Origin: an uncultured Gammaproteobacteria bacterium | GTDB taxonomy: Bacteria > Patescibacteriota > Patescibacteriia > Patescibacteriales > UBA12465 | Direction: 5' to 3' | DNA: 59,373 bases | Assembly: GCA_964652745.1 (NCBI GenBank) | Contig: CAZZBQ010000001.1 | Span: 16,029 to 75,401, forward strand | Shown here: positions 1 to 59,373 of the stretch, one piece after another | Layout: each line of letters starts with the position of its first letter | How positions within the stretch are numbered: position 1 is the stretch's first letter | The notes under the pieces: generated by a model | Database searches by the model: none | What the model saw: only the letters and a program-made list of their open reading frames with translations | Told to the model about the DNA's origin: nothing | Position numbers and translations under genes: made by a program

Positions 1-22
1 ATTGATTTGAAAATTATACAAA

Positions 23-51
23 GGCCGTCCTGCGGAATCAGGACGGTTTTT
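23..51 (+). terminator. Rho-independent terminator of an off-window upstream + strand gene
   Basis: CCGTCCTG (25-32) pairs with CAGGACGG (39-46) across a 6-nt loop, followed by TTTTT (47-51). Confidence 0.75.
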
Positions 52-120
52 GTATGGTTTTTAAGTATTCTTAAAGAAAAAGTTAGGTAGTGTTCATTGA
101 CTTGTTGTTATAATGCCGTT

Positions 121-954
121 ATGAAAATAAATAGAGTTATAAAAATCATTTTTTTAAGTGGCTTATTAATGAGTTTATTTTTATTGTGGCGTCGGGTTGA
201 AAAAAAGAAATTTTTGGAAGTCTCTTTTCTAGATGTTGGTCAAGGTGATGCTAGTCTTGTAGAATTTCCTAACAGAAAAAATATTTTAATTGATGGCGGT
301 CCAGATAATTTAATTTTAAATCGCCTGGGCGAAGAGTTGTCTCCTTACAGAAGAAAAATAAATTTTATTATCATCAGTCACTTTCATGACGATCATATTG
401 CTGGTCTACTCGCAGTCCTGGAAAGATATAAAGTTGAGAAGATAATCTTTGCTGAAGGTTTAGATAGGTTTTTATTAGGAGGATTACTAATGGCGGAAGC
501 TTCTCGGCAAAAAATAGAGTTGATTGCGGTAGCGGGAGAGGCTCTGTTAGAGTTTGGAGGCGGTTGTCGGATTTTTTTAGTAAATCCGCTTAGTTTAGGA
601 GTGAATGAAGATAATAATAATTCTTTGATAACAAAACTAACTTGCGCTGATTATGATTTTTTATTTTCTGGCGATAACGAAAAAGAGGTTGAAGACGCTT
701 TATTTGGTTATAAATATAATTTAGAAGCCGATGTTTTTAAAGCTTCGCATCATGGTTCTAAAACTTCTAATCAGGAAGACTTTTTACGTTTAATTAATCC
801 TAAATTAATAGTCGTGCCTGTTGGGGCTAATAATCGTTTTAATCATCCTTCGCCGGAGTTTTTAGAGATTGCCAGATTTTTGCAAATAAATACTAAAAGA
901 ACTGACCAAGTAGGAACGGTTAGATTTAAGATAAATTTAGCTAATATTAAATAG
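121..954 (+). CDS. Membrane-anchored MBL-fold metallo-hydrolase resembling the ComEC/Rec2 C-terminal domain, with no channel domain attached
   Basis: ORF-track 97..954 trimmed to the first ATG (MKINRV). A hydrophobic N-terminus is followed by FLDVGQGDASLVEF...ILIDGG, HFHDDH and ASHHGS, the pattern I associate with the ComEC beta-lactamase-fold domain. Confidence 0.8.
   Translation: MKINRVIKIIFLSGLLMSLFLLWRRVEKKKFLEVSFLDVGQGDASLVEFPNRKNILIDGGPDNLILNRLGEELSPYRRKINFIIISHFHDDHIAGLLAVLERYKVEKIIFAEGLDRFLLGGLLMAEASRQKIELIAVAGEALLEFGGGCRIFLVNPLSLGVNEDNNNSLITKLTCADYDFLFSGDNEKEVEDALFGYKYNLEADVFKASHHGSKTSNQEDFLRLINPKLIVVPVGANNRFNHPSPEFLEIARFLQINTKRTDQVGTVRFKINLANIK
940..952. repeat. Left copy of a 13-bp perfect direct repeat GCTAATATTAAAT
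   Basis: Identical 13-mer at 940-952 and 2117-2129 (15 of 16 identical over 937-952 vs 2114-2129). It overlaps the last codons and stop of the ComEC-like ORF. Confidence 0.8.
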
Positions 955-975
955 CTAGCTGTAATTGTTAAAATA

Positions 976-1004
976 TTGACAAAATGATTTATAAATGATA
1001 AAAT
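976..1004 (+). promoter_or_regulatory. Sigma-70-type promoter for the 1076..2056 ORF
   Basis: TTGACA (976-981), 17-bp spacer, extended -10 TGaTAAAAT (996-1004). Confidence 0.6.
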
Positions 1005-1075
1005 TTGAGGTCAAAATAATAATTTTGATAGAAAGAGTTCGTTAAAAAATTAATATTAACCAAAATAAAAGTATC

Positions 1076-2056
1076 ATGAAAAAATTAATTTTCCTTTTAA
1101 TTTGCGGAATTGTTTTCCCGTTGAGTCTTTTAGCTCAGAAGCAGAGTATCCAGGTGACTAACGCTACCAACTCTATTATGAAGGTAAACGGCATTAGCGT
1201 GCCAGCTCGCGAAATCGTGAGCGTTAGTATGGATGTCGCCGATGGGGTTGCCTCTTTTAAGGTGGACGAATATTGGGCTGGGCAGGAAAGGCTTGGTCCC
1301 GTAACTATGACTCGTTCAGTAGAACGCGGTAACCGCATTACTATCCGTGACTTTTCAGTTGAGGGTAATCAGCGTGCTTCCAATAGGCGCTCCACTGTTA
1401 ATGAGGCAATAATGCCGCCAGTTCAATCAGTCCCGGCTGTAGATTATGCGGGAATGAAAGATATTGCTTCCGGTGATTGGTGGGCTTACGTCACGGTGAC
1501 GCCCAAAAATAGCTTGGAAGGATATAGTATTTTTATTCCTTCTGAGCCTTTTCGCGGCTTATCACTTAAAGCCGGCCAAGCTTCTGGCAAATCAATTACT
1601 CTAAAAACAGGAGAAATCCTGTTTCCAGTATTTTTGGTTGCCGAGGAAGATGGTTCTACTAAGACCGGGATAAACTATTCTTGGGCCCTGGTGAATAAAA
1701 TTATCACTGAAGGTCAAGAAGAATTTGAGTTTAAAGCCGGTGATATTATGCAGGCTAATAGTGGTAAAGAAATCCGGAAGACATTGGTATCAAAGCTCCC
1801 CTTTGATTTTATCATCGCTGAGGGAGCGTCTCGGGGAACAGTTATTCCTGCCAACTATCCAACTAAGTTGGAGTTATATGTTGGTTGGAACATCTTGCCG
1901 ATACAGTACAAAGATGCCGCGGGTCTGCCGACTCAGGCCATATTGATTCTATTAGTTAATGAACTAAGGAAGCCAATGATGGCTCGCGGTCGCGCCGGTT
2001 CTGACCAAATAACGGTTAATCGCGACAACATCGTGATTACCAATTTTGGTCGTTGA
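1076..2056 (+). CDS. Secreted hypothetical protein with no recognisable domain, on a compositionally distinct cassette
   Basis: 326-aa ORF with signal-peptide-like MKKLIFLLICGIVFPLSLLAQKQ. It has its own promoter and terminator. Sampled 60-nt lines give about 40-55% GC versus about 17-40% in the neighbouring ORF. Confidence 0.7.
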   Translation: MKKLIFLLICGIVFPLSLLAQKQSIQVTNATNSIMKVNGISVPAREIVSVSMDVADGVASFKVDEYWAGQERLGPVTMTRSVERGNRITIRDFSVEGNQRASNRRSTVNEAIMPPVQSVPAVDYAGMKDIASGDWWAYVTVTPKNSLEGYSIFIPSEPFRGLSLKAGQASGKSITLKTGEILFPVFLVAEEDGSTKTGINYSWALVNKIITEGQEEFEFKAGDIMQANSGKEIRKTLVSKLPFDFIIAEGASRGTVIPANYPTKLELYVGWNILPIQYKDAAGLPTQAILILLVNELRKPMMARGRAGSDQITVNRDNIVITNFGR

Positions 2057-2082
2057 AGGTGATGTTTGAAGTAATTATTTTT

Positions 2083-2113
2083 AAGGAGTCGTTATTGAAC
2101 GGCTCCTTTTTCT
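2083..2113 (+). terminator. Rho-independent terminator after the 1076..2056 ORF
   Basis: GGAGTCGTT (2085-2093) pairs with AACGGCTCC (2098-2106) with one G-U pair and a 4-nt loop, then TTTTT. Confidence 0.75.
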
Positions 2114-2116
2114 TTG

Positions 2117-2129
2117 GCTAATATTAAAT
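2117..2129. repeat. Right copy of the 13-bp direct repeat GCTAATATTAAAT
   Basis: Perfect match to 940-952, lying 4 nt after the cassette terminator T-run. Confidence 0.8.
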
Positions 2130-2172
2130 TATTATTTTTGTTAATTTTTGACCCCAAGTCATATATATCCGG

Positions 2173-2201
2173 TTGACCTGACTGTTTGGCTCTGATATAA
2201 T
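2173..2201 (+). promoter_or_regulatory. Sigma-70-type promoter for the UPF0173-like hydrolase / ndk / gyrA gene string
   Basis: TTGACC (2173-2178), 17-bp spacer, extended -10 TGaTATAAT (2193-2201). Confidence 0.65.
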
Positions 2202-2245
2202 CAAAGTAGGGTAAATCAGCCCAATTTTTATTGTTTTATACTCAT

Positions 2246-2890
2246 ATGATGATTACTTGGCAAGGACATTCCTGCTTTAAAATTCAAGACAAGGTCGGTC
2301 CAGACGGGGTAACTGTAGTGACGGATCCGTTTGATAAAGAAATTGGTTTAAAAGTACCTAACTTTGAAGCCGATCTCGTAACCGTTTCTCATGATCATCA
2401 CGATCATAGTAATGTCAGCGCTTTGCGTGGCAATCCTTTTGTGATTGATTGTGCTGGCGAATATGATTTTAAGGGGGTCTTAGTGGAAGGAATTGATTCA
2501 TTCCACGATAACAAGAACGGAGAAGAGCGAGGACGCAATATTATATATAGGATGGAGATAGATGATATCTCAGTTGCTCATCTCGGTGATTTAGGCGCTC
2601 CTCTTGATAATTCTCAGCTAGAAAAACTAGTTGGTACTGATATTTTGCTTATTCCAGTTGGCGGAAAATATACGCTGGATGCTAAAGCGGCAGTTGAGGT
2701 TATTTCCCAGATTGAACCGCGCATTGTTATTCCTATGCATTATAAAACTGACGGTTTAACGATTGAGCTTGATTCAATTGATAAGTTTATTAAAGAATTA
2801 GGTATTGAACCGACTTATGAAGAGAAGCTAAAAATTTCTAAAAAAGATCTTCCACAAGAAGATATGGAATTAGTAATATTAAGTATTTAA
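2246..2890 (+). CDS. UPF0173-type MBL-fold metal-dependent hydrolase
   Basis: ORF-track 2231..2890 trimmed to ATG 2246. It has MITWQGHSCFKI at the N-terminus and the SHDHHDH metal motif. Confidence 0.85.
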   Translation: MMITWQGHSCFKIQDKVGPDGVTVVTDPFDKEIGLKVPNFEADLVTVSHDHHDHSNVSALRGNPFVIDCAGEYDFKGVLVEGIDSFHDNKNGEERGRNIIYRMEIDDISVAHLGDLGAPLDNSQLEKLVGTDILLIPVGGKYTLDAKAAVEVISQIEPRIVIPMHYKTDGLTIELDSIDKFIKELGIEPTYEEKLKISKKDLPQEDMELVILSI

Positions 2891-2898
2891 ATAAAACT

Positions 2899-3501
2899 AT
2901 GACAAACCCTAAGAAAGAAAGAACTCTAGTTATTCTGAAACCAGATGCCGTTCAGCGCGGTTTAATCGGTGAAATTATTAAAAGAATAGAAAGCACCGGT
3001 TTAAAGCTTGTGGCTTTAAAAATGACCATGGCTCAAGAAGAACAATGTTGGAAGCATTATAATAAAGATGATGAATGGTATCAGAAAAAAGGCAATTTAA
3101 CTGTAGAAAATAGAAAAGCTGCCGGCATGCCTATTGAGAAAGAAGCGATTGAATATGGTCGCGATATTATTGGTGCTTTAGTTAAGTTTATGACTTGCGG
3201 TCCGGTTGTGCCGATGATTTGGGAGGGCAATCAGTCCGTTGACATTGTCAAGAAATTAGTTGGCTCGACTGAGCCGATGTCTTCTGATGGCGGCACGATT
3301 CGCGGCGACTATACGATTGATTCTTTTGGATTGGCTAATTTAGATGAGCGTGCTGTTCGTAATTTAATTCATTGCTCCGATCAGTCAGAAGAAGCGGAAA
3401 GAGAAATTAGACTTTGGTTTACTGAAGAAGAGATTTTGAAATATCGCTTGTTTATGGAAAGCATTTTATATGATGTAAATTTGGATGGTATTAAGGAATA
3501 A
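2899..3501 (+). CDS. ndk: Nucleoside diphosphate kinase (long form with insertion and C-terminal extension)
   Basis: ERTLVILKPDAVQRGLIGEIIKRIE...LKLVALKM and NLIHCSD (active-site His region) match the Ndk pattern. Confidence 0.85.
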   Translation: MTNPKKERTLVILKPDAVQRGLIGEIIKRIESTGLKLVALKMTMAQEEQCWKHYNKDDEWYQKKGNLTVENRKAAGMPIEKEAIEYGRDIIGALVKFMTCGPVVPMIWEGNQSVDIVKKLVGSTEPMSSDGGTIRGDYTIDSFGLANLDERAVRNLIHCSDQSEEAEREIRLWFTEEEILKYRLFMESILYDVNLDGIKE

Positions 3502-3508
3502 TAAAAAT

Positions 3509-3976
3509 ATGGCGCACGAAAATAATGAGCAGGATGAAAAAAACAGAAAAATAATATTGCCAATTGTTATTACTTTAGCTATTTTAATTTTTGCTTTCTG
3601 GGCTTATAATTTACAGAATGTTTGGCAATCAAATTCAGGCAGTAATGTTAATTTGAATGTTGTTAAAGAAGAAATTAACGAGTCTTTAAATGAATTAGAA
3701 GATAAATTGGAAGAAAATTCCCGTCTTAAAGATGATGCTAGTGAGATGTTAAATGAGTTAATTGAAGAGGCTCAAAAATCGGCCACTTCTTCTGAAGAAT
3801 CTTTACCGGCAACACCTGAGTCAGCAACCACAACTCCAGATTTTCCCGCTACGACTACTGCGCCAAATATAAATAATAATTGTCCAGAATGGATAAACTG
3901 TATGCCTTCAATTGGTGAGCCGAGATCTTGTCAGATTCCGGTTGGCTGTGAAGGGATTACTCAAATCGCTTATTAG
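3509..3976 (+). CDS. Membrane-anchored hypothetical protein with an acidic helical region and a C-terminal 4-Cys motif
   Basis: Trimmed to ATG 3509 (MAHENNEQ). It has one TM (ILPIVITLAILIFAFWAY) and the C-terminus NNNCPEWINCMPSIGEPRSCQIPVGCEG. No family recognised. Confidence 0.6.
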   Translation: MAHENNEQDEKNRKIILPIVITLAILIFAFWAYNLQNVWQSNSGSNVNLNVVKEEINESLNELEDKLEENSRLKDDASEMLNELIEEAQKSATSSEESLPATPESATTTPDFPATTTAPNINNNCPEWINCMPSIGEPRSCQIPVGCEGITQIAY

Positions 3977-3998
3977 TTTGCAATAGTTTGATGATAAT

Positions 3999-6530
3999 AT
4001 GCCTAACAAAGATAATGAAGAAATAAAAGAGCCGCAAATTATTCCCGAGGAGGATGCTCCAAATGGTAATGCGCGCCGTCAGACAGAGTTCGGTATTGTA
4101 GAGAGCCAGCCTATTACCGAGGAAATGAGTAAATCTTATTTAGATTACGCGATGAGTGTTATTGTTTCTCGTGCTCTGCCTGATGTTCGTGATGGTTTAA
4201 AGCCTGTTCATCGTCGTATTCTTTACGCGATGTGGAGTATTGGTTTGAAGTCCAGCGCAAAATTTAGAAAATCAGCGACCGTGGTCGGTGAAGTGTTAGG
4301 TAAATATCATCCTCATGGCGACTCAGCTGTCTATGACTCTATGGTTAGAATGGCTCAAGATTTTGCTATGCGTTATCCACTTGTTCGTGGTCAAGGAAAT
4401 TTTGGTTCAATGGACGGTGATAACGCAGCGGCCATGCGCTATACTGAAGCAAAGCTATCTTCTATCTCTGAGGAGATGTTATTAGATATTGATAAAAATA
4501 CTGTAGATTTTATTCCTAATTTTGACGGCAGCCATAAAGAACCGCGCGTCTTGCCGGCCAAGTTACCAAATTTATTGCTAAATGGGACAATGGGTATAGC
4601 GGTTGGTATGGCGACTAATATTCCGCCGCATAATTTAAAAGAATTGGCTGCTGCGATTGAATATTTAACCGAAAATCCTGATGCTAGTATTGAAGATTTA
4701 ATGCAGTTTGTTAAAGGTCCAGATTTTCCGACCGGAGGCATTATTTATAATAAGAAAGATATTTTAGCCGCTTACGCGACTGGTCGCGGCGGGGTTGTGT
4801 TGCGCGGTAAGGCAGATATTATAGAAGAGAAGTCTGGCGGATTCCAGATTATTATTTCGGAAATACCTTATCAAGTAAATAAAGCAGACTTAGTAGAAAA
4901 AATTGCTGATCTAGTTAAAGATAAAAAAGTGGAAGGTATAAAAGCTTTGCGCGATGAGTCTGATAAGGATGGTGTCCGTATTGTCATTGAACTTAAAAAA
5001 GATTCCTATCCTAAAAAAGTTCTTAATGCTTTATATAAACACACTAGTTTGCAAACTACTTTTCATTTAAACATGTTGGCGCTCGTCGATGGTATCCAGC
5101 CGAAAGTTCTAACGTTAAAAATGATTCTTGAAGAATATATCAAGCATCGCGAAGAGGTAGTAAGACGCCGCACTCAATTTGATTTAGATAAAGCTAAAGA
5201 TAGGGCGCATATCTTAGAAGGACTCATGATCGCCTTGAATAATATTGATGAGGTTATAAAAACTATTAAAGCTTCTAAAGATAAAGAAATTGCCAAAGCC
5301 AGCTTAATTAAGAAGTTCAAGCTTTCAGAAAGACAGGCGGTGGCTATTTTGGAAATGCGTTTGCAGAGTTTAGCTAATTTGGAACAATTAAAGATTGAGG
5401 ATGAGCTTAAAGAAAAGATGCGTCTCATTAAGGAATTAGAAAGTATTCTAAAATCAGTTGCCAAGATTAGAGGTATTGTTAAGGATGAATTAAAAGTATT
5501 GGCAGAAAAATACGGTGACGAACGCAAGACCTCGGTGGTTGCTGGCGGGGTTGGTGAGTTTAGCATGGAAGACCTTGTTCCTAACGAAGAAACCGTTGTA
5601 ATGATGACCATGGATGGGTATATTAAGCGTTTAGAGCCAGATACATTTAAGGTTCAAGCTCGTGGTGGCAAGGGTGTGATGGGACTTACTACTAAGGAAG
5701 AAGACACTGTCCAGTTCATGTTCACTAGCCTAACTCATAATGATATTTTATTCTTTACAACTAAAGGTAGAGTTTTTCAGTTAAAGGTTTATGAAATTCC
5801 TCAGGCTTCACGCATTGCTAAGGGCACGCCAGTTGTTAATTTTTTACAATTACTAAGTGGCGAACAAGTTTCTTCAATCCTGCCTTTAGATAAGGCTGTC
5901 TTTAGTAAATATTTATTCTTTGCTACAGAAAAAGGCTTGGTTAAGAAAGTTGAGTTAGAAGCCTTTAAAAATGTCAGACGCAGCGGATTAATTGCTATTA
6001 AAATTAGAGACGATGATAAGCTAACTTGGGTTAAGCCAACTTCTGGTAGCGACCATATTCAGTTAGTTACTTCTCAGGGGCAGGCAATTCGTTTTAAGGA
6101 AACTGATGTACGTGATATGGGCCGTTCGGCAGCTGGTGTTATTGGTATCCGGTTACATAAAAACGATACTGTTATCGGCATGGGCGTTGCTAAGACTGAT
6201 AAAGAGCGCAAGCGCAACTATCAGATTATTACAATTATGGCCAATGGTTATGGTAAACGTACTGAACTCGGTGCTTATAAAGTCCAAGGTCGCGGTGGCA
6301 GCGGTATTAAGACCGCCAAGGTAACTGATAAGACTGGGGACATTACTAATGCTTTCTTAGTAAATGCTGATAATATGGAAGGCAAAGATTTAATTGTTAT
6401 TTCTGAGAAAGGACAAGTTATCCGTACTCCATTTAAAACCGTTAGTATTTTAGGCCGTGATACGCAAGGTGTTCGCGTGATGCGCTTCAAGGAAGCTTCC
6501 GACCAAGTGGCTGGTGTAACTTGGGTTTAA
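3999..6530 (+). CDS. gyrA: DNA gyrase subunit A
   Basis: 843 aa with [35 protein letters not shown] (catalytic Tyr region) and C-terminal beta-pinwheel repeats. Confidence 0.97.
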
Positions 6531-6569
6531 TTTCCCCGGTCAAGTTAGTCCAGTTAAATATCTAAATAT

Positions 6570-7007
6570 ATGACAAAATATTGGCGGGAATTCCGTGAAT
6601 TTGCCGTTAAAGGCAATGTACTAGATTTAGCGGTCGCTGTTATTATTGGTGGCGCGTTCGGAAAGATTGTTTCCTCATTAGTAGCCGATGTTGTTATGCC
6701 GTTTATCGGTGTTTTGATAGGCGGTGTAGACTTTACTAGTTGGAAAATAATTCTTAAGCAGGCGATTATTGATGAGAGTGGCGCTATTTCTCAGGCGGCG
6801 GTAACTATGAATATTGGAAACTTTATTCAGAACATTTTTGATTTTTTAATAATAGCTGCTTCTATATTTTTAATGATCAAGCTTTTGTCTCGGGTTAAGA
6901 AACGATTAATAAAGGAGGAAGGGGCTGAGAAAAATGTTGAAGAGCCAAAAATAAGTGAAGAACAAAAACTTCTTACTGAGATTAGAGATATCTTAAAAAA
7001 TAAGTAG
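6570..7007 (+). CDS. mscL: Large-conductance mechanosensitive channel
   Basis: EFREFAVKGNVLDLAVAVIIGGAFGKIVSSLVADVVMP is the canonical MscL N-terminus; two TM segments. Confidence 0.92.
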   Translation: MTKYWREFREFAVKGNVLDLAVAVIIGGAFGKIVSSLVADVVMPFIGVLIGGVDFTSWKIILKQAIIDESGAISQAAVTMNIGNFIQNIFDFLIIAASIFLMIKLLSRVKKRLIKEEGAEKNVEEPKISEEQKLLTEIRDILKNK

Positions 7008-7047
7008 AGTTAATGAGTGTTTTTGGTAAGATAAAATTACATATACT

Positions 7048-8163
7048 ATGGATACTTTTTTATTTATCTTAATATTGGTAGCCTTAGCGGTAGTAATCTA
7101 TCTTTTGCTTAAGAAAAAAGATTCTTCGAGTGACAAGATGTTGCCTATGATGGAGCGATTGGCGCAGCAATCGGAAAAACTATCTCAATTATCTCAACAA
7201 AATACCGATTTACGTTCTGAACTTGATCGTAAATTATCGGAAACCCATAGGGCTAATCAGGAACAATTTGGGCAGACTGCTAAAATTGTTCAAAATATTA
7301 CCAATCAATCAGCTAAATTGATTTCTGATGTCACGGAAAAATTAACTAAACTCGATGAAACAAATAAGCAGGTTGTTAATTTTTCTTCTCAACTTCAAAA
7401 CCTCCAAGATATTTTAAAAAATCCAAAACAGCGAGGAGTCTTGGGGGAATATTTTTTAGAAGAAACGCTAAAGAATGTATTGCCGCCAAATTCCTATCAG
7501 ATGCAATATAGTTTTGGTAAGGATGACAAGACTGGCAAAGAGTTTATTGTTGATGCTGTAGTTTTTGTAAAAGATAAAGTTATTCCGATTGACGCTAAAT
7601 TTTCTTTAGAGAACTATGAACGTATTTTAAATGCGACCGATAAGGAAACACGGGAAAAATTTGAGCAACAATTCAAGCAGGATTTAAAGAACCGCATTGA
7701 TGAGACTGCTAAGTATGTCTTACCGGAGAAAAAAACCATGGAATTTGCCTTCATGTTTATCCCCTCGGAAGCGATTTATTATGATTTACTAATTAATAAA
7801 GTTGGCGCAGTTAAAGTTAATACTCGTGATTTAATTGAATACGCTTTTCGTGACAAGAAAGTAATAATTGTTTCTCCAACTTCTTTCTTGGCATATTTAC
7901 AGACAGTCTTGCAAGGACTAAAAGCGATGCAAATTGAAGAAAAAGCTAAGGAAATACGCATTAATATTGAGAAGCTAGGGAAGCACATTCTTAGTTACGA
8001 TGAGTTCATGAAAAAATTAGGCTCAAGTATGTCAACGATGGTTAATCATTATAATAATGCCTATGTTGAATTTAAGAAGATTGATAAAGATATTACCAGG
8101 ATTACCGATGTTGGCGGAGACATTGAGCCACTTAAAATAGAAAAGCCGAAAAATGTTAGCTGA
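7048..8163 (+). CDS. rmuC: DNA recombination protein RmuC
   Basis: N-terminal TM, long coiled coil, NPKQRGVLGEYFLEETL and a PD-(D/E)xK-like core (IPIDAKFSLE). Confidence 0.88.
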   Translation: MDTFLFILILVALAVVIYLLLKKKDSSSDKMLPMMERLAQQSEKLSQLSQQNTDLRSELDRKLSETHRANQEQFGQTAKIVQNITNQSAKLISDVTEKLTKLDETNKQVVNFSSQLQNLQDILKNPKQRGVLGEYFLEETLKNVLPPNSYQMQYSFGKDDKTGKEFIVDAVVFVKDKVIPIDAKFSLENYERILNATDKETREKFEQQFKQDLKNRIDETAKYVLPEKKTMEFAFMFIPSEAIYYDLLINKVGAVKVNTRDLIEYAFRDKKVIIVSPTSFLAYLQTVLQGLKAMQIEEKAKEIRINIEKLGKHILSYDEFMKKLGSSMSTMVNHYNNAYVEFKKIDKDITRITDVGGDIEPLKIEKPKNVS

Positions 8164-9046
8164 AGAGACAAAAAAACCTAGTCAACTAGCGCTCGCCGTT
8201 CTTAATCCGGTAATCTTTCTTGATAGTTTTGATTATCCGGCAACCGCTTACGAAATTAGACACTATCTTGATCGCAATTTTTCTTTGGTTGAGGTTTTTT
8301 CTGGATTAGAAGAATTAGAAGCTGTCGGCATTCTTCAGGAAAGCCAGGGCTTCTATTTTTTATTAGGGAGGCGCGACATTATAAATATTCGCCAAGCTCG
8401 TTATAATTATTCTTGTGCTAAGTTAAAAATTGCTCGTCGGTTTAGCCGACTTTTTTCTTTATTCCCCGGGGTAGTTGCGATTGCGGCGGCAAATTTTATT
8501 GGTCGCCATAATCTTCGTGCCGGAAGTGATATAGATTTTTTTATGATTACTAAACCAGGCATGATTTGGCTTAGTCGTTTGTACTGCGCTGGGCTAGCTA
8601 AACTCCTGAACCGACGTCCGACTAGTAAAGAAAAAAAAGATAAGATATGTTTGAGTTTTTATATTACTGCTAATAATCTTGATATTTCTAAATTAGCTTT
8701 ACCTGAAGGAGATCCTTATTTTTATTATTGGCAGAGAGGTTTAGTTCCTCTTTATGACCATAAATTTATTTGGGATAAATTTTTACAGGCCAATAAATTA
8801 TGTTCGTCACGAATTTATATATCAGAAGTTAGCCTTGAAAGTTCTAGTAAAAATAACTTTTTAGAAAGAGCGGCCAAAATTTTTCAGCTGAAGATTATGG
8901 CAAAGGAGCTATTACGGGCTAATAATAATTCTGATGGAGTAATAATTTCTGATGATATTTTAAAACTTTATTTAGGAGATCGCCGCCGTCAATTTGCTGT
9001 TATTTTTAATGATAAAAAAAATGAAATTATTAAAGCAATTAACTGA
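8153..9046 (+). CDS. Hypothetical protein with a winged-helix-like N-terminus and a nucleotidyltransferase-fold-like core (tentative)
   Basis: 297-aa ORF overlapping the rmuC stop by 11 nt. GSDIDFFMI resembles the minimal NTase GS..DxD motif. No firm family call. Confidence 0.6.
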   Translation: MLAEETKKPSQLALAVLNPVIFLDSFDYPATAYEIRHYLDRNFSLVEVFSGLEELEAVGILQESQGFYFLLGRRDIINIRQARYNYSCAKLKIARRFSRLFSLFPGVVAIAAANFIGRHNLRAGSDIDFFMITKPGMIWLSRLYCAGLAKLLNRRPTSKEKKDKICLSFYITANNLDISKLALPEGDPYFYYWQRGLVPLYDHKFIWDKFLQANKLCSSRIYISEVSLESSSKNNFLERAAKIFQLKIMAKELLRANNNSDGVIISDDILKLYLGDRRRQFAVIFNDKKNEIIKAIN

Positions 9047-10301
9047 GTTATTTTTACTTATTTTTGTTTTTTTGCTACCTTGGCAAACAAAGTTAATCTT
9101 GCGTCCAGCTGTTAGCAATTTTAATGAGATAAGTTTATATGTTAGCCATTTAGTGCTATTACTAGCGTTAATTTGTTTTTTTGTTTATCAATTATCTAAG
9201 CGAAGTAGTAAAAAAACAACTCCGCCGATCTGGTATTTTTTGGTAATTTTAGAAATATCGATTTTAATTTCTTTTTTCTTTGCGCCTGATTCTCTGTTGG
9301 CAGCACATCGCTATTTTATTTTTTTAGGCGGTCTAGGTTTATTTTATCTTTTACGCGAAGGCTTGGATAGAAATGCTTATCAGGAAAGTTGTTTAAGTAG
9401 AACTAGAGCGCTTTATATTTTTTTAACTAGTATTTTTTTACATTCGGTTTTAGGCATTTGGCAATTTTTAAGCCAGAAGACCTTTGCCTCTAAATATTTG
9501 GGGATTGCTAGCCATGATCCACAAACATTAGGTGTCTCAGTAGTTGAGACGGCGACTGGCCGTTGGCTCAGGGCTTATGGTGGCTTGGATCACCCTAATA
9601 TTTTAGGCGGAGTTTTAGTCTTTGCTTTATTGTTTACCGCCTTTTTATTAGCACGTAAAAAAATTATTAATTCCCAAATTCATGTTTGGGGGTTGCTGCT
9701 TTTATTTTTTAGTTATTTTGTTTCTTTAGCTGCTCTATTTTTTTCTTTTTCTCGGGCTGCTTGGTTGGCATTTATTGTCGGCATGATTTGTTTGTTAATA
9801 AATATTATGAAGCATGAGGACCGCTGGGTGTTAATGAGGTTTCTGGCAGTTTCTTTTTTTTCTATAATATTATTTGTTTTAGCTATTTTTCCTTATCGAG
9901 AGCTTGTTTTTACTCGTTTAGACGCCAGTACGCGTCTTGAAAGATCATCTATACACGAGAGAGTTGATTATTTGTCTGACGCGGAGGCTATGATTAAAAA
10001 AAATCCCTTGTTCGGGATTGGGATAGGAAATTATGTTCAAGAAGCGGCTCTGAATGGTCGTCCTGATAATTATTATAATCAACCAGTGCACAATGCTTTC
10101 ATTTTAGTTTTTGCCGAGAGCGGATTGTTTGCTTTTCTTGGTTTGATTTTATTTCTTTCATTTTTAGCGCGAGACAGCCGCAAGCAGTCATTTTCTTTGG
10201 CAGTCGTTGTTGCTATGGTAATTCTTATGATGTTTGATCATTGGCTCTTATCTTTGCCTTTTGGTATTTTATTTTTCTTTTTTGTTCTGGGATTAATTTG
10301 A
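9021..10301 (+). CDS. O-antigen ligase (Wzy_C) family polytopic membrane protein
   Basis: Trimmed to ATG 9021 (MKLLKQL). About 10 TM segments, with FSFSRAAWLAF and PVHNAFILVFAESG typical of the O-antigen ligase domain. Confidence 0.82.
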   Translation: MKLLKQLTELFLLIFVFLLPWQTKLILRPAVSNFNEISLYVSHLVLLLALICFFVYQLSKRSSKKTTPPIWYFLVILEISILISFFFAPDSLLAAHRYFIFLGGLGLFYLLREGLDRNAYQESCLSRTRALYIFLTSIFLHSVLGIWQFLSQKTFASKYLGIASHDPQTLGVSVVETATGRWLRAYGGLDHPNILGGVLVFALLFTAFLLARKKIINSQIHVWGLLLLFFSYFVSLAALFFSFSRAAWLAFIVGMICLLINIMKHEDRWVLMRFLAVSFFSIILFVLAIFPYRELVFTRLDASTRLERSSIHERVDYLSDAEAMIKKNPLFGIGIGNYVQEAALNGRPDNYYNQPVHNAFILVFAESGLFAFLGLILFLSFLARDSRKQSFSLAVVVAMVILMMFDHWLLSLPFGILFFFFVLGLI

Positions 10302-10519
10302 TAATTATTTTGCAGCCAGACTAAATCTTTCTCGAGATTATTTAAAGTAGTCATAAAATCCGGCGCTAGTTTAGCCGGATTTTCTTTTATCTTTTGTCTT
10401 AGTAGACTGATAATAGTAGCGATTGTCCCGAAGTAGTCATCTTGTTCAATGTGAAAGCGGGTACCTGCCTCATCTTTTACTAACCAAACTAGATTTTTAA
10501 TTTGATATTTTTTTAGCAT
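10238..10519 (-). CDS. Small hypothetical protein downstream of radC
   Basis: 93-aa ATG-initiated ORF starting 2 nt after the radC stop. Its Lys-rich tail overlaps the convergent O-antigen ligase gene by 64 nt. No family recognised. Confidence 0.45.
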   Translation of the reverse strand: MLKKYQIKNLVWLVKDEAGTRFHIEQDDYFGTIATIISLLRQKIKENPAKLAPDFMTTLNNLEKDLVWLQNNYQINPRTKKKNKIPKGKDKSQ

Positions 10520-10521
10520 GC

Positions 10522-11238
10522 TTAAATAATGCTTAGAAATTTATTTTGTCCGATAATAAGATGATCTAGAACTTCAATGTCTAGTATTTTTCCGGCCTCT
10601 ACTAGTTTATTAGTAATTTCGGCATCAGCTTTAGTTGCTTTAACTACGCCCGATGGGTGGTTGTGGGCAATAATAATAGCAGCAGCTGAATATTCTAGAG
10701 CGGGACGGAAAACTTCACGTGGTTGAACAATGGCGGAATCAAGAGTGCCGATAGATATTACTTCATCGTGAATTAATTGATAATGAGTATTAAGATAAAG
10801 CCCGCGAAACTGCTCCTTGTTTAAGGTGCGCATGTCTTTTAGATATTCATAGGCTTGTTTGGCAGTTCTGATGGTAATAGACCCGCCCGGTTTTTTTTGA
10901 TAAAAACGACGACCAAGTTCAAAGCAGGCGATTATCTGACAGGCCTTAGCGATGGGCAAGCCTAAATCTTTCTGAATAGCCTTAGGGTCTTTTTGGTAGG
11001 CAATACCTTTTTCGCCGTATTCTCGTAAAAGTCGGTTAGCCATGGCAAAAACTTCTTCTTTTTTTGTGCCTACGCCAAGAATTATTGCTAAGAGCTCAGC
11101 CGAGCTAAGAGCACCGGCACCATTTTCTAAAAGTTTTTCGCGTGGTTTTTCATTATCTGGCAAGTCTTTAATTCGGGAGATTTTATAAAAATGGCCGTTG
11201 GTTAGGATGGTATTGCGATCTTTTATAGCATACTTCAT
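10522..11238 (-). CDS. radC: RadC-family JAB-domain protein
   Basis: N-terminal HhH-like LSSAELLAIILGVG and JAMM motif IIAHNHPSG near the C-terminus. Confidence 0.9.
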   Translation of the reverse strand: MKYAIKDRNTILTNGHFYKISRIKDLPDNEKPREKLLENGAGALSSAELLAIILGVGTKKEEVFAMANRLLREYGEKGIAYQKDPKAIQKDLGLPIAKACQIIACFELGRRFYQKKPGGSITIRTAKQAYEYLKDMRTLNKEQFRGLYLNTHYQLIHDEVISIGTLDSAIVQPREVFRPALEYSAAAIIIAHNHPSGVVKATKADAEITNKLVEAGKILDIEVLDHLIIGQNKFLSII

Positions 11239-11339
11239 AGGTCAAAAAAGATTAGGAATTATAACAGTCTAGTTGCTTTAAATTATATCAAATCTGTGCT
11301 AAATTTAAAACAAGCTAAGTAATTAAGCAAATTTTTAAT

Positions 11340-12605
11340 ATGAATAAATACAAAAGAATAGTTTTGTCAAATAAGGCGCCAATTGTTACCGTGCCAGTTC
11401 CTGGTGCCAAGACAACGACCGCGTTAATGGTGTTTAAAACAGGTTCTCGTTATGAGACTAGAAAAAATAGTGGTATTTCTCATTTTTTAGAACACATGTT
11501 TTTTAAGGGTACAGAAAATAGACCAGATACGCTGATGATTTCTAGCGCCCTTGATGCTTTGGGTTGCGAATTTAATGCTTTTACCTCTAAAGAATATACT
11601 GGCTATTGGGTTAAGGCGGCGGAAAATAAATTAGTTGAAGCTTTAGATATTTTAGGGGACATGATTTTAAATTCTAAGTTTGATAAGGAAGAAATTGAAA
11701 GAGAAAAGGGCGTAATTATTGAAGAGCTAAATATGTATGAAGATAACCCCATGATGCATATTGAAGATGTCTTAGAGCGTTGTTTATTTGGGGATACTCC
11801 GGCCGGTTGGGATACAATTGGCACCAAAGAAAATATTCAGAATTTTACTCGCCAAGATTTTATGTCTTATTTCCGTTCACAATATGGCGCCAAGAGTGCA
11901 ACTTTAGTATTGGCTGGCGGCATTAAGGATAAAGATATTAAAAAAGGGCGCGAAATCATGAATAAGCTTGGGGCTAATAAATGGAAAAAACAAGTTAAGA
12001 ATATTTATAAGCAAACCGGGCCACAAGTTAAGATAGTTTTTAAAGATACTGATCAGGCAAGCATTTCTTTAGCAGTGAGAACTTTTCCTATCGGTCATGG
12101 CGAAGAGTTGAATGCCAAGCTGCTAGCGGTAATTTTAGGCGGCGCGATGAGTTCAAGATTATTTATTAATCTTAGAGAGCGTAATGGCTTAGCCTATTAT
12201 GTAAAAACTGATACAGAATTCTATACTGATTCTGGTTATTTATCTACTCAGGCTGGTGTGCCGACTGCAAAAGTTTCTAAGGCAATAGAAATTATCCTGG
12301 CTGAATATGCACGCTTAAAAGAAGAATTGGTTTCTAAGGAGGAGCTAGCTCGGGCTAAAGATTTGCTACAAGGTCGGATGTTTTTACAAATGGAAGCGAG
12401 CGATAATCTTGCCAATTGGTATGCTAGGCAAGCAGTTTTACGAGGACAGTTGTTTAGTCCGGAAGATTTTCTAAAGAAAATAAAAAAAATCTCAGCAGCT
12501 GATTTGCGCAAGACGGCTAAAAAAATATTTGTTAATTCTAGCCTTAATTTAGCTGGTATCGGTAAATTAAAAGAAGCTGAGTTGAAAAAGATATTAAAAT
12601 TTTAA
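11340..12605 (+). CDS. M16 (insulinase/pitrilysin) family zinc peptidase
   Basis: Inverted zinc motif HFLEHMFFKGT (HxxEH) and the downstream EREKGVIIEE. Confidence 0.9.
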   Translation: MNKYKRIVLSNKAPIVTVPVPGAKTTTALMVFKTGSRYETRKNSGISHFLEHMFFKGTENRPDTLMISSALDALGCEFNAFTSKEYTGYWVKAAENKLVEALDILGDMILNSKFDKEEIEREKGVIIEELNMYEDNPMMHIEDVLERCLFGDTPAGWDTIGTKENIQNFTRQDFMSYFRSQYGAKSATLVLAGGIKDKDIKKGREIMNKLGANKWKKQVKNIYKQTGPQVKIVFKDTDQASISLAVRTFPIGHGEELNAKLLAVILGGAMSSRLFINLRERNGLAYYVKTDTEFYTDSGYLSTQAGVPTAKVSKAIEIILAEYARLKEELVSKEELARAKDLLQGRMFLQMEASDNLANWYARQAVLRGQLFSPEDFLKKIKKISAADLRKTAKKIFVNSSLNLAGIGKLKEAELKKILKF

Positions 12606-12614
12606 GATTTTAAT

Positions 12615-13733
12615 ATGGCAAAACTTTGGTTATGGATAATTTCAATTAGCGCAGTTTTTATAATAGCGGCCAGCGCTACTGTCTTTTACACTTTAAATTA
12701 TACTGATGAAAGTTTGGTTGATATAGAAATTAATGCTCAGGAGAATGCTTTGGGAAATCAACCGAAATATATTCCTAATCAAAATTTGGATCCAGAATTA
12801 ATTGGTGCGCGTGAGCTTAAATTTCTTTTTTTCGGCGACATGATGCTTGATCGACATGTGGGTGAAAAACTTGCAGGAAAAAATATTGGTTTTTTATTAG
12901 ACAATTTAGCGGGCGAAGATAAACAATTTTTTTCTGGCTTTGATATTGTTGGCACTAACTTAGAAGGAGCAGTAACTGATAGCGGCGCCCATTATTCCCC
13001 GCAAAATTCTTATGACTTTGCTTTTTCTCCGGAAAGAATCGCTGAACTTGATGATTATGGTTTTAATTATTTTACGCTTGCCAATAATCACTTTACTGAC
13101 CAAGGAACTAAAGGCGTAGAGGAGACAAGAAGAAATCTGCAAGCGCTAGATTTTTATTTTAGCGGCTCACCTGATGCACAGGTTGATGAATATTCACTTA
13201 AAATTGTAGAACTTTCTGGTCAGAAAGTCGCCCTAATAGGATTATCAATGGTTTATGCTCATTTTGATTTAGAGAAAGCTAAGGAATTAGTTGGCTTGGC
13301 AGCTTCGACAACTGATTTGGCAATTATTAATATTCATTGGGGGACTGAGTATGAACATTACTTTAATAGCTATCAGCAGAATATTGGACATGCCTTGATA
13401 GATGCTGGCGCCGATGTTATAATCGGACACCACCCTCACGTTGTTCAAGGTATGGAAATTTATCAGGGGAAGCCAATTTTTTACTCTTTAGGGAATTTTA
13501 TTTTTGATCAATATTTTTCTAAAGATACTCAAGAAGGATTAGCGATCAAACTGAGCTTCAGTCAAGCGACGACAACAGTTTATTTATTTTCATTGCTTTC
13601 AGAAAAATCAGCTCCGCGTTTAATGAATCAAACAGAACGAGAAATTTTTCTTAAAAATTTTACTGCTTGGTCTACTTTGGAAGAAGCTGATAAGCAAGCA
13701 GCAGTTAGCGGTAAACTGGAATTATCACGCTAG
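12615..13733 (+). CDS. CapA/PGA_cap family metallophosphatase-like protein, membrane-anchored
   Basis: FFGDMMLDRHV, NLEGAVT, LANNHFTDQG, HWGTEYE, GHHPHVVQG and SLGNFIFDQ match the CapA pattern. Confidence 0.85.
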   Translation: MAKLWLWIISISAVFIIAASATVFYTLNYTDESLVDIEINAQENALGNQPKYIPNQNLDPELIGARELKFLFFGDMMLDRHVGEKLAGKNIGFLLDNLAGEDKQFFSGFDIVGTNLEGAVTDSGAHYSPQNSYDFAFSPERIAELDDYGFNYFTLANNHFTDQGTKGVEETRRNLQALDFYFSGSPDAQVDEYSLKIVELSGQKVALIGLSMVYAHFDLEKAKELVGLAASTTDLAIINIHWGTEYEHYFNSYQQNIGHALIDAGADVIIGHHPHVVQGMEIYQGKPIFYSLGNFIFDQYFSKDTQEGLAIKLSFSQATTTVYLFSLLSEKSAPRLMNQTEREIFLKNFTAWSTLEEADKQAAVSGKLELSR

Positions 13734-13755
13734 GCTAGAAAAATATTAAAATTTT

Positions 13756-16740
13756 ATGTCGGAATTATTAGCAAAATTAAATAGCGCTCAGAAAGCGGCC
13801 GTAACACATGAAGATGGCCCACTTTTAATTGTGGCTGGCGCTGGTACGGGTAAAACTACGGTTTTGATTAATCGTTTAGCACATCTTTTAACGGTTAAAA
13901 AAATTTCTCCGGATGAAATTCTATTATTAACATTTACAGAAAAAGCAGCTGGCGAGATGGAAGAGCGCGCCGATATTATTTTGCCTTACGGGTATACTGA
14001 TTTATGGATTAATACTTTCCATGGTTTTTGTGAGCGTATTTTGCGCGATCATGCCTTAGAGATCGGCCTTAATCCCAGTTTTAAATTGTTATCAGCAACT
14101 GATCAGTGGGTAATGATTAAGAGAAATTTAACACGTTTTCAGTTAGATTATTATCGTCCTTTAGGCAATCCAACTAAATTTATTTCCGAGCTAATTAAAC
14201 ATTTTTCTCGTTTAAAGGATGAAGATATATCTGCTACTGAATATTTAAAGTACGCAGAGAATTTAGAAAGCGCTGAGTCTACTAATGGTGAAGATGATGA
14301 GTTAGAAACGGTTCGGGTTAAAGAGTTGGCAAGCGCCTATAATATTTATAACCAATTGCTATTTGAAAATAATTATTTAGACTTTGGTGATTTAATTGTT
14401 TACACTATTAAGCTCTTCAAAGATAGGCCGAATATTTTAAAATATTATCGCCGCAAATTTAAATATATTATGGTTGATGAGTTCCAGGATACTAATTTAG
14501 CTCAGTATGAGCTAGTAAAAATTTTAGCAGCTCCACAAAATAATTTATTGGTGGTCGGAGATGATGACCAGGCAATCTATAAATTCCGCGGCGCTTCTAT
14601 TTCTAATATCATGCAGTTTAAGTCGGATTATCTTAAGTCTGAGGAGATAATTTTAACTGAAAACTACCGTTCTCGTCAGGAAATTTTAGACAAGTCGCAT
14701 GAATTTATTAAACATAACGACCCTAATCGTTTAGAGGCTAAACTTGGTCTTGATAAAAAGCTAGTAGCTAAGGGCGCAGTGAGCAGTAAGAAATATCCCG
14801 CGCCCGCAGTTCGCTTTTTTAATTTTTCTAATCAAGAGGAAGAGGTATCTTTTGTCGGTCAACGTATTAAAGATATTTATGAAGAAAAAATTTCTCAAGG
14901 AGAAGAGATTAGTTGGTTAGATTTTGCAATTTTAGTTAGAGCTAATGATACGGCTGATGCTTATGTTAAAGAATTAAATCGCTTGGATATTCCGCATCGC
15001 TTTATGTCTTGGCGCGGTCTTTATTATAAGCCAATTATTTTAGATATATTGGCTTATTTCCGATTACTAGATAATTATCATGAATCTGCTGCTTTGTTCA
15101 GGGTTTTAAATATGGAAACTTTTAAGGTTTCTCATGCGGAGTTAGTGGAAATAAATAAGTTAGCGTCCCGTAAAGTCTGGTCCTTGTATGAGGCTCTAAA
15201 AAATATCAGTTTAATTAAAAATATTTCGTCAGAGAGTGAGAAGAATATTGTTAAATTACTTAGTTTAATAGAGATGCACTCAGTGCTTGCCGCCAAAGAA
15301 AAGCCGACAAAGATTTTTTTGCATTTCGCCTATGATTCTGGATTGCTGGAAAAACTAGATCATGATAGAGACTTAGAATTATTTTCGTATCTTAATCAGT
15401 TTTATCAAAAAATAAAAACTCTAGAAGATAATAATTCTGATTTAAGGTTGAAAGACTTTTTAGAGGTAATTAATCTAGAATTAGAAGCGGGTGAAACTGG
15501 TTCTTTAAAGCTTGATTTTACCGATAATGAGAGTGTTAGGATTATGACGGTTCATGGGGCTAAGGGTCTAGAATTTAAATATGTTTTTATTGTTAATTTA
15601 GTAGATAAAAAATTCCCAACGATTGCGCGGAGCGAAAAAATTTCTATTCCAGATGCCTTGATTAAAGAAAAAATTATTGTTTCAATTGATGCCCATTTAG
15701 AAGAAGAGCGTCGGTTGTTTTATGTAGCAGCAACTAGAGCCAAAGAGGAATTATATTTAACTAGCGCTAAAGATTATGGAGGTGCCAGAGATAAGAAACC
15801 CTCTCGGTTTATTCTAGAGATGGGTATAAATCCTGAACTGGTTAGTGAGGAGACGCAACTTAGTAAGAAAAATATTTTTTTGAAAGATTTACATCGTTTA
15901 AATGAGCTTGAAGAAGCGGAAAAAGTACGTCAAGATAAAGATGCTATTCTGCCTCTGCCAGCTAAATTTTCTTTTTCGCAGTTAGCTGCCTTTTCTACTT
16001 GCCCTTTGCAATATAAATTCGCTTTTATTTTGAAAATTCCTGCCTCAACCGACAAAGCTTCGCTTATTTTTGGACGTGTTTTACATAATACTTTATATAA
16101 TTTTTTATTACCTACGTTAGCCGAGGCTAAGAAGTTGCAAGCTAGTTTGTTCGCTGATGAAGGCAGTAGCTCTGTAAAGAAAATTGATTTAAGCGAAAAA
16201 AGATTACTGTCTTTATATGAAGAATTTTGGCAGGCTGATGGTTATGCAAACAAGGAAGAGCGAGAAAAATATTATCATAACGGCAAGAAAGCTTTAAAAG
16301 ATTTTCTAATAGACTATAACGAAAATACTCCCGCCGAAACTATTTTCTTGGAAAAAAAGTTTTCTTTTAAGATTGGTGGCAACATTATTAAAGGAGCAAT
16401 TGACCGGGTTGATCGTTTGGCAGATGGCCGTTTGGAGGTAATTGATTATAAAACGGGCAAAGGAAAAGACAAACTAACTTTTGAAAGCAAGCGTCAGTTA
16501 ATTTTATATCAAGTTTTCTTAGAAGAATTTCTTGGCGAGAAGGTTGGCCAGCTTAGTTTTTATTATTTAGAGACAGGCAAAAAAGTTTCTTTTTTAGCAA
16601 CAGAAAAAGAAATTGATAAATTAAAAATTAGTGTCATTGAAGAAATCAATGCGATTAAGAATCGTAATTTTGCGCCAACACCATCAATGATGTGTAAATA
16701 TTGTGACTTTAACTCTATTTGTGAATTTCGTCAGGTATAA
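13756..16740 (+). CDS. UvrD/PcrA-type SF1 helicase fused to a RecB/Cas4-family PD-(D/E)xK nuclease with Fe-S-type cysteines
   Basis: AGAGTGKT Walker [21 protein letters not shown]. The C-terminal domain has [14 protein letters not shown]...[15 protein letters not shown] and [10 protein letters not shown]. Confidence 0.9.
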
Positions 16741-16750
16741 TGATAAAAAT

Positions 16751-17770
16751 ATGAATGAAGAAGATCGCTTAATAACCCCAGAAGATACGCCGGAAGATGA
16801 AAAATTAGATTTTTCTTTACGGCCAAGCAGATTCCAGGAATATATTGGCCAAGAAAAAATTAAGCAAAGCTTGGAAATTACCATTGCCGCTGCTAAGAAA
16901 AGAAATGAGCCGATTGAACACGTTTTGCTTTATGGTGCGCCTGGTTTAGGTAAAACAACACTAGCTCATGTGATTGCTAATGAAACTGGCGCTAATATCC
17001 GCGTTACTTCTGGACCAGCGATTGAAAAAAGTGGCGATTTGGCAGCAATTTTAACTAACCTAGAGGCGGGTGATATTTTATTTATTGATGAAATTCATCG
17101 TTTGCCTAAAGCGGTTGAAGAAATCTTGTATCCGGCTATGGAAGATTTTGCATTAGATATTATTATGGGCAAGGGGCCAAGTGCACGCACTTTACGCCTT
17201 GATCTTCCCAAATTTACTATTGTCGGTGCAACAACCATGGCCTCTTTACTATCGGCTCCGCTTCGTGACCGTTTTGGCTTATCTTATCATCTTAATTTTT
17301 ACGAAAAGTCCGATATTGAACGCATTATTTTTCGCAGTGCTAGTATTTTGGGAGTCGAAATAGAAGCGGATGCTAAGCAGGCTATCGCTGGTCGCAGTCG
17401 CCGTACGCCGCGTATCGCTAATCGTTTATTAAAACGAGTTCGTGATTACTGCGCCGTTAAAGGAGATGGTGTCGTAAATATTTTAGGTTGCGATGAGGCT
17501 TTTAAGATGCTTGAAATAGATGAATTAGGATTGGATAATGTTGACCGGCGCTTATTAGAAACAATTGCCCATAAGTTTAAAGGTGGTCCAGTAGGTTTAA
17601 ATACCCTGGCAGCCTCAACTGGCGAGGAAGCAGACACGATTGAAAATATGTATGAACCATATCTGATGCAACTAGGATTTTTAGATCGTTCGCCGCGTGG
17701 TCGCGTGATTACTCATTTAGGCTTGGAACATTTAGGTATTAAACCAGTTGATCAAGATAGATTAGTTTAA
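16751..17770 (+). CDS. ruvB: Holliday junction branch-migration helicase RuvB
   Basis: Trimmed to ATG 16751 (MNEEDR). [32 protein letters not shown] and [19 protein letters not shown]. Confidence 0.96.
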
Positions 17771-17776
17771 GTTGTT

Positions 17777-18835
17777 ATGGATTTTAAGACCTCAGATTTT
17801 TCTTATAATTTACCGCTGGAATTAATTGCTCAAAAACCAGCCCAGCCGCGAGACAGCTCGCGGCTTCTGGTATTGTCAAAAAATAGCGGAGCGCGGGAAC
17901 ATCATCAGTTTTCTGAAATAATTAATTATTTGCAAGCGGGCGATGTTTTGGTTTTAAATAATTCCAAAGTTTTTCCGGCGAGGTTGTTCGGTTATAAACG
18001 CGATTCTGGCGGCAGTGTAGAAATCTTTTTACATCAGAAAATTAACGCTGACACCTGGGAGTGTTTGGTTAGGGGGCGGCTTAAAGTTGGACAGATTGTT
18101 GATTTATCAGATAAATTATTTGCTACCATTGGTTCTGATAATCAGGATGGCACAAGAAATGTTAATTTTAATTTAATAGGTGCTGATTTTTTTAAAGAGA
18201 TAAATAAAATTGGTGAAGTACCATTGCCGCCCTATATTAAAAATCCTCGGGGAGGAAAAAAAGATAAAGCCAGTTATCAAACAGTATTTGCGGCCGCCGG
18301 TAAGGATGGTTCAGTGGCAGCGCCAACGGCTGGTCTCCATTTTACTAAGAGTTTGCTTAAGAAGATTGAAGATAAGGGTGTTAAGATTAAATTTATTACT
18401 CTACACGTTGGTCTAGGAACCTTTGCTCCGGTTAAAACGGAGTTTATTACCGAGCATAAAATGCATAGCGAATCAGTAGAAATAACTGCCGAAGTTTGGC
18501 AGGAGATTTTGATTGCGAAGCAATCAGGTAGACGAATTGTTGCGGTTGGTACAACTAGTTGCCGATCCTTAGAAGCAGCCGCTAGTTTGTTAGATGTAAA
18601 CAAAGTTTATCAATCATCATCTGATTTGTTTTTTAGAACTGACATCTTTATTTATCCCGGATACGAGTTCAAAATAGTAGATGCGCTAGTTACTAATTTT
18701 CATCTGCCGCAATCAACCCTGTTAATGCTAGTTAGTGCCTTGGCCGGTAAAGATAATATTTTGCAAGCTTATCAGGAAGCCATTTCTAAGAATTATCGTT
18801 TTTTTAGTTATGGCGACGCTATGTTAATAATCTGA
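17777..18835 (+). CDS. queA: S-adenosylmethionine:tRNA ribosyltransferase-isomerase
   Basis: FSYNLPLELIAQKPAQPRDSSRLL, VAAPTAGLHFT, AVGTTSCRSLE and YRFFSYGDAML. Confidence 0.95.
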   Translation: MDFKTSDFSYNLPLELIAQKPAQPRDSSRLLVLSKNSGAREHHQFSEIINYLQAGDVLVLNNSKVFPARLFGYKRDSGGSVEIFLHQKINADTWECLVRGRLKVGQIVDLSDKLFATIGSDNQDGTRNVNFNLIGADFFKEINKIGEVPLPPYIKNPRGGKKDKASYQTVFAAAGKDGSVAAPTAGLHFTKSLLKKIEDKGVKIKFITLHVGLGTFAPVKTEFITEHKMHSESVEITAEVWQEILIAKQSGRRIVAVGTTSCRSLEAAASLLDVNKVYQSSSDLFFRTDIFIYPGYEFKIVDALVTNFHLPQSTLLMLVSALAGKDNILQAYQEAISKNYRFFSYGDAMLII

Positions 18836-18871
18836 ACTAGTTTATGTCCGCTATTTGGTGTTGAGTGAGAT

Positions 18872-18900
18872 TTGATTTTTCTTGATTTTTTTGATAAACT
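18872..18900 (+). promoter_or_regulatory. Candidate promoter for lepB-hisS-rpsU
   Basis: TTGATT (18872-18877), 17-bp spacer, extended -10 TGaTAAACT (18892-18900). A 7-bp hairpin GTCCTTG/CAAGGAC (18908-18928) follows in the leader. Confidence 0.45.
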
Positions 18901-18942
18901 GTAAGCTGTCCTTGTTATTATCAAGGACGTTTAAGTAATTTT

Positions 18943-19524
18943 ATGCGCAAATTTTTTTTATTTGTTTGGGAGATAATTAAAGTCGTTAGTATTTCTTTGG
19001 CAATCATCCTGCCGGTGCGTTATTATTTGATTCAACCGTTTTATGTTAAGGGCGCATCAATGGAGCCAAATTTTCATGATCATGAATATTTAATTATTGA
19101 TGAAATTAGTTATCGTCTTAATGAGCCAGTGCGTGGGCAAGTTATCGTTTTCCGCTATCCTAAGGATCCTCAAGAATATTTTATTAAACGTATAATTGGC
19201 CTGCCTGGAGAAAAAGTACAAATTAAAGATGGCCAAGTAAAAATATTTAACAACGAAAGCCCAGATGGAGTAGTTTTAAATGAAATATATTTACCTGACG
19301 GCTTAGGAACTTATGATAATAGTGAATCAATAATTCAGATTGGTGAAAATGAATATTTTGTTCTTGGCGATAATCGTCCCGCCTCCAAAGATTCTCGCAG
19401 TTTTGGTCCGGTTGATAAGGTTTTTATTACAGGAAAAGTATTGTTTCGGGGTTGGCCTTTTGATAGAATAACGGTTTTTAATAAAGATTACTGGCCTCAA
19501 TATGGTGAGTTGATTAATGAATAG
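18943..19524 (+). CDS. lepB: Signal peptidase I
   Basis: N-terminal TM, catalytic-Ser box KGASMEPN, IKRIIGLPGE and GDNRPASKDSR. Confidence 0.93.
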   Translation: MRKFFLFVWEIIKVVSISLAIILPVRYYLIQPFYVKGASMEPNFHDHEYLIIDEISYRLNEPVRGQVIVFRYPKDPQEYFIKRIIGLPGEKVQIKDGQVKIFNNESPDGVVLNEIYLPDGLGTYDNSESIIQIGENEYFVLGDNRPASKDSRSFGPVDKVFITGKVLFRGWPFDRITVFNKDYWPQYGELINE

Positions 19525-19544
19525 AATAAACTAAGAATAAAATT

Positions 19545-20912
19545 ATGCCCAGAAGGAAGAAGAGTACACCTGAAACATCAATTGTAAAGACAGAAAGAAA
19601 GAGCGATAAAACACCCGATAGACTTTTAGGAATGAAGGATTTTTCAGGCACTGAACAGATTTGTTTTGATTTGGCTCTAGAAAAAGCTAATAAGTTAGCA
19701 CAGCTGTATGGATTTTCTTCTGTCAGAACCCCAATATTAGAGAGTTTTGATTTATACAAAAAATCATCTCGTCATGATAGTGATAAAGAAATATACTTAG
19801 TTGATGGTGAGAAGAGTGAAAAAACGGTAATGCGTCCCGAGATAACTCAAGGAATAATTCGTTCTTATTTAGAAAATAGTTTACAGACGGAGATAACAAC
19901 CGCTCATCTGTTTTCTATTGGTTCTATTTTTCGTCGAGAAAAATTACAGAGCGGTCGTTATCGTGAATCAACTCAGTTTGATTTAGAAATTATTGGTGAA
20001 AAAAAGCCGATGGCTGAGGCTTTACTGATTATGATAGCTAACAATTTTTTTGAGGAGATGCAGGTTTCCGCACAGCTGCAAATAAATAGCTTGGGTGATG
20101 CGGAATGTCGTAAAAGCTATTGTACGAAATTATCTAATTTTTATAAGGAAAGAGGTAATCGCTCTAAATTATGTAATGCTTGTAAAAATAATTTAGGCAA
20201 AAACTCTTTAAGCCTATTGGACTGTAAAGAAGAGTCTTGTTTAAAATTACGCGAAGAAGCGCCACAAATTGCAGACTTCCTTTCAGATGCTAGTCGTGAA
20301 TATTTAGCTAAGACTTTAGAATTTTTAGATGAGCTTAATATTAGCTATAATTTTAATCCATATTTAGTTCGTGGCTTAAATTATTATAATGATATTGTTT
20401 TTGAGTTTTGGCCGGTTAATGATGACGGGGGTGTTGGACGTTTAGCGCTTGCTGGCGGTGGCCGCTATGACGGATTAATTGAAACTTTGGGCGGACAATC
20501 CATGCCGGCTGCTGGCATCGCAATTGGACTAGAAAGAGTTATCGGCCGCATTAAAGATAAGCAATCTTTGACAAATAAAACCGAACAAGATATAGTATTT
20601 ATTGCTCAGTTGGGTGATCAGGCAAAACTGAAAGCCTTGCAGCTATTTGAAGACTTGCGTAAAGCCGGTTTTAACGTAAGACAAGCGTTGGCTTCTGACA
20701 GTCTTAAGCTTCAAATTGAAGAAGCGACGGCCATGAAGGCAACAACTTGTTTAATATTAGGTAAAAAAGAAATAATGGACGGAACCATTCTTATGAGAGA
20801 TATGGATTCTGGTGCTCAAGAAACTCTAGTATTTAAGAAAGTTAAAGAAAGGTTGTCACGTAAGGACAGATATGATAAAAAACTAAGTCTTAGAAAGGGA
20901 GGTGTATACTAA
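19545..20912 (+). CDS. hisS: Histidine--tRNA ligase with a Lys-rich N-terminal extension
   Basis: Class II motifs including FSIGSIFRRE and AGGGRYDGL, plus a C-terminal anticodon-binding domain. The stop overlaps the rpsU start (TAATG). Confidence 0.92.
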   Translation: MPRRKKSTPETSIVKTERKSDKTPDRLLGMKDFSGTEQICFDLALEKANKLAQLYGFSSVRTPILESFDLYKKSSRHDSDKEIYLVDGEKSEKTVMRPEITQGIIRSYLENSLQTEITTAHLFSIGSIFRREKLQSGRYRESTQFDLEIIGEKKPMAEALLIMIANNFFEEMQVSAQLQINSLGDAECRKSYCTKLSNFYKERGNRSKLCNACKNNLGKNSLSLLDCKEESCLKLREEAPQIADFLSDASREYLAKTLEFLDELNISYNFNPYLVRGLNYYNDIVFEFWPVNDDGGVGRLALAGGGRYDGLIETLGGQSMPAAGIAIGLERVIGRIKDKQSLTNKTEQDIVFIAQLGDQAKLKALQLFEDLRKAGFNVRQALASDSLKLQIEEATAMKATTCLILGKKEIMDGTILMRDMDSGAQETLVFKKVKERLSRKDRYDKKLSLRKGGVY

Positions 20913-21142
20913 TGGCAGATTTTAAAAGAAAACCAGGAGAAAGTTTTGAAAGCTTTCTTAGAAAATTTAAGAAAGGCTTAAAAAACAGCAAAAGATTGGA
21001 AAAGGCCAGGTCTAAACAACATTTAGTGCCTAAAAAAACTAAGCGTCTTTTCAAAAAGCGGGCTTTATCAGGTTTAGCGCTTAGTAAGAAAAACGAATTA
21101 TTACGCAAAACTGGCAAGCTCCCCGAAACTACTAGAAGATAA
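20912..21142 (+). CDS. rpsU: 30S ribosomal protein S21
   Basis: 76-aa basic protein with ESFESFLRKFKK...RKTGKL, like S21. A strong SD GGAGGTG (20898-20904) lies 7 nt upstream of the ATG. Confidence 0.85.
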   Translation: MADFKRKPGESFESFLRKFKKGLKNSKRLEKARSKQHLVPKKTKRLFKKRALSGLALSKKNELLRKTGKLPETTRR

Positions 21143-21162
21143 TATTTTTAATTTTTAGTATC

Positions 21163-21191
21163 AAAAAACGTCTCATTACGAGACGTTTTTT
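21163..21191. terminator. Bidirectional Rho-independent terminator between rpsU (+) and rel (-)
   Basis: AAAAAACGTCTC / GAGACGTTTTTT around a 5-nt loop. The A-run and T-run flanks allow function on both strands. Confidence 0.85.
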
Positions 21192-21211
21192 GTTTGGTAA
21201 TTATTTTAAAA

Positions 21212-22678
21212 TTACTTGTTTATGCCAGGGATAAATCGTTTAATATTTTCTAGGGTTGATTTTTTGGCGTGTTGTTTAATTTGGTCGCGTGCACGCTTGG
21301 TTTTTACAAATTTTAGCCAGTCCTTATTTGGGTGTTGGCGGTTTTTTTCAATAATTATTTCTACCATATCACCATTTTTTAATTCTTGATCCAAACGTCC
21401 CAGTTTATCATTTATTAATACGCCAGAGGCTTTGTTGCCGACATTGCCATGGATAGCATAGGCAAAATCAATCGGGGTTGATTTTTCTGGTAGTTCAAAG
21501 ACATCACCTTTTGGAGAGAAGACGAAAATTCGGTCTCGAAAAATATCCATTTTAACATTTTTGACCAGCTCTGAAGTGTTGGTAATTTCTTTTTGAATAT
21601 CAACGATTTCTTTAATCCAACGCGGTTGCTGGTAATTATCGGTGCTACCTTTAGATTTGTAATACCAGTGGGCGGCAATACCATATAAAGCTTCTTCATG
21701 CATTTCTTTAGTTCGGATTTGAAATTCTGTTGGTTTTCCTTCAGGTCCAAAAATGGTTGTGTGTAAAGAACGATAGCCGTTTGGTTTAGGGACGGCAATA
21801 TAGTCTTTAAAGCGATTTGGTTTTGGCTTCCAAATAGTGTGGATAACACCTAGAACTTTGTAACAGTCATCAATGGTGGGCACAATAATACGCATGGCAA
21901 AGACATCATAAATTTCGTTGAATTTTCTGTCTTTTTCTTGCATTTTTTTAAAAATGCTGTATAAGTGCTTGAAGCGCGCTTCTATTTCATATTTGATTCC
22001 AGCTTCTTCGAGTTTTGGTTTTAAAATACCACGTACATTTTGGAAAAAACGCTGTCTTTCAACTTTTTTTTCAACTTCGTATTTATATTCTAATTCATTA
22101 AATTTTTCTGGATAAAGATGTTTGAAGCAAATATCCTCCATTTGCCACTTCAAGCGCTCAATACCTAGTAAGCCGGCAACGGGAGCGTATATCTCTAGGG
22201 TTTCGGCGGCTATCCTTCGTTTTTTATCGGGAGGTAGAGATTCTAAGGTGCGTAAATTATTTAGACGATCACAAAATTTAATAAAGATAACACGTAAATC
22301 GCTAGTCATGGCGAGAAACATTTTTTTTAGATTTTCTCTATAACGTTCAATGCCACGATATTTTATTTTACTTAATTTAGTTACACCGCTTACTAGGCTG
22401 GCAACTTCGGCGCCGAATTCCATTTCCACCTCTTCTATGGTTTTTTCAGTATCTTCAGGGACATCATGTAGAATTCCAGCTGCTACGGTTGGCAAATCGG
22501 CCCTAATTTCGGCAAGAATATAGGCGGTGTGTAGGGGGTGCTGGATATAAGGCTCGCCATTTTTTCTTAATTGTCCAGCATGAGCGACATCAGCAAAAAG
22601 AAAGGCTTTTTTTAATAGGTCGGCGTCTACTCCAGGGTTGTTGTCAATAAATTTTTTAATTATCCTTTCTATGGTCAT
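21212..22678 (-). CDS. rel: Short bifunctional-type RelA/SpoT homologue (HD hydrolase + synthetase + TGS, with no domains after TGS)
   Basis: HD region HPLHTAYIL...GILHDVPEDT, synthetase YRSLHTTI...EFQIRT, and TGS IFVFSPKGDVFELPEKSTPIDFAY. At 488 aa it ends about 45 aa after TGS. Confidence 0.92.
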   Translation of the reverse strand: MTIERIIKKFIDNNPGVDADLLKKAFLFADVAHAGQLRKNGEPYIQHPLHTAYILAEIRADLPTVAAGILHDVPEDTEKTIEEVEMEFGAEVASLVSGVTKLSKIKYRGIERYRENLKKMFLAMTSDLRVIFIKFCDRLNNLRTLESLPPDKKRRIAAETLEIYAPVAGLLGIERLKWQMEDICFKHLYPEKFNELEYKYEVEKKVERQRFFQNVRGILKPKLEEAGIKYEIEARFKHLYSIFKKMQEKDRKFNEIYDVFAMRIIVPTIDDCYKVLGVIHTIWKPKPNRFKDYIAVPKPNGYRSLHTTIFGPEGKPTEFQIRTKEMHEEALYGIAAHWYYKSKGSTDNYQQPRWIKEIVDIQKEITNTSELVKNVKMDIFRDRIFVFSPKGDVFELPEKSTPIDFAYAIHGNVGNKASGVLINDKLGRLDQELKNGDMVEIIIEKNRQHPNKDWLKFVKTKRARDQIKQHAKKSTLENIKRFIPGINK

Positions 22679-22771
22679 AAATAGTTTTTATTTTGGCATG
22701 CTTATGTTATAATAAAAATATAATATAGTATAGCATTAAAAGGAGTATTTTTAAAGTTCTCCTAAGAAAAA

Positions 22772-25435
22772 ATGTTGAAAAGAAAAAAGATAATTTTCGG
22801 CTTTTTTTTGGCATTAGTCGCCTTATTAGTCGCCAATATTTCTCAGGCGCAAGATTTTGGCGTTGACTCCATTGAAAGTACGATTGCTTTATCAAACAGC
22901 GACCCTCGAGCTATCGTTGGACGCATTATTCAGATTGTTCTAAGTTTGCTCGGCGTTATTACTCTTGGACTCATGATTTATGCTGGATTTCTTTGGATGA
23001 CATCGGGTGGCGAAGAGGAAAAAATACGAAGTGCGAAAAATATTTTAAAGAATGCAATTATTGGTTTAGTAATTATTCTCTCCTCTTGGGCAATAACAAC
23101 TTTTCTTCTTTCTAAATTGATGGGGGCTATTTCTGGGAATGGTTCAGATTTACCTAGTGGTAGTATTAGAGAAAATTTTAGTGTTGGCTTGGGGGCTATA
23201 GGGTCTTGTTCGGTACAAGATGTTTATCCGGAAAATAATCAAAAAGACGTTCCACGCAACACTTCTATTATTCTGACTTTTAAAGAAGAGATTGATTTAT
23301 CATCAGCTTGTGTTGATACTTCTGGTTCGGCCTGTGCTTGTGATAATGGCGCCTGCGCTCTTATTAATCCAAATAGTATTAGAATATATAAACAAGATTT
23401 GAATGATGCTTGCACCTCTTCTTGCCCTAGCCCTAATTCTAATGTTACTGACGTTTCGGTTGCCGTGTCAGCCGACAAGAGAACTGTAATACTTTCCCCG
23501 CTTAGTTATTTAGGAACCGCTGAAAACAACACAGACTACATAGTGAAAATTACTTCTGATTTTAAAAAAGCTGATGGCACTTCTATGTTTAGCACCTGTA
23601 GTGCTAATGAACTTATCTGGACTTTTGAAATTGGCTCTCGTTTAGATTTAACGCCGCCGCAAGTAGTTTCTAAATTTTTATTTCCTTTGCCCGATAACGC
23701 CAAAGATGTAGTTACTACCAGTGTTTCAGCTGCTAACGCTACAGCAGAAATTTTTGTAAATAGTTGTCCTAAAATATATAAGCCGGCGGCAGTAAACAAT
23801 GTTTCTCCTGAGGCGGAGGTTATTTTGAATTACCATGGAGTTATTAATCGCTTTATTGTTTCAGTGCCCGCAGACGAACCTAATCGTGCACAGCTTTTTA
23901 ATCTCAATACCAGCGCCTTATTAGGGGTGGCTGATTTTGATGCTGACAATAAAGTTATTTTTGATGGATATTTTAGTCTTAAAGTTGATAGTCATGAAGC
24001 CGGTAATTCGTGGGAGGTTGAGATAACTCCCGAACAGCTCGCTGATACCCTTACGGTTGGTAATATTAAATATTCTTTTGCGTCTACCGGAGAGAATAAT
24101 AACATTATTGTTAGAGAGGGTACTTGTAATGTTGATAATCAAGCCATGGATATTCAGGCTAAATTAAGTGGGCATCCTGATATTAATATTTCTCGTACGG
24201 GTAGCCGCGTTTCTTTAGAGGCTAAAGTTTCTGGTAGCGTTGCTAATAGTTTAATACTTAGCACAAGCAATTCTAGTGCTTTAGGGCTCACGGCTTTTTC
24301 TGGCGGGGCTGATGAAAAAATTTCTTATGTTATTAATGATAAGCGAGACGTTGCAATGAATGCGGTTGTTAAGTTTACTTTTAATGAACCAATGAACCCG
24401 GTTACCTTATCTGGTTCGGCTGCTGAAGTTTCTCCTTATTTGCGCTTAATTAATGCGGCTGGTGGAAATTCGTCAGGAGCAGCTTGTTCGGTAAATTCAG
24501 AGTGCCTTTCTTATAAGTGTGACGGTGGCACGTGTGTTGGTAATTATTTGAATGGACATTTCGCTATTTCTAATGGTTATAAGACAGTAGAGTTTATTTC
24601 TGATAATGAATGTGGAATTAATGGTTGTGGTGAAAAAATATATTGCTTGCCATCAAATAGTAACTTAGCTTTAGAGGTAAAAGCAGCTGGGCTAAAAACT
24701 TGCGCGAGCGATCAAGATTGTTCAGCTTCTAGTCCATATACATCGTGTGCCATGACTCCGCTTGGTTACCGTACCTGCCAAGATGCCGGTCAGCGTAATT
24801 ATCCCTTGGCTGATATTATTGCTATGAATGGCGTTACTGATACAGCATTTAATTCTTTGGACGGAAATAGAGATGCTTTAGCCGATGGCCCAATTTCTTA
24901 TTTTAATGAAAATAATGGGATCATTAGCAATCGTGATAGTTATCGTTTTTCATTTTTTGTTAATGATCAGAAAGAATTATCTTCGCCGCGTATAACCTCG
25001 ATTACTCCAGTCAATGGACAAACTGACATTACCACTTTAACCGATCCAGTGGAGATAACTTTTAATACCTTGATTATGTCCAGTACGCTGAAATCGGGTA
25101 GCACTGTTTTAGACGGCGCCCAGGGGCCAGTTGAACATAAATTTGTAAATTTAAAGAGCGCGGCTGCTAGTCCGCTTGGGTACTGGATATTATCAGAGGA
25201 TAAGGATGTTTCGCCTTTAGATGGCGTGACTGATTTAACGGTTGCCAGCATTAAGCATTCTGTATTTTCAGAATCTCTTTCCTATATTGCTCAGACTGGG
25301 TCGGGATTAAAAGATGTTTATCAGAATTGTTTTAAACCAAGTTCAGGACCTAGTTGTGAGGCAACTTGGGATAATCCATCTTGTTGTTTCGGGTTACCTT
25401 CTAATAATTTAGATGAAAATGGCAACTGCCAATAA
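22772..25435 (+). CDS. Giant surface protein 1: signal peptide, VirB2/TrbC-like pilin hairpin, Big_5/SbsA-like Ig domains and Cys-rich C-terminal region
   Basis: 887 aa. Signal ...VANISQAQ. Two hydrophobic helices flank TSGGEEEKI. Segments such as VQDVYPENNQKDVPRNTSIILTFKEEID look like Big_5 domains. About 26 Cys by hand count. Confidence 0.85.
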   Translation: MLKRKKIIFGFFLALVALLVANISQAQDFGVDSIESTIALSNSDPRAIVGRIIQIVLSLLGVITLGLMIYAGFLWMTSGGEEEKIRSAKNILKNAIIGLVIILSSWAITTFLLSKLMGAISGNGSDLPSGSIRENFSVGLGAIGSCSVQDVYPENNQKDVPRNTSIILTFKEEIDLSSACVDTSGSACACDNGACALINPNSIRIYKQDLNDACTSSCPSPNSNVTDVSVAVSADKRTVILSPLSYLGTAENNTDYIVKITSDFKKADGTSMFSTCSANELIWTFEIGSRLDLTPPQVVSKFLFPLPDNAKDVVTTSVSAANATAEIFVNSCPKIYKPAAVNNVSPEAEVILNYHGVINRFIVSVPADEPNRAQLFNLNTSALLGVADFDADNKVIFDGYFSLKVDSHEAGNSWEVEITPEQLADTLTVGNIKYSFASTGENNNIIVREGTCNVDNQAMDIQAKLSGHPDINISRTGSRVSLEAKVSGSVANSLILSTSNSSALGLTAFSGGADEKISYVINDKRDVAMNAVVKFTFNEPMNPVTLSGSAAEVSPYLRLINAAGGNSSGAACSVNSECLSYKCDGGTCVGNYLNGHFAISNGYKTVEFISDNECGINGCGEKIYCLPSNSNLALEVKAAGLKTCASDQDCSASSPYTSCAMTPLGYRTCQDAGQRNYPLADIIAMNGVTDTAFNSLDGNRDALADGPISYFNENNGIISNRDSYRFSFFVNDQKELSSPRITSITPVNGQTDITTLTDPVEITFNTLIMSSTLKSGSTVLDGAQGPVEHKFVNLKSAAASPLGYWILSEDKDVSPLDGVTDLTVASIKHSVFSESLSYIAQTGSGLKDVYQNCFKPSSGPSCEATWDNPSCCFGLPSNNLDENGNCQ
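22853..23125 (+). other. VirB2/TrbC-like pilin hairpin module (copy 1)
   Basis: aa 28-118: DPRAIVGRIIQIVLSLLGVITLGLMIYAGFLWMTSGGEEEKIRSAKNILKNAIIGLVIILSSWAITTFLL, i.e. helix, short polar loop, helix after a signal peptide. Confidence 0.65.
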
Positions 25436-25444
25436 TATAAATTT

Positions 25445-28400
25445 GTGTCTAAGAAAATATTTAAACAACTCGCCTCTTTAGTAGTAGTTCTGGGAGGAAT
25501 TTTTGCTTTCCGTTTAGTTTTTGCTCAGACTTTTGGGGTGGATGAAGTATCTTCTGGGTTAGGAGGCTCTCTTTCTGAAAGCGATCCGCGTGCTATTTTT
25601 ACGCGGATTATTAATGTTACTCTTGGTCTTCTGGGTGTTATTGCGCTAGGCCTTATTATTTATGCCGGTTTTTTGTGGATGACTTCTGGGGGCGAAGAGG
25701 AAAAGATATCCAAGGCTAAAAAGTTGTTAGTCAGTGCGGTTATTGGCTTAGGTATAATTCTTTCTTCTTGGGCGATTGCTTCATTTGTTTTGGATAGATT
25801 AAGTGATGCTACTAATGGTACAAATGGTGACAGTGGTTGCATTGATGGTACGACACGGTCTTGCGGTTGTAATGGGTCAATGACTTGTATTTCTGGTTCT
25901 TGGAGTGGTTGTGTTGGCTCGGACTGCTCTAGCTATTCGGCGGAACAATATTGCGACTCCAATTCTATTTTAGGCGGTTGCCAGGCTAGTGATAGCATCT
26001 GCTCTCCTCAGGATTACTGTGCTACTGATTGTACTTGCCAACCTAAGGGGGGGGCAGGTGATTCTTGTGATGCTGACAGCGATACGCCAACTTGTGATGC
26101 TAACAATAGTCTTTGTTCTGAATTTTTAACTTGTAATCTAGATACCTGTACTTGTTCGGGGCCGCCAGTCATTACTGGAATTAGTCCGGAAGGAGGATTT
26201 TGTCAAGAAAATATAAATAAATCTTGCCAACAAGATTCTGACTGTAATACTGTCTGTAATCAAGCTGCTCCTAATGGTGCCGTTGATAATTTTTTAACAA
26301 TTTTTGGTAGAAGTTTTGGTGAATATGATCCAGCTTCTAGTCAAGTTATATTTTTAGGAGGCAATCGTTTGGGGCGCAATCCTTCAGATATTAATCCAAT
26401 TTGTATAGACTCTTGGAGTGATAAACAAATAATTATTGCCATCCCAAGTGGAGTTAGTAGTGGTGGAATTAAAGTTATTAGACAAGACGGCCAAGAAGAT
26501 TCTACTAATAATGACTATGGTCCTATAATTGCTGATTTTGTCGCCAACACAATAGTGCGCCCAGGTTTGTGCCGTCTTACTCCAGAAATTGGAGGTTTGG
26601 GTACGGCCGCTACCTACCAAGGCAACAGTCTTTATGCCGGTAGAGCATATTTTGGTAACTACCAAACAAATGTTCAGGCTCTTGATTCTAGCTTTAGTCA
26701 TCCTAGCGGTTTATCTGGCACAGCCGCCGTTCCTAATATTAGGTCAGGCGAAGCTACTAGTTTCGTAATTAGCACTTTAGGCGGAAATCAAGAAAGAAGT
26801 AATTATTTATATTTTGATAAAGAAGCCGACCCTAAAGATGGTCCTTTTATAGTTTCATTTTCGCCAACAACTGGAAGATCAGGGCAATACGTTACTATTA
26901 CTGGTAGCGGATTTGGTGGTGCACGTGGTAATTCAAAAGTTTATTTTGGTGGCGCTGAAGCTGATTATTCTTTCCCGCCGGTTTGTGCCAGTTCTGTTTG
27001 GAGCGATAATCAGATAATTGTGAAGGTACCGGAAGCAGCCGCTAATGGCTATAATTATATTCGTGTAGAATTAGCTAGTGGCGTAATAGATACTAGTCAA
27101 TTAAATCCTAATTCATTTAACGTTGATAGTAGTTTATCTTTGAAGACAAGTTTGTGTAAGATTGATCCTGCTCAAGGAGCAGCTTCTACTCCTGTAAAAT
27201 TGTATGGTGAATATTTTGGCCCAACCGGGCAAGCTGGTTTAGTTCAGTTTAGTGTTAACAAAAATATTTCCGGTGTTATTAATCAGGAAAATGGAGCTGA
27301 TATTATTACCGCTTCTGTTCCCGAGGGAGCAGTTACTGGCCCGGTAAAGGTAGTTAAAAATAATGAATGGGGCAATGATTTAAATTTTGAAGTTGGTAGC
27401 TGCGCTGGTAATGATAGTTGCCCTGGCAGTCAGGTTTGTTGCCCAGGAAATACTTATAAGAAAGGGCGCTGTGTGGCCAGTCTTAATGATTGTTTAATTG
27501 ATATTCCTAATTCCGTTTTTGAATGGAATTTTAGCACTGGCTATACTCAGAGAGATATCGTAGATCCAACTGAAAGTTGTTCCACGCTAGCCGATTACGC
27601 CGGTGCTTGTCAAGTAGATTCTTTCTGCCCTAATACAACCGGAGTTTGCTCGCCTTATGCGGGTAATAGTAAAAAAGTAGTAGGTAGTTGTGATTATTCT
27701 TGTGCTTCTGTGACTGGTTGTGACGCCTTCCAATCATCTTGCTTTTACGACGCTTCAATTAATAAGTGTGTTAAGTCAGGTGCCGACGGTTTATGTAGTT
27801 TATCAGAATCTAGAACATTTAGTTTGGGTGAACAAACTATTCAAGCCACCGTTACTTGTAACCAAGATGGTAATTGGCAATTTACCACACTTACCTCTTG
27901 TCCCAGTGGTTGGACAAAGGGAATAAATAATATTTGTACAGACGAAAGTTCTGTTTGCAGTTTATGTAAAGATGGCTTGACTTGTGAAAGAGTTGGGTCT
28001 GATGGTCGTTGTGTTTCTCAGGGAGTTTGTCCAACTGGCTCATTGTGTGAAGATAATCCCGATATGGCGGCTGCCGATAGATGTATTGCTTATGATTTGC
28101 CTAGTTGTGATTGCTGCTGTCGGATTGGTAATAGCGCACAAGATTGTTGCGCTCCTTTAGAGTGTTCTGGCACCTGTGGAACTGATCAGGCAGATGATGG
28201 TGCTGGTTTAGGACAGTGTTCAGGTTGCGCCAATGTTGGTAGCACCCAAGCAGAACATGACGCGGCTTGTAATTGTTCAGGCAAGAGTGGACAATATTGC
28301 AGTATTACTTCGGAAAATCCTCAAGGGGTGTGTACTGATTGTACTGGGCTGCAAACACAATCAGATTGTGCTGATCACAGCGCGGCCTGTTGTTTTGATG

Positions 28401-36334: not shown

Positions 36335-37372
36335 ATGTTTAGAAATGATAAAAATCAATTGAAAAAGGGTGATAGGGTGGTTAACAAAGTTGATCAAGAT
36401 TTGATAGTGCATAATATGCCTAACAAATCTAGGTTAAGCGGTTCTTCTGTAGCAGCTATTACTAATCAAGACTTTTCCGGTTCAAACGTAAAACAGCACA
36501 ATGTTAAATCGATTGGTGCTATTATTATTGTATTGGGAGTTATTCTGGTTGGCGCCTTGGTTTACTTAAGTTATCGTTTTGTTATTAAGCCGCAAGCAGA
36601 AAAAACTCCAGTTGCTCAAGTAAATAAGCCTGCGTCTATTTCGCAGACAACTGAAACTGAATTAACTGATGCACCTATTGTTGCCACATCTTCAGCGGTT
36701 GATATTGAAACGATTGATCCAATTAGCGCAACTACAAGCCAGAGCGTTGCTACTACTTCCGAAGTAGCAATTAATGAAGAGGATATGCCGGAAGAGGGGC
36801 TAGTCGAGGAAGTGCTTTGGACGCCGATTTTAGATACTGATGGTGACGGTTTAACTGATGATGAGGAGTCAGCTATGGAAACTAATGTTTCAGAAATTGA
36901 TACTGACAAGGATGGGTATTTAGATTTAGCAGAAATAAAAAGCGGCTATAATCCGCTTAATACTGGACGCCTAAATGAAAGCACATCTTTGGCGATTCAT
37001 AATGATATGGTTAGTAAATTTTCAATTTTATATCCAGTTTCATGGATTAAGCAGTCGTTAAATAGCGGTTATACTTTAATTATTTCAGCGCCAGATAATT
37101 CTTTATTTCAAGTCTCCGTTCAGGATAATCCCCGCAATCAAGTGATTGCTGATTGGTATGCGGAAACATTTTCTTCAGAAACAGATACTTACAGCAGTTT
37201 TAAAAACGGAGTTGGCTGGGAGGGAATATCAAGTAAAGATGGATTAGATTTTTATTTAACAGATATTGAGAAGAATAATATTTATGTTATCTCTTATATA
37301 CCAGTTATTAGTACGCGGTTAGCATATTTGAATATTTATCAAATGATGATTGATAATTTTAAAATCCAGTAG
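36335..37372 (+). CDS. Membrane-anchored protein with TSP3-like repeats and an uncharacterised C-terminal globular domain
   Basis: Trimmed to ATG 36335. One TM (IGAIIIVLGVILVGALVYLSY), Thr/Ser-rich linker, DTDGDGLTDDEE and DTDKDGYLDLAE. The architecture is paralogous to 35439..36191. Confidence 0.75.
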   Translation: MFRNDKNQLKKGDRVVNKVDQDLIVHNMPNKSRLSGSSVAAITNQDFSGSNVKQHNVKSIGAIIIVLGVILVGALVYLSYRFVIKPQAEKTPVAQVNKPASISQTTETELTDAPIVATSSAVDIETIDPISATTSQSVATTSEVAINEEDMPEEGLVEEVLWTPILDTDGDGLTDDEESAMETNVSEIDTDKDGYLDLAEIKSGYNPLNTGRLNESTSLAIHNDMVSKFSILYPVSWIKQSLNSGYTLIISAPDNSLFQVSVQDNPRNQVIADWYAETFSSETDTYSSFKNGVGWEGISSKDGLDFYLTDIEKNNIYVISYIPVISTRLAYLNIYQMMIDNFKIQ

Positions 37373-37393
37373 ATAACAATATTAAAGTTATTT

Positions 37394-37425
37394 AAAAAAC
37401 ACCGCATAAATAAGCGGTGTTTTTT
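37394..37425. terminator. Bidirectional Rho-independent terminator between the surface-protein block (+) and clpP (-)
   Basis: AAAAAACACCGC / GCGGTGTTTTTT around an 8-nt loop. Confidence 0.85.
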
Positions 37426-37443
37426 ATTTTTATTATTAGAATT

Positions 37444-38022
37444 TTATTTTTTAATAATTTTATCGATAATACCGTACTTCAAAGCTTCATCAGCTGACAT
37501 GAAATTATCGCGGTCGCTATCTTTTTCCACGGTTGCTTCTTTTTGTTTAGTATGAAAAGCAAGAATTTTATTCATTTTCGCCTTGGTCTTCAAAATATGT
37601 TCAGCACGAATTTTAATGTCAGAAGCTTGGCCTTCTGCGCCACCCATAACTTGATGAATCATTACTTCGCTATTAGGCAGAGCAAAGCGTTTGCCTGGGG
37701 CGCCAGCTGCTAATAAAACTGAAGCCATAGAGGCGGCTAAACCGACACAAATAGTGGAAACATCAGATTTAATGTATTGCATAGTGTCGTAAATTGCCAA
37801 GCCAGCACTAACTGAGCCGCCAGGGGAATTGATGTAAAATTTAATATCTTGGTCCTTATTTTGAGCATCTAAAAACAAGAATTGAGCAATTACAATATTG
37901 GCGACATGGTCATCTATGGGCTCTCCCAAAAAGATGATCCTATCTTTTAAAAGGCGGGAATATATGTCGTAGGCACGTTCTACGTGCCCCTCTTTTTCAA
38001 TAACTGTAGGTATTAATGGCAT
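37444..38022 (-). CDS. clpP: ATP-dependent Clp protease proteolytic subunit
   Basis: [38 protein letters not shown] (active Ser) and MIHQVMGG. Confidence 0.96.
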
Positions 38023-38086
38023 ATTTGTATAAAAATTTTAATAGTTTAATTATAAATAAAAATAGCATTTTTGTAAAGACTAAGCC

Positions 38087-38115
38087 TTGATTTTTATTAG
38101 CGTTTGTCCTAAGAT
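38087..38115 (+). promoter_or_regulatory. Candidate secDF promoter
   Basis: TTGATT (38087-38092), 17-bp spacer, TAAGAT (38110-38115). Confidence 0.4.
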
Positions 38116-38186
38116 GAAGGAAAGTTAGAGTTATTCACTAATATTTGCCGGTTTGTTATGCCGGTTGATTTTAAGCTAAATATCCT

Positions 38187-39785
38187 ATGTCATTCGCACA
38201 AAAACTTGCTAAAATGTCTCCGACAACGAAGACTCGCTGGGTTCTCGGTTTAATTGTATTATTTGTGCTTACTGCCGCCGTTACTGCCGGTGGTTATCAG
38301 TACAATAAGTTTGTTAAATTTTTATCTGATAAGACCAACAACATCGTTGTCCTGCCTTTGGCTAAAGATTTGCCCTTTAATCTCGGGTTGGATTTACAGG
38401 GAGGAACCCAGTTAATCTATGAAGCTGATGTTACTAAAATTTCAGAAGTAGATCGTGCTGGAGCTGTGGAATCAGCTCGTGATGTTATTGAGCGCCGGGT
38501 TAATACCTTTGGCGTTAGCGAACCATTAGTTCAGGTTAATAAAGGGGCGAGCGGTGAATATCGTATTATTGCCGAATTAGCTGGGATTAAGGATGTGGAG
38601 GAAGCAATCAAAATGATTGGGGAAACTCCTATTTTAGAATTTAAAGAACAGAACGTAGCTGCTATTAATGAATCTTTAGAGAGCGTGCCTGTTTCTGAAG
38701 GGACTGCCAGTACAAGCGCTACTACTACTGCGGAGGCTGCCGCTGTTGCTGTAAATATTGATCCAGAAAATATATGGCAAAATACAGAGTTAACTGGAAA
38801 ATATTTAAAGCGTGCTGTTTTGCAATTTAATCCTAATGACGGCAGTCCAGAAGTTTCTTTGGAATTTAATTCTGAAGGTGCTCAAATGTTTGAAGATATT
38901 ACTGCCCGTAATGTTGGGCAGCCAGTAGCAATTTTTCTTGATGGCTATGTAATTAGTGCGCCAACAGTTGATGAGAAAATTACTGGTGGTCAAGCAGTTA
39001 TTTCTGGCCAATTTAATATTGATGAGGCTAAATTGTTAGTGAAGCGTTTAAATTCTGGCGCCCTACCTGTTCCAATTTCTTTAGTATCTCAAAAGATGGT
39101 TGAAGCAAGCTTGGGGGCTAAGTCGGTAGCTAATAGTTTACAGGCTGGGTTAATTGGGTTATTACTTGTGTCCATTTTTATGATTATTGTTTATAGGCTG
39201 CCTGGTTTATTGTCAGTATTTTCTTTAGTAGCTTATGGTATTATTATGCTTGCAATTTTTAAAGCGATTCCGATTGCAATTGCCTTGCCAATGATATTTG
39301 TTATGACTGCTTTAATTTTTTATACTTTCAATGAACTTAAAGTTTTTGACGGTTCTCTTGCATTGTTATTCGCGGTTATTGGTATTTTACTTTTCTTTTA
39401 TGCTTTGCAGCCAATTACTTTGTCGTTGTCTGGTATCGCTGGTTTAATTTTATCTTTAGGCATGGCAGTTGATGCTAATATTTTGATTTTTGCTAGGACT
39501 AAAGAAGAGTTAAGACAGGGAAAAACAATCAGCCAATCACTTTCTGATGGTTTTAAGCGCGCTTGGCCTTCAATTCGTGATGGAAATATTTCTACGCTTA
39601 TTACTTGTTTGATTTTAATGTTCTTTGGAACATCATCGGTTCAAGGATTTGGCACAACTTTATTTATTGGCGTCTCTGTTTCTTTATTTAGCGCTATTGT
39701 TATTACTAGAGTTTTAACAATTGTCTTTTTGGGAGATTGGTTGGAAAAAAGACGCTGGCTTTTAGGGACTAGAAATATTAAGTAG
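38187..39785 (+). CDS. secD: Protein translocase subunit SecD
   Basis: N-terminal TM, periplasmic domain with LGLDLQGGTQLIYE, and a C-terminal 5-TM bundle with GMAVDANILIFAR. Confidence 0.94.
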   Translation: MSFAQKLAKMSPTTKTRWVLGLIVLFVLTAAVTAGGYQYNKFVKFLSDKTNNIVVLPLAKDLPFNLGLDLQGGTQLIYEADVTKISEVDRAGAVESARDVIERRVNTFGVSEPLVQVNKGASGEYRIIAELAGIKDVEEAIKMIGETPILEFKEQNVAAINESLESVPVSEGTASTSATTTAEAAAVAVNIDPENIWQNTELTGKYLKRAVLQFNPNDGSPEVSLEFNSEGAQMFEDITARNVGQPVAIFLDGYVISAPTVDEKITGGQAVISGQFNIDEAKLLVKRLNSGALPVPISLVSQKMVEASLGAKSVANSLQAGLIGLLLVSIFMIIVYRLPGLLSVFSLVAYGIIMLAIFKAIPIAIALPMIFVMTALIFYTFNELKVFDGSLALLFAVIGILLFFYALQPITLSLSGIAGLILSLGMAVDANILIFARTKEELRQGKTISQSLSDGFKRAWPSIRDGNISTLITCLILMFFGTSSVQGFGTTLFIGVSVSLFSAIVITRVLTIVFLGDWLEKRRWLLGTRNIK

Positions 39786-39818
39786 TAGCCATAAAAAATT
39801 AAAAGCAAATAAAAATAT

Positions 39819-40730
39819 ATGACTTATCGGATAATTCAAAAAAGAAACATTTTTCTAGTTATCTCTGGAATTCTAGTAACTGCAGCAATTATCGCTCTAT
39901 CTTTTTGGGGCCTGAATTTTGGAGTTGATTTTAGTGGCGGTAGTTTGTTGGAGGGGGAATTTTCAGGTTATCAGCCTACTATTGTTGAAATTCAAGATGG
40001 AGCTAGGGCAGCCGGTGTTAATAATTTAACTGTCCAGCCAACTGGAGAAAATACTTTTATTCTACGTTTTAAAGAAACGAGCGAAGAATCTCATCAGGCC
40101 GTTACTACTCAACTAGAACAGTTGGCTGCTAATCATAATGGTGCTGTTTTTAAGGAATTGCGCACAGATTTAGTTGGTCCATCGATTGGCACAGAGTTAA
40201 AAAGTAAATCTTTTAATGCTTCTTTATTAGTTTTATTAATGATTATTATTTATATTTCCTTGGTTTTCCGTAAAGTTTCTCGTCCAGTGTCTTCTTGGAA
40301 ATATGGCGTTGCTGCTATTATTGCCTTAGCTCATGATATTCTGATTACTCTAGGCGCTTTTGCTGCTTTAGGACATTTTTATCATATTGAGATTAATACT
40401 CCATTCATTGCAGCCATCCTTACTGTTTTAGGCTATAGTATTAACGATACAATTATTGTATTTGACCGTGTTCGCGAGAATTTACCTAAGAGCCATGAAG
40501 ATTTTGAAAATACAGTTAATACTAGCATTAATCAGACTATTTCTCGTTCAATTAATACTTCAATGTCAACCATGCTTGCTCTTTTAGCCATTTTTCTTTT
40601 TGGCGGCAGCACTATTCGCGATTTCGCTTTGGCCCTTCTTATTGGTGTATTTATTGGTACCTATAGTTCAATCTTTGTAGCTAGTTCTTTGCTAGTTATT
40701 TGGCAAAAATTAACTGCCAGAAAAGCTTAA
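39819..40730 (+). CDS. secF: Protein translocase subunit SecF
   Basis: GLNFGVDFSGGSLLE and GYSINDTIIVFDRVRE are the SecF signatures. Confidence 0.94.
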   Translation: MTYRIIQKRNIFLVISGILVTAAIIALSFWGLNFGVDFSGGSLLEGEFSGYQPTIVEIQDGARAAGVNNLTVQPTGENTFILRFKETSEESHQAVTTQLEQLAANHNGAVFKELRTDLVGPSIGTELKSKSFNASLLVLLMIIIYISLVFRKVSRPVSSWKYGVAAIIALAHDILITLGAFAALGHFYHIEINTPFIAAILTVLGYSINDTIIVFDRVRENLPKSHEDFENTVNTSINQTISRSINTSMSTMLALLAIFLFGGSTIRDFALALLIGVFIGTYSSIFVASSLLVIWQKLTARKA

Positions 40731-40758
40731 TTAAAGGATATTTTTAGATTTTTGTTTA

Positions 40759-40788
40759 AGAGGCTGGTTCCCACCAGCTTCTTTTTTT
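40759..40788 (+). terminator. Rho-independent terminator after secF
   Basis: 10-bp stem AGAGGCTGGT / ACCAGCTTCT (one G-U pair), loop TCCC, then a T7 run. Confidence 0.85.
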
Positions 40789-40796
40789 GCTATAAT
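40768..40796 (+). promoter_or_regulatory. Extended -10 promoter placed for a leaderless transcript of the 40804 gene
   Basis: TGcTATAAT (40788-40796) with a weak -35 TTCCCA (40768-40773). Only 7 nt (ATAAGGC) separate the -10 from ATG 40804. Confidence 0.55.
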
Positions 40797-40803
40797 ATAA
40801 GGC

Positions 40804-43137
40804 ATGAACTCTCTTATTTCTCTAAAAATAAATAAATCTAGGGTTTTAGCTTTAGCTATAGAAACTACTTATTTGCTGACTGTTTTTTTAATTCCAGTTT
40901 GGTTTGCTTATTTTTTTCCAGGGTTTAATCTATTCGAACTTAGTAAGTTCGCTATTTTTCGGTTTTTAGTTTGGTTTTTGCTAGTTCTAACCGCCGTACG
41001 TTTCATTTTTTTTCGGAAAGAATTAAACTTTTCCTTTTTGAGATTAGTTAAATTATTTTTTATCCCTTTTTTGTTTATTGCCGGTTTAGCAGTTTCTTTA
41101 TTTTTTTCTATTGATTTACAGCAAAGCTTTTTTGGCTCCTATGATCGCCAAGAGGGTTGGATAAGTCAGGCAATGTATTTTGTGTGGTCAATATTATTGA
41201 CAGTTAATTTATTATGGCCATCGAAAAATCATAAGGAGTCTAATTATCGCACATTAGTTAATAAGCGAGTAGAGAATTTAGTTTTTACTATGGTATTATC
41301 AACATCAATAGTTGCTTTATATGGAGTTTTACAAATTATGGGCTTTGATTTTTTAGATTGGCCAGAGCAGCCGTATTTAACCGGTAGAACTTTGTCTTCT
41401 TTAGGACAACCAAATTTCCTCGCCTCCTTTTTATTATTAGGTATGCCGCTAACTGCTTATTTAATGTTTCTTGCAAAACGTTTTTTTGTTAAATCTGCCT
41501 ATTTTATTTTGTTAGTTTTACAAATAGCTTGTTTATTTTTTACAGCCAGCCGTGGGGGGCTGTTAGCCTTTTTTGCAATGATTGTGCTGTTAGTAGCATA
41601 TCTCTTTTTTACAGCCAACTTATCTAAAAAAATTAAGATTGGCTTAGTAAGCTCGGTTGTATTTTTAGGAATTGTTGGTTTAGCGGCCTTAGAGCTAGTA
41701 ACTCCGGGAAGAATTAAGGAATCATTTGATTTTACGCGCGGAAGTCTAGCTTCACGGGTTTTCTTTTTTCAGGCCTCAGCTGATGCTATTTTAGAGCGAC
41801 CGTTATTTGGATATGGACTAGAAAATGGTGGCGAAGTGTTTATTAAATACTATGAGCGTGATTGGGGAATTTATGGAGATGTTAGCTCTAATACTGATAG
41901 AGCACATAATATATTTTTAGATATTTTGATTTCTGCTGGTTTTTGGGGTTTGTGTTTGCTTGTGATGTTTTATTATTACTATTTTCGCCTTAGTTGGCAG
42001 GAGATAAAAAGCGGAACAAGTAAACCCTTAATGTTGGCTTTATCTTTAGGTGTATCGGCTTATTTAATTTCTTTGTTTTTTAGTTTTGCAATTGTTTCTG
42101 GTGAAATCTATTATTGGTCATTTTTAGCAATATTGCTTGCATTAATTGCTAGCCAAGCTAGTGATAATAAACAGAGCGTAGAGTTAAAAAAGGAATCCAA
42201 GATTGTAGAGTGGCTTGTTATTGCTTTCTCAATTATAATTATTTTATTTTCTAGTTGGCAAATGATGCGCAGTGTCCAGGTTTTAATGGCGGATTATTAT
42301 AAAAACAGAATTTTTATTGCCGTAGAAAATAGAGAATTTATTGAGGCGGTTGTTCTGCGTTCAGAAATAATTAATTTAAATATTAATCCGGTCTTAAAAG
42401 ATCATTATGATTATTATTTGGGCTCACAATTAGTTAATTATTGTACCTATGGCAGCTTCCAGGATTTAGCTGAAGAAAGAATTGTTAAAGCAAAACTAGA
42501 AACAATTGTTAAGTCGCTTCCCGATTATGGTTATGAAAATATTTTATTAAAAGCAAATGCGGCTGCTTGTTTAAACAATGAATTAGAGGCGGATAAATAT
42601 TTTAATATCTTAGCACAGCTGGCTCCAGAGTGGCCTCGGGCTTATTTGGAAAGAGGTTATTATTTAGCAAAACAGGGTAGGTTGGTTGATGCGGAAAAAT
42701 ATTATCAATTAGCTGATATCAATTTACCAGATCCGGATAGTGATAAAATTAATTTGTCGCATCGTCGTGTAGTCGCTAATTATAAATTTTTAATGTATGC
42801 TAGCTTAGCAGATGGCTATTTTAAACAAGGTAATTATGTGCGCGCTGAAATGTTTTTCCAGAATGCTTTCCGCTATCGGCCAGAAGATTATTCAATATTT
42901 AAAAAAATTGCCGACTGCTATTATTTACAGGGGGATTTAAATAATGCTATTAAATATATCCGCCGTGGCTTAGCCTCTAATCCAAGCGATGTCAGTTGGC
43001 ACATTGCTTTAGCGGTTTTATATTTTGAAAATAATAACATTTCTGAAGCCTTGGCTCGATTAGATGAGGCGGAAAAAGTTGCTCCAGCTAGTTCAATTTC
43101 AGAAATAGAAAGTTTACGTTTAGATTTTAATAAATAG
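40804..43137 (+). CDS. O-antigen ligase (Wzy_C) family membrane protein fused to C-terminal TPR repeats
   Basis: Polytopic N-terminal two-thirds with FTASRGGLLAF and RAHNIFLDILISAGFWG. The C-terminal 250 aa or so has TPR-like repeats (YYLAKQGRLVDAEKYY, YFKQGNYVRAEMFF, YYLQGDLNNAIKYI). Confidence 0.85.
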   Translation: MNSLISLKINKSRVLALAIETTYLLTVFLIPVWFAYFFPGFNLFELSKFAIFRFLVWFLLVLTAVRFIFFRKELNFSFLRLVKLFFIPFLFIAGLAVSLFFSIDLQQSFFGSYDRQEGWISQAMYFVWSILLTVNLLWPSKNHKESNYRTLVNKRVENLVFTMVLSTSIVALYGVLQIMGFDFLDWPEQPYLTGRTLSSLGQPNFLASFLLLGMPLTAYLMFLAKRFFVKSAYFILLVLQIACLFFTASRGGLLAFFAMIVLLVAYLFFTANLSKKIKIGLVSSVVFLGIVGLAALELVTPGRIKESFDFTRGSLASRVFFFQASADAILERPLFGYGLENGGEVFIKYYERDWGIYGDVSSNTDRAHNIFLDILISAGFWGLCLLVMFYYYYFRLSWQEIKSGTSKPLMLALSLGVSAYLISLFFSFAIVSGEIYYWSFLAILLALIASQASDNKQSVELKKESKIVEWLVIAFSIIIILFSSWQMMRSVQVLMADYYKNRIFIAVENREFIEAVVLRSEIINLNINPVLKDHYDYYLGSQLVNYCTYGSFQDLAEERIVKAKLETIVKSLPDYGYENILLKANAAACLNNELEADKYFNILAQLAPEWPRAYLERGYYLAKQGRLVDAEKYYQLADINLPDPDSDKINLSHRRVVANYKFLMYASLADGYFKQGNYVRAEMFFQNAFRYRPEDYSIFKKIADCYYLQGDLNNAIKYIRRGLASNPSDVSWHIALAVLYFENNNISEALARLDEAEKVAPASSISEIESLRLDFNK

Positions 43138-43138
43138 T

Positions 43139-43903
43139 ATGGATTATTTTTTTATTATAATTGCTGGTTTACTAGGCTTAATAGTTGGTAGTTTTTTAAA
43201 TTGTTTAATTTGGCGCATTTATAAAGAAGAAAGCATAATGGGCCGGTCTTATTGCCCGAAGTGTTCTAAACAAATTGCTTGGTATGACAATATTCCACTT
43301 TTAAGTTTTATTATTTTACGTGGTCGTTGCCGCCATTGCCAACAGAAAATATCTTGGCAATATCCCTTAGTGGAATTTTTTACTAGTCTTTTATTTGTCC
43401 TATCTTTTATTTCAGTTTCTGACACACCTGACATGCCTTTACTTTTGGCGCGCAATTGGCTATTAATTATTACTTTTATAACAGTGTTTATATATGATTT
43501 GCGCTGGCAGATGGTGCCGATGATTATTATCTGGCCAATGATTGCGGTGGCAGCCGGAATTAGTATTTTTCTTGGTTATCCTTGGCAGGAAGTATTCTTG
43601 TTTGGTGTGGCTGGCACTTCTTTTTTTCTGATTCAGTATTTTGCAACCGCTAAACGGGGAATTGGTGAGGGAGATATTTGGCTTGGATTATTAATTGGCG
43701 TCACTTTTCCTGAGGGTGGATTATTAGCACTAGCTTTAATTCTGGCTTATTTTGTTGGCGCAATTGTTAGTGTTGTTTTGTTGTTTGACCGTCAACGGGG
43801 ATGGAAGTCAAAAATAGCACTAGGTCCATTTTTGTCTTTTGGTGCTATTATTACCCTAATTTACGGAAGCGAGATTCTGGCTTGGTATTTAAGTCTGTTT
43901 TAG
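43139..43903 (+). CDS. pilD: Prepilin peptidase (A24 family, with N-terminal Cys-rich domain)
   Basis: CPKCSKQIAWYDNIPLLSFIILRGRCRHCQQKISWQYPLVE, plus catalytic Asp regions (IYDLRWQ and GIGEGDIWLG). Confidence 0.9.
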   Translation: MDYFFIIIAGLLGLIVGSFLNCLIWRIYKEESIMGRSYCPKCSKQIAWYDNIPLLSFIILRGRCRHCQQKISWQYPLVEFFTSLLFVLSFISVSDTPDMPLLLARNWLLIITFITVFIYDLRWQMVPMIIIWPMIAVAAGISIFLGYPWQEVFLFGVAGTSFFLIQYFATAKRGIGEGDIWLGLLIGVTFPEGGLLALALILAYFVGAIVSVVLLFDRQRGWKSKIALGPFLSFGAIITLIYGSEILAWYLSLF

Positions 43904-43905
43904 AA

Positions 43906-43934
43906 TTGTTAAAATCTTATAAATTTTGTATAAT
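43906..43934 (+). promoter_or_regulatory. Candidate ftsAZ promoter
   Basis: TTGTTA (43906-43911), 17-bp spacer, TATAAT (43929-43934). Confidence 0.55.
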
Positions 43935-44002
43935 ATTAACAGTAAATAATATTGAGAAAATATTGCCGTATTTTTATATATACGAGCAACTCGCTAATCA
44001 GT

Positions 44003-45262
44003 ATGAAGGATAATATCATCGCCGGCTTGGATATCGGATCGACTTCCATCCGTCTAGTAATTGGACAAAGAATCGCGGGTCCGGTCGGAGACGAGCTGCA
44101 AATAATTGGAGCGGTTTCCGGGCCAACAGCTGGAGTTAATCGCGGAATAGTTAACAGTATAGAAGAGACAACTTCTTCTATTTCTGCTGTTTTAGAAAAG
44201 GCAGAGAGGTTGGTTGGCGTTCCAATTAGCCGCGTCTGGGTTGGCATTAATGATCCTCATATTAAATGTGAAAGGTCTAAAGGTGTAGTTGCGGTTAGTC
44301 GTAGTGATGGAGAAATTGGTGATAATGATGTTAATCGAGCTATTGAAGCAGCACGTGCTTTAGCTGTACCTGTTAATTACGAAATTTTACATGTTATTCC
44401 GATAAAGTTTGGCGTTGATAATCAGGCTGATGTTAAAGATCCGATTGGCATGAACGGTATTAGATTAGAGGTAGAGACTTTAATTATACAAGGTCTTAGT
44501 ACTCAGATTAAGAATTTAACTAAGGCGATATATAGAACTGGTTTAGAAATTGAAGATTTAGTTCTAGCACCACTCGCGGCCGCAGAAGCAGTTGTTAGTT
44601 CTAAACAAAAAGAATTAGGAGTTGCTCTTGTTAATCTTGGTTCCTCTACTACTTCTTTAGCTATCTACGAAGAAAGAAATTTAATCCATACCGCTATTTT
44701 GCCGATTGGCGCAGAACATATTACCGCTGATGTAGCTATTGGTTTGCGTTGCCCGATTAATTTAGCTGAAAGAATCAAGAGAGAATATGGCAGCGCTAAT
44801 GCTCCCGAAGACAAACATGAAGATGAGATTGATATTTCCGAACTAGTTAAAGAAGAAGAGGTAAATGATGATATTAGAACAATTTCTAAAAAATACGTCG
44901 CTGAAATAATCGGTGCGCGCGTTGAGGAAATTTTTGACAAGGTTGATGGTGAATTTAGAAAAATTGATCGTTCCGGTATGTTGCCCGCTGGTGTTATTTT
45001 TGTTGGTGGTGGCTGCGAACTTGACGGTTTGGTAGAATCTGCTAAAAAGAAGTTACGCCTACCAGCTGCTATCGGTGTGGCTAAAAATATCAGTGTGGTA
45101 ATTGATAAGGTAAAAAATCCTGAATTTCTAACCGCTTTAGGTTTAGTTATTTGGGGCAATAATGCTGATGGCGATTCAGTTTCTTCCGGGAAGCTGAAAA
45201 AGAATTTGAGCGGAGTTTTTGATAAGGCCAAGGGTCTTTTCAACCGCATCATGCCGAAATAA
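44003..45262 (+). CDS. ftsA: Cell division protein FtsA
   Basis: Trimmed to ATG 44003 (MKDNIIAGLDIGSTSIR). Actin-fold phosphate loops LDIGS and VNLGSSTTS, and VGGGCELDGL. Confidence 0.94.
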   Translation: MKDNIIAGLDIGSTSIRLVIGQRIAGPVGDELQIIGAVSGPTAGVNRGIVNSIEETTSSISAVLEKAERLVGVPISRVWVGINDPHIKCERSKGVVAVSRSDGEIGDNDVNRAIEAARALAVPVNYEILHVIPIKFGVDNQADVKDPIGMNGIRLEVETLIIQGLSTQIKNLTKAIYRTGLEIEDLVLAPLAAAEAVVSSKQKELGVALVNLGSSTTSLAIYEERNLIHTAILPIGAEHITADVAIGLRCPINLAERIKREYGSANAPEDKHEDEIDISELVKEEEVNDDIRTISKKYVAEIIGARVEEIFDKVDGEFRKIDRSGMLPAGVIFVGGGCELDGLVESAKKKLRLPAAIGVAKNISVVIDKVKNPEFLTALGLVIWGNNADGDSVSSGKLKKNLSGVFDKAKGLFNRIMPK

Positions 45263-45280
45263 AAAAATAAATTTTATATT

Positions 45281-46477
45281 ATGGCTGAAGTAAAACCAGA
45301 AATAGAGACCTTCGCTAAGATTAAAGTGGTTGGCGTTGGTGGCGGCGGTAATTCCGCCCTGAATCGTATGATAGACAGTGGCGTTAAAGGCGTTGGTTTT
45401 GTGGCTGTTAATACTGATATTCAGGCTTTACATCATAATAAAGCTGGAGAAAAAATCCATATCGGTAAAGCGGTTACTCGCGGCTTAGGGGCTGGTATGA
45501 ACCCAGACCTAGGTAAAGCGGCTGCCGAAGAAACCGAGAATGAATTGAAAGAATGCCTTAAGGGTTGTGATATGGTTTTCGTCACCTGTGGGTTGGGTGG
45601 TGGCACCGGTACTGGTGCTTCGCCAATTGTTGCCAAAATTGCTAAAGAACTGGGAGCTTTAACTGTGGCTGTTGTTACTAAACCTTTTATGTTCGAAGGT
45701 GGACAGCGTAAGAATGTGGCCGATCGCGGTTTTGCTGAGCTAGCTGATAAGGTTGATGCAATTATTACTATTTCTAATGATAAGTTATTGCAAGTTATTG
45801 ATAAAAAAACCTCACTTCTTGAGGCTTTTAAGATTGCCGATGATGTATTGCGCCAGGGAGTACAAGGCATCGCTGAAATTATCACCGTCCCTGGCATTAT
45901 TAATGCTGACTTTGCCGACGTTAAGACAGTTATGTCTAATGCTGGATCGGCTCTGATGGGCATTGGCGTGGCTTCAGGTGAGAATAAAGCAGTTGAGGCA
46001 GCTAAGCAGGCAATTAACTCTAATTTGCTTGATATGTCCATTGATGGGGCTAGGGGCATCGTCTTTACGGTTACTGGTGGTCCAGAATTAAGCATGTCCG
46101 AAGTTAATGAAGCGGCTAAGATTATTACTGCGGCCGCTGATGAAGAGGCTAAGATTATTTTTGGTGCCGTAATTGATGAAAAACTAAAAGATCAGATTAA
46201 GATCACGGTTGTTGCAACTGGTTTTGATAGCCGTAACCAGAATAAAAAAGCAGAAACAGTAAAGCCAGCCTATACTCCAAATTCATTTATTGCTGAAAAA
46301 GAAACCGAAAAAGAAGATTTAGCACGTGAAGATAGAAATAAAACTAAGTTTTCTTCAGTTTTTAAGAATTTACCAGTTAAGCCAGCGGTGGAAAACCGCA
46401 AGGCCGATCAAAGTTTGCCTAGCGATGAGGATGATGATTTAAGCGTCCCCGCTTTTATTAGAAAGAAAATGGGGTAA
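45281..46477 (+). CDS. ftsZ: Cell division GTPase FtsZ
   Basis: KVVGVGGGGNSALNRM, the tubulin signature GLGGGTGTGASP, NTDIQAL, and the C-terminal peptide DDLSVPAFIRKK. Confidence 0.98.
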   Translation: MAEVKPEIETFAKIKVVGVGGGGNSALNRMIDSGVKGVGFVAVNTDIQALHHNKAGEKIHIGKAVTRGLGAGMNPDLGKAAAEETENELKECLKGCDMVFVTCGLGGGTGTGASPIVAKIAKELGALTVAVVTKPFMFEGGQRKNVADRGFAELADKVDAIITISNDKLLQVIDKKTSLLEAFKIADDVLRQGVQGIAEIITVPGIINADFADVKTVMSNAGSALMGIGVASGENKAVEAAKQAINSNLLDMSIDGARGIVFTVTGGPELSMSEVNEAAKIITAAADEEAKIIFGAVIDEKLKDQIKITVVATGFDSRNQNKKAETVKPAYTPNSFIAEKETEKEDLAREDRNKTKFSSVFKNLPVKPAVENRKADQSLPSDEDDDLSVPAFIRKKMG

Positions 46478-46528
46478 AATTCATCAGAATTAAGTTTAAA
46501 GAATAGTAATTTAAACTATTGATTTTCT

Positions 46529-46556
46529 ACCACCCCACTTTGGGGTGGTTTTTTGT
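46529..46556 (+). terminator. Rho-independent terminator after ftsZ
   Basis: ACCACCCC / GGGGTGGT stem with a short loop, then TTTTTTGTTTTTT. Confidence 0.85.
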
Positions 46557-46565
46557 TTTTTAAGT

Positions 46566-46585
46566 ATTGTGGATAAGTTCACAAT
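46566..46585. promoter_or_regulatory. 20-bp palindrome ATTGTG-N8-CACAAT (core TGTGG-N6-TCACA), candidate CRP/FNR-family operator upstream of the nrd promoter
   Basis: 6-bp perfect arms. The core matches the CRP-type consensus TGTGA-N6-TCACA at 9 of 10 positions. Its centre is about 75 nt upstream of the predicted nrd transcription start. Confidence 0.3.
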
Positions 46586-46615
46586 TTGCTTATAATTATC
46601 TTAAAACTAGCTGAA

Positions 46616-46644
46616 TTGACCCATATCTAAAGATTTGTTAAAAT
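46616..46644 (+). promoter_or_regulatory. Promoter of the nrdR-nrdD operon
   Basis: TTGACC (46616-46621), 17-bp spacer, extended -10 TGtTAAAAT (46636-46644). Confidence 0.65.
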
Positions 46645-46652
46645 AGACTTAG

Positions 46653-46668
46653 ACACAATATTTAGTGG
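46653..46668. promoter_or_regulatory. NrdR box 1
   Basis: ACACAATATTTAGTGG matches the published NrdR-box consensus acaCwAtATaTwGtgt at about 14 of 16 positions. It starts 9 nt after the -10, so it overlaps the predicted start site. Confidence 0.6.
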
Positions 46669-46685
46669 CCAATTAAGATAAGAGT

Positions 46686-46698
46686 CCACAAAATGTGG
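46686..46698. promoter_or_regulatory. NrdR box 2 (weaker)
   Basis: CCACAAAATGTGG is a palindrome whose centre is about 31.5 bp from the centre of box 1, the spacing expected for tandem NrdR boxes. Only about 11 of 16 positions match the consensus. Confidence 0.45.
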
Positions 46699-46724
46699 TT
46701 TTTCCTAGGAATATTAAATAATTT

Positions 46725-47186
46725 ATGAAGTGTCCAATCTGTTATTACCCCGATACTAAGGTGGTCGATTCGCGTGTTGCCACTGATGGTTTATCTATTC
46801 GCCGCCGTCGCGAGTGTTTAAAATGCTCTTTTCGCTTCTCAACTTATGAAGAAATTGAATTATTAGATCTCGTAATAGTAAAAAGGGACGGTCGTCGTGA
46901 ATCTTACAGTCGTGAAAAGTTGATTAGCGGCTTAAAGAAGTCTTGTGAGAAGCGCCCAATTACTGAAGATAGATTCCGTCGCTTAGTAAATGCTATCGAA
47001 CGTGATTTACAGCGTTTAAAAAAAACAGAAATAACTTCTCGCCAGATTGGCCAAGCAGTTATGAAAAATTTGAAGAAGTTAGACATGATTGCCTATATCC
47101 GTTATGCCTCGGTTTATGAATCATTCAAGGATGCTCAAGAATTTAGGAAAGAGCTTAATAAACTGATTAGTGAAAAAAATAAATAA
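46725..47186 (+). CDS. nrdR: Transcriptional repressor NrdR
   Basis: MKCPICYYPDTKVVDSRVATDGLSIRRRRECLKCSFRFSTYE is the zinc ribbon, followed by an ATP-cone. Confidence 0.96.
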   Translation: MKCPICYYPDTKVVDSRVATDGLSIRRRRECLKCSFRFSTYEEIELLDLVIVKRDGRRESYSREKLISGLKKSCEKRPITEDRFRRLVNAIERDLQRLKKTEITSRQIGQAVMKNLKKLDMIAYIRYASVYESFKDAQEFRKELNKLISEKNK

Positions 47187-47200
47187 TTTAAAAGACACCT

Positions 47201-49255
47201 ATGTCCGAAACCATTAGCAAGATAATTAAGAGATCTGGCGATATCGTCGATTTCAACCAAGACAAAATTGCTCGTGCTATCTATAAGGCTGCTGAAGCAG
47301 CCGGAATAGATGATAAACACTTAGCTAAAAAGCTAACTGATCAGGTAGTAATGGCAATTAATAAGAAGTTCCACAAGAATAGTATTCCTGCCGTTGAAGA
47401 AGTACAGGATATTGTTGAAGAGGTGTTAATTGAAAATGGACAAGTTAAAACTGCTAAGGCCTACATTCTTTATCGCGACCAGCACCGACAATTAAGAGAT
47501 ATTAGTTCGGCTACAGCTGATGAGAAGCTGATGGAAGATTATTTAGGTAAGGCTGATTGGCGCTTAAAAGAGAATAGCAACATGAGTTTTTCTGTTCAGG
47601 GCCTGAATAACTACATTGCCTCTGCTATCTCGGCTCGTTACTGGCTTAATAAGCTGTATCCGGAAAATATTCGTAAGGCCCATGTTGACGGTGATATACA
47701 TATTCATGATCTTGGTCTGCTTGCTCCTTACTGCTGTGGCTGGGATTTAAAAGATATTTTAGTAAGAGGTTTTAGGGGGGTTAGTGAGAAGGTCCAGAGT
47801 AACCCACCTAAGCATTTTAGAAGCGCCTTGGGTCAGATTATTAATTTCTTTTATACTCTTCAGGGTGAGGCTGCTGGAGCCCAGGCTTTCGCTAATTTTG
47901 ATACTTACCTTGCCCCATTTATCCGCTATGATGGTTTGGATTATAAAGAAGTTAAGCAAGGCTTACAGGAGTTTATGTTTAACATCAATGTGCCGACTAG
48001 AGTAGGTTTTCAAACTCCTTTCACAAACGTTACATTAGATGTTACTCCATCTCCGATGATTGGCGAAGAGAGTGTTATTATCGGCGGCCAAATTATGCCA
48101 GAGAAATATAAGGACTTTCAGAAGGAGATGGATATGTTTAATCAAGCCTTTGCTGAAGTTATGCTTGAGGGCGACTCCACGGGACGCGTGTTTGGTTTCC
48201 CAATTCCAACCTATTGTATTGATAAAGAATTTGACTGGAATCGTGAAAGCTTAAAACCAGCTTGGGAGATGACGGCTAAATATGGTATTCCTTACTTTTC
48301 TAACTTTGTAAATTCTGACATGAATCGCGATGATGCACGTTCAATGTGCTGTCGCCTAAGATTAGATAACCGAGAATTGCGCAAGCGCGGCGGTGGACTA
48401 TTTGGCGCTAATCCAATGACCGGTTCTTTAGGCGTGGTTACAATTAATTTGGCAAGATTGGGTTATTTATCTAAAAGTGCTGATGAATTTAAAAATAGAC
48501 TAGTTGCTTTAATGGAAATAGCGAAGGAAAGTCTAGAAATTAAACGTAAGGTTATTGACCAATTTACTGAAGATCGTCTGTACCCTTACTCAATGTATTA
48601 TCTAGAAAGCATTAAAGAGAGATTTGGTTCTTATTGGCGCAACCATTTTTCCACTATTGGCATTAATGGAATGAATGAAGCAGTTTTAAATTTAATGGGT
48701 AAAGATATCACTACTCCCGAGGGTCACGCCTTTGCTGCAGAAATTTTAGATTTTATGCGGGAAAAATTAATGGATTTTCAGAATGAGACCAATAATCTTT
48801 ATAATTTAGAAGCTACTCCGGGCGAAGGTGCAACTTATCGCTTTGCCAAAAAAGATCAACAGATGTACCCGGGTATAATTTGTGCTAATACAGAGGCGGT
48901 TAAAGAGAGGGGTGCAGATCCTTATTATACTAATTCTTCTCACTTACATGTAAATTACACTGATGATATTTTTTCTGCTTTGGATTTACAGGATGATTTA
49001 CAAACCAGATATACTGGCGGCACGGTACTCCATGGTTACTTAGGGGAAAAATTGCCAGACGGTGAATCAGCTAAAAAGTTAGTGAAAAGTATTGTTGAAA
49101 ATTATCGTTTACCGTATTTTACGATTACACCAACCTTTTCTATTTGTCCTAAGCACGGTTATTTATCAGGTGAGCATAAATACTGCCCAAAATGTGACGA
49201 GGAAATAGGTTATAAGGATACTGTTGAGGAAATCAGAGAAGCTAACCAAAATTAA
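47201..49255 (+). CDS. nrdD: Anaerobic (class III) ribonucleoside-triphosphate reductase, large polypeptide lacking the glycyl-radical segment
   Basis: N-terminal ATP-cone, NrdD core (e.g. CCRLRLD, RYTGGTVLHGYLGE) and Zn site CPKHG...CPKC. The ORF then stops 19 aa later with no RVxG(Y/W) glycyl-radical motif. Confidence 0.93.
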   Translation: MSETISKIIKRSGDIVDFNQDKIARAIYKAAEAAGIDDKHLAKKLTDQVVMAINKKFHKNSIPAVEEVQDIVEEVLIENGQVKTAKAYILYRDQHRQLRDISSATADEKLMEDYLGKADWRLKENSNMSFSVQGLNNYIASAISARYWLNKLYPENIRKAHVDGDIHIHDLGLLAPYCCGWDLKDILVRGFRGVSEKVQSNPPKHFRSALGQIINFFYTLQGEAAGAQAFANFDTYLAPFIRYDGLDYKEVKQGLQEFMFNINVPTRVGFQTPFTNVTLDVTPSPMIGEESVIIGGQIMPEKYKDFQKEMDMFNQAFAEVMLEGDSTGRVFGFPIPTYCIDKEFDWNRESLKPAWEMTAKYGIPYFSNFVNSDMNRDDARSMCCRLRLDNRELRKRGGGLFGANPMTGSLGVVTINLARLGYLSKSADEFKNRLVALMEIAKESLEIKRKVIDQFTEDRLYPYSMYYLESIKERFGSYWRNHFSTIGINGMNEAVLNLMGKDITTPEGHAFAAEILDFMREKLMDFQNETNNLYNLEATPGEGATYRFAKKDQQMYPGIICANTEAVKERGADPYYTNSSHLHVNYTDDIFSALDLQDDLQTRYTGGTVLHGYLGEKLPDGESAKKLVKSIVENYRLPYFTITPTFSICPKHGYLSGEHKYCPKCDEEIGYKDTVEEIREANQN

Positions 49256-49287
49256 TATTTTATAATTTCGTTGGTTAATATTACAAG

Positions 49288-49316
49288 TTGTAATTTTGCA
49301 ATATTTAATTTATAAT
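49288..49316 (+). promoter_or_regulatory. Candidate internal promoter for the glycyl-radical mini-cistron and nrdG
   Basis: TTGTAA (49288-49293), 17-bp spacer, TATAAT (49311-49316), inside the 117-nt AT-rich spacer after the nrdD stop. Confidence 0.5.
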
Positions 49317-49330
49317 TTATATAGCTATCT

Positions 49331-49357
49331 CTTGAAATGTTGTTTTAACATTTCAGG
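49331..49357 (+). promoter_or_regulatory. 5' UTR hairpin abutting the SD of the mini-cistron
   Basis: 11-bp stem CTTGAAATGTT / AACATTTCAGG (one G-U pair) with loop GTTTT. The 3' arm overlaps the first two G of GGGAGG (49356-49361). No T-run follows, so it is not a canonical terminator. Confidence 0.5.
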
Positions 49358-49372
49358 GAGGCAAATAAGAAT

Positions 49373-49513
49373 ATGAGTCCCATCCAGACCCAAAGACAAG
49401 AATGTATCGTTTACAGCCGTGTTGTTGGTTGGTTGACACCAGTGAAGAATTATAATCCTGGTAAAGCTTCAGAATATAAGGATCGTAAAACATTTAAGGT
49501 CTGCAATGATTAA
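49373..49513 (+). CDS. 46-aa glycyl-radical segment of NrdD encoded as a separate cistron
   Basis: MSPIQTQRQECIVYSRVVGWLTPVKNYNPGKASEYKDRKTFKVCND carries the NrdD C-terminal signature (YSRVVGW..PV..(W/Y)NxGK..E(F/Y)..R). SD GGGAGG lies 11 nt upstream. It is in the same frame as nrdD but separated by 4 stops. It is below the ORF-track size cutoff. Confidence 0.8.
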   Translation: MSPIQTQRQECIVYSRVVGWLTPVKNYNPGKASEYKDRKTFKVCND

Positions 49514-49528
49514 TTAACGGGAGAACCT

Positions 49529-50254
49529 ATGATAATCGGTGGTTTAGAAAAATTGTCTTTATTAGACTACCCCGATCATCTCGCCGCTATCGTCTTTACC
49601 CAAGGTTGCAACTTTCGTTGCCACTTCTGCTACAACCCAATGCTTGTCCTGCCCCGAAAGGGAGAGGATAAAAAAAATAATAAAGAAAAAGGTTTTTCTC
49701 CGCTTTCCACTGAAGACCTTTTTCTTTTTTTAAGGGAAAGACATGGCCGTTTAGATGGCGTGGTAATAACTGGCGGGGAGCCGACGCTCCATGAAGATTT
49801 GCCAGATTTCATTAAGCAGATTAAAGCAATCGGCTATGATGTTAAGTTAGATACAAACGGCACCAATCCTAAGATGCTAAGTGTTTTGTTAGAAGCGGGC
49901 TTATTGGATTATATTGCTATGGATTTAAAGGCGCCTGAACATAAATATGAGGAAACGGTAGGCGTAAAAACTGACTACAATAATCTTAAAAAAAGTGTTA
50001 AGATGATAATTAAGAGCGGTTTGCCGCATGAATTTAGAACAACAGTTGTGCCTGGTTTGTTGGAAAAAGAGGATTTTAAAACTATGGGCGAGTCTATTAA
50101 AGGCGCGCAGAAATGGTATTTACAAACCTTTAAATCAGATACTGATTTAGTTGATATGGAATACTATAGACAAAGGCCTTATACTAGCCAAGAGATGAAA
50201 GAGTTGGCCGAGGTTGGCAAGAAGGCGGCCGGTGTTTGCGAAGTGAGATCTTAA
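49529..50254 (+). CDS. nrdG: Anaerobic ribonucleotide reductase activating protein (radical SAM)
   Basis: CNFRCHFCYNP (CxxxCxxC), VVITGGEPTL and KLDTNGTNP. SD GGGAGA lies 4 nt upstream. Confidence 0.92.
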   Translation: MIIGGLEKLSLLDYPDHLAAIVFTQGCNFRCHFCYNPMLVLPRKGEDKKNNKEKGFSPLSTEDLFLFLRERHGRLDGVVITGGEPTLHEDLPDFIKQIKAIGYDVKLDTNGTNPKMLSVLLEAGLLDYIAMDLKAPEHKYEETVGVKTDYNNLKKSVKMIIKSGLPHEFRTTVVPGLLEKEDFKTMGESIKGAQKWYLQTFKSDTDLVDMEYYRQRPYTSQEMKELAEVGKKAAGVCEVRS

Positions 50255-50265
50255 TTTTTGAATAT

Positions 50266-50616
50266 ATGCTAAAAAGAAGCGAAGAAGTTGGCAGTACTGA
50301 ACAAATGGATAGCCAAGTTGGAAGAGATGTGCGCCAATCAGTTTTAAGTACGACTGAGGCAATGCTGGTCATCATGAAGAATCAGGAAGCGATGACCAAG
50401 GAAATTTTAAAATCCGTTCGCTTTATTAAAAGTTATTATTTCTGGAAATCAGCTTTTAGTATTTTAAAATACCTTGTAATAGCTGGTATTGTGATTCTAG
50501 GCATTGTTTCTTGGGATAGCATTATGGACTTTATTAATACTGGAATGAATAGTTACATTAGCACAAAAATTCCTAGTAATATTGACGCGGCAACTATAAA
50601 TACGTTTCTTAGATAA
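50266..50616 (+). CDS. Hypothetical single-pass membrane protein
   Basis: Trimmed to ATG 50266 (MLKRSEEV). One TM (ILKYLVIAGIVILGIVSW). No family recognised. Confidence 0.55.
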   Translation: MLKRSEEVGSTEQMDSQVGRDVRQSVLSTTEAMLVIMKNQEAMTKEILKSVRFIKSYYFWKSAFSILKYLVIAGIVILGIVSWDSIMDFINTGMNSYISTKIPSNIDAATINTFLR

Positions 50617-50627
50617 TTATTAGTTTT

Positions 50628-52520
50628 ATGGCTGAAAGTATAACCGTTTTTGCCCAAACGAATTATCGTAATGAACTGAAGAAGTTCGGAATTAAGACTG
50701 ACGACCGCCGCCGCCATATGTATTTGATTGGAAAAACTGGTATGGGCAAGTCAACAGTCCTTGAGAACATGATTGTTGACGATATTAGAGCCGGTTACGG
50801 AGTAGCCGTTGTCGATCCGCATGGTGATTTAGCAGAAAAAATTATTGAATATATTCCAACTAATCGCGTGAAGGATGTGGTTTATTTTAATCCCTCAGAT
50901 ATTAATCATCCGATCGCTTTTAATGTCGTAGAGCAAGTTGAATCTCATTTGAGCCATTTAGTCGCTTCAGGTTTAATTGGTGTTTTTCAGAAATTATGGG
51001 CCGATTCTTGGGGGCCTCGTTTGGAATACATTTTACGTAATGCGATTTTAGCAATTTTAGATTTTCCCGGCTCAACCTTGCTCGGCGTTGTTCGTATGCT
51101 GTCTGATAAAGGTTACCGTAAGCGCGTTACTGCTAATATTAAAGACCCGGTTGTTAAAGCTTTCTGGGAGAAAGAGTTTTCTGGTTATGCTGATAAGTTT
51201 GCTTCCGAAGCAGTTTCTCCTATTCAAAATAAAGTTGGTCAGTTCTTATCAAGTTCATTGATGCGTAATATTATTGGCCAGGTTAAATCGGCTATTGATA
51301 TTCGCGATATCATGGATAATGGCAAGATTTTAATTATGAATCTTTCCAAGGGAAGAATTGGCGAAGATAATTCTGCTTTGTTAGGCGCGATGATGATTAC
51401 CAAAATTCAGTTAGCAGCCATGAGCCGCGTTGATTTGCCGGAAAATGACAGGCGTGATTTTTATTTGTATATTGATGAATTTCAAAATTTCTCTACTGAT
51501 AGTTTTGCTAATATTTTATCAGAAGCCAGAAAATATCGTTTAAATTTAATTTTAGCTCATCAGTATATTGAACAATTAACAGAAAAAGTTAAGCCAGCCG
51601 TTTTTGGTAATGTTGGCACATTGGTTGTTTTCCGAGTTGGCGCCGCTGATGCTGAGGAATTAGTTAAAGAATTTACTCCAACTTTTACTGAAGAAGATAT
51701 TGTTAATCTACCTAAGTATGAAATGTATCTAAAACTAATGATTGATGGCGTTGCTTCTTCACCGTTTTCCGCGCTTGGTTTACCGCCTTTACGTGCCGAT
51801 GAAAAAACAAATAATACAGAGAAGGTAATTGAATATTCTCGGGAGAAGTATGCAACCCCACGAGAGCTAGTTGAAGAGCGCATTATGCGGTGGCATGATA
51901 GTTATGGTGAAGATGAAAGAAAAAAATCTCCAGCGGCTGAATATGCTCAACCCAACGCGCAACCGCCCTATCAACAAAAAGTTTATCGCCCGCCAGTTAA
52001 TCAGGCGCCAGTGAAAACTACTGCACCAGTTGTTCTTCCAGTGGTCCCAGTTACTCCTGTTTTAGCAAAATCTAGTCTTCCTGCGGATAATTATCAAGTT
52101 AATAGTTCTGGTTATGATGCGATTTGTTCTGGCTGTGGTGCGCATACTAAAACTGTTTTTGTCCCTGATGGAATTCGTCCGGTATATTGCCGTGATTGTT
52201 TAAGCAAGAAAAAAGAAGAAAAACGCATTGAAGCGGAAATGAGAAAACAGGCCAAGGAAATTGAACGTAAGCGGCTAGTAGAAATTACTGCCGAAGAAAC
52301 AATGGTCAAGAATTCATCGCCTGCTTTATCTTTATCAGATTTAAGTAAGTTGGCGCCGGTTGATTTTCGGGGCAGAACTATAAAAAACAAACTAACTCCG
52401 CGGCTGCAAGTCAGTCCTGAGCTGAGTAAAACACAGAAGACTGCCCCAGTTAATAATATTAATGCTGTTTCGGCCGCTAAAGAACAAAATCTTGACGAGA
52501 ATGAGGATATTTTTCTTTGA
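50628..52520 (+). CDS. Soluble VirD4/TraD/HerA-superfamily P-loop ATPase with Pro/Gln-rich linker and C-terminal CxxC...CxxC zinc ribbon
   Basis: Walker A GKTGMGKST and Walker B FYLYIDEFQNF with no N-terminal TM. C-terminus CSGCGAHTKTVFVPDGIRPVYCRDC is followed by a Lys/Glu-rich tail. Confidence 0.8.
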   Translation: MAESITVFAQTNYRNELKKFGIKTDDRRRHMYLIGKTGMGKSTVLENMIVDDIRAGYGVAVVDPHGDLAEKIIEYIPTNRVKDVVYFNPSDINHPIAFNVVEQVESHLSHLVASGLIGVFQKLWADSWGPRLEYILRNAILAILDFPGSTLLGVVRMLSDKGYRKRVTANIKDPVVKAFWEKEFSGYADKFASEAVSPIQNKVGQFLSSSLMRNIIGQVKSAIDIRDIMDNGKILIMNLSKGRIGEDNSALLGAMMITKIQLAAMSRVDLPENDRRDFYLYIDEFQNFSTDSFANILSEARKYRLNLILAHQYIEQLTEKVKPAVFGNVGTLVVFRVGAADAEELVKEFTPTFTEEDIVNLPKYEMYLKLMIDGVASSPFSALGLPPLRADEKTNNTEKVIEYSREKYATPRELVEERIMRWHDSYGEDERKKSPAAEYAQPNAQPPYQQKVYRPPVNQAPVKTTAPVVLPVVPVTPVLAKSSLPADNYQVNSSGYDAICSGCGAHTKTVFVPDGIRPVYCRDCLSKKKEEKRIEAEMRKQAKEIERKRLVEITAEETMVKNSSPALSLSDLSKLAPVDFRGRTIKNKLTPRLQVSPELSKTQKTAPVNNINAVSAAKEQNLDENEDIFL

Positions 52521-52536
52521 GCGCCAATATTAAAAT

Positions 52537-53109
52537 ATGTATTTATTTTTTGACACTGAAACAACCGGATTGCCTAAAAATTATCAAGCGCCACTTGATG
52601 ATTTTTCTAATTGGCCACGGATTGTTCAAATTGCTTGGAGTCTATATGATTTTCATGGCAATCATTGGGACAGCCATAGTTTTATTATTAAACCAGATGG
52701 TTTTGTAATTTCTGATGAAGTCGCTAAAATTCATCGTATTACTCAAGAAAGAGCCGAGAAAGAAGGTGTTCCGCTAAAAGAAGCGATTGATAAATTTTTA
52801 GAAGATGTTCGACATTCGACTTATTTAGTTGCGCATAATATTGATTTTGACGAAAAAATTGTTGGAGCAGAATTGATGCGACTGAAATTAGACAATCCAA
52901 TTTTGTTGGCTAATAAAATTTGCACAATGAAGCGTACGGTTGATGTCTGTCGTTTGCCTAATGGGCGCGGCGGTTATAAATGGCCTAATTTGACCCAGCT
53001 TTATGTTTTTCTTTTTCAGACGGCCTTCCCAGAAGCACACGATGCAGCCTTTGATGTCAAGGCTTGCGCTGATTGTTTTTTTGAGCTAAAAAGAAGGAGC
53101 TTAATATAA
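52537..53109 (+). CDS. DEDDh 3'-5' exonuclease (DnaQ/epsilon-like, stand-alone)
   Basis: Exo I FFDTETTG, Exo II VAHNIDFDEK, Exo III EAHDAAFDV. Confidence 0.88.
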   Translation: MYLFFDTETTGLPKNYQAPLDDFSNWPRIVQIAWSLYDFHGNHWDSHSFIIKPDGFVISDEVAKIHRITQERAEKEGVPLKEAIDKFLEDVRHSTYLVAHNIDFDEKIVGAELMRLKLDNPILLANKICTMKRTVDVCRLPNGRGGYKWPNLTQLYVFLFQTAFPEAHDAAFDVKACADCFFELKRRSLI

Positions 53110-53116
53110 AAGCTAT

Positions 53117-54712
53117 ATGGATCAAAATGATAAATATTTACGCGTTGGTAAGGCCACTGATTTAAGCGGTCGGGATTATAAGATTTATCGTCTTTTTGAA
53201 ATGGTGCCTGGTATTTTATCAATTTTCACACTTTTTTTATTATTAATATTTTCTTATTTTAAGCCAGTTTTTGTGGCTTATTTTATTATTGCCTTTAATG
53301 TTTATTGGCTGCTTTTGGTTGTCTACATGGCTATTTTTTTAATTACCTCTTATGTTCAGTTAAAAAAGGGCTTAAAAACTGACTGGAAAAAGCGCTGTTA
53401 TAATTTAGTAGCTGGTAACTGGGACGAAGAAAAGGCTGCCCCCGATTCTTTGGCGCGCCAGGGAATTATTTGGTCTGATGTTTGGCATTTAATAGTTTTG
53501 CCCACTTATAACGAAAGCATAGATATTATTCGCGATTGTTTGCGAGCTATTGAAAATGATGGCTTTCCTTCGGAACGCATGATTGTTACTTTGGCGGTTG
53601 AAGAGAGGGCGGGGGTGAGTGCATATGAGAAAGCTGAGATTATTCGCCAAGAGTTTGGTAATAAATTTGGAAGGTTTGCAATCGTTTTTCATCCTGATGG
53701 TATTGAAGGAGAATTAAAGGGCAAGGGAGCTAATCAGGCTTGGTGCGTTAAGCAAGTCAAACAAGATATCATTGATAAAGAAGGATTCGATTATAAAAAA
53801 ATTCTTGCCAGTGTTTTTGATATTGACACCGTTGTTAGGTCTGGTTATTTTTTTGCTCTTACTCATCGCTTTTTAACAACTACAAAACCATATCGTACTA
53901 GTTATCAGCCAATTCCGGTTTATCATAATAATGTTTGGAATGCGCCATTTTTTTCGCGCGTGGCCGCTTCATCTAATACTTTCTGGCAGATGATTATGCA
54001 AGTGCGAAAAGAAAGTTTGGTAACTTATTCTTCGCATTCCATGACTTTTGTGGCTCTTACTGAAATTGGTTTTTGGTCGCCGAAAAGTGTTAGCGAAGAT
54101 TCACGTATTTTTTGGCATTGTTTAATGCATTACAATGGTGATTATCGGGTTGAGCCGATTTATTATGATGTTTCTATGGATGTAACTAGTGATAGTACTT
54201 TGCCTAAATCAGCTTTGAGCTTATATAAACAACAAAGACGCTGGGCTTGGGGTGCAGAAAATATTCCTTATTTACTTTTTAATACGATGAAGCGTTGGAA
54301 AAATCCTGGATTCAGAAAGGGAATGATTGTTGAACATATTGTAATTCAGCTTTATGGTTTTCATGCTTGGGCAACTAACGCCTTGATTATCGGCGTGTTA
54401 GGTTGGATGCCCATGCTTTTAGGCGGTGATCGTTTTAATGCTACGGTTTTATCTACTAATTTACCAGCGGTTACACAAAATTTAATGAATGTGGCTATGG
54501 TCGGCTTAGTGTTGTCGGCAGTTGTTTCTACTTTGCTTTTACCTAAGCGTCCGAAAAAGTATACTATTTGGAAGAATATAAAGATGACTGCTGAATGGTT
54601 ATTCGTTCCTTTTGTGATTGTATTTTTTGGAGCCTTTCCGTGTTTAGATGCTCAGCTTAGATTAATGCGCGGAAAATATATGGGTTTTTGGGTGACACCA
54701 AAAGCTCGCTAA
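53117..54712 (+). CDS. Membrane-embedded family 2 glycosyltransferase (processive, cellulose/chitin-synthase-like)
   Basis: TM segments flank a GT-A core with VFDIDTV and the QxxRW motif QQRRWAWG. Confidence 0.85.
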   Translation: MDQNDKYLRVGKATDLSGRDYKIYRLFEMVPGILSIFTLFLLLIFSYFKPVFVAYFIIAFNVYWLLLVVYMAIFLITSYVQLKKGLKTDWKKRCYNLVAGNWDEEKAAPDSLARQGIIWSDVWHLIVLPTYNESIDIIRDCLRAIENDGFPSERMIVTLAVEERAGVSAYEKAEIIRQEFGNKFGRFAIVFHPDGIEGELKGKGANQAWCVKQVKQDIIDKEGFDYKKILASVFDIDTVVRSGYFFALTHRFLTTTKPYRTSYQPIPVYHNNVWNAPFFSRVAASSNTFWQMIMQVRKESLVTYSSHSMTFVALTEIGFWSPKSVSEDSRIFWHCLMHYNGDYRVEPIYYDVSMDVTSDSTLPKSALSLYKQQRRWAWGAENIPYLLFNTMKRWKNPGFRKGMIVEHIVIQLYGFHAWATNALIIGVLGWMPMLLGGDRFNATVLSTNLPAVTQNLMNVAMVGLVLSAVVSTLLLPKRPKKYTIWKNIKMTAEWLFVPFVIVFFGAFPCLDAQLRLMRGKYMGFWVTPKAR

Positions 54713-54729
54713 ACCTTCTTTTGTTAGTT

Positions 54730-54758
54730 TTGGCAGTGAGCCAAGGCTGTGTTATAAT
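54730..54758 (+). promoter_or_regulatory. Strong promoter placed for a leaderless transcript of the FtsB-like gene
   Basis: TTGGCA (54730-54735), 17-bp spacer, extended -10 TGtTATAAT (54750-54758). Exactly 7 nt (AAATAAC) precede ATG 54766. Confidence 0.65.
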
Positions 54759-54765
54759 AAATAAC

Positions 54766-55206
54766 ATGGCAAGACAGCAAATGCAGCCACGCTCTTTTAG
54801 CGCTGGCCATTCTGAAAACAAACAACGATTTTTTTATCGCCTGGTTATCAACCAGCGTTTTTTGGCGGTTATTGGTTTATTTTTATTGTTAATAATCGCT
54901 ATTCCTTTAGCTAAAACCTATAGTCAGAAAAAAATAGTAGAGCAAGAATTAGCTGATTTACAGGCTGGTATTATTCAGTTCGAACAAGAAAATAGTGAAC
55001 TACAAGAAATGATAAAATATTTAGAATCAGATCAGTCCTTAGAATCGCAAGCGCGTTTAAATTTAAATTTAAAAAAACCAGAGGAATCGGTAGTGGTTAT
55101 TGAGAGATTAGAAGATGTTGAGAATGAATTAAGTGGGAATCAAGACGCTGGTCAAGATAGACGTAGTAATTATAAAAAATGGCAAGAATATTTTTTGGGT
55201 ACATAA
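54766..55206 (+). CDS. FtsB/DivIC-type septum formation initiator
   Basis: Trimmed to ATG 54766 (MARQQMQ). One TM, then a coiled coil ELADLQAGIIQFEQENSELQEMIKYLESD...ARLNLNLKKPEE. Confidence 0.8.
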   Translation: MARQQMQPRSFSAGHSENKQRFFYRLVINQRFLAVIGLFLLLIIAIPLAKTYSQKKIVEQELADLQAGIIQFEQENSELQEMIKYLESDQSLESQARLNLNLKKPEESVVVIERLEDVENELSGNQDAGQDRRSNYKKWQEYFLGT

Positions 55207-55231
55207 AAAGACGAGTTGGATTCGTCTTTTT
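55206..55231. terminator. Bidirectional terminator between the FtsB-like gene (+) and the tRNA pair (-)
   Basis: AAAAGACGA / TCGTCTTTT around a 7-nt loop, with A-run and T-run on either side. Confidence 0.8.
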
Positions 55232-55243
55232 AGGTGTAATCTG

Positions 55244-55316
55244 AGCCGAGAATGGGGTTCGAACCCACGACCTACGGTTTACGATACCGCCGCTCTACCA
55301 GCTGAGCTATCTCGGC
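55244..55316 (-). tRNA. tRNA-Thr (anticodon CGT)
   Basis: Hand-folded cloverleaf: acceptor GCCGAGA/TCTCGGC, D arm AGCT..GAGC, anticodon stem GCGGT/ACCGT with loop ATCGTAA, T arm GTGGG-TTCGAAC-CCCAT. No encoded CCA. Confidence 0.9.
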
Positions 55317-55323
55317 TTAAATG

Positions 55324-55398
55324 TGGAGCGGGTGAGCGGAATCGGACCGCCTTCTTCAGCTTGGGAAGCTGACGTAATAACCATTATACAACACCCGC
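55324..55398 (-). tRNA. tRNA-Gly (anticodon CCC), CCA encoded, atypical T-loop
   Basis: Acceptor GCGGGTG/CACCCGC, anticodon stem TCAGC/GCTGA with loop TTCCCAA, T arm GGCGG-TCCGATT-CCGCT (C where U55 is expected), 3' TCCA. Confidence 0.85.
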
Positions 55399-55431
55399 AA
55401 AAAATATTTAGTCGTTTATTATTGTAAATAC

Positions 55432-55461
55432 ATTATAATCTTAACAAACTCGGAAAGTCAA
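55432..55461 (-). promoter_or_regulatory. Candidate promoter of the tRNA-Gly/tRNA-Thr unit
   Basis: On the minus strand: TTGACT (55461-55456), 18-bp spacer, TATAAT (55437-55432), 33 nt upstream of the tRNA-Gly 5' end. Confidence 0.55.
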
Positions 55462-55474
55462 ACCTAATTATCAT

Positions 55475-56956
55475 ATGTTTATTAAAGGAAAATATTTAAT
55501 ATTAGCATCATTAATCTTATTTGGGCCCTTGTCTGCTTCGGCGTTCAATCCTGGCTTGGATATTCAAAAGGAACCACTAGCTTTTACTAGTGAACCAACT
55601 TTAATCATTTCTGAGAATTATGAGAAATATCGTATTCCTTGGGAGTGGGAGACTTTAACGCCGGCTTACGAATATTCATTTATCAATGGCGGCTTGTATG
55701 ACCCGAGTCGTCCTTTGGAAATTAAAATTAGTTATCCGAAAAAAAGTGATCGTTTAAAACAAATTTTTTCTTTTGATTTTTTGTCTGGTGTTTGGCGTCC
55801 AGTAGAAACTAAAGATAATCCGGCTGAGCAATATGTTTCTATGACAACTGACGCCACTTCAGCTTGGCTAGTTGTTTTGTCGAAACCAGAAGTGATGACA
55901 TCGGGCAAGGCAAGTTGGTATAAATATAAAGAAGGTTTATTTGCCGCTTCGCCTGATTTTCCTAAAGGTACAGTCTTGCGCGTTCATAATACAGCCAATG
56001 AAAAGTTTGTTGATGTAACGATTAATGATTATGGTCCAGATAGAGCAAAGCATCCAGATAGAGTAATCGATTTAGATAAAGTCGCCTTTGAAAAAATAGC
56101 TTCTTTGGGAGCTGGCATTATTGATGTTAGAGTTGAAGTTGTAAAAGAAGTGCCGACTGCGGCCGCCAAGACAACGGCCCAACTGCAAGAGACTCCGAAT
56201 GTCACGGCTTCATCAGCAATCGTTATGATGGAAGATAGCGGTAAAATTATTTTTAGTAAGAATGATAATCAGGTTGCCCCGTTAGCAAGCTTAACTAAAT
56301 TAGTTGCTATTAAAACTTTTTTAGATACTAAGCCGGATTTATCAAAAGTAGTTACTTACAAAAAGCAGGACGAGGAATATAATTATAAATATTGTAAACC
56401 TTGGGAGTCTGCGCGTTTACGAGTTACCGAAGGGGAGACAATGACGATAGAAGATTTAGTTTATAGCACGCTTGTTGGTTCAGCTAATAACGCGATTGAA
56501 AGTCTAGTCAGAGTAAGCGGTTTAAGCCGTGCAGATTTTATTAATAAGATGAATGAAACGGTAAAATCTTATGGTGCCACGGCTACTAAGTTCGTTGAGC
56601 CTAGCGGTTTGTCGCCGGATAATGTGAGTTCTGTTTATGATTATGCTATAATAACTAAAGAGATTTTTAAGAACCCTTTAATTCAGAAAATCAGTACTAC
56701 TAAAACCTATTATTTCAAAACAATTAATACTCAGGAGCCGCATAATTTAACAAATACTAATCAGTTGCTTAAGAGCGCCAGCTATGCAATTACTGGCTCT
56801 AAGACAGGGTATTTAGATGAGGCTGGTTATTGTTTAATGACGAGGGTTAAGACATTACAGGGCAACATGATTATTGTAAACTTTGGCTCTAAGAGTAAAG
56901 CGGATAATTTTGCTGATAACGAACAGTTAATTCGTTACGGCCTGAAAGCGCTCTAA
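55475..56956 (+). CDS. Secreted fusion of an RlpA-like double-psi beta-barrel domain and an S11 D-alanyl-D-alanine carboxypeptidase
   Basis: Signal peptide; DPBB region GKASWYKYKEGLFAASPDFPKGTVLRVHN...VDVTINDYGPD; PBP motifs SLTK (SxxK), SAN (SxN) and KTG. Confidence 0.85.
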   Translation: MFIKGKYLILASLILFGPLSASAFNPGLDIQKEPLAFTSEPTLIISENYEKYRIPWEWETLTPAYEYSFINGGLYDPSRPLEIKISYPKKSDRLKQIFSFDFLSGVWRPVETKDNPAEQYVSMTTDATSAWLVVLSKPEVMTSGKASWYKYKEGLFAASPDFPKGTVLRVHNTANEKFVDVTINDYGPDRAKHPDRVIDLDKVAFEKIASLGAGIIDVRVEVVKEVPTAAAKTTAQLQETPNVTASSAIVMMEDSGKIIFSKNDNQVAPLASLTKLVAIKTFLDTKPDLSKVVTYKKQDEEYNYKYCKPWESARLRVTEGETMTIEDLVYSTLVGSANNAIESLVRVSGLSRADFINKMNETVKSYGATATKFVEPSGLSPDNVSSVYDYAIITKEIFKNPLIQKISTTKTYYFKTINTQEPHNLTNTNQLLKSASYAITGSKTGYLDEAGYCLMTRVKTLQGNMIIVNFGSKSKADNFADNEQLIRYGLKAL

Positions 56957-56957
56957 T

Positions 56958-57638
56958 ATGATTACTATCAAGAATGCCTCTAAGGCTTATAGCCGGAAAA
57001 ATCAGGTTTTAGACCGGGTTAGTCTTGATATTGAAGCGGGTGAATTCGTTTCTATTGTTGGTCAGTCCGGCGCTGGTAAAACTACTTTAGTAAAAGTTTT
57101 GATTGGTGAGGAGATAATAGATAAAGGGCAAGTAATTGTTGGTGATTGGGATATTACCAAAATTTCCAAACGCGAGGTCCCCTTTTTACGTCGTCAGATT
57201 GGCGTTATCTTTCAAGATTTTAAATTATTACCAAAAAAGACTTTAGCAGAAAATGTTGCTTTTGCCTTGGAGGTTTCCGGCGGCAGTGCAGCTAAAATTA
57301 AACGTATTGTTCCGAGTGTTATGAAGCTTGTTGGTTTAGAAGATAAACAAGAACGTTATCCTCATGAAGTTTCTGGTGGTGAAAAACAAAGAGCAGCAAT
57401 TGCGCGCGCCCTTGTACATCAGCCTAAAATTTTATTAGCCGATGAACCAACAGGAAATCTTGATGCCTTAAACACTAATGAGATTATTGAACTTCTGCTT
57501 CGCATTAATCGCTTTGGTACGACTGTTATTTTAGTAACGCATAATAAAGAAGTGGTTAACCGCTTAAGTAAACGTGTTATTACCATGGATCATGGCCAAA
57601 TTGTAAGCGATCAGGAGAAGGGAAAATATTTGCTTTAA
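56958..57638 (+). CDS. ftsE: Cell division ABC ATPase FtsE
   Basis: GQSGAGKTT, LSGGEKQR-type signature VSGGEKQRAAIARAL, and LLADEPTGNLD. It is paired with ftsX. Confidence 0.92.
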   Translation: MITIKNASKAYSRKNQVLDRVSLDIEAGEFVSIVGQSGAGKTTLVKVLIGEEIIDKGQVIVGDWDITKISKREVPFLRRQIGVIFQDFKLLPKKTLAENVAFALEVSGGSAAKIKRIVPSVMKLVGLEDKQERYPHEVSGGEKQRAAIARALVHQPKILLADEPTGNLDALNTNEIIELLLRINRFGTTVILVTHNKEVVNRLSKRVITMDHGQIVSDQEKGKYLL

Positions 57639-57656
57639 ATAATTATTTCTAAACTG

Positions 57657-58565
57657 ATGCTATCTTTATATCGGATAATAAAATTTAGTTTGCAGGATGT
57701 TGGTCGTAATGTTTGGTTGTCTATTGCAACAATCACTATCTTGCTCTTGGCACTTTTTTCTATCAACATTTTAATGACTGTTAGCGTTGTGAGCGATAGC
57801 GCAGCTAAGGCGGTTCAGGAAAAGGTTGATATCAGTCTATATTTAAAAGCCGAGGCACCAGAAAGTGAAATTCTAGCCTTACGCGATAATATCGCTAGTT
57901 CAGAAAGAGTAAAAGAGGTGATTTATATTTCTCGTGAGCAGGCTTTAACCGATTTTCGGGAGAAATATAAAAATAACCAGGAAATTTTAGCAGCCTTAAA
58001 AGAATTGGGGCGCAACCCTTTGTCTCCGAGTTTGATTATTATTCCTCAGGGGTTAGAAGGCGCGGATATGTTAGTGAACGAGTTGAAAGCTCTGGAGGCG
58101 CCAATTATTGAGTCGCGCGATTTTTCTGATAATTCTATTGTTTTAGAGAAGATTAATAATATTACCAAGAGAGTTAATGAGGTTGGGCTTTTTATCATCG
58201 CTATCTTTATTCTTACAAGTTTATTAGTAGTTTATAACACGGTTAGAGTAGCTATATATACACATAGACAGGAAATTGAAATTATGCGCCTTGTGGGGGC
58301 TTCAAATACCTTTGTTTATTTGCCTTATGTTTTTTCTGCATTTATTTATGCAATCGTTAGTACGGTAATTATTATCTTACTTTTCTATCCATTTTTATCG
58401 CTACTCCAACCCTACTTAGAAGTTTTCTTTATGGGTTATAATGTTAATATCCTAGCTTATTTTATTGATAATTTTGTTTGGATTTTCGGTTTACAGTTTT
58501 TGGCAGTATTATTTATTAATACTGTTGCTAGTGTTTTTGCAGTTAGTCGTTATGCTAAGGTTTAA
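57657..58565 (+). CDS. ftsX: Cell division permease-like protein FtsX
   Basis: TM, extracellular domain and 3 TM, with the conserved MRLVGASNTF(V/I) segment. Confidence 0.9.
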   Translation: MLSLYRIIKFSLQDVGRNVWLSIATITILLLALFSINILMTVSVVSDSAAKAVQEKVDISLYLKAEAPESEILALRDNIASSERVKEVIYISREQALTDFREKYKNNQEILAALKELGRNPLSPSLIIIPQGLEGADMLVNELKALEAPIIESRDFSDNSIVLEKINNITKRVNEVGLFIIAIFILTSLLVVYNTVRVAIYTHRQEIEIMRLVGASNTFVYLPYVFSAFIYAIVSTVIIILLFYPFLSLLQPYLEVFFMGYNVNILAYFIDNFVWIFGLQFLAVLFINTVASVFAVSRYAKV

Positions 58566-58608
58566 GGTAATTTACTGAGCAGGTTTGACTTTTGGGCTGA
58601 TTTTTAAT

Positions 58609-58637
58609 AATATCCTCAGGAGAGGATATTTTGGTTT
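58609..58637 (+). terminator. Rho-independent terminator after ftsX
   Basis: 9-bp stem AATATCCTC / GAGGATATT, loop AGGA, then TTTTGGTTT. Confidence 0.7.
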
Positions 58638-58648
58638 AAAATAAATAT

Positions 58649-58719
58649 TCGGGGATCGTCTAACGGTAGGACTCCAGGTTTTGGTCCTGGCTATTGGGGT
58701 TCGAATCCCTATCCCCGAG
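58649..58719 (+). tRNA. tRNA-Gln (anticodon TTG)
   Basis: Acceptor TCGGGGA/TCCCCGA (U1-A72), D arm GTCT..GGAC, anticodon stem CCAGG/CCTGG with loop TTTTGGT, T arm TGGGG-TTCGAAT-CCCTA, discriminator G. No encoded CCA. Confidence 0.9.
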
Positions 58720-58733
58720 CATAATTCAAAAAT

Positions 58734-58753
58734 GAGCTGAAAGGCTCTTTTTT
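58734..58753 (+). terminator. Weak terminator after tRNA-Gln
   Basis: GAGCT / GGCTC 5-bp stem (one G-U pair) with a GAAA loop, followed by T6. Confidence 0.45.
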
Positions 58754-58820
58754 GTTTTAATATTAGACACATTTTAAGTTCCAAAGTGGTTCGAACTTTT
58801 TTGGGATATTTATGACATTT

Positions 58821-58875
58821 TACAGAAAACCCTTGATTTTATTGGTCTATATTGGTTCGAATCCCATTCCTGTGT
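58821..58875 (+). pseudogene. tRNA-like remnant (T arm plus partial acceptor, no D arm or anticodon arm)
   Basis: ATTGG-TTCGAAT-CCCAT T-arm-like segment followed by TCCTGTG, which pairs 6 of 7 with the upstream TACAGAA. It is too short and degenerate to be a functional tRNA. Confidence 0.35.
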
Positions 58876-58903
58876 TTGTTTCGATTTCTACTATTTTAGG
58901 ATC

Positions 58904-59373
58904 TTAAATTCCTTCTGATGTTATTGCGCCATCTTTAAGCCAAATAACCCTATCAACATATTTCTTGTCATCTGGCTCATGAGTAACCATAATAATAGTT
59001 TGTCCAATTTCTTTATTTAATTTTTTAAATAATTTTAAAACCGTTTCCGATGATTCACTGTCTAGATTAGCTGTTGGTTCATCTGCAAATAAAATAGCCG
59101 GTTCATTTATTAGTGCCCTAGCAATAGCCACTCGCTGTTGTTCGCCACCAGACATTTCTTTTGGTAAATGGTTTCTTCGTCCACTAAGACCAACTTTTTC
59201 TAACATTTCTAAAGCTTTTTTAATATATTGAGATTTTGGCACGCCAGAAAGCATTAGCGGTAAATAAATTGATTCTAGGGCTGTTAATTCTGGTAATAGG
59301 GCATAAGCTTGAAAAACATACCCCAATTTTTTTAAACGAAATTCATTTTTTTGTTTTTTTGTAAAATTTATTG
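58904..59373 (-). CDS. ABC transporter ATP-binding protein (LolD/MacB-like), 5' end off-window
   Basis: Q-loop region GYVFQAYALLP, signature MSGGEQQRVAIARAL, Walker B ILFADEPTANLD, H-loop VTHE. The reading frame stays open to the window edge, so Walker A lies beyond 59373. Confidence 0.88.
   Translation of the reverse strand, partial: INFTKKQKNEFRLKKLGYVFQAYALLPELTALESIYLPLMLSGVPKSQYIKKALEMLEKVGLSGRRNHLPKEMSGGEQQRVAIARALINEPAILFADEPTANLDSESSETVLKLFKKLNKEIGQTIIMVTHEPDDKKYVDRVIWLKDGAITSEGI

What the first reader, a model, noticed from the sequence alone, without database searches (positions are those of the whole stretch)
22853..25801. Two paralogous VirB2/TrbC-like pilin hairpins used as N-terminal modules of 887-aa and 1928-aa proteins
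Seen in sequence: both proteins start with a signal peptide followed by helix - TSGGEEEKI loop - helix, at aa 28-118 and aa 30-119. The two copies share an identical 17-aa run IYAGFLWMTSGGEEEKI plus DPRAI and SSWAI. Established knowledge: a signal peptide followed by two hydrophobic helices around a short polar loop is the topology of conjugative T4SS pilins (VirB2/TrbC), which are normally small stand-alone proteins. Inference: here the hairpin is fused to ectodomains of 770 and 1800 residues. Either it is only a membrane anchor, or it polymerises and displays huge adhesin domains along a filament. No VirB4 or VirB6 is present in the window. The only T4SS-like ATPase (50628) is about 19 kb away.
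Basis: partly seen in the sequence, partly recalled or inferred. Interest (0 to 1): 0.7.

Follow-up and report, generated by a model that had tools for sequence, protein, structure and literature searches.

The report
Conjugative-type pilin hairpins carrying giant ectodomains
Two neighbouring genes of an ultra-small (Patescibacteria) bacterium each attach a conjugative-pilus-type membrane hairpin to a very large, cysteine-rich, Ig-like surface domain; the gene pair is conserved in hundreds of related species, and I found no paper that describes this design for this class of pilin.

Summary
ORF A (22772-25435, 887 aa) and ORF B (25445-31231, 1928 aa) both begin with a signal peptide followed by a two-helix hairpin. 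The hairpins are 63% identical over 103 aa and share the 17-aa run.

Both hairpins score above Pfam's threshold for T4SS_pilin (PF18895). Their link to canonical VirB2/TrbC is weaker but detectable: it is sub-threshold by HMM, and hhalign gives 79% probability.

Predicted topology is N-out/C-out, so the ectodomains lie outside the cell.

This is not a one-off. A-B-C gene order holds in 62 of 62 related loci, relatives occur in 368 species genomes (class ABY1/Falkowbacteria), and the neighbourhood is housekeeping genes with no T4SS genes nearby. In more distant lineages B is fused to the downstream gene C, giving 3100-5000 aa proteins.

The hairpin is the most conserved part of A (70% identity, against 56% for the ectodomain and 38% for the signal peptide). 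The A and B hairpins also co-vary within genomes. This argues for a working pilin module rather than a passive anchor.

Whether the hairpin polymerises into a filament or stays in the membrane is unresolved.

Verdict: a real, conserved "modular VirB2-type pilin" system, a new variant of known kinds. Interest is moderate to high.

The parts
22772..25435 (+). Gene A, 887 aa: signal peptide, VirB2-type pilin hairpin, flexible linker, all-beta Ig-like Cys-rich ectodomain
   Evidence: ORF. Pfam T4SS_pilin 40.8 bits and Big_5 57.8 bits. AF2 mean pLDDT 80.4. Among the 120 best hits of 368 listed, all are 870-921 aa with the same two Pfam domains.
22772..22849 (+). Signal peptide of A (aa 1-26; KRKK n-region, h-region, SQA|Q cleavage site)
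   Evidence: The cleavage site is inferred from the -3/-1 rule and is aligned with VFA|Q in B.
22901..23119 (+). Pilin hairpin of A (aa 44-116: DPR motif, TM1, loop TSGGEEEKIRSAKN, TM2)
   Evidence: This is the most conserved region of the A family, with 70% mean pairwise identity.
23120..23185 (+). Gly/Ser/Asn-rich linker of A (aa 117-138)
   Evidence: pLDDT below 50 for residues 117-136. Mean pairwise identity 24%.
25445..31231 (+). Gene B, 1928 aa: signal peptide, pilin hairpin (aa ~47-119), Cys-rich stretches, IPT/TIG, Big_5 and fn3 domains
   Evidence: ORF. Pfam T4SS_pilin 31.1 bits, TIG, Big_5 and a weak fn3 hit. 126 Cys. An ORF carrying a second pilin module directly follows A in 76 of 81 distinct loci, 79 of the 83 listed.
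31240..35037 (+). Gene C, 1265 aa: signal peptide or N-terminal anchor, conserved N-terminal domain with no family match, PKD/Ig-like and Cys-rich regions. It has no pilin hairpin. In other lineages it is fused to the C-terminus of B.
   Evidence: P0222 (3301 aa) aligns to B and then to C aa 36-324, E 4e-39. 23 of the 25 proteins longer than 3000 aa carry this C domain. A<B<C order in 62 of 62 loci.
35079..35363 (+). Small single-TM protein, 94 aa, conserved downstream
   Evidence: no Pfam match. Homologue found in 33 loci. Genes of 103-117 aa occupy the same position in L001-L003.
35439..36191 (+). Membrane protein with bacterial TSP3 (calcium-binding) repeats
   Evidence: Pfam TSP3_bac 56.7 bits. 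Same position in L001-L003. Homologue found in 38 loci.
36329..37372 (+). Second membrane protein with a TSP3/EF-hand-like motif. Its membership of the unit is less certain.
   Evidence: weak hits. Homologue found in only 7 loci within the fetched range.
37393..37426 (+). Intrinsic-terminator-like hairpin that closes the unit
   Evidence: 13-bp stem followed by a T run. It is the longest-stemmed site in 22500-37600. Gaps are 9 nt between A and B, and 8 nt between B and C.

Best explanation
A and B are modular VirB2-type pilins. Each has a working pilin hairpin module at the N-terminus, a flexible linker, and a large extracellular effector part made of Ig-like domains (Big_5, TIG, fn3) and disulfide-rich stretches.

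Proposed sequence of events:
- Sec inserts the protein into the membrane.
- Signal peptidase cuts after SQA (A) or VFA (B).
- The hairpin then sits in the cytoplasmic membrane with both ends outside and the lysine/arginine-bearing loop in the cytoplasm. This is the state of a VirB2 pilin pool before assembly.
- The 770- and 1800-residue ectodomains project through the wall.

The hairpin is not a passive anchor. It packs specifically with other hairpins (A with B, possibly also with stand-alone pilins) or is handled by the pilin pathway of the type IV secretion system encoded elsewhere in the genome. A, B and C together form one surface structure, most likely used for contact with a host or partner cell.

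Because of their bulk, A and B are expected to be low-copy components (membrane-proximal hetero-oligomer, base, tip or sparse subunits) and not the body of a filament.

Shown here: family membership, topology logic, conservation, synteny and the B-C fusion. Inferred: hairpin-hairpin packing, any involvement of the T4SS, and the adhesion role.
For: Family and homology:
- PF18895 scores above threshold in both proteins. The module alone scores 48.1 bits.
- hhalign against a profile of eight annotated plasmid VirB2/TrbC proteins gives 79% probability, E 1.6e-5. Both helices are in register, including the DP before helix 1 and G..WM at its end.
- The nearest NCBIfam model is the pilin-like conjugal transfer protein of mycoplasma ICEs.
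- The module is collinear with stand-alone 120-148 aa Patescibacteria pilins, and the ectodomain starts where those proteins end.

Topology:
- The n-region carries 4 K/R, the N-tail is acidic, and the loop has 4 K/R.
- The ectodomains hold 26 and 126 Cys.

Constraint on the hairpin:
- Within the A family the hairpin is the most conserved region: 70% identity, and 67% for the cytoplasmic loop. The ectodomain is 56%, the signal peptide 38% and the linker 24%.
- A and B hairpins of the same genome are 9 points more alike than A and B of different genomes (Wilcoxon p 6e-14). There is no sign of recent gene conversion.

Gene unit:
- A-B-C order holds in 62 of 62 loci.
- B and C are one polypeptide in other lineages.
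- Intergenic gaps are 8-9 nt, and there is one strong terminator after the unit.

T4SS in the genome:
- VirB4 is recorded in 4 of 5 named assemblies that carry the locus (Table S1 of PMC12102498).
Against: - No T4SS gene lies in the window. None is seen in the called genes within 10 kb of A in L001-L003. The other loci were not scanned for T4SS genes.
- One assembly with the locus (CG1_02_37_21) has no VirB4 on record, though it is a 0.70 Mb scaffold-level MAG and may be incomplete.
- The TrbC/VirB2 HMM match is below threshold.
- A sequence search of the PDB with the module profile found no pilin.
- Foldseek on the hairpin model returned only generic helical hairpins, E above 0.3.
- No multimer prediction could be run.
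- The co-variation test is inflated by shared ancestry of the genomes.
- The adhesion role rests only on domain types.
- Tandem-hairpin proteins in the same family suggest that these hairpins can function as ordinary polytopic membrane bundles.
Confidence: 0.5

Rival explanations
1. True filament subunits. The T4SS extracts A and B from the membrane and builds them into a VirB2-type pilus together with stand-alone pilins. They sit as tip or sparsely spaced subunits, so the filament carries giant adhesins. This would be the T4SS counterpart of the tip-located modular type IV pilin PilB.
For: - The evidence of hairpin constraint is the same as for the best explanation.
- From general knowledge of F and T pilus structures, both pilin termini lie on the outer pilus surface and the loop lines the lumen, so a C-terminal fusion would point outward.
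- The linker is flexible.
- VirB2-like pilins and VirB4 are widespread in Patescibacteria, and no PrgB-type adhesin was found there (PMC12102498).
- Modular type IV pilins set a precedent (PMC8179133).
Against: - No pilus of this type has been visualised in these organisms.
- Pulling a hairpin out of the membrane while it carries 770-1800 folded, disulfide-bonded residues is untested.
- The locus is not linked to T4SS genes.
- The nearest curated family is from wall-less mycoplasmas, which to my knowledge are not known to make conjugative pili.
Confidence: 0.25
2. Passive anchor. The hairpin is only a two-TM membrane anchor that happens to derive from a pilin. A and B are ordinary membrane-anchored surface proteins with no hairpin-specific interactions.
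For: - The locus lies among housekeeping genes with no T4SS neighbours.
- The ectodomains are very large.
- C has only a plain signal peptide or anchor and no hairpin.
Against: - The hairpin, including its cytoplasmic loop, is more conserved than the ectodomain. It is far more conserved than the equally hydrophobic signal peptide.
- The motif W-M-T-S-G-G-x-E-E-K is shared with stand-alone pilins.
- A and B hairpins co-vary within genomes.
Confidence: 0.15
3. Envelope lattice. A, B and C are the structural surface-layer proteins of these cells. They are tethered to the membrane by the hairpin instead of by SLH or similar wall-binding domains, and their role is structural rather than adhesive.
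For: - The best Foldseek matches of the A model are S-layer proteins: SbsC 4uj6 at E 4e-8, SbsC 4uic, and Sap and EA1 of B. anthracis.
- A has a near-constant length and is present in every related genome examined.
- Calcium-binding TSP3 proteins are encoded in the same unit.
Against: - TM-scores are 0.07-0.13, so the match reflects strings of Ig-like domains and not a shared architecture.
- No SLH or other S-layer signature was found.
- Identity of 42-80% across a whole class is high for S-layer proteins. This last point is from general knowledge, not a test.
Confidence: 0.08
4. Pro-protein. The chain is cut in the linker after export, in the way that P-type TrbC pilins lose a C-terminal piece before cyclisation. 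This would release a normal small pilin and a free secreted ectodomain.
For: - The linker is disordered and poorly conserved, and lies exactly where stand-alone pilins end.
- C-terminal processing of TrbC-type pilins is established (general knowledge).
Against: - No conserved cleavage motif is visible in the linker (24% identity).
- No maturation protease gene is conserved in the unit. The S26 signal peptidase upstream appears to be the housekeeping enzyme.
Confidence: 0.02

Closest known systems
Stand-alone VirB2-like pilins of Patescibacteria (Pfam PF18895 T4SS_pilin), including the essential pilin array of Southlakia epibionticum and the pilin arrays described in PMC12102498
   Same: Same Pfam family. 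Same signal peptide, helix, short loop, helix plan. They share the motif YAGFLWMTSGGxEEK...IIGL and are 33-46% identical to the A module. Like these pilins, A and B are often encoded away from virB4.
   Different: Those proteins are 95-190 aa and end 10-25 residues after helix 2. A and B continue for 770 and 1800 residues. Pilin arrays are sequence-divergent (mean 25% identity according to the paper), whereas A and B keep 55% module identity on average and 63% here.
Canonical conjugative pilins VirB2/TrbC (PF04956), such as Agrobacterium VirB2 and RP4 TrbC
   Same: Same topology. Both helices are detectable by profile-profile alignment.
   Different: The HMM score is below threshold. The loop is about 7 residues longer. 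A and B are not encoded next to virB3/virB4. Head-to-tail cyclisation is not possible for the full-length chain. The organism is presumed to be a monoderm.
Modular type IV pilins (PilB and PilC of Streptococcus sanguinis, CofB, TcpB, ComZ, GspK; PMC8179133)
   Same: Same design logic: a small N-terminal pilin carrier module, a short linker, and a bulky effector module. The design is widespread and diverse, and many examples come from Patescibacteria.
   Different: The pilin fold and the assembly machine are unrelated. Type IV pilins have a class III signal peptide and a single N-terminal helix, and are processed by a prepilin peptidase. A and B have no such motif and use a Sec signal peptide plus a two-helix hairpin.
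Surface adhesins of Gram-positive conjugation systems (PrgB-type, LPXTG-anchored)
   Same: Large, multi-domain, Ig-rich surface proteins that could provide cell-cell contact for a monoderm T4SS.
   Different: A, B and C have no LPXTG motif. They show no PrgB homology in Pfam. Anchoring is by a pilin hairpin instead of sortase.
Bacillus and Geobacillus S-layer proteins (SbsC, Sap, EA1)
   Same: Chains of Ig-like beta-sandwich domains. These are the best Foldseek matches of the A model.
   Different: TM-scores are very low. A has no SLH domain, and its ectodomain is rich in cysteine.

Membership tests
Pfam PF18895 T4SS_pilin | HMM score at or above the curated gathering score (26.6 bits) | tested here: met
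   A scores 40.8 bits and B 31.1 bits. The A module alone scores 48.1 bits. All 25 members of the module alignment hit the family.
Pfam PF18895 T4SS_pilin | Signal peptide followed by two hydrophobic helices joined by a short polar loop | tested here: met
   Hydropathy and charge analysis. AF2 helices at 45-77 and 82-120.
Pfam PF18895 T4SS_pilin | Small stand-alone protein of about 100-190 aa (the usual form) | tested here: not met
   A is 887 aa and B is 1928 aa. Stand-alone relatives are 95-195 aa.
TrbC/VirB2 conjugative pilins (PF04956) | HMM score at or above the gathering score (27.9 bits) | tested here: not met
   15.2 and 15.1 bits on the full proteins. 20.3 bits, E 6.6e-4, on the module alone, covering profile positions 7-96 of 98.
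TrbC/VirB2 conjugative pilins (PF04956) | Remote homology to bona fide VirB2 by profile-profile comparison | tested here: inconclusive
   hhalign probability 79%, E 1.6e-5, 58 aligned columns spanning both helices. This is supportive but below the usual 90-95% level.
TrbC/VirB2 conjugative pilins (PF04956) | Encoded in a T4SS cluster next to virB3/virB4 | tested here: not met
   No VirB3, VirB4, VirB6 or VirB8 in the 59-kb window. None in the called genes of L001-L003.
TrbC/VirB2 conjugative pilins (PF04956) | Polymerises with phospholipid into an extracellular pilus | not testable with these tools
   No multimer prediction tool and no experiment were available. Foldseek on the hairpin model gave only generic hairpins.
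Modular type IV pilins (IPR012902 N-terminal module) | Class III signal peptide with a prepilin cleavage/methylation motif | tested here: not met
   No G-F/M-T-L-x-E type motif in the first 60 residues. No N_methyl hit in Pfam.
Modular type IV pilins (IPR012902 N-terminal module) | N-terminal pilin module, short linker, non-pilin effector module | tested here: met
   This is met by architecture only, with a different and unrelated pilin fold.
S-layer proteins (SbsC/Sap/EA1 type) | Wall-binding SLH or equivalent domain plus a self-assembling Ig-like chain | tested here: inconclusive
   No SLH domain. Foldseek E 4e-8 to SbsC but TM 0.11-0.13. Lattice formation cannot be tested here.
LPXTG-anchored Gram-positive T4SS adhesins (PrgB type) | C-terminal LPXTG sorting signal | tested here: not met
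   No LPx[TSA]G motif in A, B or C.

The most novel reading that the evidence does not exclude
A and B are natural modular conjugative-type pilins that the Patescibacteria type IV secretion system assembles into a filament (or a filament tip) carrying giant adhesins. This would tie the T4SS of these epibionts, which is essential but of unknown function, directly to host-cell attachment. The tandem-hairpin proteins of the same family would then be covalently pre-assembled pilus layers.
Probability: 0.25. Interest if true: 0.85.

Novelty: new variant of a known kind. Interest (0 to 1): 0.6.

Why it matters
VirB2-type pilins are textbook small, stand-alone subunits. The idea of grafting functional modules onto a pilin is established only for the unrelated type IV pilins.

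This locus shows the same strategy applied to the conjugative-type pilin hairpin. The ectodomains reach about 1800 residues here and about 5000 residues in relatives, and the design is conserved across a whole class of Patescibacteria.

These bacteria depend on contact with other cells. In the one Patescibacteria species tested genetically, Southlakia epibionticum, the T4SS and its pilins are essential, but what they do is unknown. A recent survey also reported finding no T4SS adhesins in the phylum (PMC12102498).

The A-B-C proteins are concrete, testable candidates for that missing surface component. They also give a natural test case for whether a VirB2-type hairpin can carry a large cargo.

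Tried and rejected
- **PDB sequence search with the module profile.** Only spurious hits to designed 'Pizza' propeller proteins, through the motif AGxxWxTxxG. No pilin was found.
- **PDB sequence search with the full A profile.** Nothing below E 0.3.
- **Foldseek with the hairpin-only model.** Only generic helical hairpins such as syntaxin and HR1 domains, E at least 0.35. A two-helix hairpin is too simple for this test, so the result is inconclusive and not negative.
- **GspG-like pseudopilin domain in C.** I thought the segment 'ALARYKEVNGSYP...DPINRF' of C resembled one. A Pfam scan at E up to 10 and a profile search of the PDB gave no support, so I dropped the idea.
- **Recent gene conversion as the cause of the 17-aa identical run.** Rejected: synonymous codons agree no more often than codon usage predicts.
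- **Tandem-hairpin proteins as read-through artefacts of pilin gene arrays.** Rejected for P0198: it has a single signal peptide and 85-90 aa units with no internal start or signal regions.
- **Exact look-up of the window's A protein in the contig index.** Not on record. The source genome itself was not identified. The nearest record is 80% identical (L004).
- **Third homology search, using the N-terminal domain of C.** It returned mostly short or partial proteins and no annotated family.
Full report
**1. What is in the sequence**

The window is a piece of a Patescibacteria (CPR) chromosome. GC content is about 37%, almost all genes lie on the + strand, and the content is housekeeping: GyrA, RuvB, HisRS, RelA/SpoT, ClpP, SecDF, FtsA/FtsZ and NrdD.

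Three very large genes follow RelA/SpoT, which is divergently transcribed. They are separated by 9 and 8 nt:
- A, 22772-25435, 887 aa.
- B, 25445-31231, 1928 aa, GTG start.
- C, 31240-35037, 1265 aa.

The finding's coordinates run from residue 28 of A to residue 119 of B. The two N-termini are 63% identical over 103 residues, E 7e-42. The alignment includes the 17-residue run IYAGFLWMTSGGEEEKI.

Each protein has a signal peptide:
- a lysine/arginine-rich n-region;
- a hydrophobic core;
- SQA|Q in A and VFA|Q in B.

After the signal peptide come:
- an acidic tail of about 20 residues ending in the DPR motif;
- a hydrophobic helix;
- a polar loop with four K/R;
- a second hydrophobic helix.

A and B have no other membrane segment. 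AlphaFold2 predicts a helical hairpin (45-77 and 82-120), a disordered linker (117-136, pLDDT below 50), and then an all-beta ectodomain (mean pLDDT 80.4).

**2. Is the hairpin a T4SS pilin?**

Evidence for:
- Both proteins exceed Pfam's curated threshold for T4SS_pilin, PF18895: 40.8 and 31.1 bits against 26.6. The isolated A module scores 48.1 bits.
- The nearest NCBIfam model is the 'Mbov_0395 family pilin-like conjugal transfer protein' of mycoplasma integrative conjugative elements, at 34.8 bits. This is below its cut-off of 40.
- I built a profile of eight annotated VirB2/TrbC proteins from conjugative alpha-proteobacterial plasmids and compared it with a profile of the module and 23 stand-alone relatives. 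hhalign gave 79% probability, E 1.6e-5. Both helices aligned in register, including the DP before helix 1 and G..WM at its end. The Patescibacteria loop is about 7 residues longer.

Weaker or negative evidence:
- The canonical TrbC/VirB2 model (PF04956) matches end to end but below threshold: 15 bits on the full proteins, 20.3 bits and E 6.6e-4 on the module alone, against a cut-off of 27.9.
- A sequence search of the PDB found no pilin.
- Foldseek with the hairpin model found only generic helical hairpins. This is uninformative for so simple a fold.

Conclusion: membership of PF18895 is established. Relationship to canonical VirB2 is probable but remote.

**3. Topology**

The n-region and the inter-helix loop are the only K/R-rich stretches. 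The tail before helix 1 and the stretch after helix 2 are acidic. The parts after helix 2 contain 26 cysteines in A and 126 in B, many of them invariant.

This gives N-out/C-out with the loop in the cytoplasm. From general knowledge, this is the arrangement of F-pilin and VirB2 in the inner membrane. The large domains are therefore outside the cell.

**4. Not a one-off: a conserved gene set**

A full-length search with A returned 368 proteins. The 120 best are all 870-921 aa, cover the whole query at 48-80% identity, and all carry PF18895 plus Big_5. Sources call them 'pilin' or 'Ig-like domain-containing protein'.

A scan of one genome per GTDB species found relatives in 368 stretches. Where the organism is named, it is Falkowbacteria, Parcubacteria or Patescibacteria, which the T4SS survey's Table S1 assigns to GTDB class ABY1.

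In the 81 distinct loci fetched:
- A is followed directly by an ORF carrying a second pilin module in 76 (79 of the 83 listed loci). Full-length copies are 1500-2400 aa, and some are cut off by a contig end.
- A-B-C order holds in 62 of 62 loci that reach far enough.
- RelA lies upstream in 75.

The same unit appears in the complete 977-kb Falkowbacteria genome CP066698.1 and in FLOH01000015: S26 peptidase, HisRS, RelA, A, B, C, a small protein, a TSP3 protein. In the window a strong terminator at 37393-37426 closes the unit.

A custom HMM finds no further pilin module anywhere in the window.

**5. Age of the duplication and constraint on the hairpin**

Across 76 genomes, the nearest neighbour of an A module is another A in 73 cases. 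The nearest neighbour of a B module is another B in 75 cases. The duplication therefore predates the clade.

Yet A and B of the same genome are more alike than A and B of different genomes: 54.7% against 46.5% overall. The excess is 9 points in the core, Wilcoxon p 6e-14, after excluding near-identical genomes. That p-value is inflated by shared ancestry.

In the window this is not recent gene conversion. Of 69 identical degenerate residues, 26 use the same codon, against 28.7 expected.

Mean pairwise identity within the A family, by region:

| Region | Identity |
|---|---|
| Hairpin | 70% |
| Cytoplasmic loop (part of the hairpin) | 67% |
| Ectodomain | 56% |
| Signal peptide | 38% |
| Linker | 24% |

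The hairpin is the most conserved segment. Its conserved residues (DPR, G61, G72, W75, S78, G80, K84, G98, W106) largely coincide with those of stand-alone pilins. A plain hydrophobic anchor would be expected to behave like the signal peptide. This one does not.

**6. The ectodomains and gene C**

A contains Big_5 Ig-like domains. B contains IPT/TIG, Big_5 and fn3 domains between long cysteine-rich stretches. C contains PKD/Ig-like domains and cysteine-rich repeats.

The best structural matches of the A model are S-layer proteins (SbsC at E 4e-8; Sap and EA1) and the Ig-like domains of L,D-transpeptidases. TM-scores are only 0.07-0.13, which reflects strings of Ig-like domains and nothing more specific.

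An exhaustive search of 1.84 billion representatives with the 126-residue module found 30,090 proteins at E up to 1e-3. The best 150 break down as follows:

| Class | Count |
|---|---|
| Stand-alone (200 aa or fewer) | 14 |
| Single N-terminal module, longer than 200 aa | 90 |
| of which longer than 3000 aa (up to 4978 aa) | 25 |
| Two or more hairpins in one chain | 46 |

Of the 25 giants, 23 carry the N-terminal domain of C at about residue 2050-3670. P0222 (3301 aa) aligns first to B and then to C, E 4e-39. B and C are therefore one polypeptide in other lineages. This is classical fusion evidence that they act together here.

The best 150 are biased towards relatives of the query. They do not give the modular fraction of the whole family.

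**7. Relation to the T4SS**

The window has no VirB3, VirB4, VirB6 or VirB8. The only related protein is a soluble TrwB/TraG/HerA-like ATPase with a zinc finger at 50628-52520.

Published work shows the following:
- Most Patescibacteria have a VirB4-based T4SS of the monoderm (MPF_FATA-like) type.
- VirB2-like pilins, often in arrays, were found in 1,948 assemblies, and near virB4 in 1,135 of them.
- No PrgB-like adhesins were detected (PMC12102498).
- In Southlakia the T4SS and its pilins are essential (PMC10633639).

Table S1 of the first paper records VirB4 in 4 of 5 named assemblies that carry the A/B locus. The exception is a 0.70 Mb scaffold-level MAG that may be incomplete.

The closest stand-alone relatives of the module sit in tandem arrays of 3 to at least 9 genes, or singly. 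They too have no VirB4 within 10 kb. Separation from the machinery is therefore normal for this family.

**8. Interpretation**

*What is shown.* A pilin-family hairpin with VirB2-like topology is joined by a flexible linker to huge extracellular Ig-like, cysteine-rich parts. There are two ancient paralogues plus a partner, C, in one conserved transcription unit. The hairpin is under stronger constraint than the cargo.

*What is inferred.* The hairpin still does something pilin-specific: it packs with other hairpins, or it is handled by the pilin pathway. A-B-C form a surface structure used for cell contact.

*The filament question.* I consider a homopolymeric filament of A or B unlikely on steric grounds. 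From general knowledge, VirB2-type pili stack five subunits per rise of roughly 1.3 nm. A membrane-proximal hetero-oligomer, or a low-copy tip, base or sparse position in a filament, remains possible. The data do not separate these.

*Rivals.* These are a passive anchor (disfavoured by section 5), an S-layer role (weak structural hint only), and cleavage in the linker (no supporting motif).

**9. Comparison with what is known, and novelty**

The design matches 'modular pilins'. That concept is established for type IV pilins, where bulky modules are grafted on a pilin carrier and are probably tip-located (PMC8179133). Here the carrier is the unrelated conjugative-type hairpin.

The proteins are in public databases with uninformative names. 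My searches of the held literature found no description of VirB2-type pilins fused to large ectodomains. The library does not cover most subscription journals, so this is absence of evidence within that library.

I class the finding as a new variant of known kinds. It is real, conserved and testable, and its mechanism is unresolved.

Noticed in passing
P0198, P0212, P0229 and 43 other representatives; not in the window: Some proteins consist of 2 to at least 7 VirB2-like hairpins in a single chain; phmmer counts up to 17 stretches. P0198 (552 aa) has one signal peptide and six ~90-aa hairpin units with no internal start or signal regions. These are therefore true tandem repeats giving 12-TM proteins, not read-through of pilin gene arrays.
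   Followed up: partly
window 25445-35037; P0222, P0237 and 21 other proteins longer than 3000 aa: Genes B and C of the window are a single polypeptide of 3100-5000 aa in other lineages (a Rosetta-stone fusion). The N-terminal domain of C (aa 36-340) has many invariant residues (W26, DGY, SxWPSW, DPxN), no Pfam match and no PDB sequence match.
   Followed up: yes
window 50628-52520 (+): A soluble P-loop ATPase with weak TrwB/TraG/T4CP, HerA (DUF87) and CedD-like matches and a C-terminal treble-clef CxxC-x17-CxxC zinc finger. It sits directly after the anaerobic ribonucleotide reductase genes NrdD and NrdG. Its role is unknown and it has no membrane segment typical of coupling proteins.
   Followed up: partly
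window 35439-36191 and 36329-37372 (+): Two single-TM proteins with bacterial thrombospondin type 3 (calcium-binding) repeats close the A-B-C unit. The first is conserved at this position in related genomes. This hints that the surface structure depends on calcium.
   Followed up: partly
window 8994-10301 and 40804-43137 (+); 43139-43903 (+): Two Wzy_C/O-antigen-ligase-like membrane proteins; the second carries C-terminal TPR repeats and a PglL-like motif. A type IV prepilin peptidase (A24) lies immediately before ftsA-ftsZ. The genome therefore also has type IV pilus processing, and possibly protein O-glycosylation of surface proteins.
   Followed up: no
L073 10001-12668 (CAYUWA010000006.1): In this relative, gene A is split into a 116-aa ORF (hairpin) and an 813-aa ORF (ectodomain). 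This could be a frameshift, an assembly error, or a natural split of carrier and cargo.
   Followed up: no
L082 3951-4706 (-): A third pilin-module ORF (252 aa) lies 5 kb upstream of A in one Falkowbacteria MAG. It is the only extra module seen within 10 kb of A in the 81 loci.
   Followed up: no
L004, L005, L010 and about 30 further loci: Many GTDB representative MAG records that carry this clearly Patescibacteria locus are titled 'uncultured Gammaproteobacteria bacterium'. This looks like a systematic mislabel in the submitted records.
   Followed up: no
L092 331-4645; L094 9386-10791: The closest stand-alone relatives of the module occur as arrays of at least nine (Magasanikbacteria contig) and three tandem pilin genes. 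No VirB4 lies within 10 kb, and a GT2 glycosyltransferase sits next to both arrays.
   Followed up: partly
window 1-59373: GC skew is positive in every 2-kb bin and nearly all genes are on the + strand. The whole window therefore lies on one replichore, with genes co-oriented with replication and no origin or terminus inside it.
   Followed up: no

What the first reader, a model, noticed from the sequence alone, without database searches (positions are those of the whole stretch)
47201..49513. Split class III ribonucleotide reductase: glycyl-radical motif on a separate in-frame 46-codon cistron
Seen in sequence: the 684-aa NrdD ORF has the ATP-cone, the core and the Zn site (CPKHG...CPKC) but stops 19 aa after CPKC without any glycyl-radical motif. 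After 117 AT-rich nt containing three further in-frame stops (four in all, counting the nrdD stop), a 46-codon ORF (49373-49513) in the same reading frame encodes ...ECIVYSRVVGWLTPVKNYNPGKASEYKDRKTF. This is the NrdD C-terminal glycyl-radical signature. The spacer carries a good promoter-like element (TTGTAA-17-TATAAT, 49288-49316). It also has an 11-bp hairpin ending at the SD, and one of the very few strong SDs in the window (GGGAGG). Established knowledge: in canonical NrdD the radical Gly lies about 15-20 residues after the second CxxC on the same chain, and stand-alone glycyl-radical spare-part proteins (GrcA/YfiD) are known for pyruvate formate-lyase. Inference: the radical domain here may be supplied in trans and may be separately regulated or replaceable after oxygen damage. 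I am not aware of a described two-cistron NrdD, though I cannot search to confirm that.
Basis: partly seen in the sequence, partly recalled or inferred. Interest (0 to 1): 0.72.

Follow-up and report, generated by a model that had tools for sequence, protein, structure and literature searches.

The report
Two-gene anaerobic ribonucleotide reductase, detachable radical peptide
In this bacterium, and in at least 76 related species, the anaerobic enzyme that makes DNA building blocks carries its oxygen-sensitive radical glycine on a separate 46-residue protein with its own promoter, and phages carry copies of that mini-gene, an arrangement I found described nowhere.

Summary
nrdD (47201-49255, 684 aa) has the ATP-cone, the core and the zinc site, and stops 19 residues after CPKC with no glycyl-radical motif. 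A 46-codon ORF (49373-49513) supplies exactly the missing end of the Pfam NRDD profile (1-530 versus 530-562 of 562). nrdG follows.

It is not an error, a pseudogene or a recoding site.
- All informative loci among 80 species-level genomes of Patescibacteria (CPR) relatives show the same split, and none is fused.
- Spacers run from 4 to 249 nt in all three frames, so the in-frame layout here is coincidence.
- The small ORF is under strong purifying selection.
- A TTGTAA-N17-TATAAT element is conserved inside spacers that otherwise cannot be aligned.
- The mini-gene also occurs unlinked to nrdD, upstream of a truncated nrdD in one viral contig, and alone in many phage contigs.

Best explanation: an obligate two-subunit class III reductase in which a separately transcribed peptide carries the radical glycine. 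The peptide is probably activated by NrdG and cheaply replaced after oxygen cleavage. That last step is inference.

I found no description in the searchable literature. Reviews from 2021 and 2026 say spare-part radical proteins are known only for pyruvate formate-lyase. This is a new variant of a known kind, with interest about 0.74.

The parts
46616..46644 (+). Promoter-like site upstream of nrdR (TTGACC-17-TAAAAT with TG), just after the ftsZ terminator (46529-46549)
   Evidence: This is a consensus match only. It is the likely start of the nrdR-nrdD transcript (inference).
46653..46698 (+). Two NrdR-box-like palindromes (ACACAATATTTAGTGG at 46653-46668, CCACAAAATGTGG at 46686-46698), centres about 31 bp apart
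   Evidence: Read from the sequence. The resemblance to the NrdR-box consensus is from memory. A CAC-N7-9-GTG pattern occurs upstream of nrdR in 23 of 71 relatives against 22 of 810 random windows. No such pattern occurs in the nrdD-to-small-ORF spacer.
46725..47186 (+). nrdR (153 aa), transcriptional repressor of nrd genes
   Evidence: Pfam Zn_ribbon_NrdR 6.4e-20 and ATP-cone 3.1e-20. Same position in relatives.
47201..49255 (+). nrdD large subunit (684 aa): ATP-cone, NxN flap (KENSNM), barrel with the MCCR finger loop, and zinc site. No glycyl-radical motif.
   Evidence: PF13597 positions 1-530 of 562, E 1.8e-183. NF006126 1036 bits against a cut-off of 548. Sequence.
49145..49195 (+). Zinc-ribbon motif CPKH-x9-CPKC (residues 649-665), the last canonical NrdD element on the large chain
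   Evidence: It aligns with CPSH...CPKC of the fused relative P0425.
49196..49252 (+). Lineage-specific tail of the large subunit (DEEIGYKDTVEEIREANQN). Its first six residues are conserved.
   Evidence: In 81 relatives: D1 81/81, E3 81/81, G5 77/81, Y/F6 69/81. The rest varies, 9-55 aa in total.
49256..49372 (+). 117-nt AT-rich spacer. No Rfam family and no terminator on the + strand.
   Evidence: The spacer is 4-249 nt in relatives and cannot be aligned outside the promoter element.
49288..49316 (+). Internal promoter-like element TTGTAA-N17-TATAAT for the small ORF, and presumably nrdG
   Evidence: It is identical at 12 of 12 positions in 19 of 76 species and at 11 of 12 in 8 more. Shuffles gave 0 of 380 and 12 of 380. 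The flanks are not conserved.
49324..49362 (+). Stem-loop at the predicted 5' end of the small-ORF transcript. Its 3' arm includes the SD GGGAGG (49356-49361).
   Evidence: -16.7 kcal/mol, z -2.07. L007 keeps the stem through compensatory changes. All 12 relatives with leaders of 40 nt or more have a 5'-terminal hairpin, mean z -2.9.
49373..49513 (+). Small subunit gene (46 aa) carrying the glycyl-radical loop. The radical Gly19 codon is GGT at 49427-49429.
   Evidence: PF13597 positions 530-562 of 562. 136 stand-alone homologues. pN/pS about 0.2. Invariant residues C11, R16, G19, P23, N28, K31, E34, R38.
49529..50254 (+). nrdG activase (241 aa, radical SAM), 15 nt after the small ORF
   Evidence: TIGR02495 NrdG2, 213 bits against a cut-off of 131. 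PF04055 3.5e-27.

Best explanation
This is an obligate two-polypeptide class III (anaerobic) ribonucleotide reductase. The large chain of 684 aa keeps everything up to and including the zinc ribbon. A separately translated 46-aa protein carries the RVVG(W/Y) radical loop and the C-terminal tail. In ordinary NrdD these follow the second CxxC directly on the same chain.

The operon is nrdR-nrdD(large)-small-nrdG. The small gene, probably together with nrdG, also has its own sigma-70-type promoter in the spacer. That transcript is either almost leaderless or begins with a 5' stem-loop.

Proposed mechanism (inferred):
- NrdG abstracts hydrogen from Gly19 of the small protein.
- The Gly loop sits in the barrel of the large subunit next to the MCCR finger loop, as the covalently attached loop does in fused enzymes, and starts each turnover.
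- Oxygen cleaves the chain at the glycyl radical. That damage would destroy only a 46-residue peptide, which can be exchanged, instead of a 730-residue enzyme.
- The peptide is therefore a consumable radical cartridge, and its supply can be set independently of the NrdR-controlled large subunit. Phages that carry only the mini-gene would exploit the same modularity.
For: Shown:
- The two ORFs are exactly complementary on the NRDD profile. BLASTP against a fused relative shows a 26-residue insertion between CPKC and R-x-E and nothing else.
- The split is conserved. 76 non-redundant species-level loci were scored as split by the script, and 3 more by tblastn (motif variant YSRVNG). One locus is masked by N and 3 run off the contig end. 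None is fused. Independent metagenome assemblies show it too.
- Translation is separate. Spacers are 4-249 nt in all three frames (34:23:19). The ATG and an 'MSP' N-terminus are conserved. One IMG/VR contig has the order small ORF then truncated NrdD (...CPKCEAEG*), which excludes readthrough there.
- Selection acts on the small ORF. pN/pS is about 0.2 overall. Window against L011 gives pS 0.62 and pN 0.
- The promoter element is conserved, and 5' hairpins are present in 12 of 12 long leaders.
- The mini-gene is autonomous. All 120 listed hits of the word-indexed search are 41-65 aa. 147 of the best 150 cluster representatives in the exhaustive search are 127 aa or shorter, and 899 hits have E <= 1e-3. 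One copy lies beside rsmH, away from nrdD and nrdG. IMG/VR holds 284 loci; 78 of the top 80 have no nrdD or nrdG within 4 kb. One of these lies between tail-fibre and endolysin genes.
- The large subunit and NrdG score far above their family cut-offs.

From the literature:
- The GRD consists of the Zn site, then the buried Gly loop, then a tail, and it is highly mobile (PMC11226230).
- Oxygen cleaves GREs at the radical glycine. YfiD, once activated by PFL-AE, replaces the lost part of PFL (PMC13450708, PMC8683613).
Against: - There is no direct evidence that the two proteins associate, that NrdG activates the peptide, or that the enzyme is active.
- Both AlphaFold2 runs of the concatenated chains gave low confidence for residues 645-730, so there is no structural support.
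- Within the window the promoter match is at chance level, and no transcript data were available.
- The zinc ribbon stays on the large chain and the Gly loop is on the small one. From memory, the zinc site matters for radical generation in E. coli NrdD. NrdG would therefore have to recognise a non-covalent pair, which is untested.
- The oxygen-repair rationale is a just-so argument. The split could be a neutral fission fixed in a small-genome lineage.
- I could not check whole genomes for a second RNR.
Confidence: 0.8

Rival explanations
1. Recoding: the ribosome reads through or bypasses the spacer (stop-codon readthrough, hopping or frameshift), or the RNA is spliced, so that one fused NrdD chain is made.
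For: In this window the two ORFs share a frame. In-frame spacers are somewhat over-represented: 34 of 76 against 25 expected, chi-square about 4.8, p about 0.09, and the species are not independent.
Against: - There are four stops of two kinds in the window.
- 42 of 76 relatives are out of frame, including the 98%-identical L007.
- Spacers of 4-249 nt show no conserved sequence apart from a promoter.
- The ATG, the MSP start and the promoter are conserved.
- Gene order is permuted in L155, and copies occur unlinked and in phages.
- No Rfam intron or other RNA family matches. The tails are too short for a split intein.
Confidence: 0.02
2. Decay or artefact: a nonsense-disrupted nrdD pseudogene, or an assembly or sequencing error.
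For: A truncated enzyme followed by its missing end is what a fresh nonsense or insertion mutation would look like.
Against: - The same architecture occurs in 76 or more species from independent assemblies and sequencing projects.
- NrdD is 69-98% identical across them, and the small ORF has pN/pS about 0.2 with saturated synonymous sites.
- The first residues of the large-subunit tail are conserved.
Confidence: 0.02
3. True spare part or regulator: the cells also have an intact fused NrdD or another RNR elsewhere. The small protein then rescues or modulates that enzyme, as GrcA does for PFL, while the truncated large chain has another role or none.
For: - GrcA/YfiD and T4 Y06I are precedents.
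- Many phage contigs carry the mini-gene without nrdD nearby.
- Some stand-alone versions include their own zinc ribbon (P0255, P0270, P0310, ANMV-1). These look more like complete spare GRDs.
Against: - In the CPR operon the small gene always sits between a Gly-less nrdD and nrdG.
- The large chain is under strong constraint and keeps its catalytic motifs.
- No fused copy appeared among the 80 best genome loci.
- No other RNR was found among the large ORFs of the window.
- CPR genomes are about 1 Mb and rarely carry redundant enzymes (general knowledge).
Confidence: 0.08
4. Neutral gene fission: a functional two-piece enzyme whose split brings no benefit. It became fixed by drift in a reduced genome, and the promoter serves mainly nrdG.
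For: - Functional split RNRs without a known benefit exist: P. aeruginosa NrdJa/NrdJb (cited) and, from memory, phage Aeh1 NrdA.
- The large-subunit tail and the spacer are highly variable.
Against: - The mini-gene has spread to unlinked loci and to phages as a stand-alone module. That implies the peptide has value on its own.
- Dedicated expression signals are conserved directly upstream of it.
Confidence: 0.25

Closest known systems
Canonical single-chain class III RNR NrdD with NrdG (E. coli, phage T4, T. maritima, P. copri; NCBIfam NF006126 / TIGR02487)
   Same: ATP-cone, NxN flap, ten-stranded barrel, MCCR finger loop, zinc site, RVxG(Y/W) radical loop, adjacent radical-SAM activase and NrdR control. 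Every element is present.
   Different: The chain is cut immediately after the second CxxC. The Gly loop and tail are a separate gene product with its own start codon and promoter. The large chain gains a 9-55-aa tail and the small one about 9 N-terminal residues.
GrcA/YfiD of E. coli and Y06I of phage T4 (autonomous glycyl radical cofactors for pyruvate formate-lyase)
   Same: A small autonomous protein carries a glycyl-radical loop and works in trans with a large barrel subunit that lacks a usable glycine. Phage-encoded versions exist.
   Different: GrcA is a homologue of the PFL C-terminus, 127 aa with a disordered N-terminal half. It backs up an intact PflB only after oxygen cleavage. Here the protein is of NrdD type (PF13597, not the PFL-type domain) and 46 aa long. 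Its partner never has its own glycine, so it is obligate. Reviews state that spare parts are known only for formate lyases.
Split class II RNR NrdJa/NrdJb of Pseudomonas aeruginosa (Crona et al. 2015, cited in PMC9669993)
   Same: An RNR catalytic chain is encoded as two adjacent ORFs, with the C-terminal functional module on the second one.
   Different: That enzyme is class II and B12-dependent, with no glycyl radical. From memory, the second piece is a much larger polypeptide that carries the C-terminal redox-active part.
Genes-in-pieces NrdA of Aeromonas phage Aeh1 (from memory: Friedrich et al. 2007 PNAS)
   Same: A functional RNR assembled from two polypeptides after a gene was interrupted.
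   Different: That enzyme is class I and is split by insertion of a homing-endonuclease gene. Here the spacer holds no mobile-element ORF, being 4-249 nt with a promoter only.
ANMV-1 archaeal virus 'nrdD' (AJP62049.1, 144 aa)
   Same: A stand-alone viral protein with the NrdD-type motif CEMYSRIVGYLRPVNQWNKGK.
   Different: It includes its own CxxC...CxxC zinc ribbon, so it is a whole GRD. The paper treated it simply as an oxygen-sensitive RNR (PMC4372165).

Membership tests
Class III ribonucleotide reductase catalytic subunit NrdD (PF13597 / TIGR02487 / NF006126) | Match to the NRDD core above the curated cut-off | tested here: met
   PF13597 611.7 bits (cut-off 26.2). NF006126 1036 bits (cut-off 548). 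TIGR02487 518.5 bits (cut-off 326).
Class III ribonucleotide reductase catalytic subunit NrdD (PF13597 / TIGR02487 / NF006126) | Finger-loop cysteine motif (MGCR or MCCR) and NxN flap | tested here: met
   SMCCRLRL and KENSNM are read in the translation. The motif definitions come from PMC9669993 and PMC11226230.
Class III ribonucleotide reductase catalytic subunit NrdD (PF13597 / TIGR02487 / NF006126) | C-terminal zinc site (two Cys pairs) | tested here: met
   CPKH-x9-CPKC at residues 649-665. The pattern is C-x-x-H...C-x-x-C, as in the fused relatives P0425 and P0416. Metal binding itself was not tested.
Class III ribonucleotide reductase catalytic subunit NrdD (PF13597 / TIGR02487 / NF006126) | Radical glycine (RVxGY-type loop) on the same polypeptide, a few residues after the zinc site | tested here: not met
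   The large ORF stops 19 aa after CPKC, and its tail has only a conserved EIGY without the Arg. The motif YSRVVGW lies on the separate 46-aa ORF. The two ORFs together meet the feature.
Class III ribonucleotide reductase catalytic subunit NrdD (PF13597 / TIGR02487 / NF006126) | Dedicated radical-SAM activase NrdG encoded nearby | tested here: met
   TIGR02495 NrdG2, 213 bits against 131. The gene starts 15 nt after the small ORF.
Class III ribonucleotide reductase catalytic subunit NrdD (PF13597 / TIGR02487 / NF006126) | Glycyl radical formed and NTP reduced | not testable with these tools
   Needs anaerobic biochemistry and EPR.
[quoted passage not shown] | Small stand-alone protein with a glycyl-radical loop | tested here: met
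   46 aa with its own ATG, promoter element and selection. Hundreds of stand-alone homologues exist.
[quoted passage not shown] | [quoted passage not shown] | tested here: not met
   The only Pfam and NCBIfam matches are NrdD families. No PFL-type glycyl-radical family is reported at E <= 1.
[quoted passage not shown] | Backs up a parent enzyme that has its own radical glycine | tested here: not met
   The adjacent parent chain lacks the glycine in all informative relatives. The rest of the genome could not be searched.
[quoted passage not shown] | Radical installed by the parent enzyme's activase, then docking into the large subunit | not testable with these tools
   Two structure predictions were uninformative for this region.

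The most novel reading that the evidence does not exclude
NrdD-type glycyl-radical mini-proteins may form a large, overlooked family of exchangeable radical cartridges. This would be the first such family outside pyruvate formate-lyase. In Patescibacteria they are the obligate radical-bearing subunit of a two-piece RNR, expressed from their own promoter and replaced after oxygen damage. In other lineages they are unlinked genes. Phages carry them, with or without a zinc ribbon, as auxiliary genes that recharge or take over the host's anaerobic dNTP synthesis using the host's large subunit and activase.
Probability: 0.45. Interest if true: 0.85.

Novelty: new variant of a known kind. Interest (0 to 1): 0.74.

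Why it matters
Glycyl radical enzymes are destroyed by oxygen through chain cleavage at the radical glycine. The only known countermeasure is the GrcA/YfiD spare part for pyruvate formate-lyase. Andorfer et al. 2021 (PMC8683613) and a 2026 review (PMC13450708) both state that it is unknown whether other glycyl radical enzymes have such proteins. Here the essential anaerobic ribonucleotide reductase of a large part of the Patescibacteria has the radical loop permanently on a 46-residue protein.

This makes several questions directly testable:
- Can NrdG activate a free peptide?
- Is the zinc ribbon needed in cis?
- Can the Gly loop exchange in and out of the barrel?
- Is radical-subunit turnover a form of oxygen tolerance?

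It also matters for annotation. Pipelines label both pieces 'anaerobic ribonucleoside-triphosphate reductase', and length filters drop the small one. It matters for phage biology too: hundreds of viral contigs carry only the mini-gene, and a published archaeal virus 'nrdD' is just such a fragment. Finally, it suggests an engineering route to a modular, replaceable protein radical cofactor.

Tried and rejected
- AlphaFold2 on the concatenated large and small chains was run twice, with 56-row and 135-row alignments. Mean pLDDT was 58.6 and 63.6, and residues 645-730 stayed below 50, so I drew no inference about docking. The available homologues are too similar (82-85% identity) over the N-terminal half.
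- Rfam on 46400-50400 gave no riboswitch, intron or other family.
- PDB sequence searches with the small ORF alone found nothing. The large chain matches P. copri, T. maritima and T4 NrdD only up to CPKC.
- The promoter and terminator scan in the window alone gave counts at chance level and no + strand terminator in the spacer.
- Stop-codon readthrough or translational bypassing was considered because of the shared frame. It is rejected by the frame statistics and by the permuted gene order.
- A split intein or trans-splicing was considered. The flanking tails are far too short and variable. Inteins do occur in some relatives, but inside the barrel.
- A mobile-element insertion was considered as the origin. 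No spacer holds an ORF.
- I searched for the closest fused relatives. The hits were mostly partial Desulfobacterota sequences of 52-62% identity (alignments A1 and A3). They served to define the break point, but I built no tree, so single versus multiple origin of the split is unresolved.
- A simple NrdR-box pattern was only partly informative.
Full report
**1. What is in the sequence**

The region encodes nrdR (46725-47186), nrdD (47201-49255, 684 aa), a 117-nt AT-rich spacer, a 46-codon ORF (49373-49513) and nrdG (49529-50254). ftsZ lies upstream, followed by a terminator.
- The large ORF ends ...SICPKHGYLSGEHKYCPKC-DEEIGYKDTVEEIREANQN*.
- The small ORF reads MSPIQTQRQECIVYSRVVGWLTPVKNYNPGKASEYKDRKTFKVCND.
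- The Pfam NRDD profile is divided cleanly between them. The large ORF covers positions 1-530 of 562 (E 1.8e-183). The small ORF covers 530-562 of 562 (E 6.7e-7, above the gathering score). NCBIfam agrees, and nrdG is a clear NrdG2.
- The two ORFs share a frame, with four stops between them.
- The window is very poor in Shine-Dalgarno sequences. Only 5 of 39 genes have a match of 4 nt or more.

**2. Where the cut is**

Fused relatives read ...SICPSHGYLTGEQEACPKC-RHETEIYSRVVGYLRPVKQWNNGKQAEYAMRKTFKVA. BLASTP of the window's junction against one of them (P0425) gives one continuous alignment. It has a single 26-residue gap, covering the 19-aa tail of the large chain and the first 7 residues of the small one.

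[quoted passage not shown] The cut therefore lies inside the GRD. The zinc ribbon stays on the large chain, and the Gly loop and tail are on the small protein.

**3. It is real and conserved**

*Small-ORF searches.* A word-indexed search with the small ORF returned 136 proteins. All 120 listed are 41-65 aa, down to about 63% identity, come from many assemblies, and carry PF13597.

*Large-ORF searches.* The large ORF has thousands of relatives. The best 120 are almost all 673-703 aa, the truncated length, and are named Patescibacteria, Falkowbacteria or Saccharimonadales where named at all.

*Species-level survey.* A scan of one genome per GTDB species found more than 591 loci, of which the best 80 were fetched.
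- My script scored 76 non-redundant loci as split, with a truncated nrdD followed by the small ORF. This count includes the window itself and two representative loci from the earlier contig look-ups (L001, L004).
- Three more have the small ORF with the variant YSRVNG.
- One is masked by N exactly there.
- The remainder run off the contig end.
- None is fused.

*Expression in trans.*
- Spacers are 4-249 nt (median 80), and spacer length mod 3 is 34:23:19.
- The closest relative (98% identical NrdD) has a 115-nt spacer out of frame. The in-frame arrangement here is therefore a coincidence.
- Readthrough or bypassing cannot be the general mode of expression.

*Selection.* The small ORF is under purifying selection. 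Synonymous sites are saturated while pN/pS is about 0.2. Against L011, pS is 0.62 and pN is 0. The N-terminus 'MSP' and the ATG are conserved.

**4. Its own expression signals**

Within the window the promoter-like match is no more than chance would give (13 found, 14.5 expected). Across relatives the picture changes.
- The spacers cannot be aligned except for one block, TTGTAATTT...ATTTATAAT.
- TTGTAA-N17-TATAAT is perfect in 19 of 76 species and 11 of 12 in 8 more. Shuffles gave 0 of 380 and 12 of 380. Other sub-clades keep their own AT-rich variants.
- The distance from the -10 element to the ATG falls into two classes. In one it is 8-21 nt, which is near-leaderless and fits the lack of SD in 67 of 76 loci. 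In the other it is 46-79 nt.
- In all 12 long-leader loci tested, the predicted transcript begins with a stable stem-loop (mean z -2.9), with no sequence conservation and with compensatory changes between the window and L007.
- In the window the stem (49324-49362; -16.7 kcal/mol, z -2.07) includes the SD.

I read this as a dedicated, stabilised transcript for the small gene and probably nrdG. This is an inference, because there are no transcript data. NrdR-box-like palindromes lie upstream of nrdR and none lies in the spacer. The small gene may therefore escape NrdR control, which is speculative.

**5. The mini-gene is an autonomous module**

- An exhaustive HMMER search of 1.84 billion cluster representatives gave 899 hits (E <= 1e-3). 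Of the best 150, 147 are 127 aa or shorter.
- The sampled sequences start with Met and share the invariant residues C11, R16, G19, P23, N28, K31, E34 and R38.
- One type (P0253) lies beside mraZ-rsmH, far from any nrdD or nrdG.
- Longer types (P0255, P0270, P0310) carry their own CxxC...CxxC ribbon. One of them lies in a RecT-containing, phage-like contig.
- IMG/VR holds 284 loci. All of the top 80 are ORFs of 40-156 aa, and only two have a large NrdD within 4 kb. I inspected only 4 kb on each side, so the phages may encode nrdD elsewhere.
- L103 carries the mini-gene between tail-fibre and endolysin genes.
- L155 has polA, then the small ORF, then an intein-containing NrdD that ends CPKCEAEG*. 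This is a split enzyme with the small gene first, which is incompatible with any readthrough model.
- In GenBank, the archaeal virus ANMV-1 has a 144-aa 'nrdD' that is only a zinc ribbon plus the Gly motif. The paper took it as evidence for an oxygen-sensitive RNR (PMC4372165).

**6. How it most likely works**

*Shown:* two genes, two translation starts, selection on both, a conserved promoter, and modular spread.

*Inferred from established GRE chemistry:* NrdG installs the radical on Gly19 of the small protein. The loop occupies the barrel next to the MCCR finger loop, as in fused enzymes. Oxygen cleavage at the radical destroys only the peptide.

The GRD of fused NrdD is already highly mobile and must leave the barrel to be activated (PMC11226230). 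PFL-AE activates the free 14-kDa YfiD, which then docks into cleaved PFL (PMC13450708, PMC8683613). Both steps therefore have precedent.

The first six residues of the large-chain tail (D-E-E-x-G-Y/F) are nearly invariant, and so is Cys11 of the peptide. These are candidates for the non-covalent junction. That is a hypothesis.

*Rivals:*
- Recoding, decay and artefact are effectively excluded.
- A GrcA-like role for an intact enzyme elsewhere is unlikely for the operon version. It remains open for the phage and zinc-ribbon versions.
- A selectively neutral fission cannot be excluded, though the independent spread of the module argues against it.

**7. Comparison with what is known**

It works like GrcA/YfiD but is not a member of that family. 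Its homology is to NrdD, not PFL, and its partner has no glycine of its own. It is a class III RNR in every element except the defining same-chain glycine. It parallels the split class II NrdJa/NrdJb only in being a two-ORF RNR.

Searches for a split nrdD, for split class III enzymes, for NrdD with Patescibacteria or CPR, and for spare parts with RNR found no description. Two sources state that spare-part proteins are validated only for PFL, and that whether other GREs have them is open. Subscription-only literature was not searchable, so prior mention cannot be excluded.

**8. Verdict**

This is a real, widely conserved and apparently undescribed two-subunit form of the anaerobic ribonucleotide reductase, with a detachable radical-bearing peptide and phage-borne copies. 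I class it as a new variant of a known kind.
- Confidence in the architecture is about 0.9.
- Confidence in the full explanation, including the trans-docking mechanism, is about 0.8.
- Confidence in the 'consumable cartridge' rationale is about 0.45.
- Interest is 0.74.

Noticed in passing
IMG/VR loci L094-L173 (e.g. L103:3986-4120; L094:4001-4141): 284 viral contigs encode relatives of the small ORF. The top 80 are all stand-alone ORFs of 40-156 aa, and 78 have no nrdD or nrdG within 4 kb. L103 has the mini-gene between tail-fibre and endolysin genes.
   Followed up: partly
L155:3226-6425: A viral contig has polA, then a 49-aa Gly-radical ORF, then a 1015-aa intein-containing NrdD that ends right after the zinc ribbon (CPKCEAEG*). 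This is a split enzyme with the small gene upstream.
   Followed up: partly
L174:3186-3620 (KP703175.1, ANMV-1 virus): The published archaeal virus 'nrdD' is only 144 aa: a CxxC...CxxC ribbon plus the CEMYSRIVGYLRPV motif. It has no barrel, yet the paper cites it as an RNR.
   Followed up: partly
L088:5001-5147, also L089 and L090: A 48-aa homologue (P0253) sits directly after mraZ-rsmH, with no nrdD or nrdG in 5 kb on either side. This is an unlinked copy of the mini-gene.
   Followed up: no
Large-subunit tails in L037-L045, L048, L054, L056, L059, L062, L063, L070, L072-L074, L082: 19 of 81 relatives end the large-chain tail with two Cys in the last six residues (CSTC, CSEC, CQSC, TCC). Half of the small ORFs have a Cys near their C-terminus. 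This recalls the C-terminal redox Cys pairs of class I and II RNRs. The window's tail has none, and its small ORF ends KVCND.
   Followed up: no
L055, L064, L067, L078, L080, L084, L086 (large-subunit C-termini): A sub-group has longer tails (36-55 aa) that end in a conserved ER-x-(I/L)I-x-x-(I/L/M)A motif of unknown role.
   Followed up: no
window 46653-46698: Two NrdR-box-like palindromes lie downstream of the promoter-like site before nrdR. None lies in the nrdD-to-small-ORF spacer.
   Followed up: partly
whole window (39 gene starts): Shine-Dalgarno sequences are almost absent: 5 of 39 genes have a match of 4 nt or more. Several relatives appear to express the small ORF from near-leaderless transcripts.
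   Followed up: partly
window 22772-35037: Three consecutive giant ORFs of 887, 1928 and 1265 aa. The first two have an N-terminal T4SS-pilin-like domain plus Ig-like domains. The third has no Pfam match.
   Followed up: no
window 50236-52520; L001:5917-8123; L004:5917-7959: Synteny after nrdG is conserved: a small ORF with no Pfam match (89-92 aa in relatives), then a TrwB/TraG-like coupling ATPase with a C-terminal treble-clef zinc finger.
   Followed up: no
P0216, P0219, P0227 (1004-1040 aa): Some close relatives of the large subunit carry an intein-sized insertion (PF14890 in P0219).
   Followed up: no
L091:2569-4561: In a Desulfobacterota-like 801-kb contig the fused-type NrdD is called as 462-aa and 186-aa ORFs 43 nt apart. 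186-aa C-terminal ORFs recur in the database. This could be a frameshift or long-read error, a gene-caller artefact, or another split.
   Followed up: no
L072:2800-2910 and record titles of L007-L086: The small ORF of L072 is masked by a run of N exactly over the radical motif. Many contigs that are clearly Patescibacteria-like are titled 'uncultured Gammaproteobacteria bacterium', and single ones 'Planctomycetota' or 'Nanoarchaeia'. These titles look wrong.
   Followed up: no
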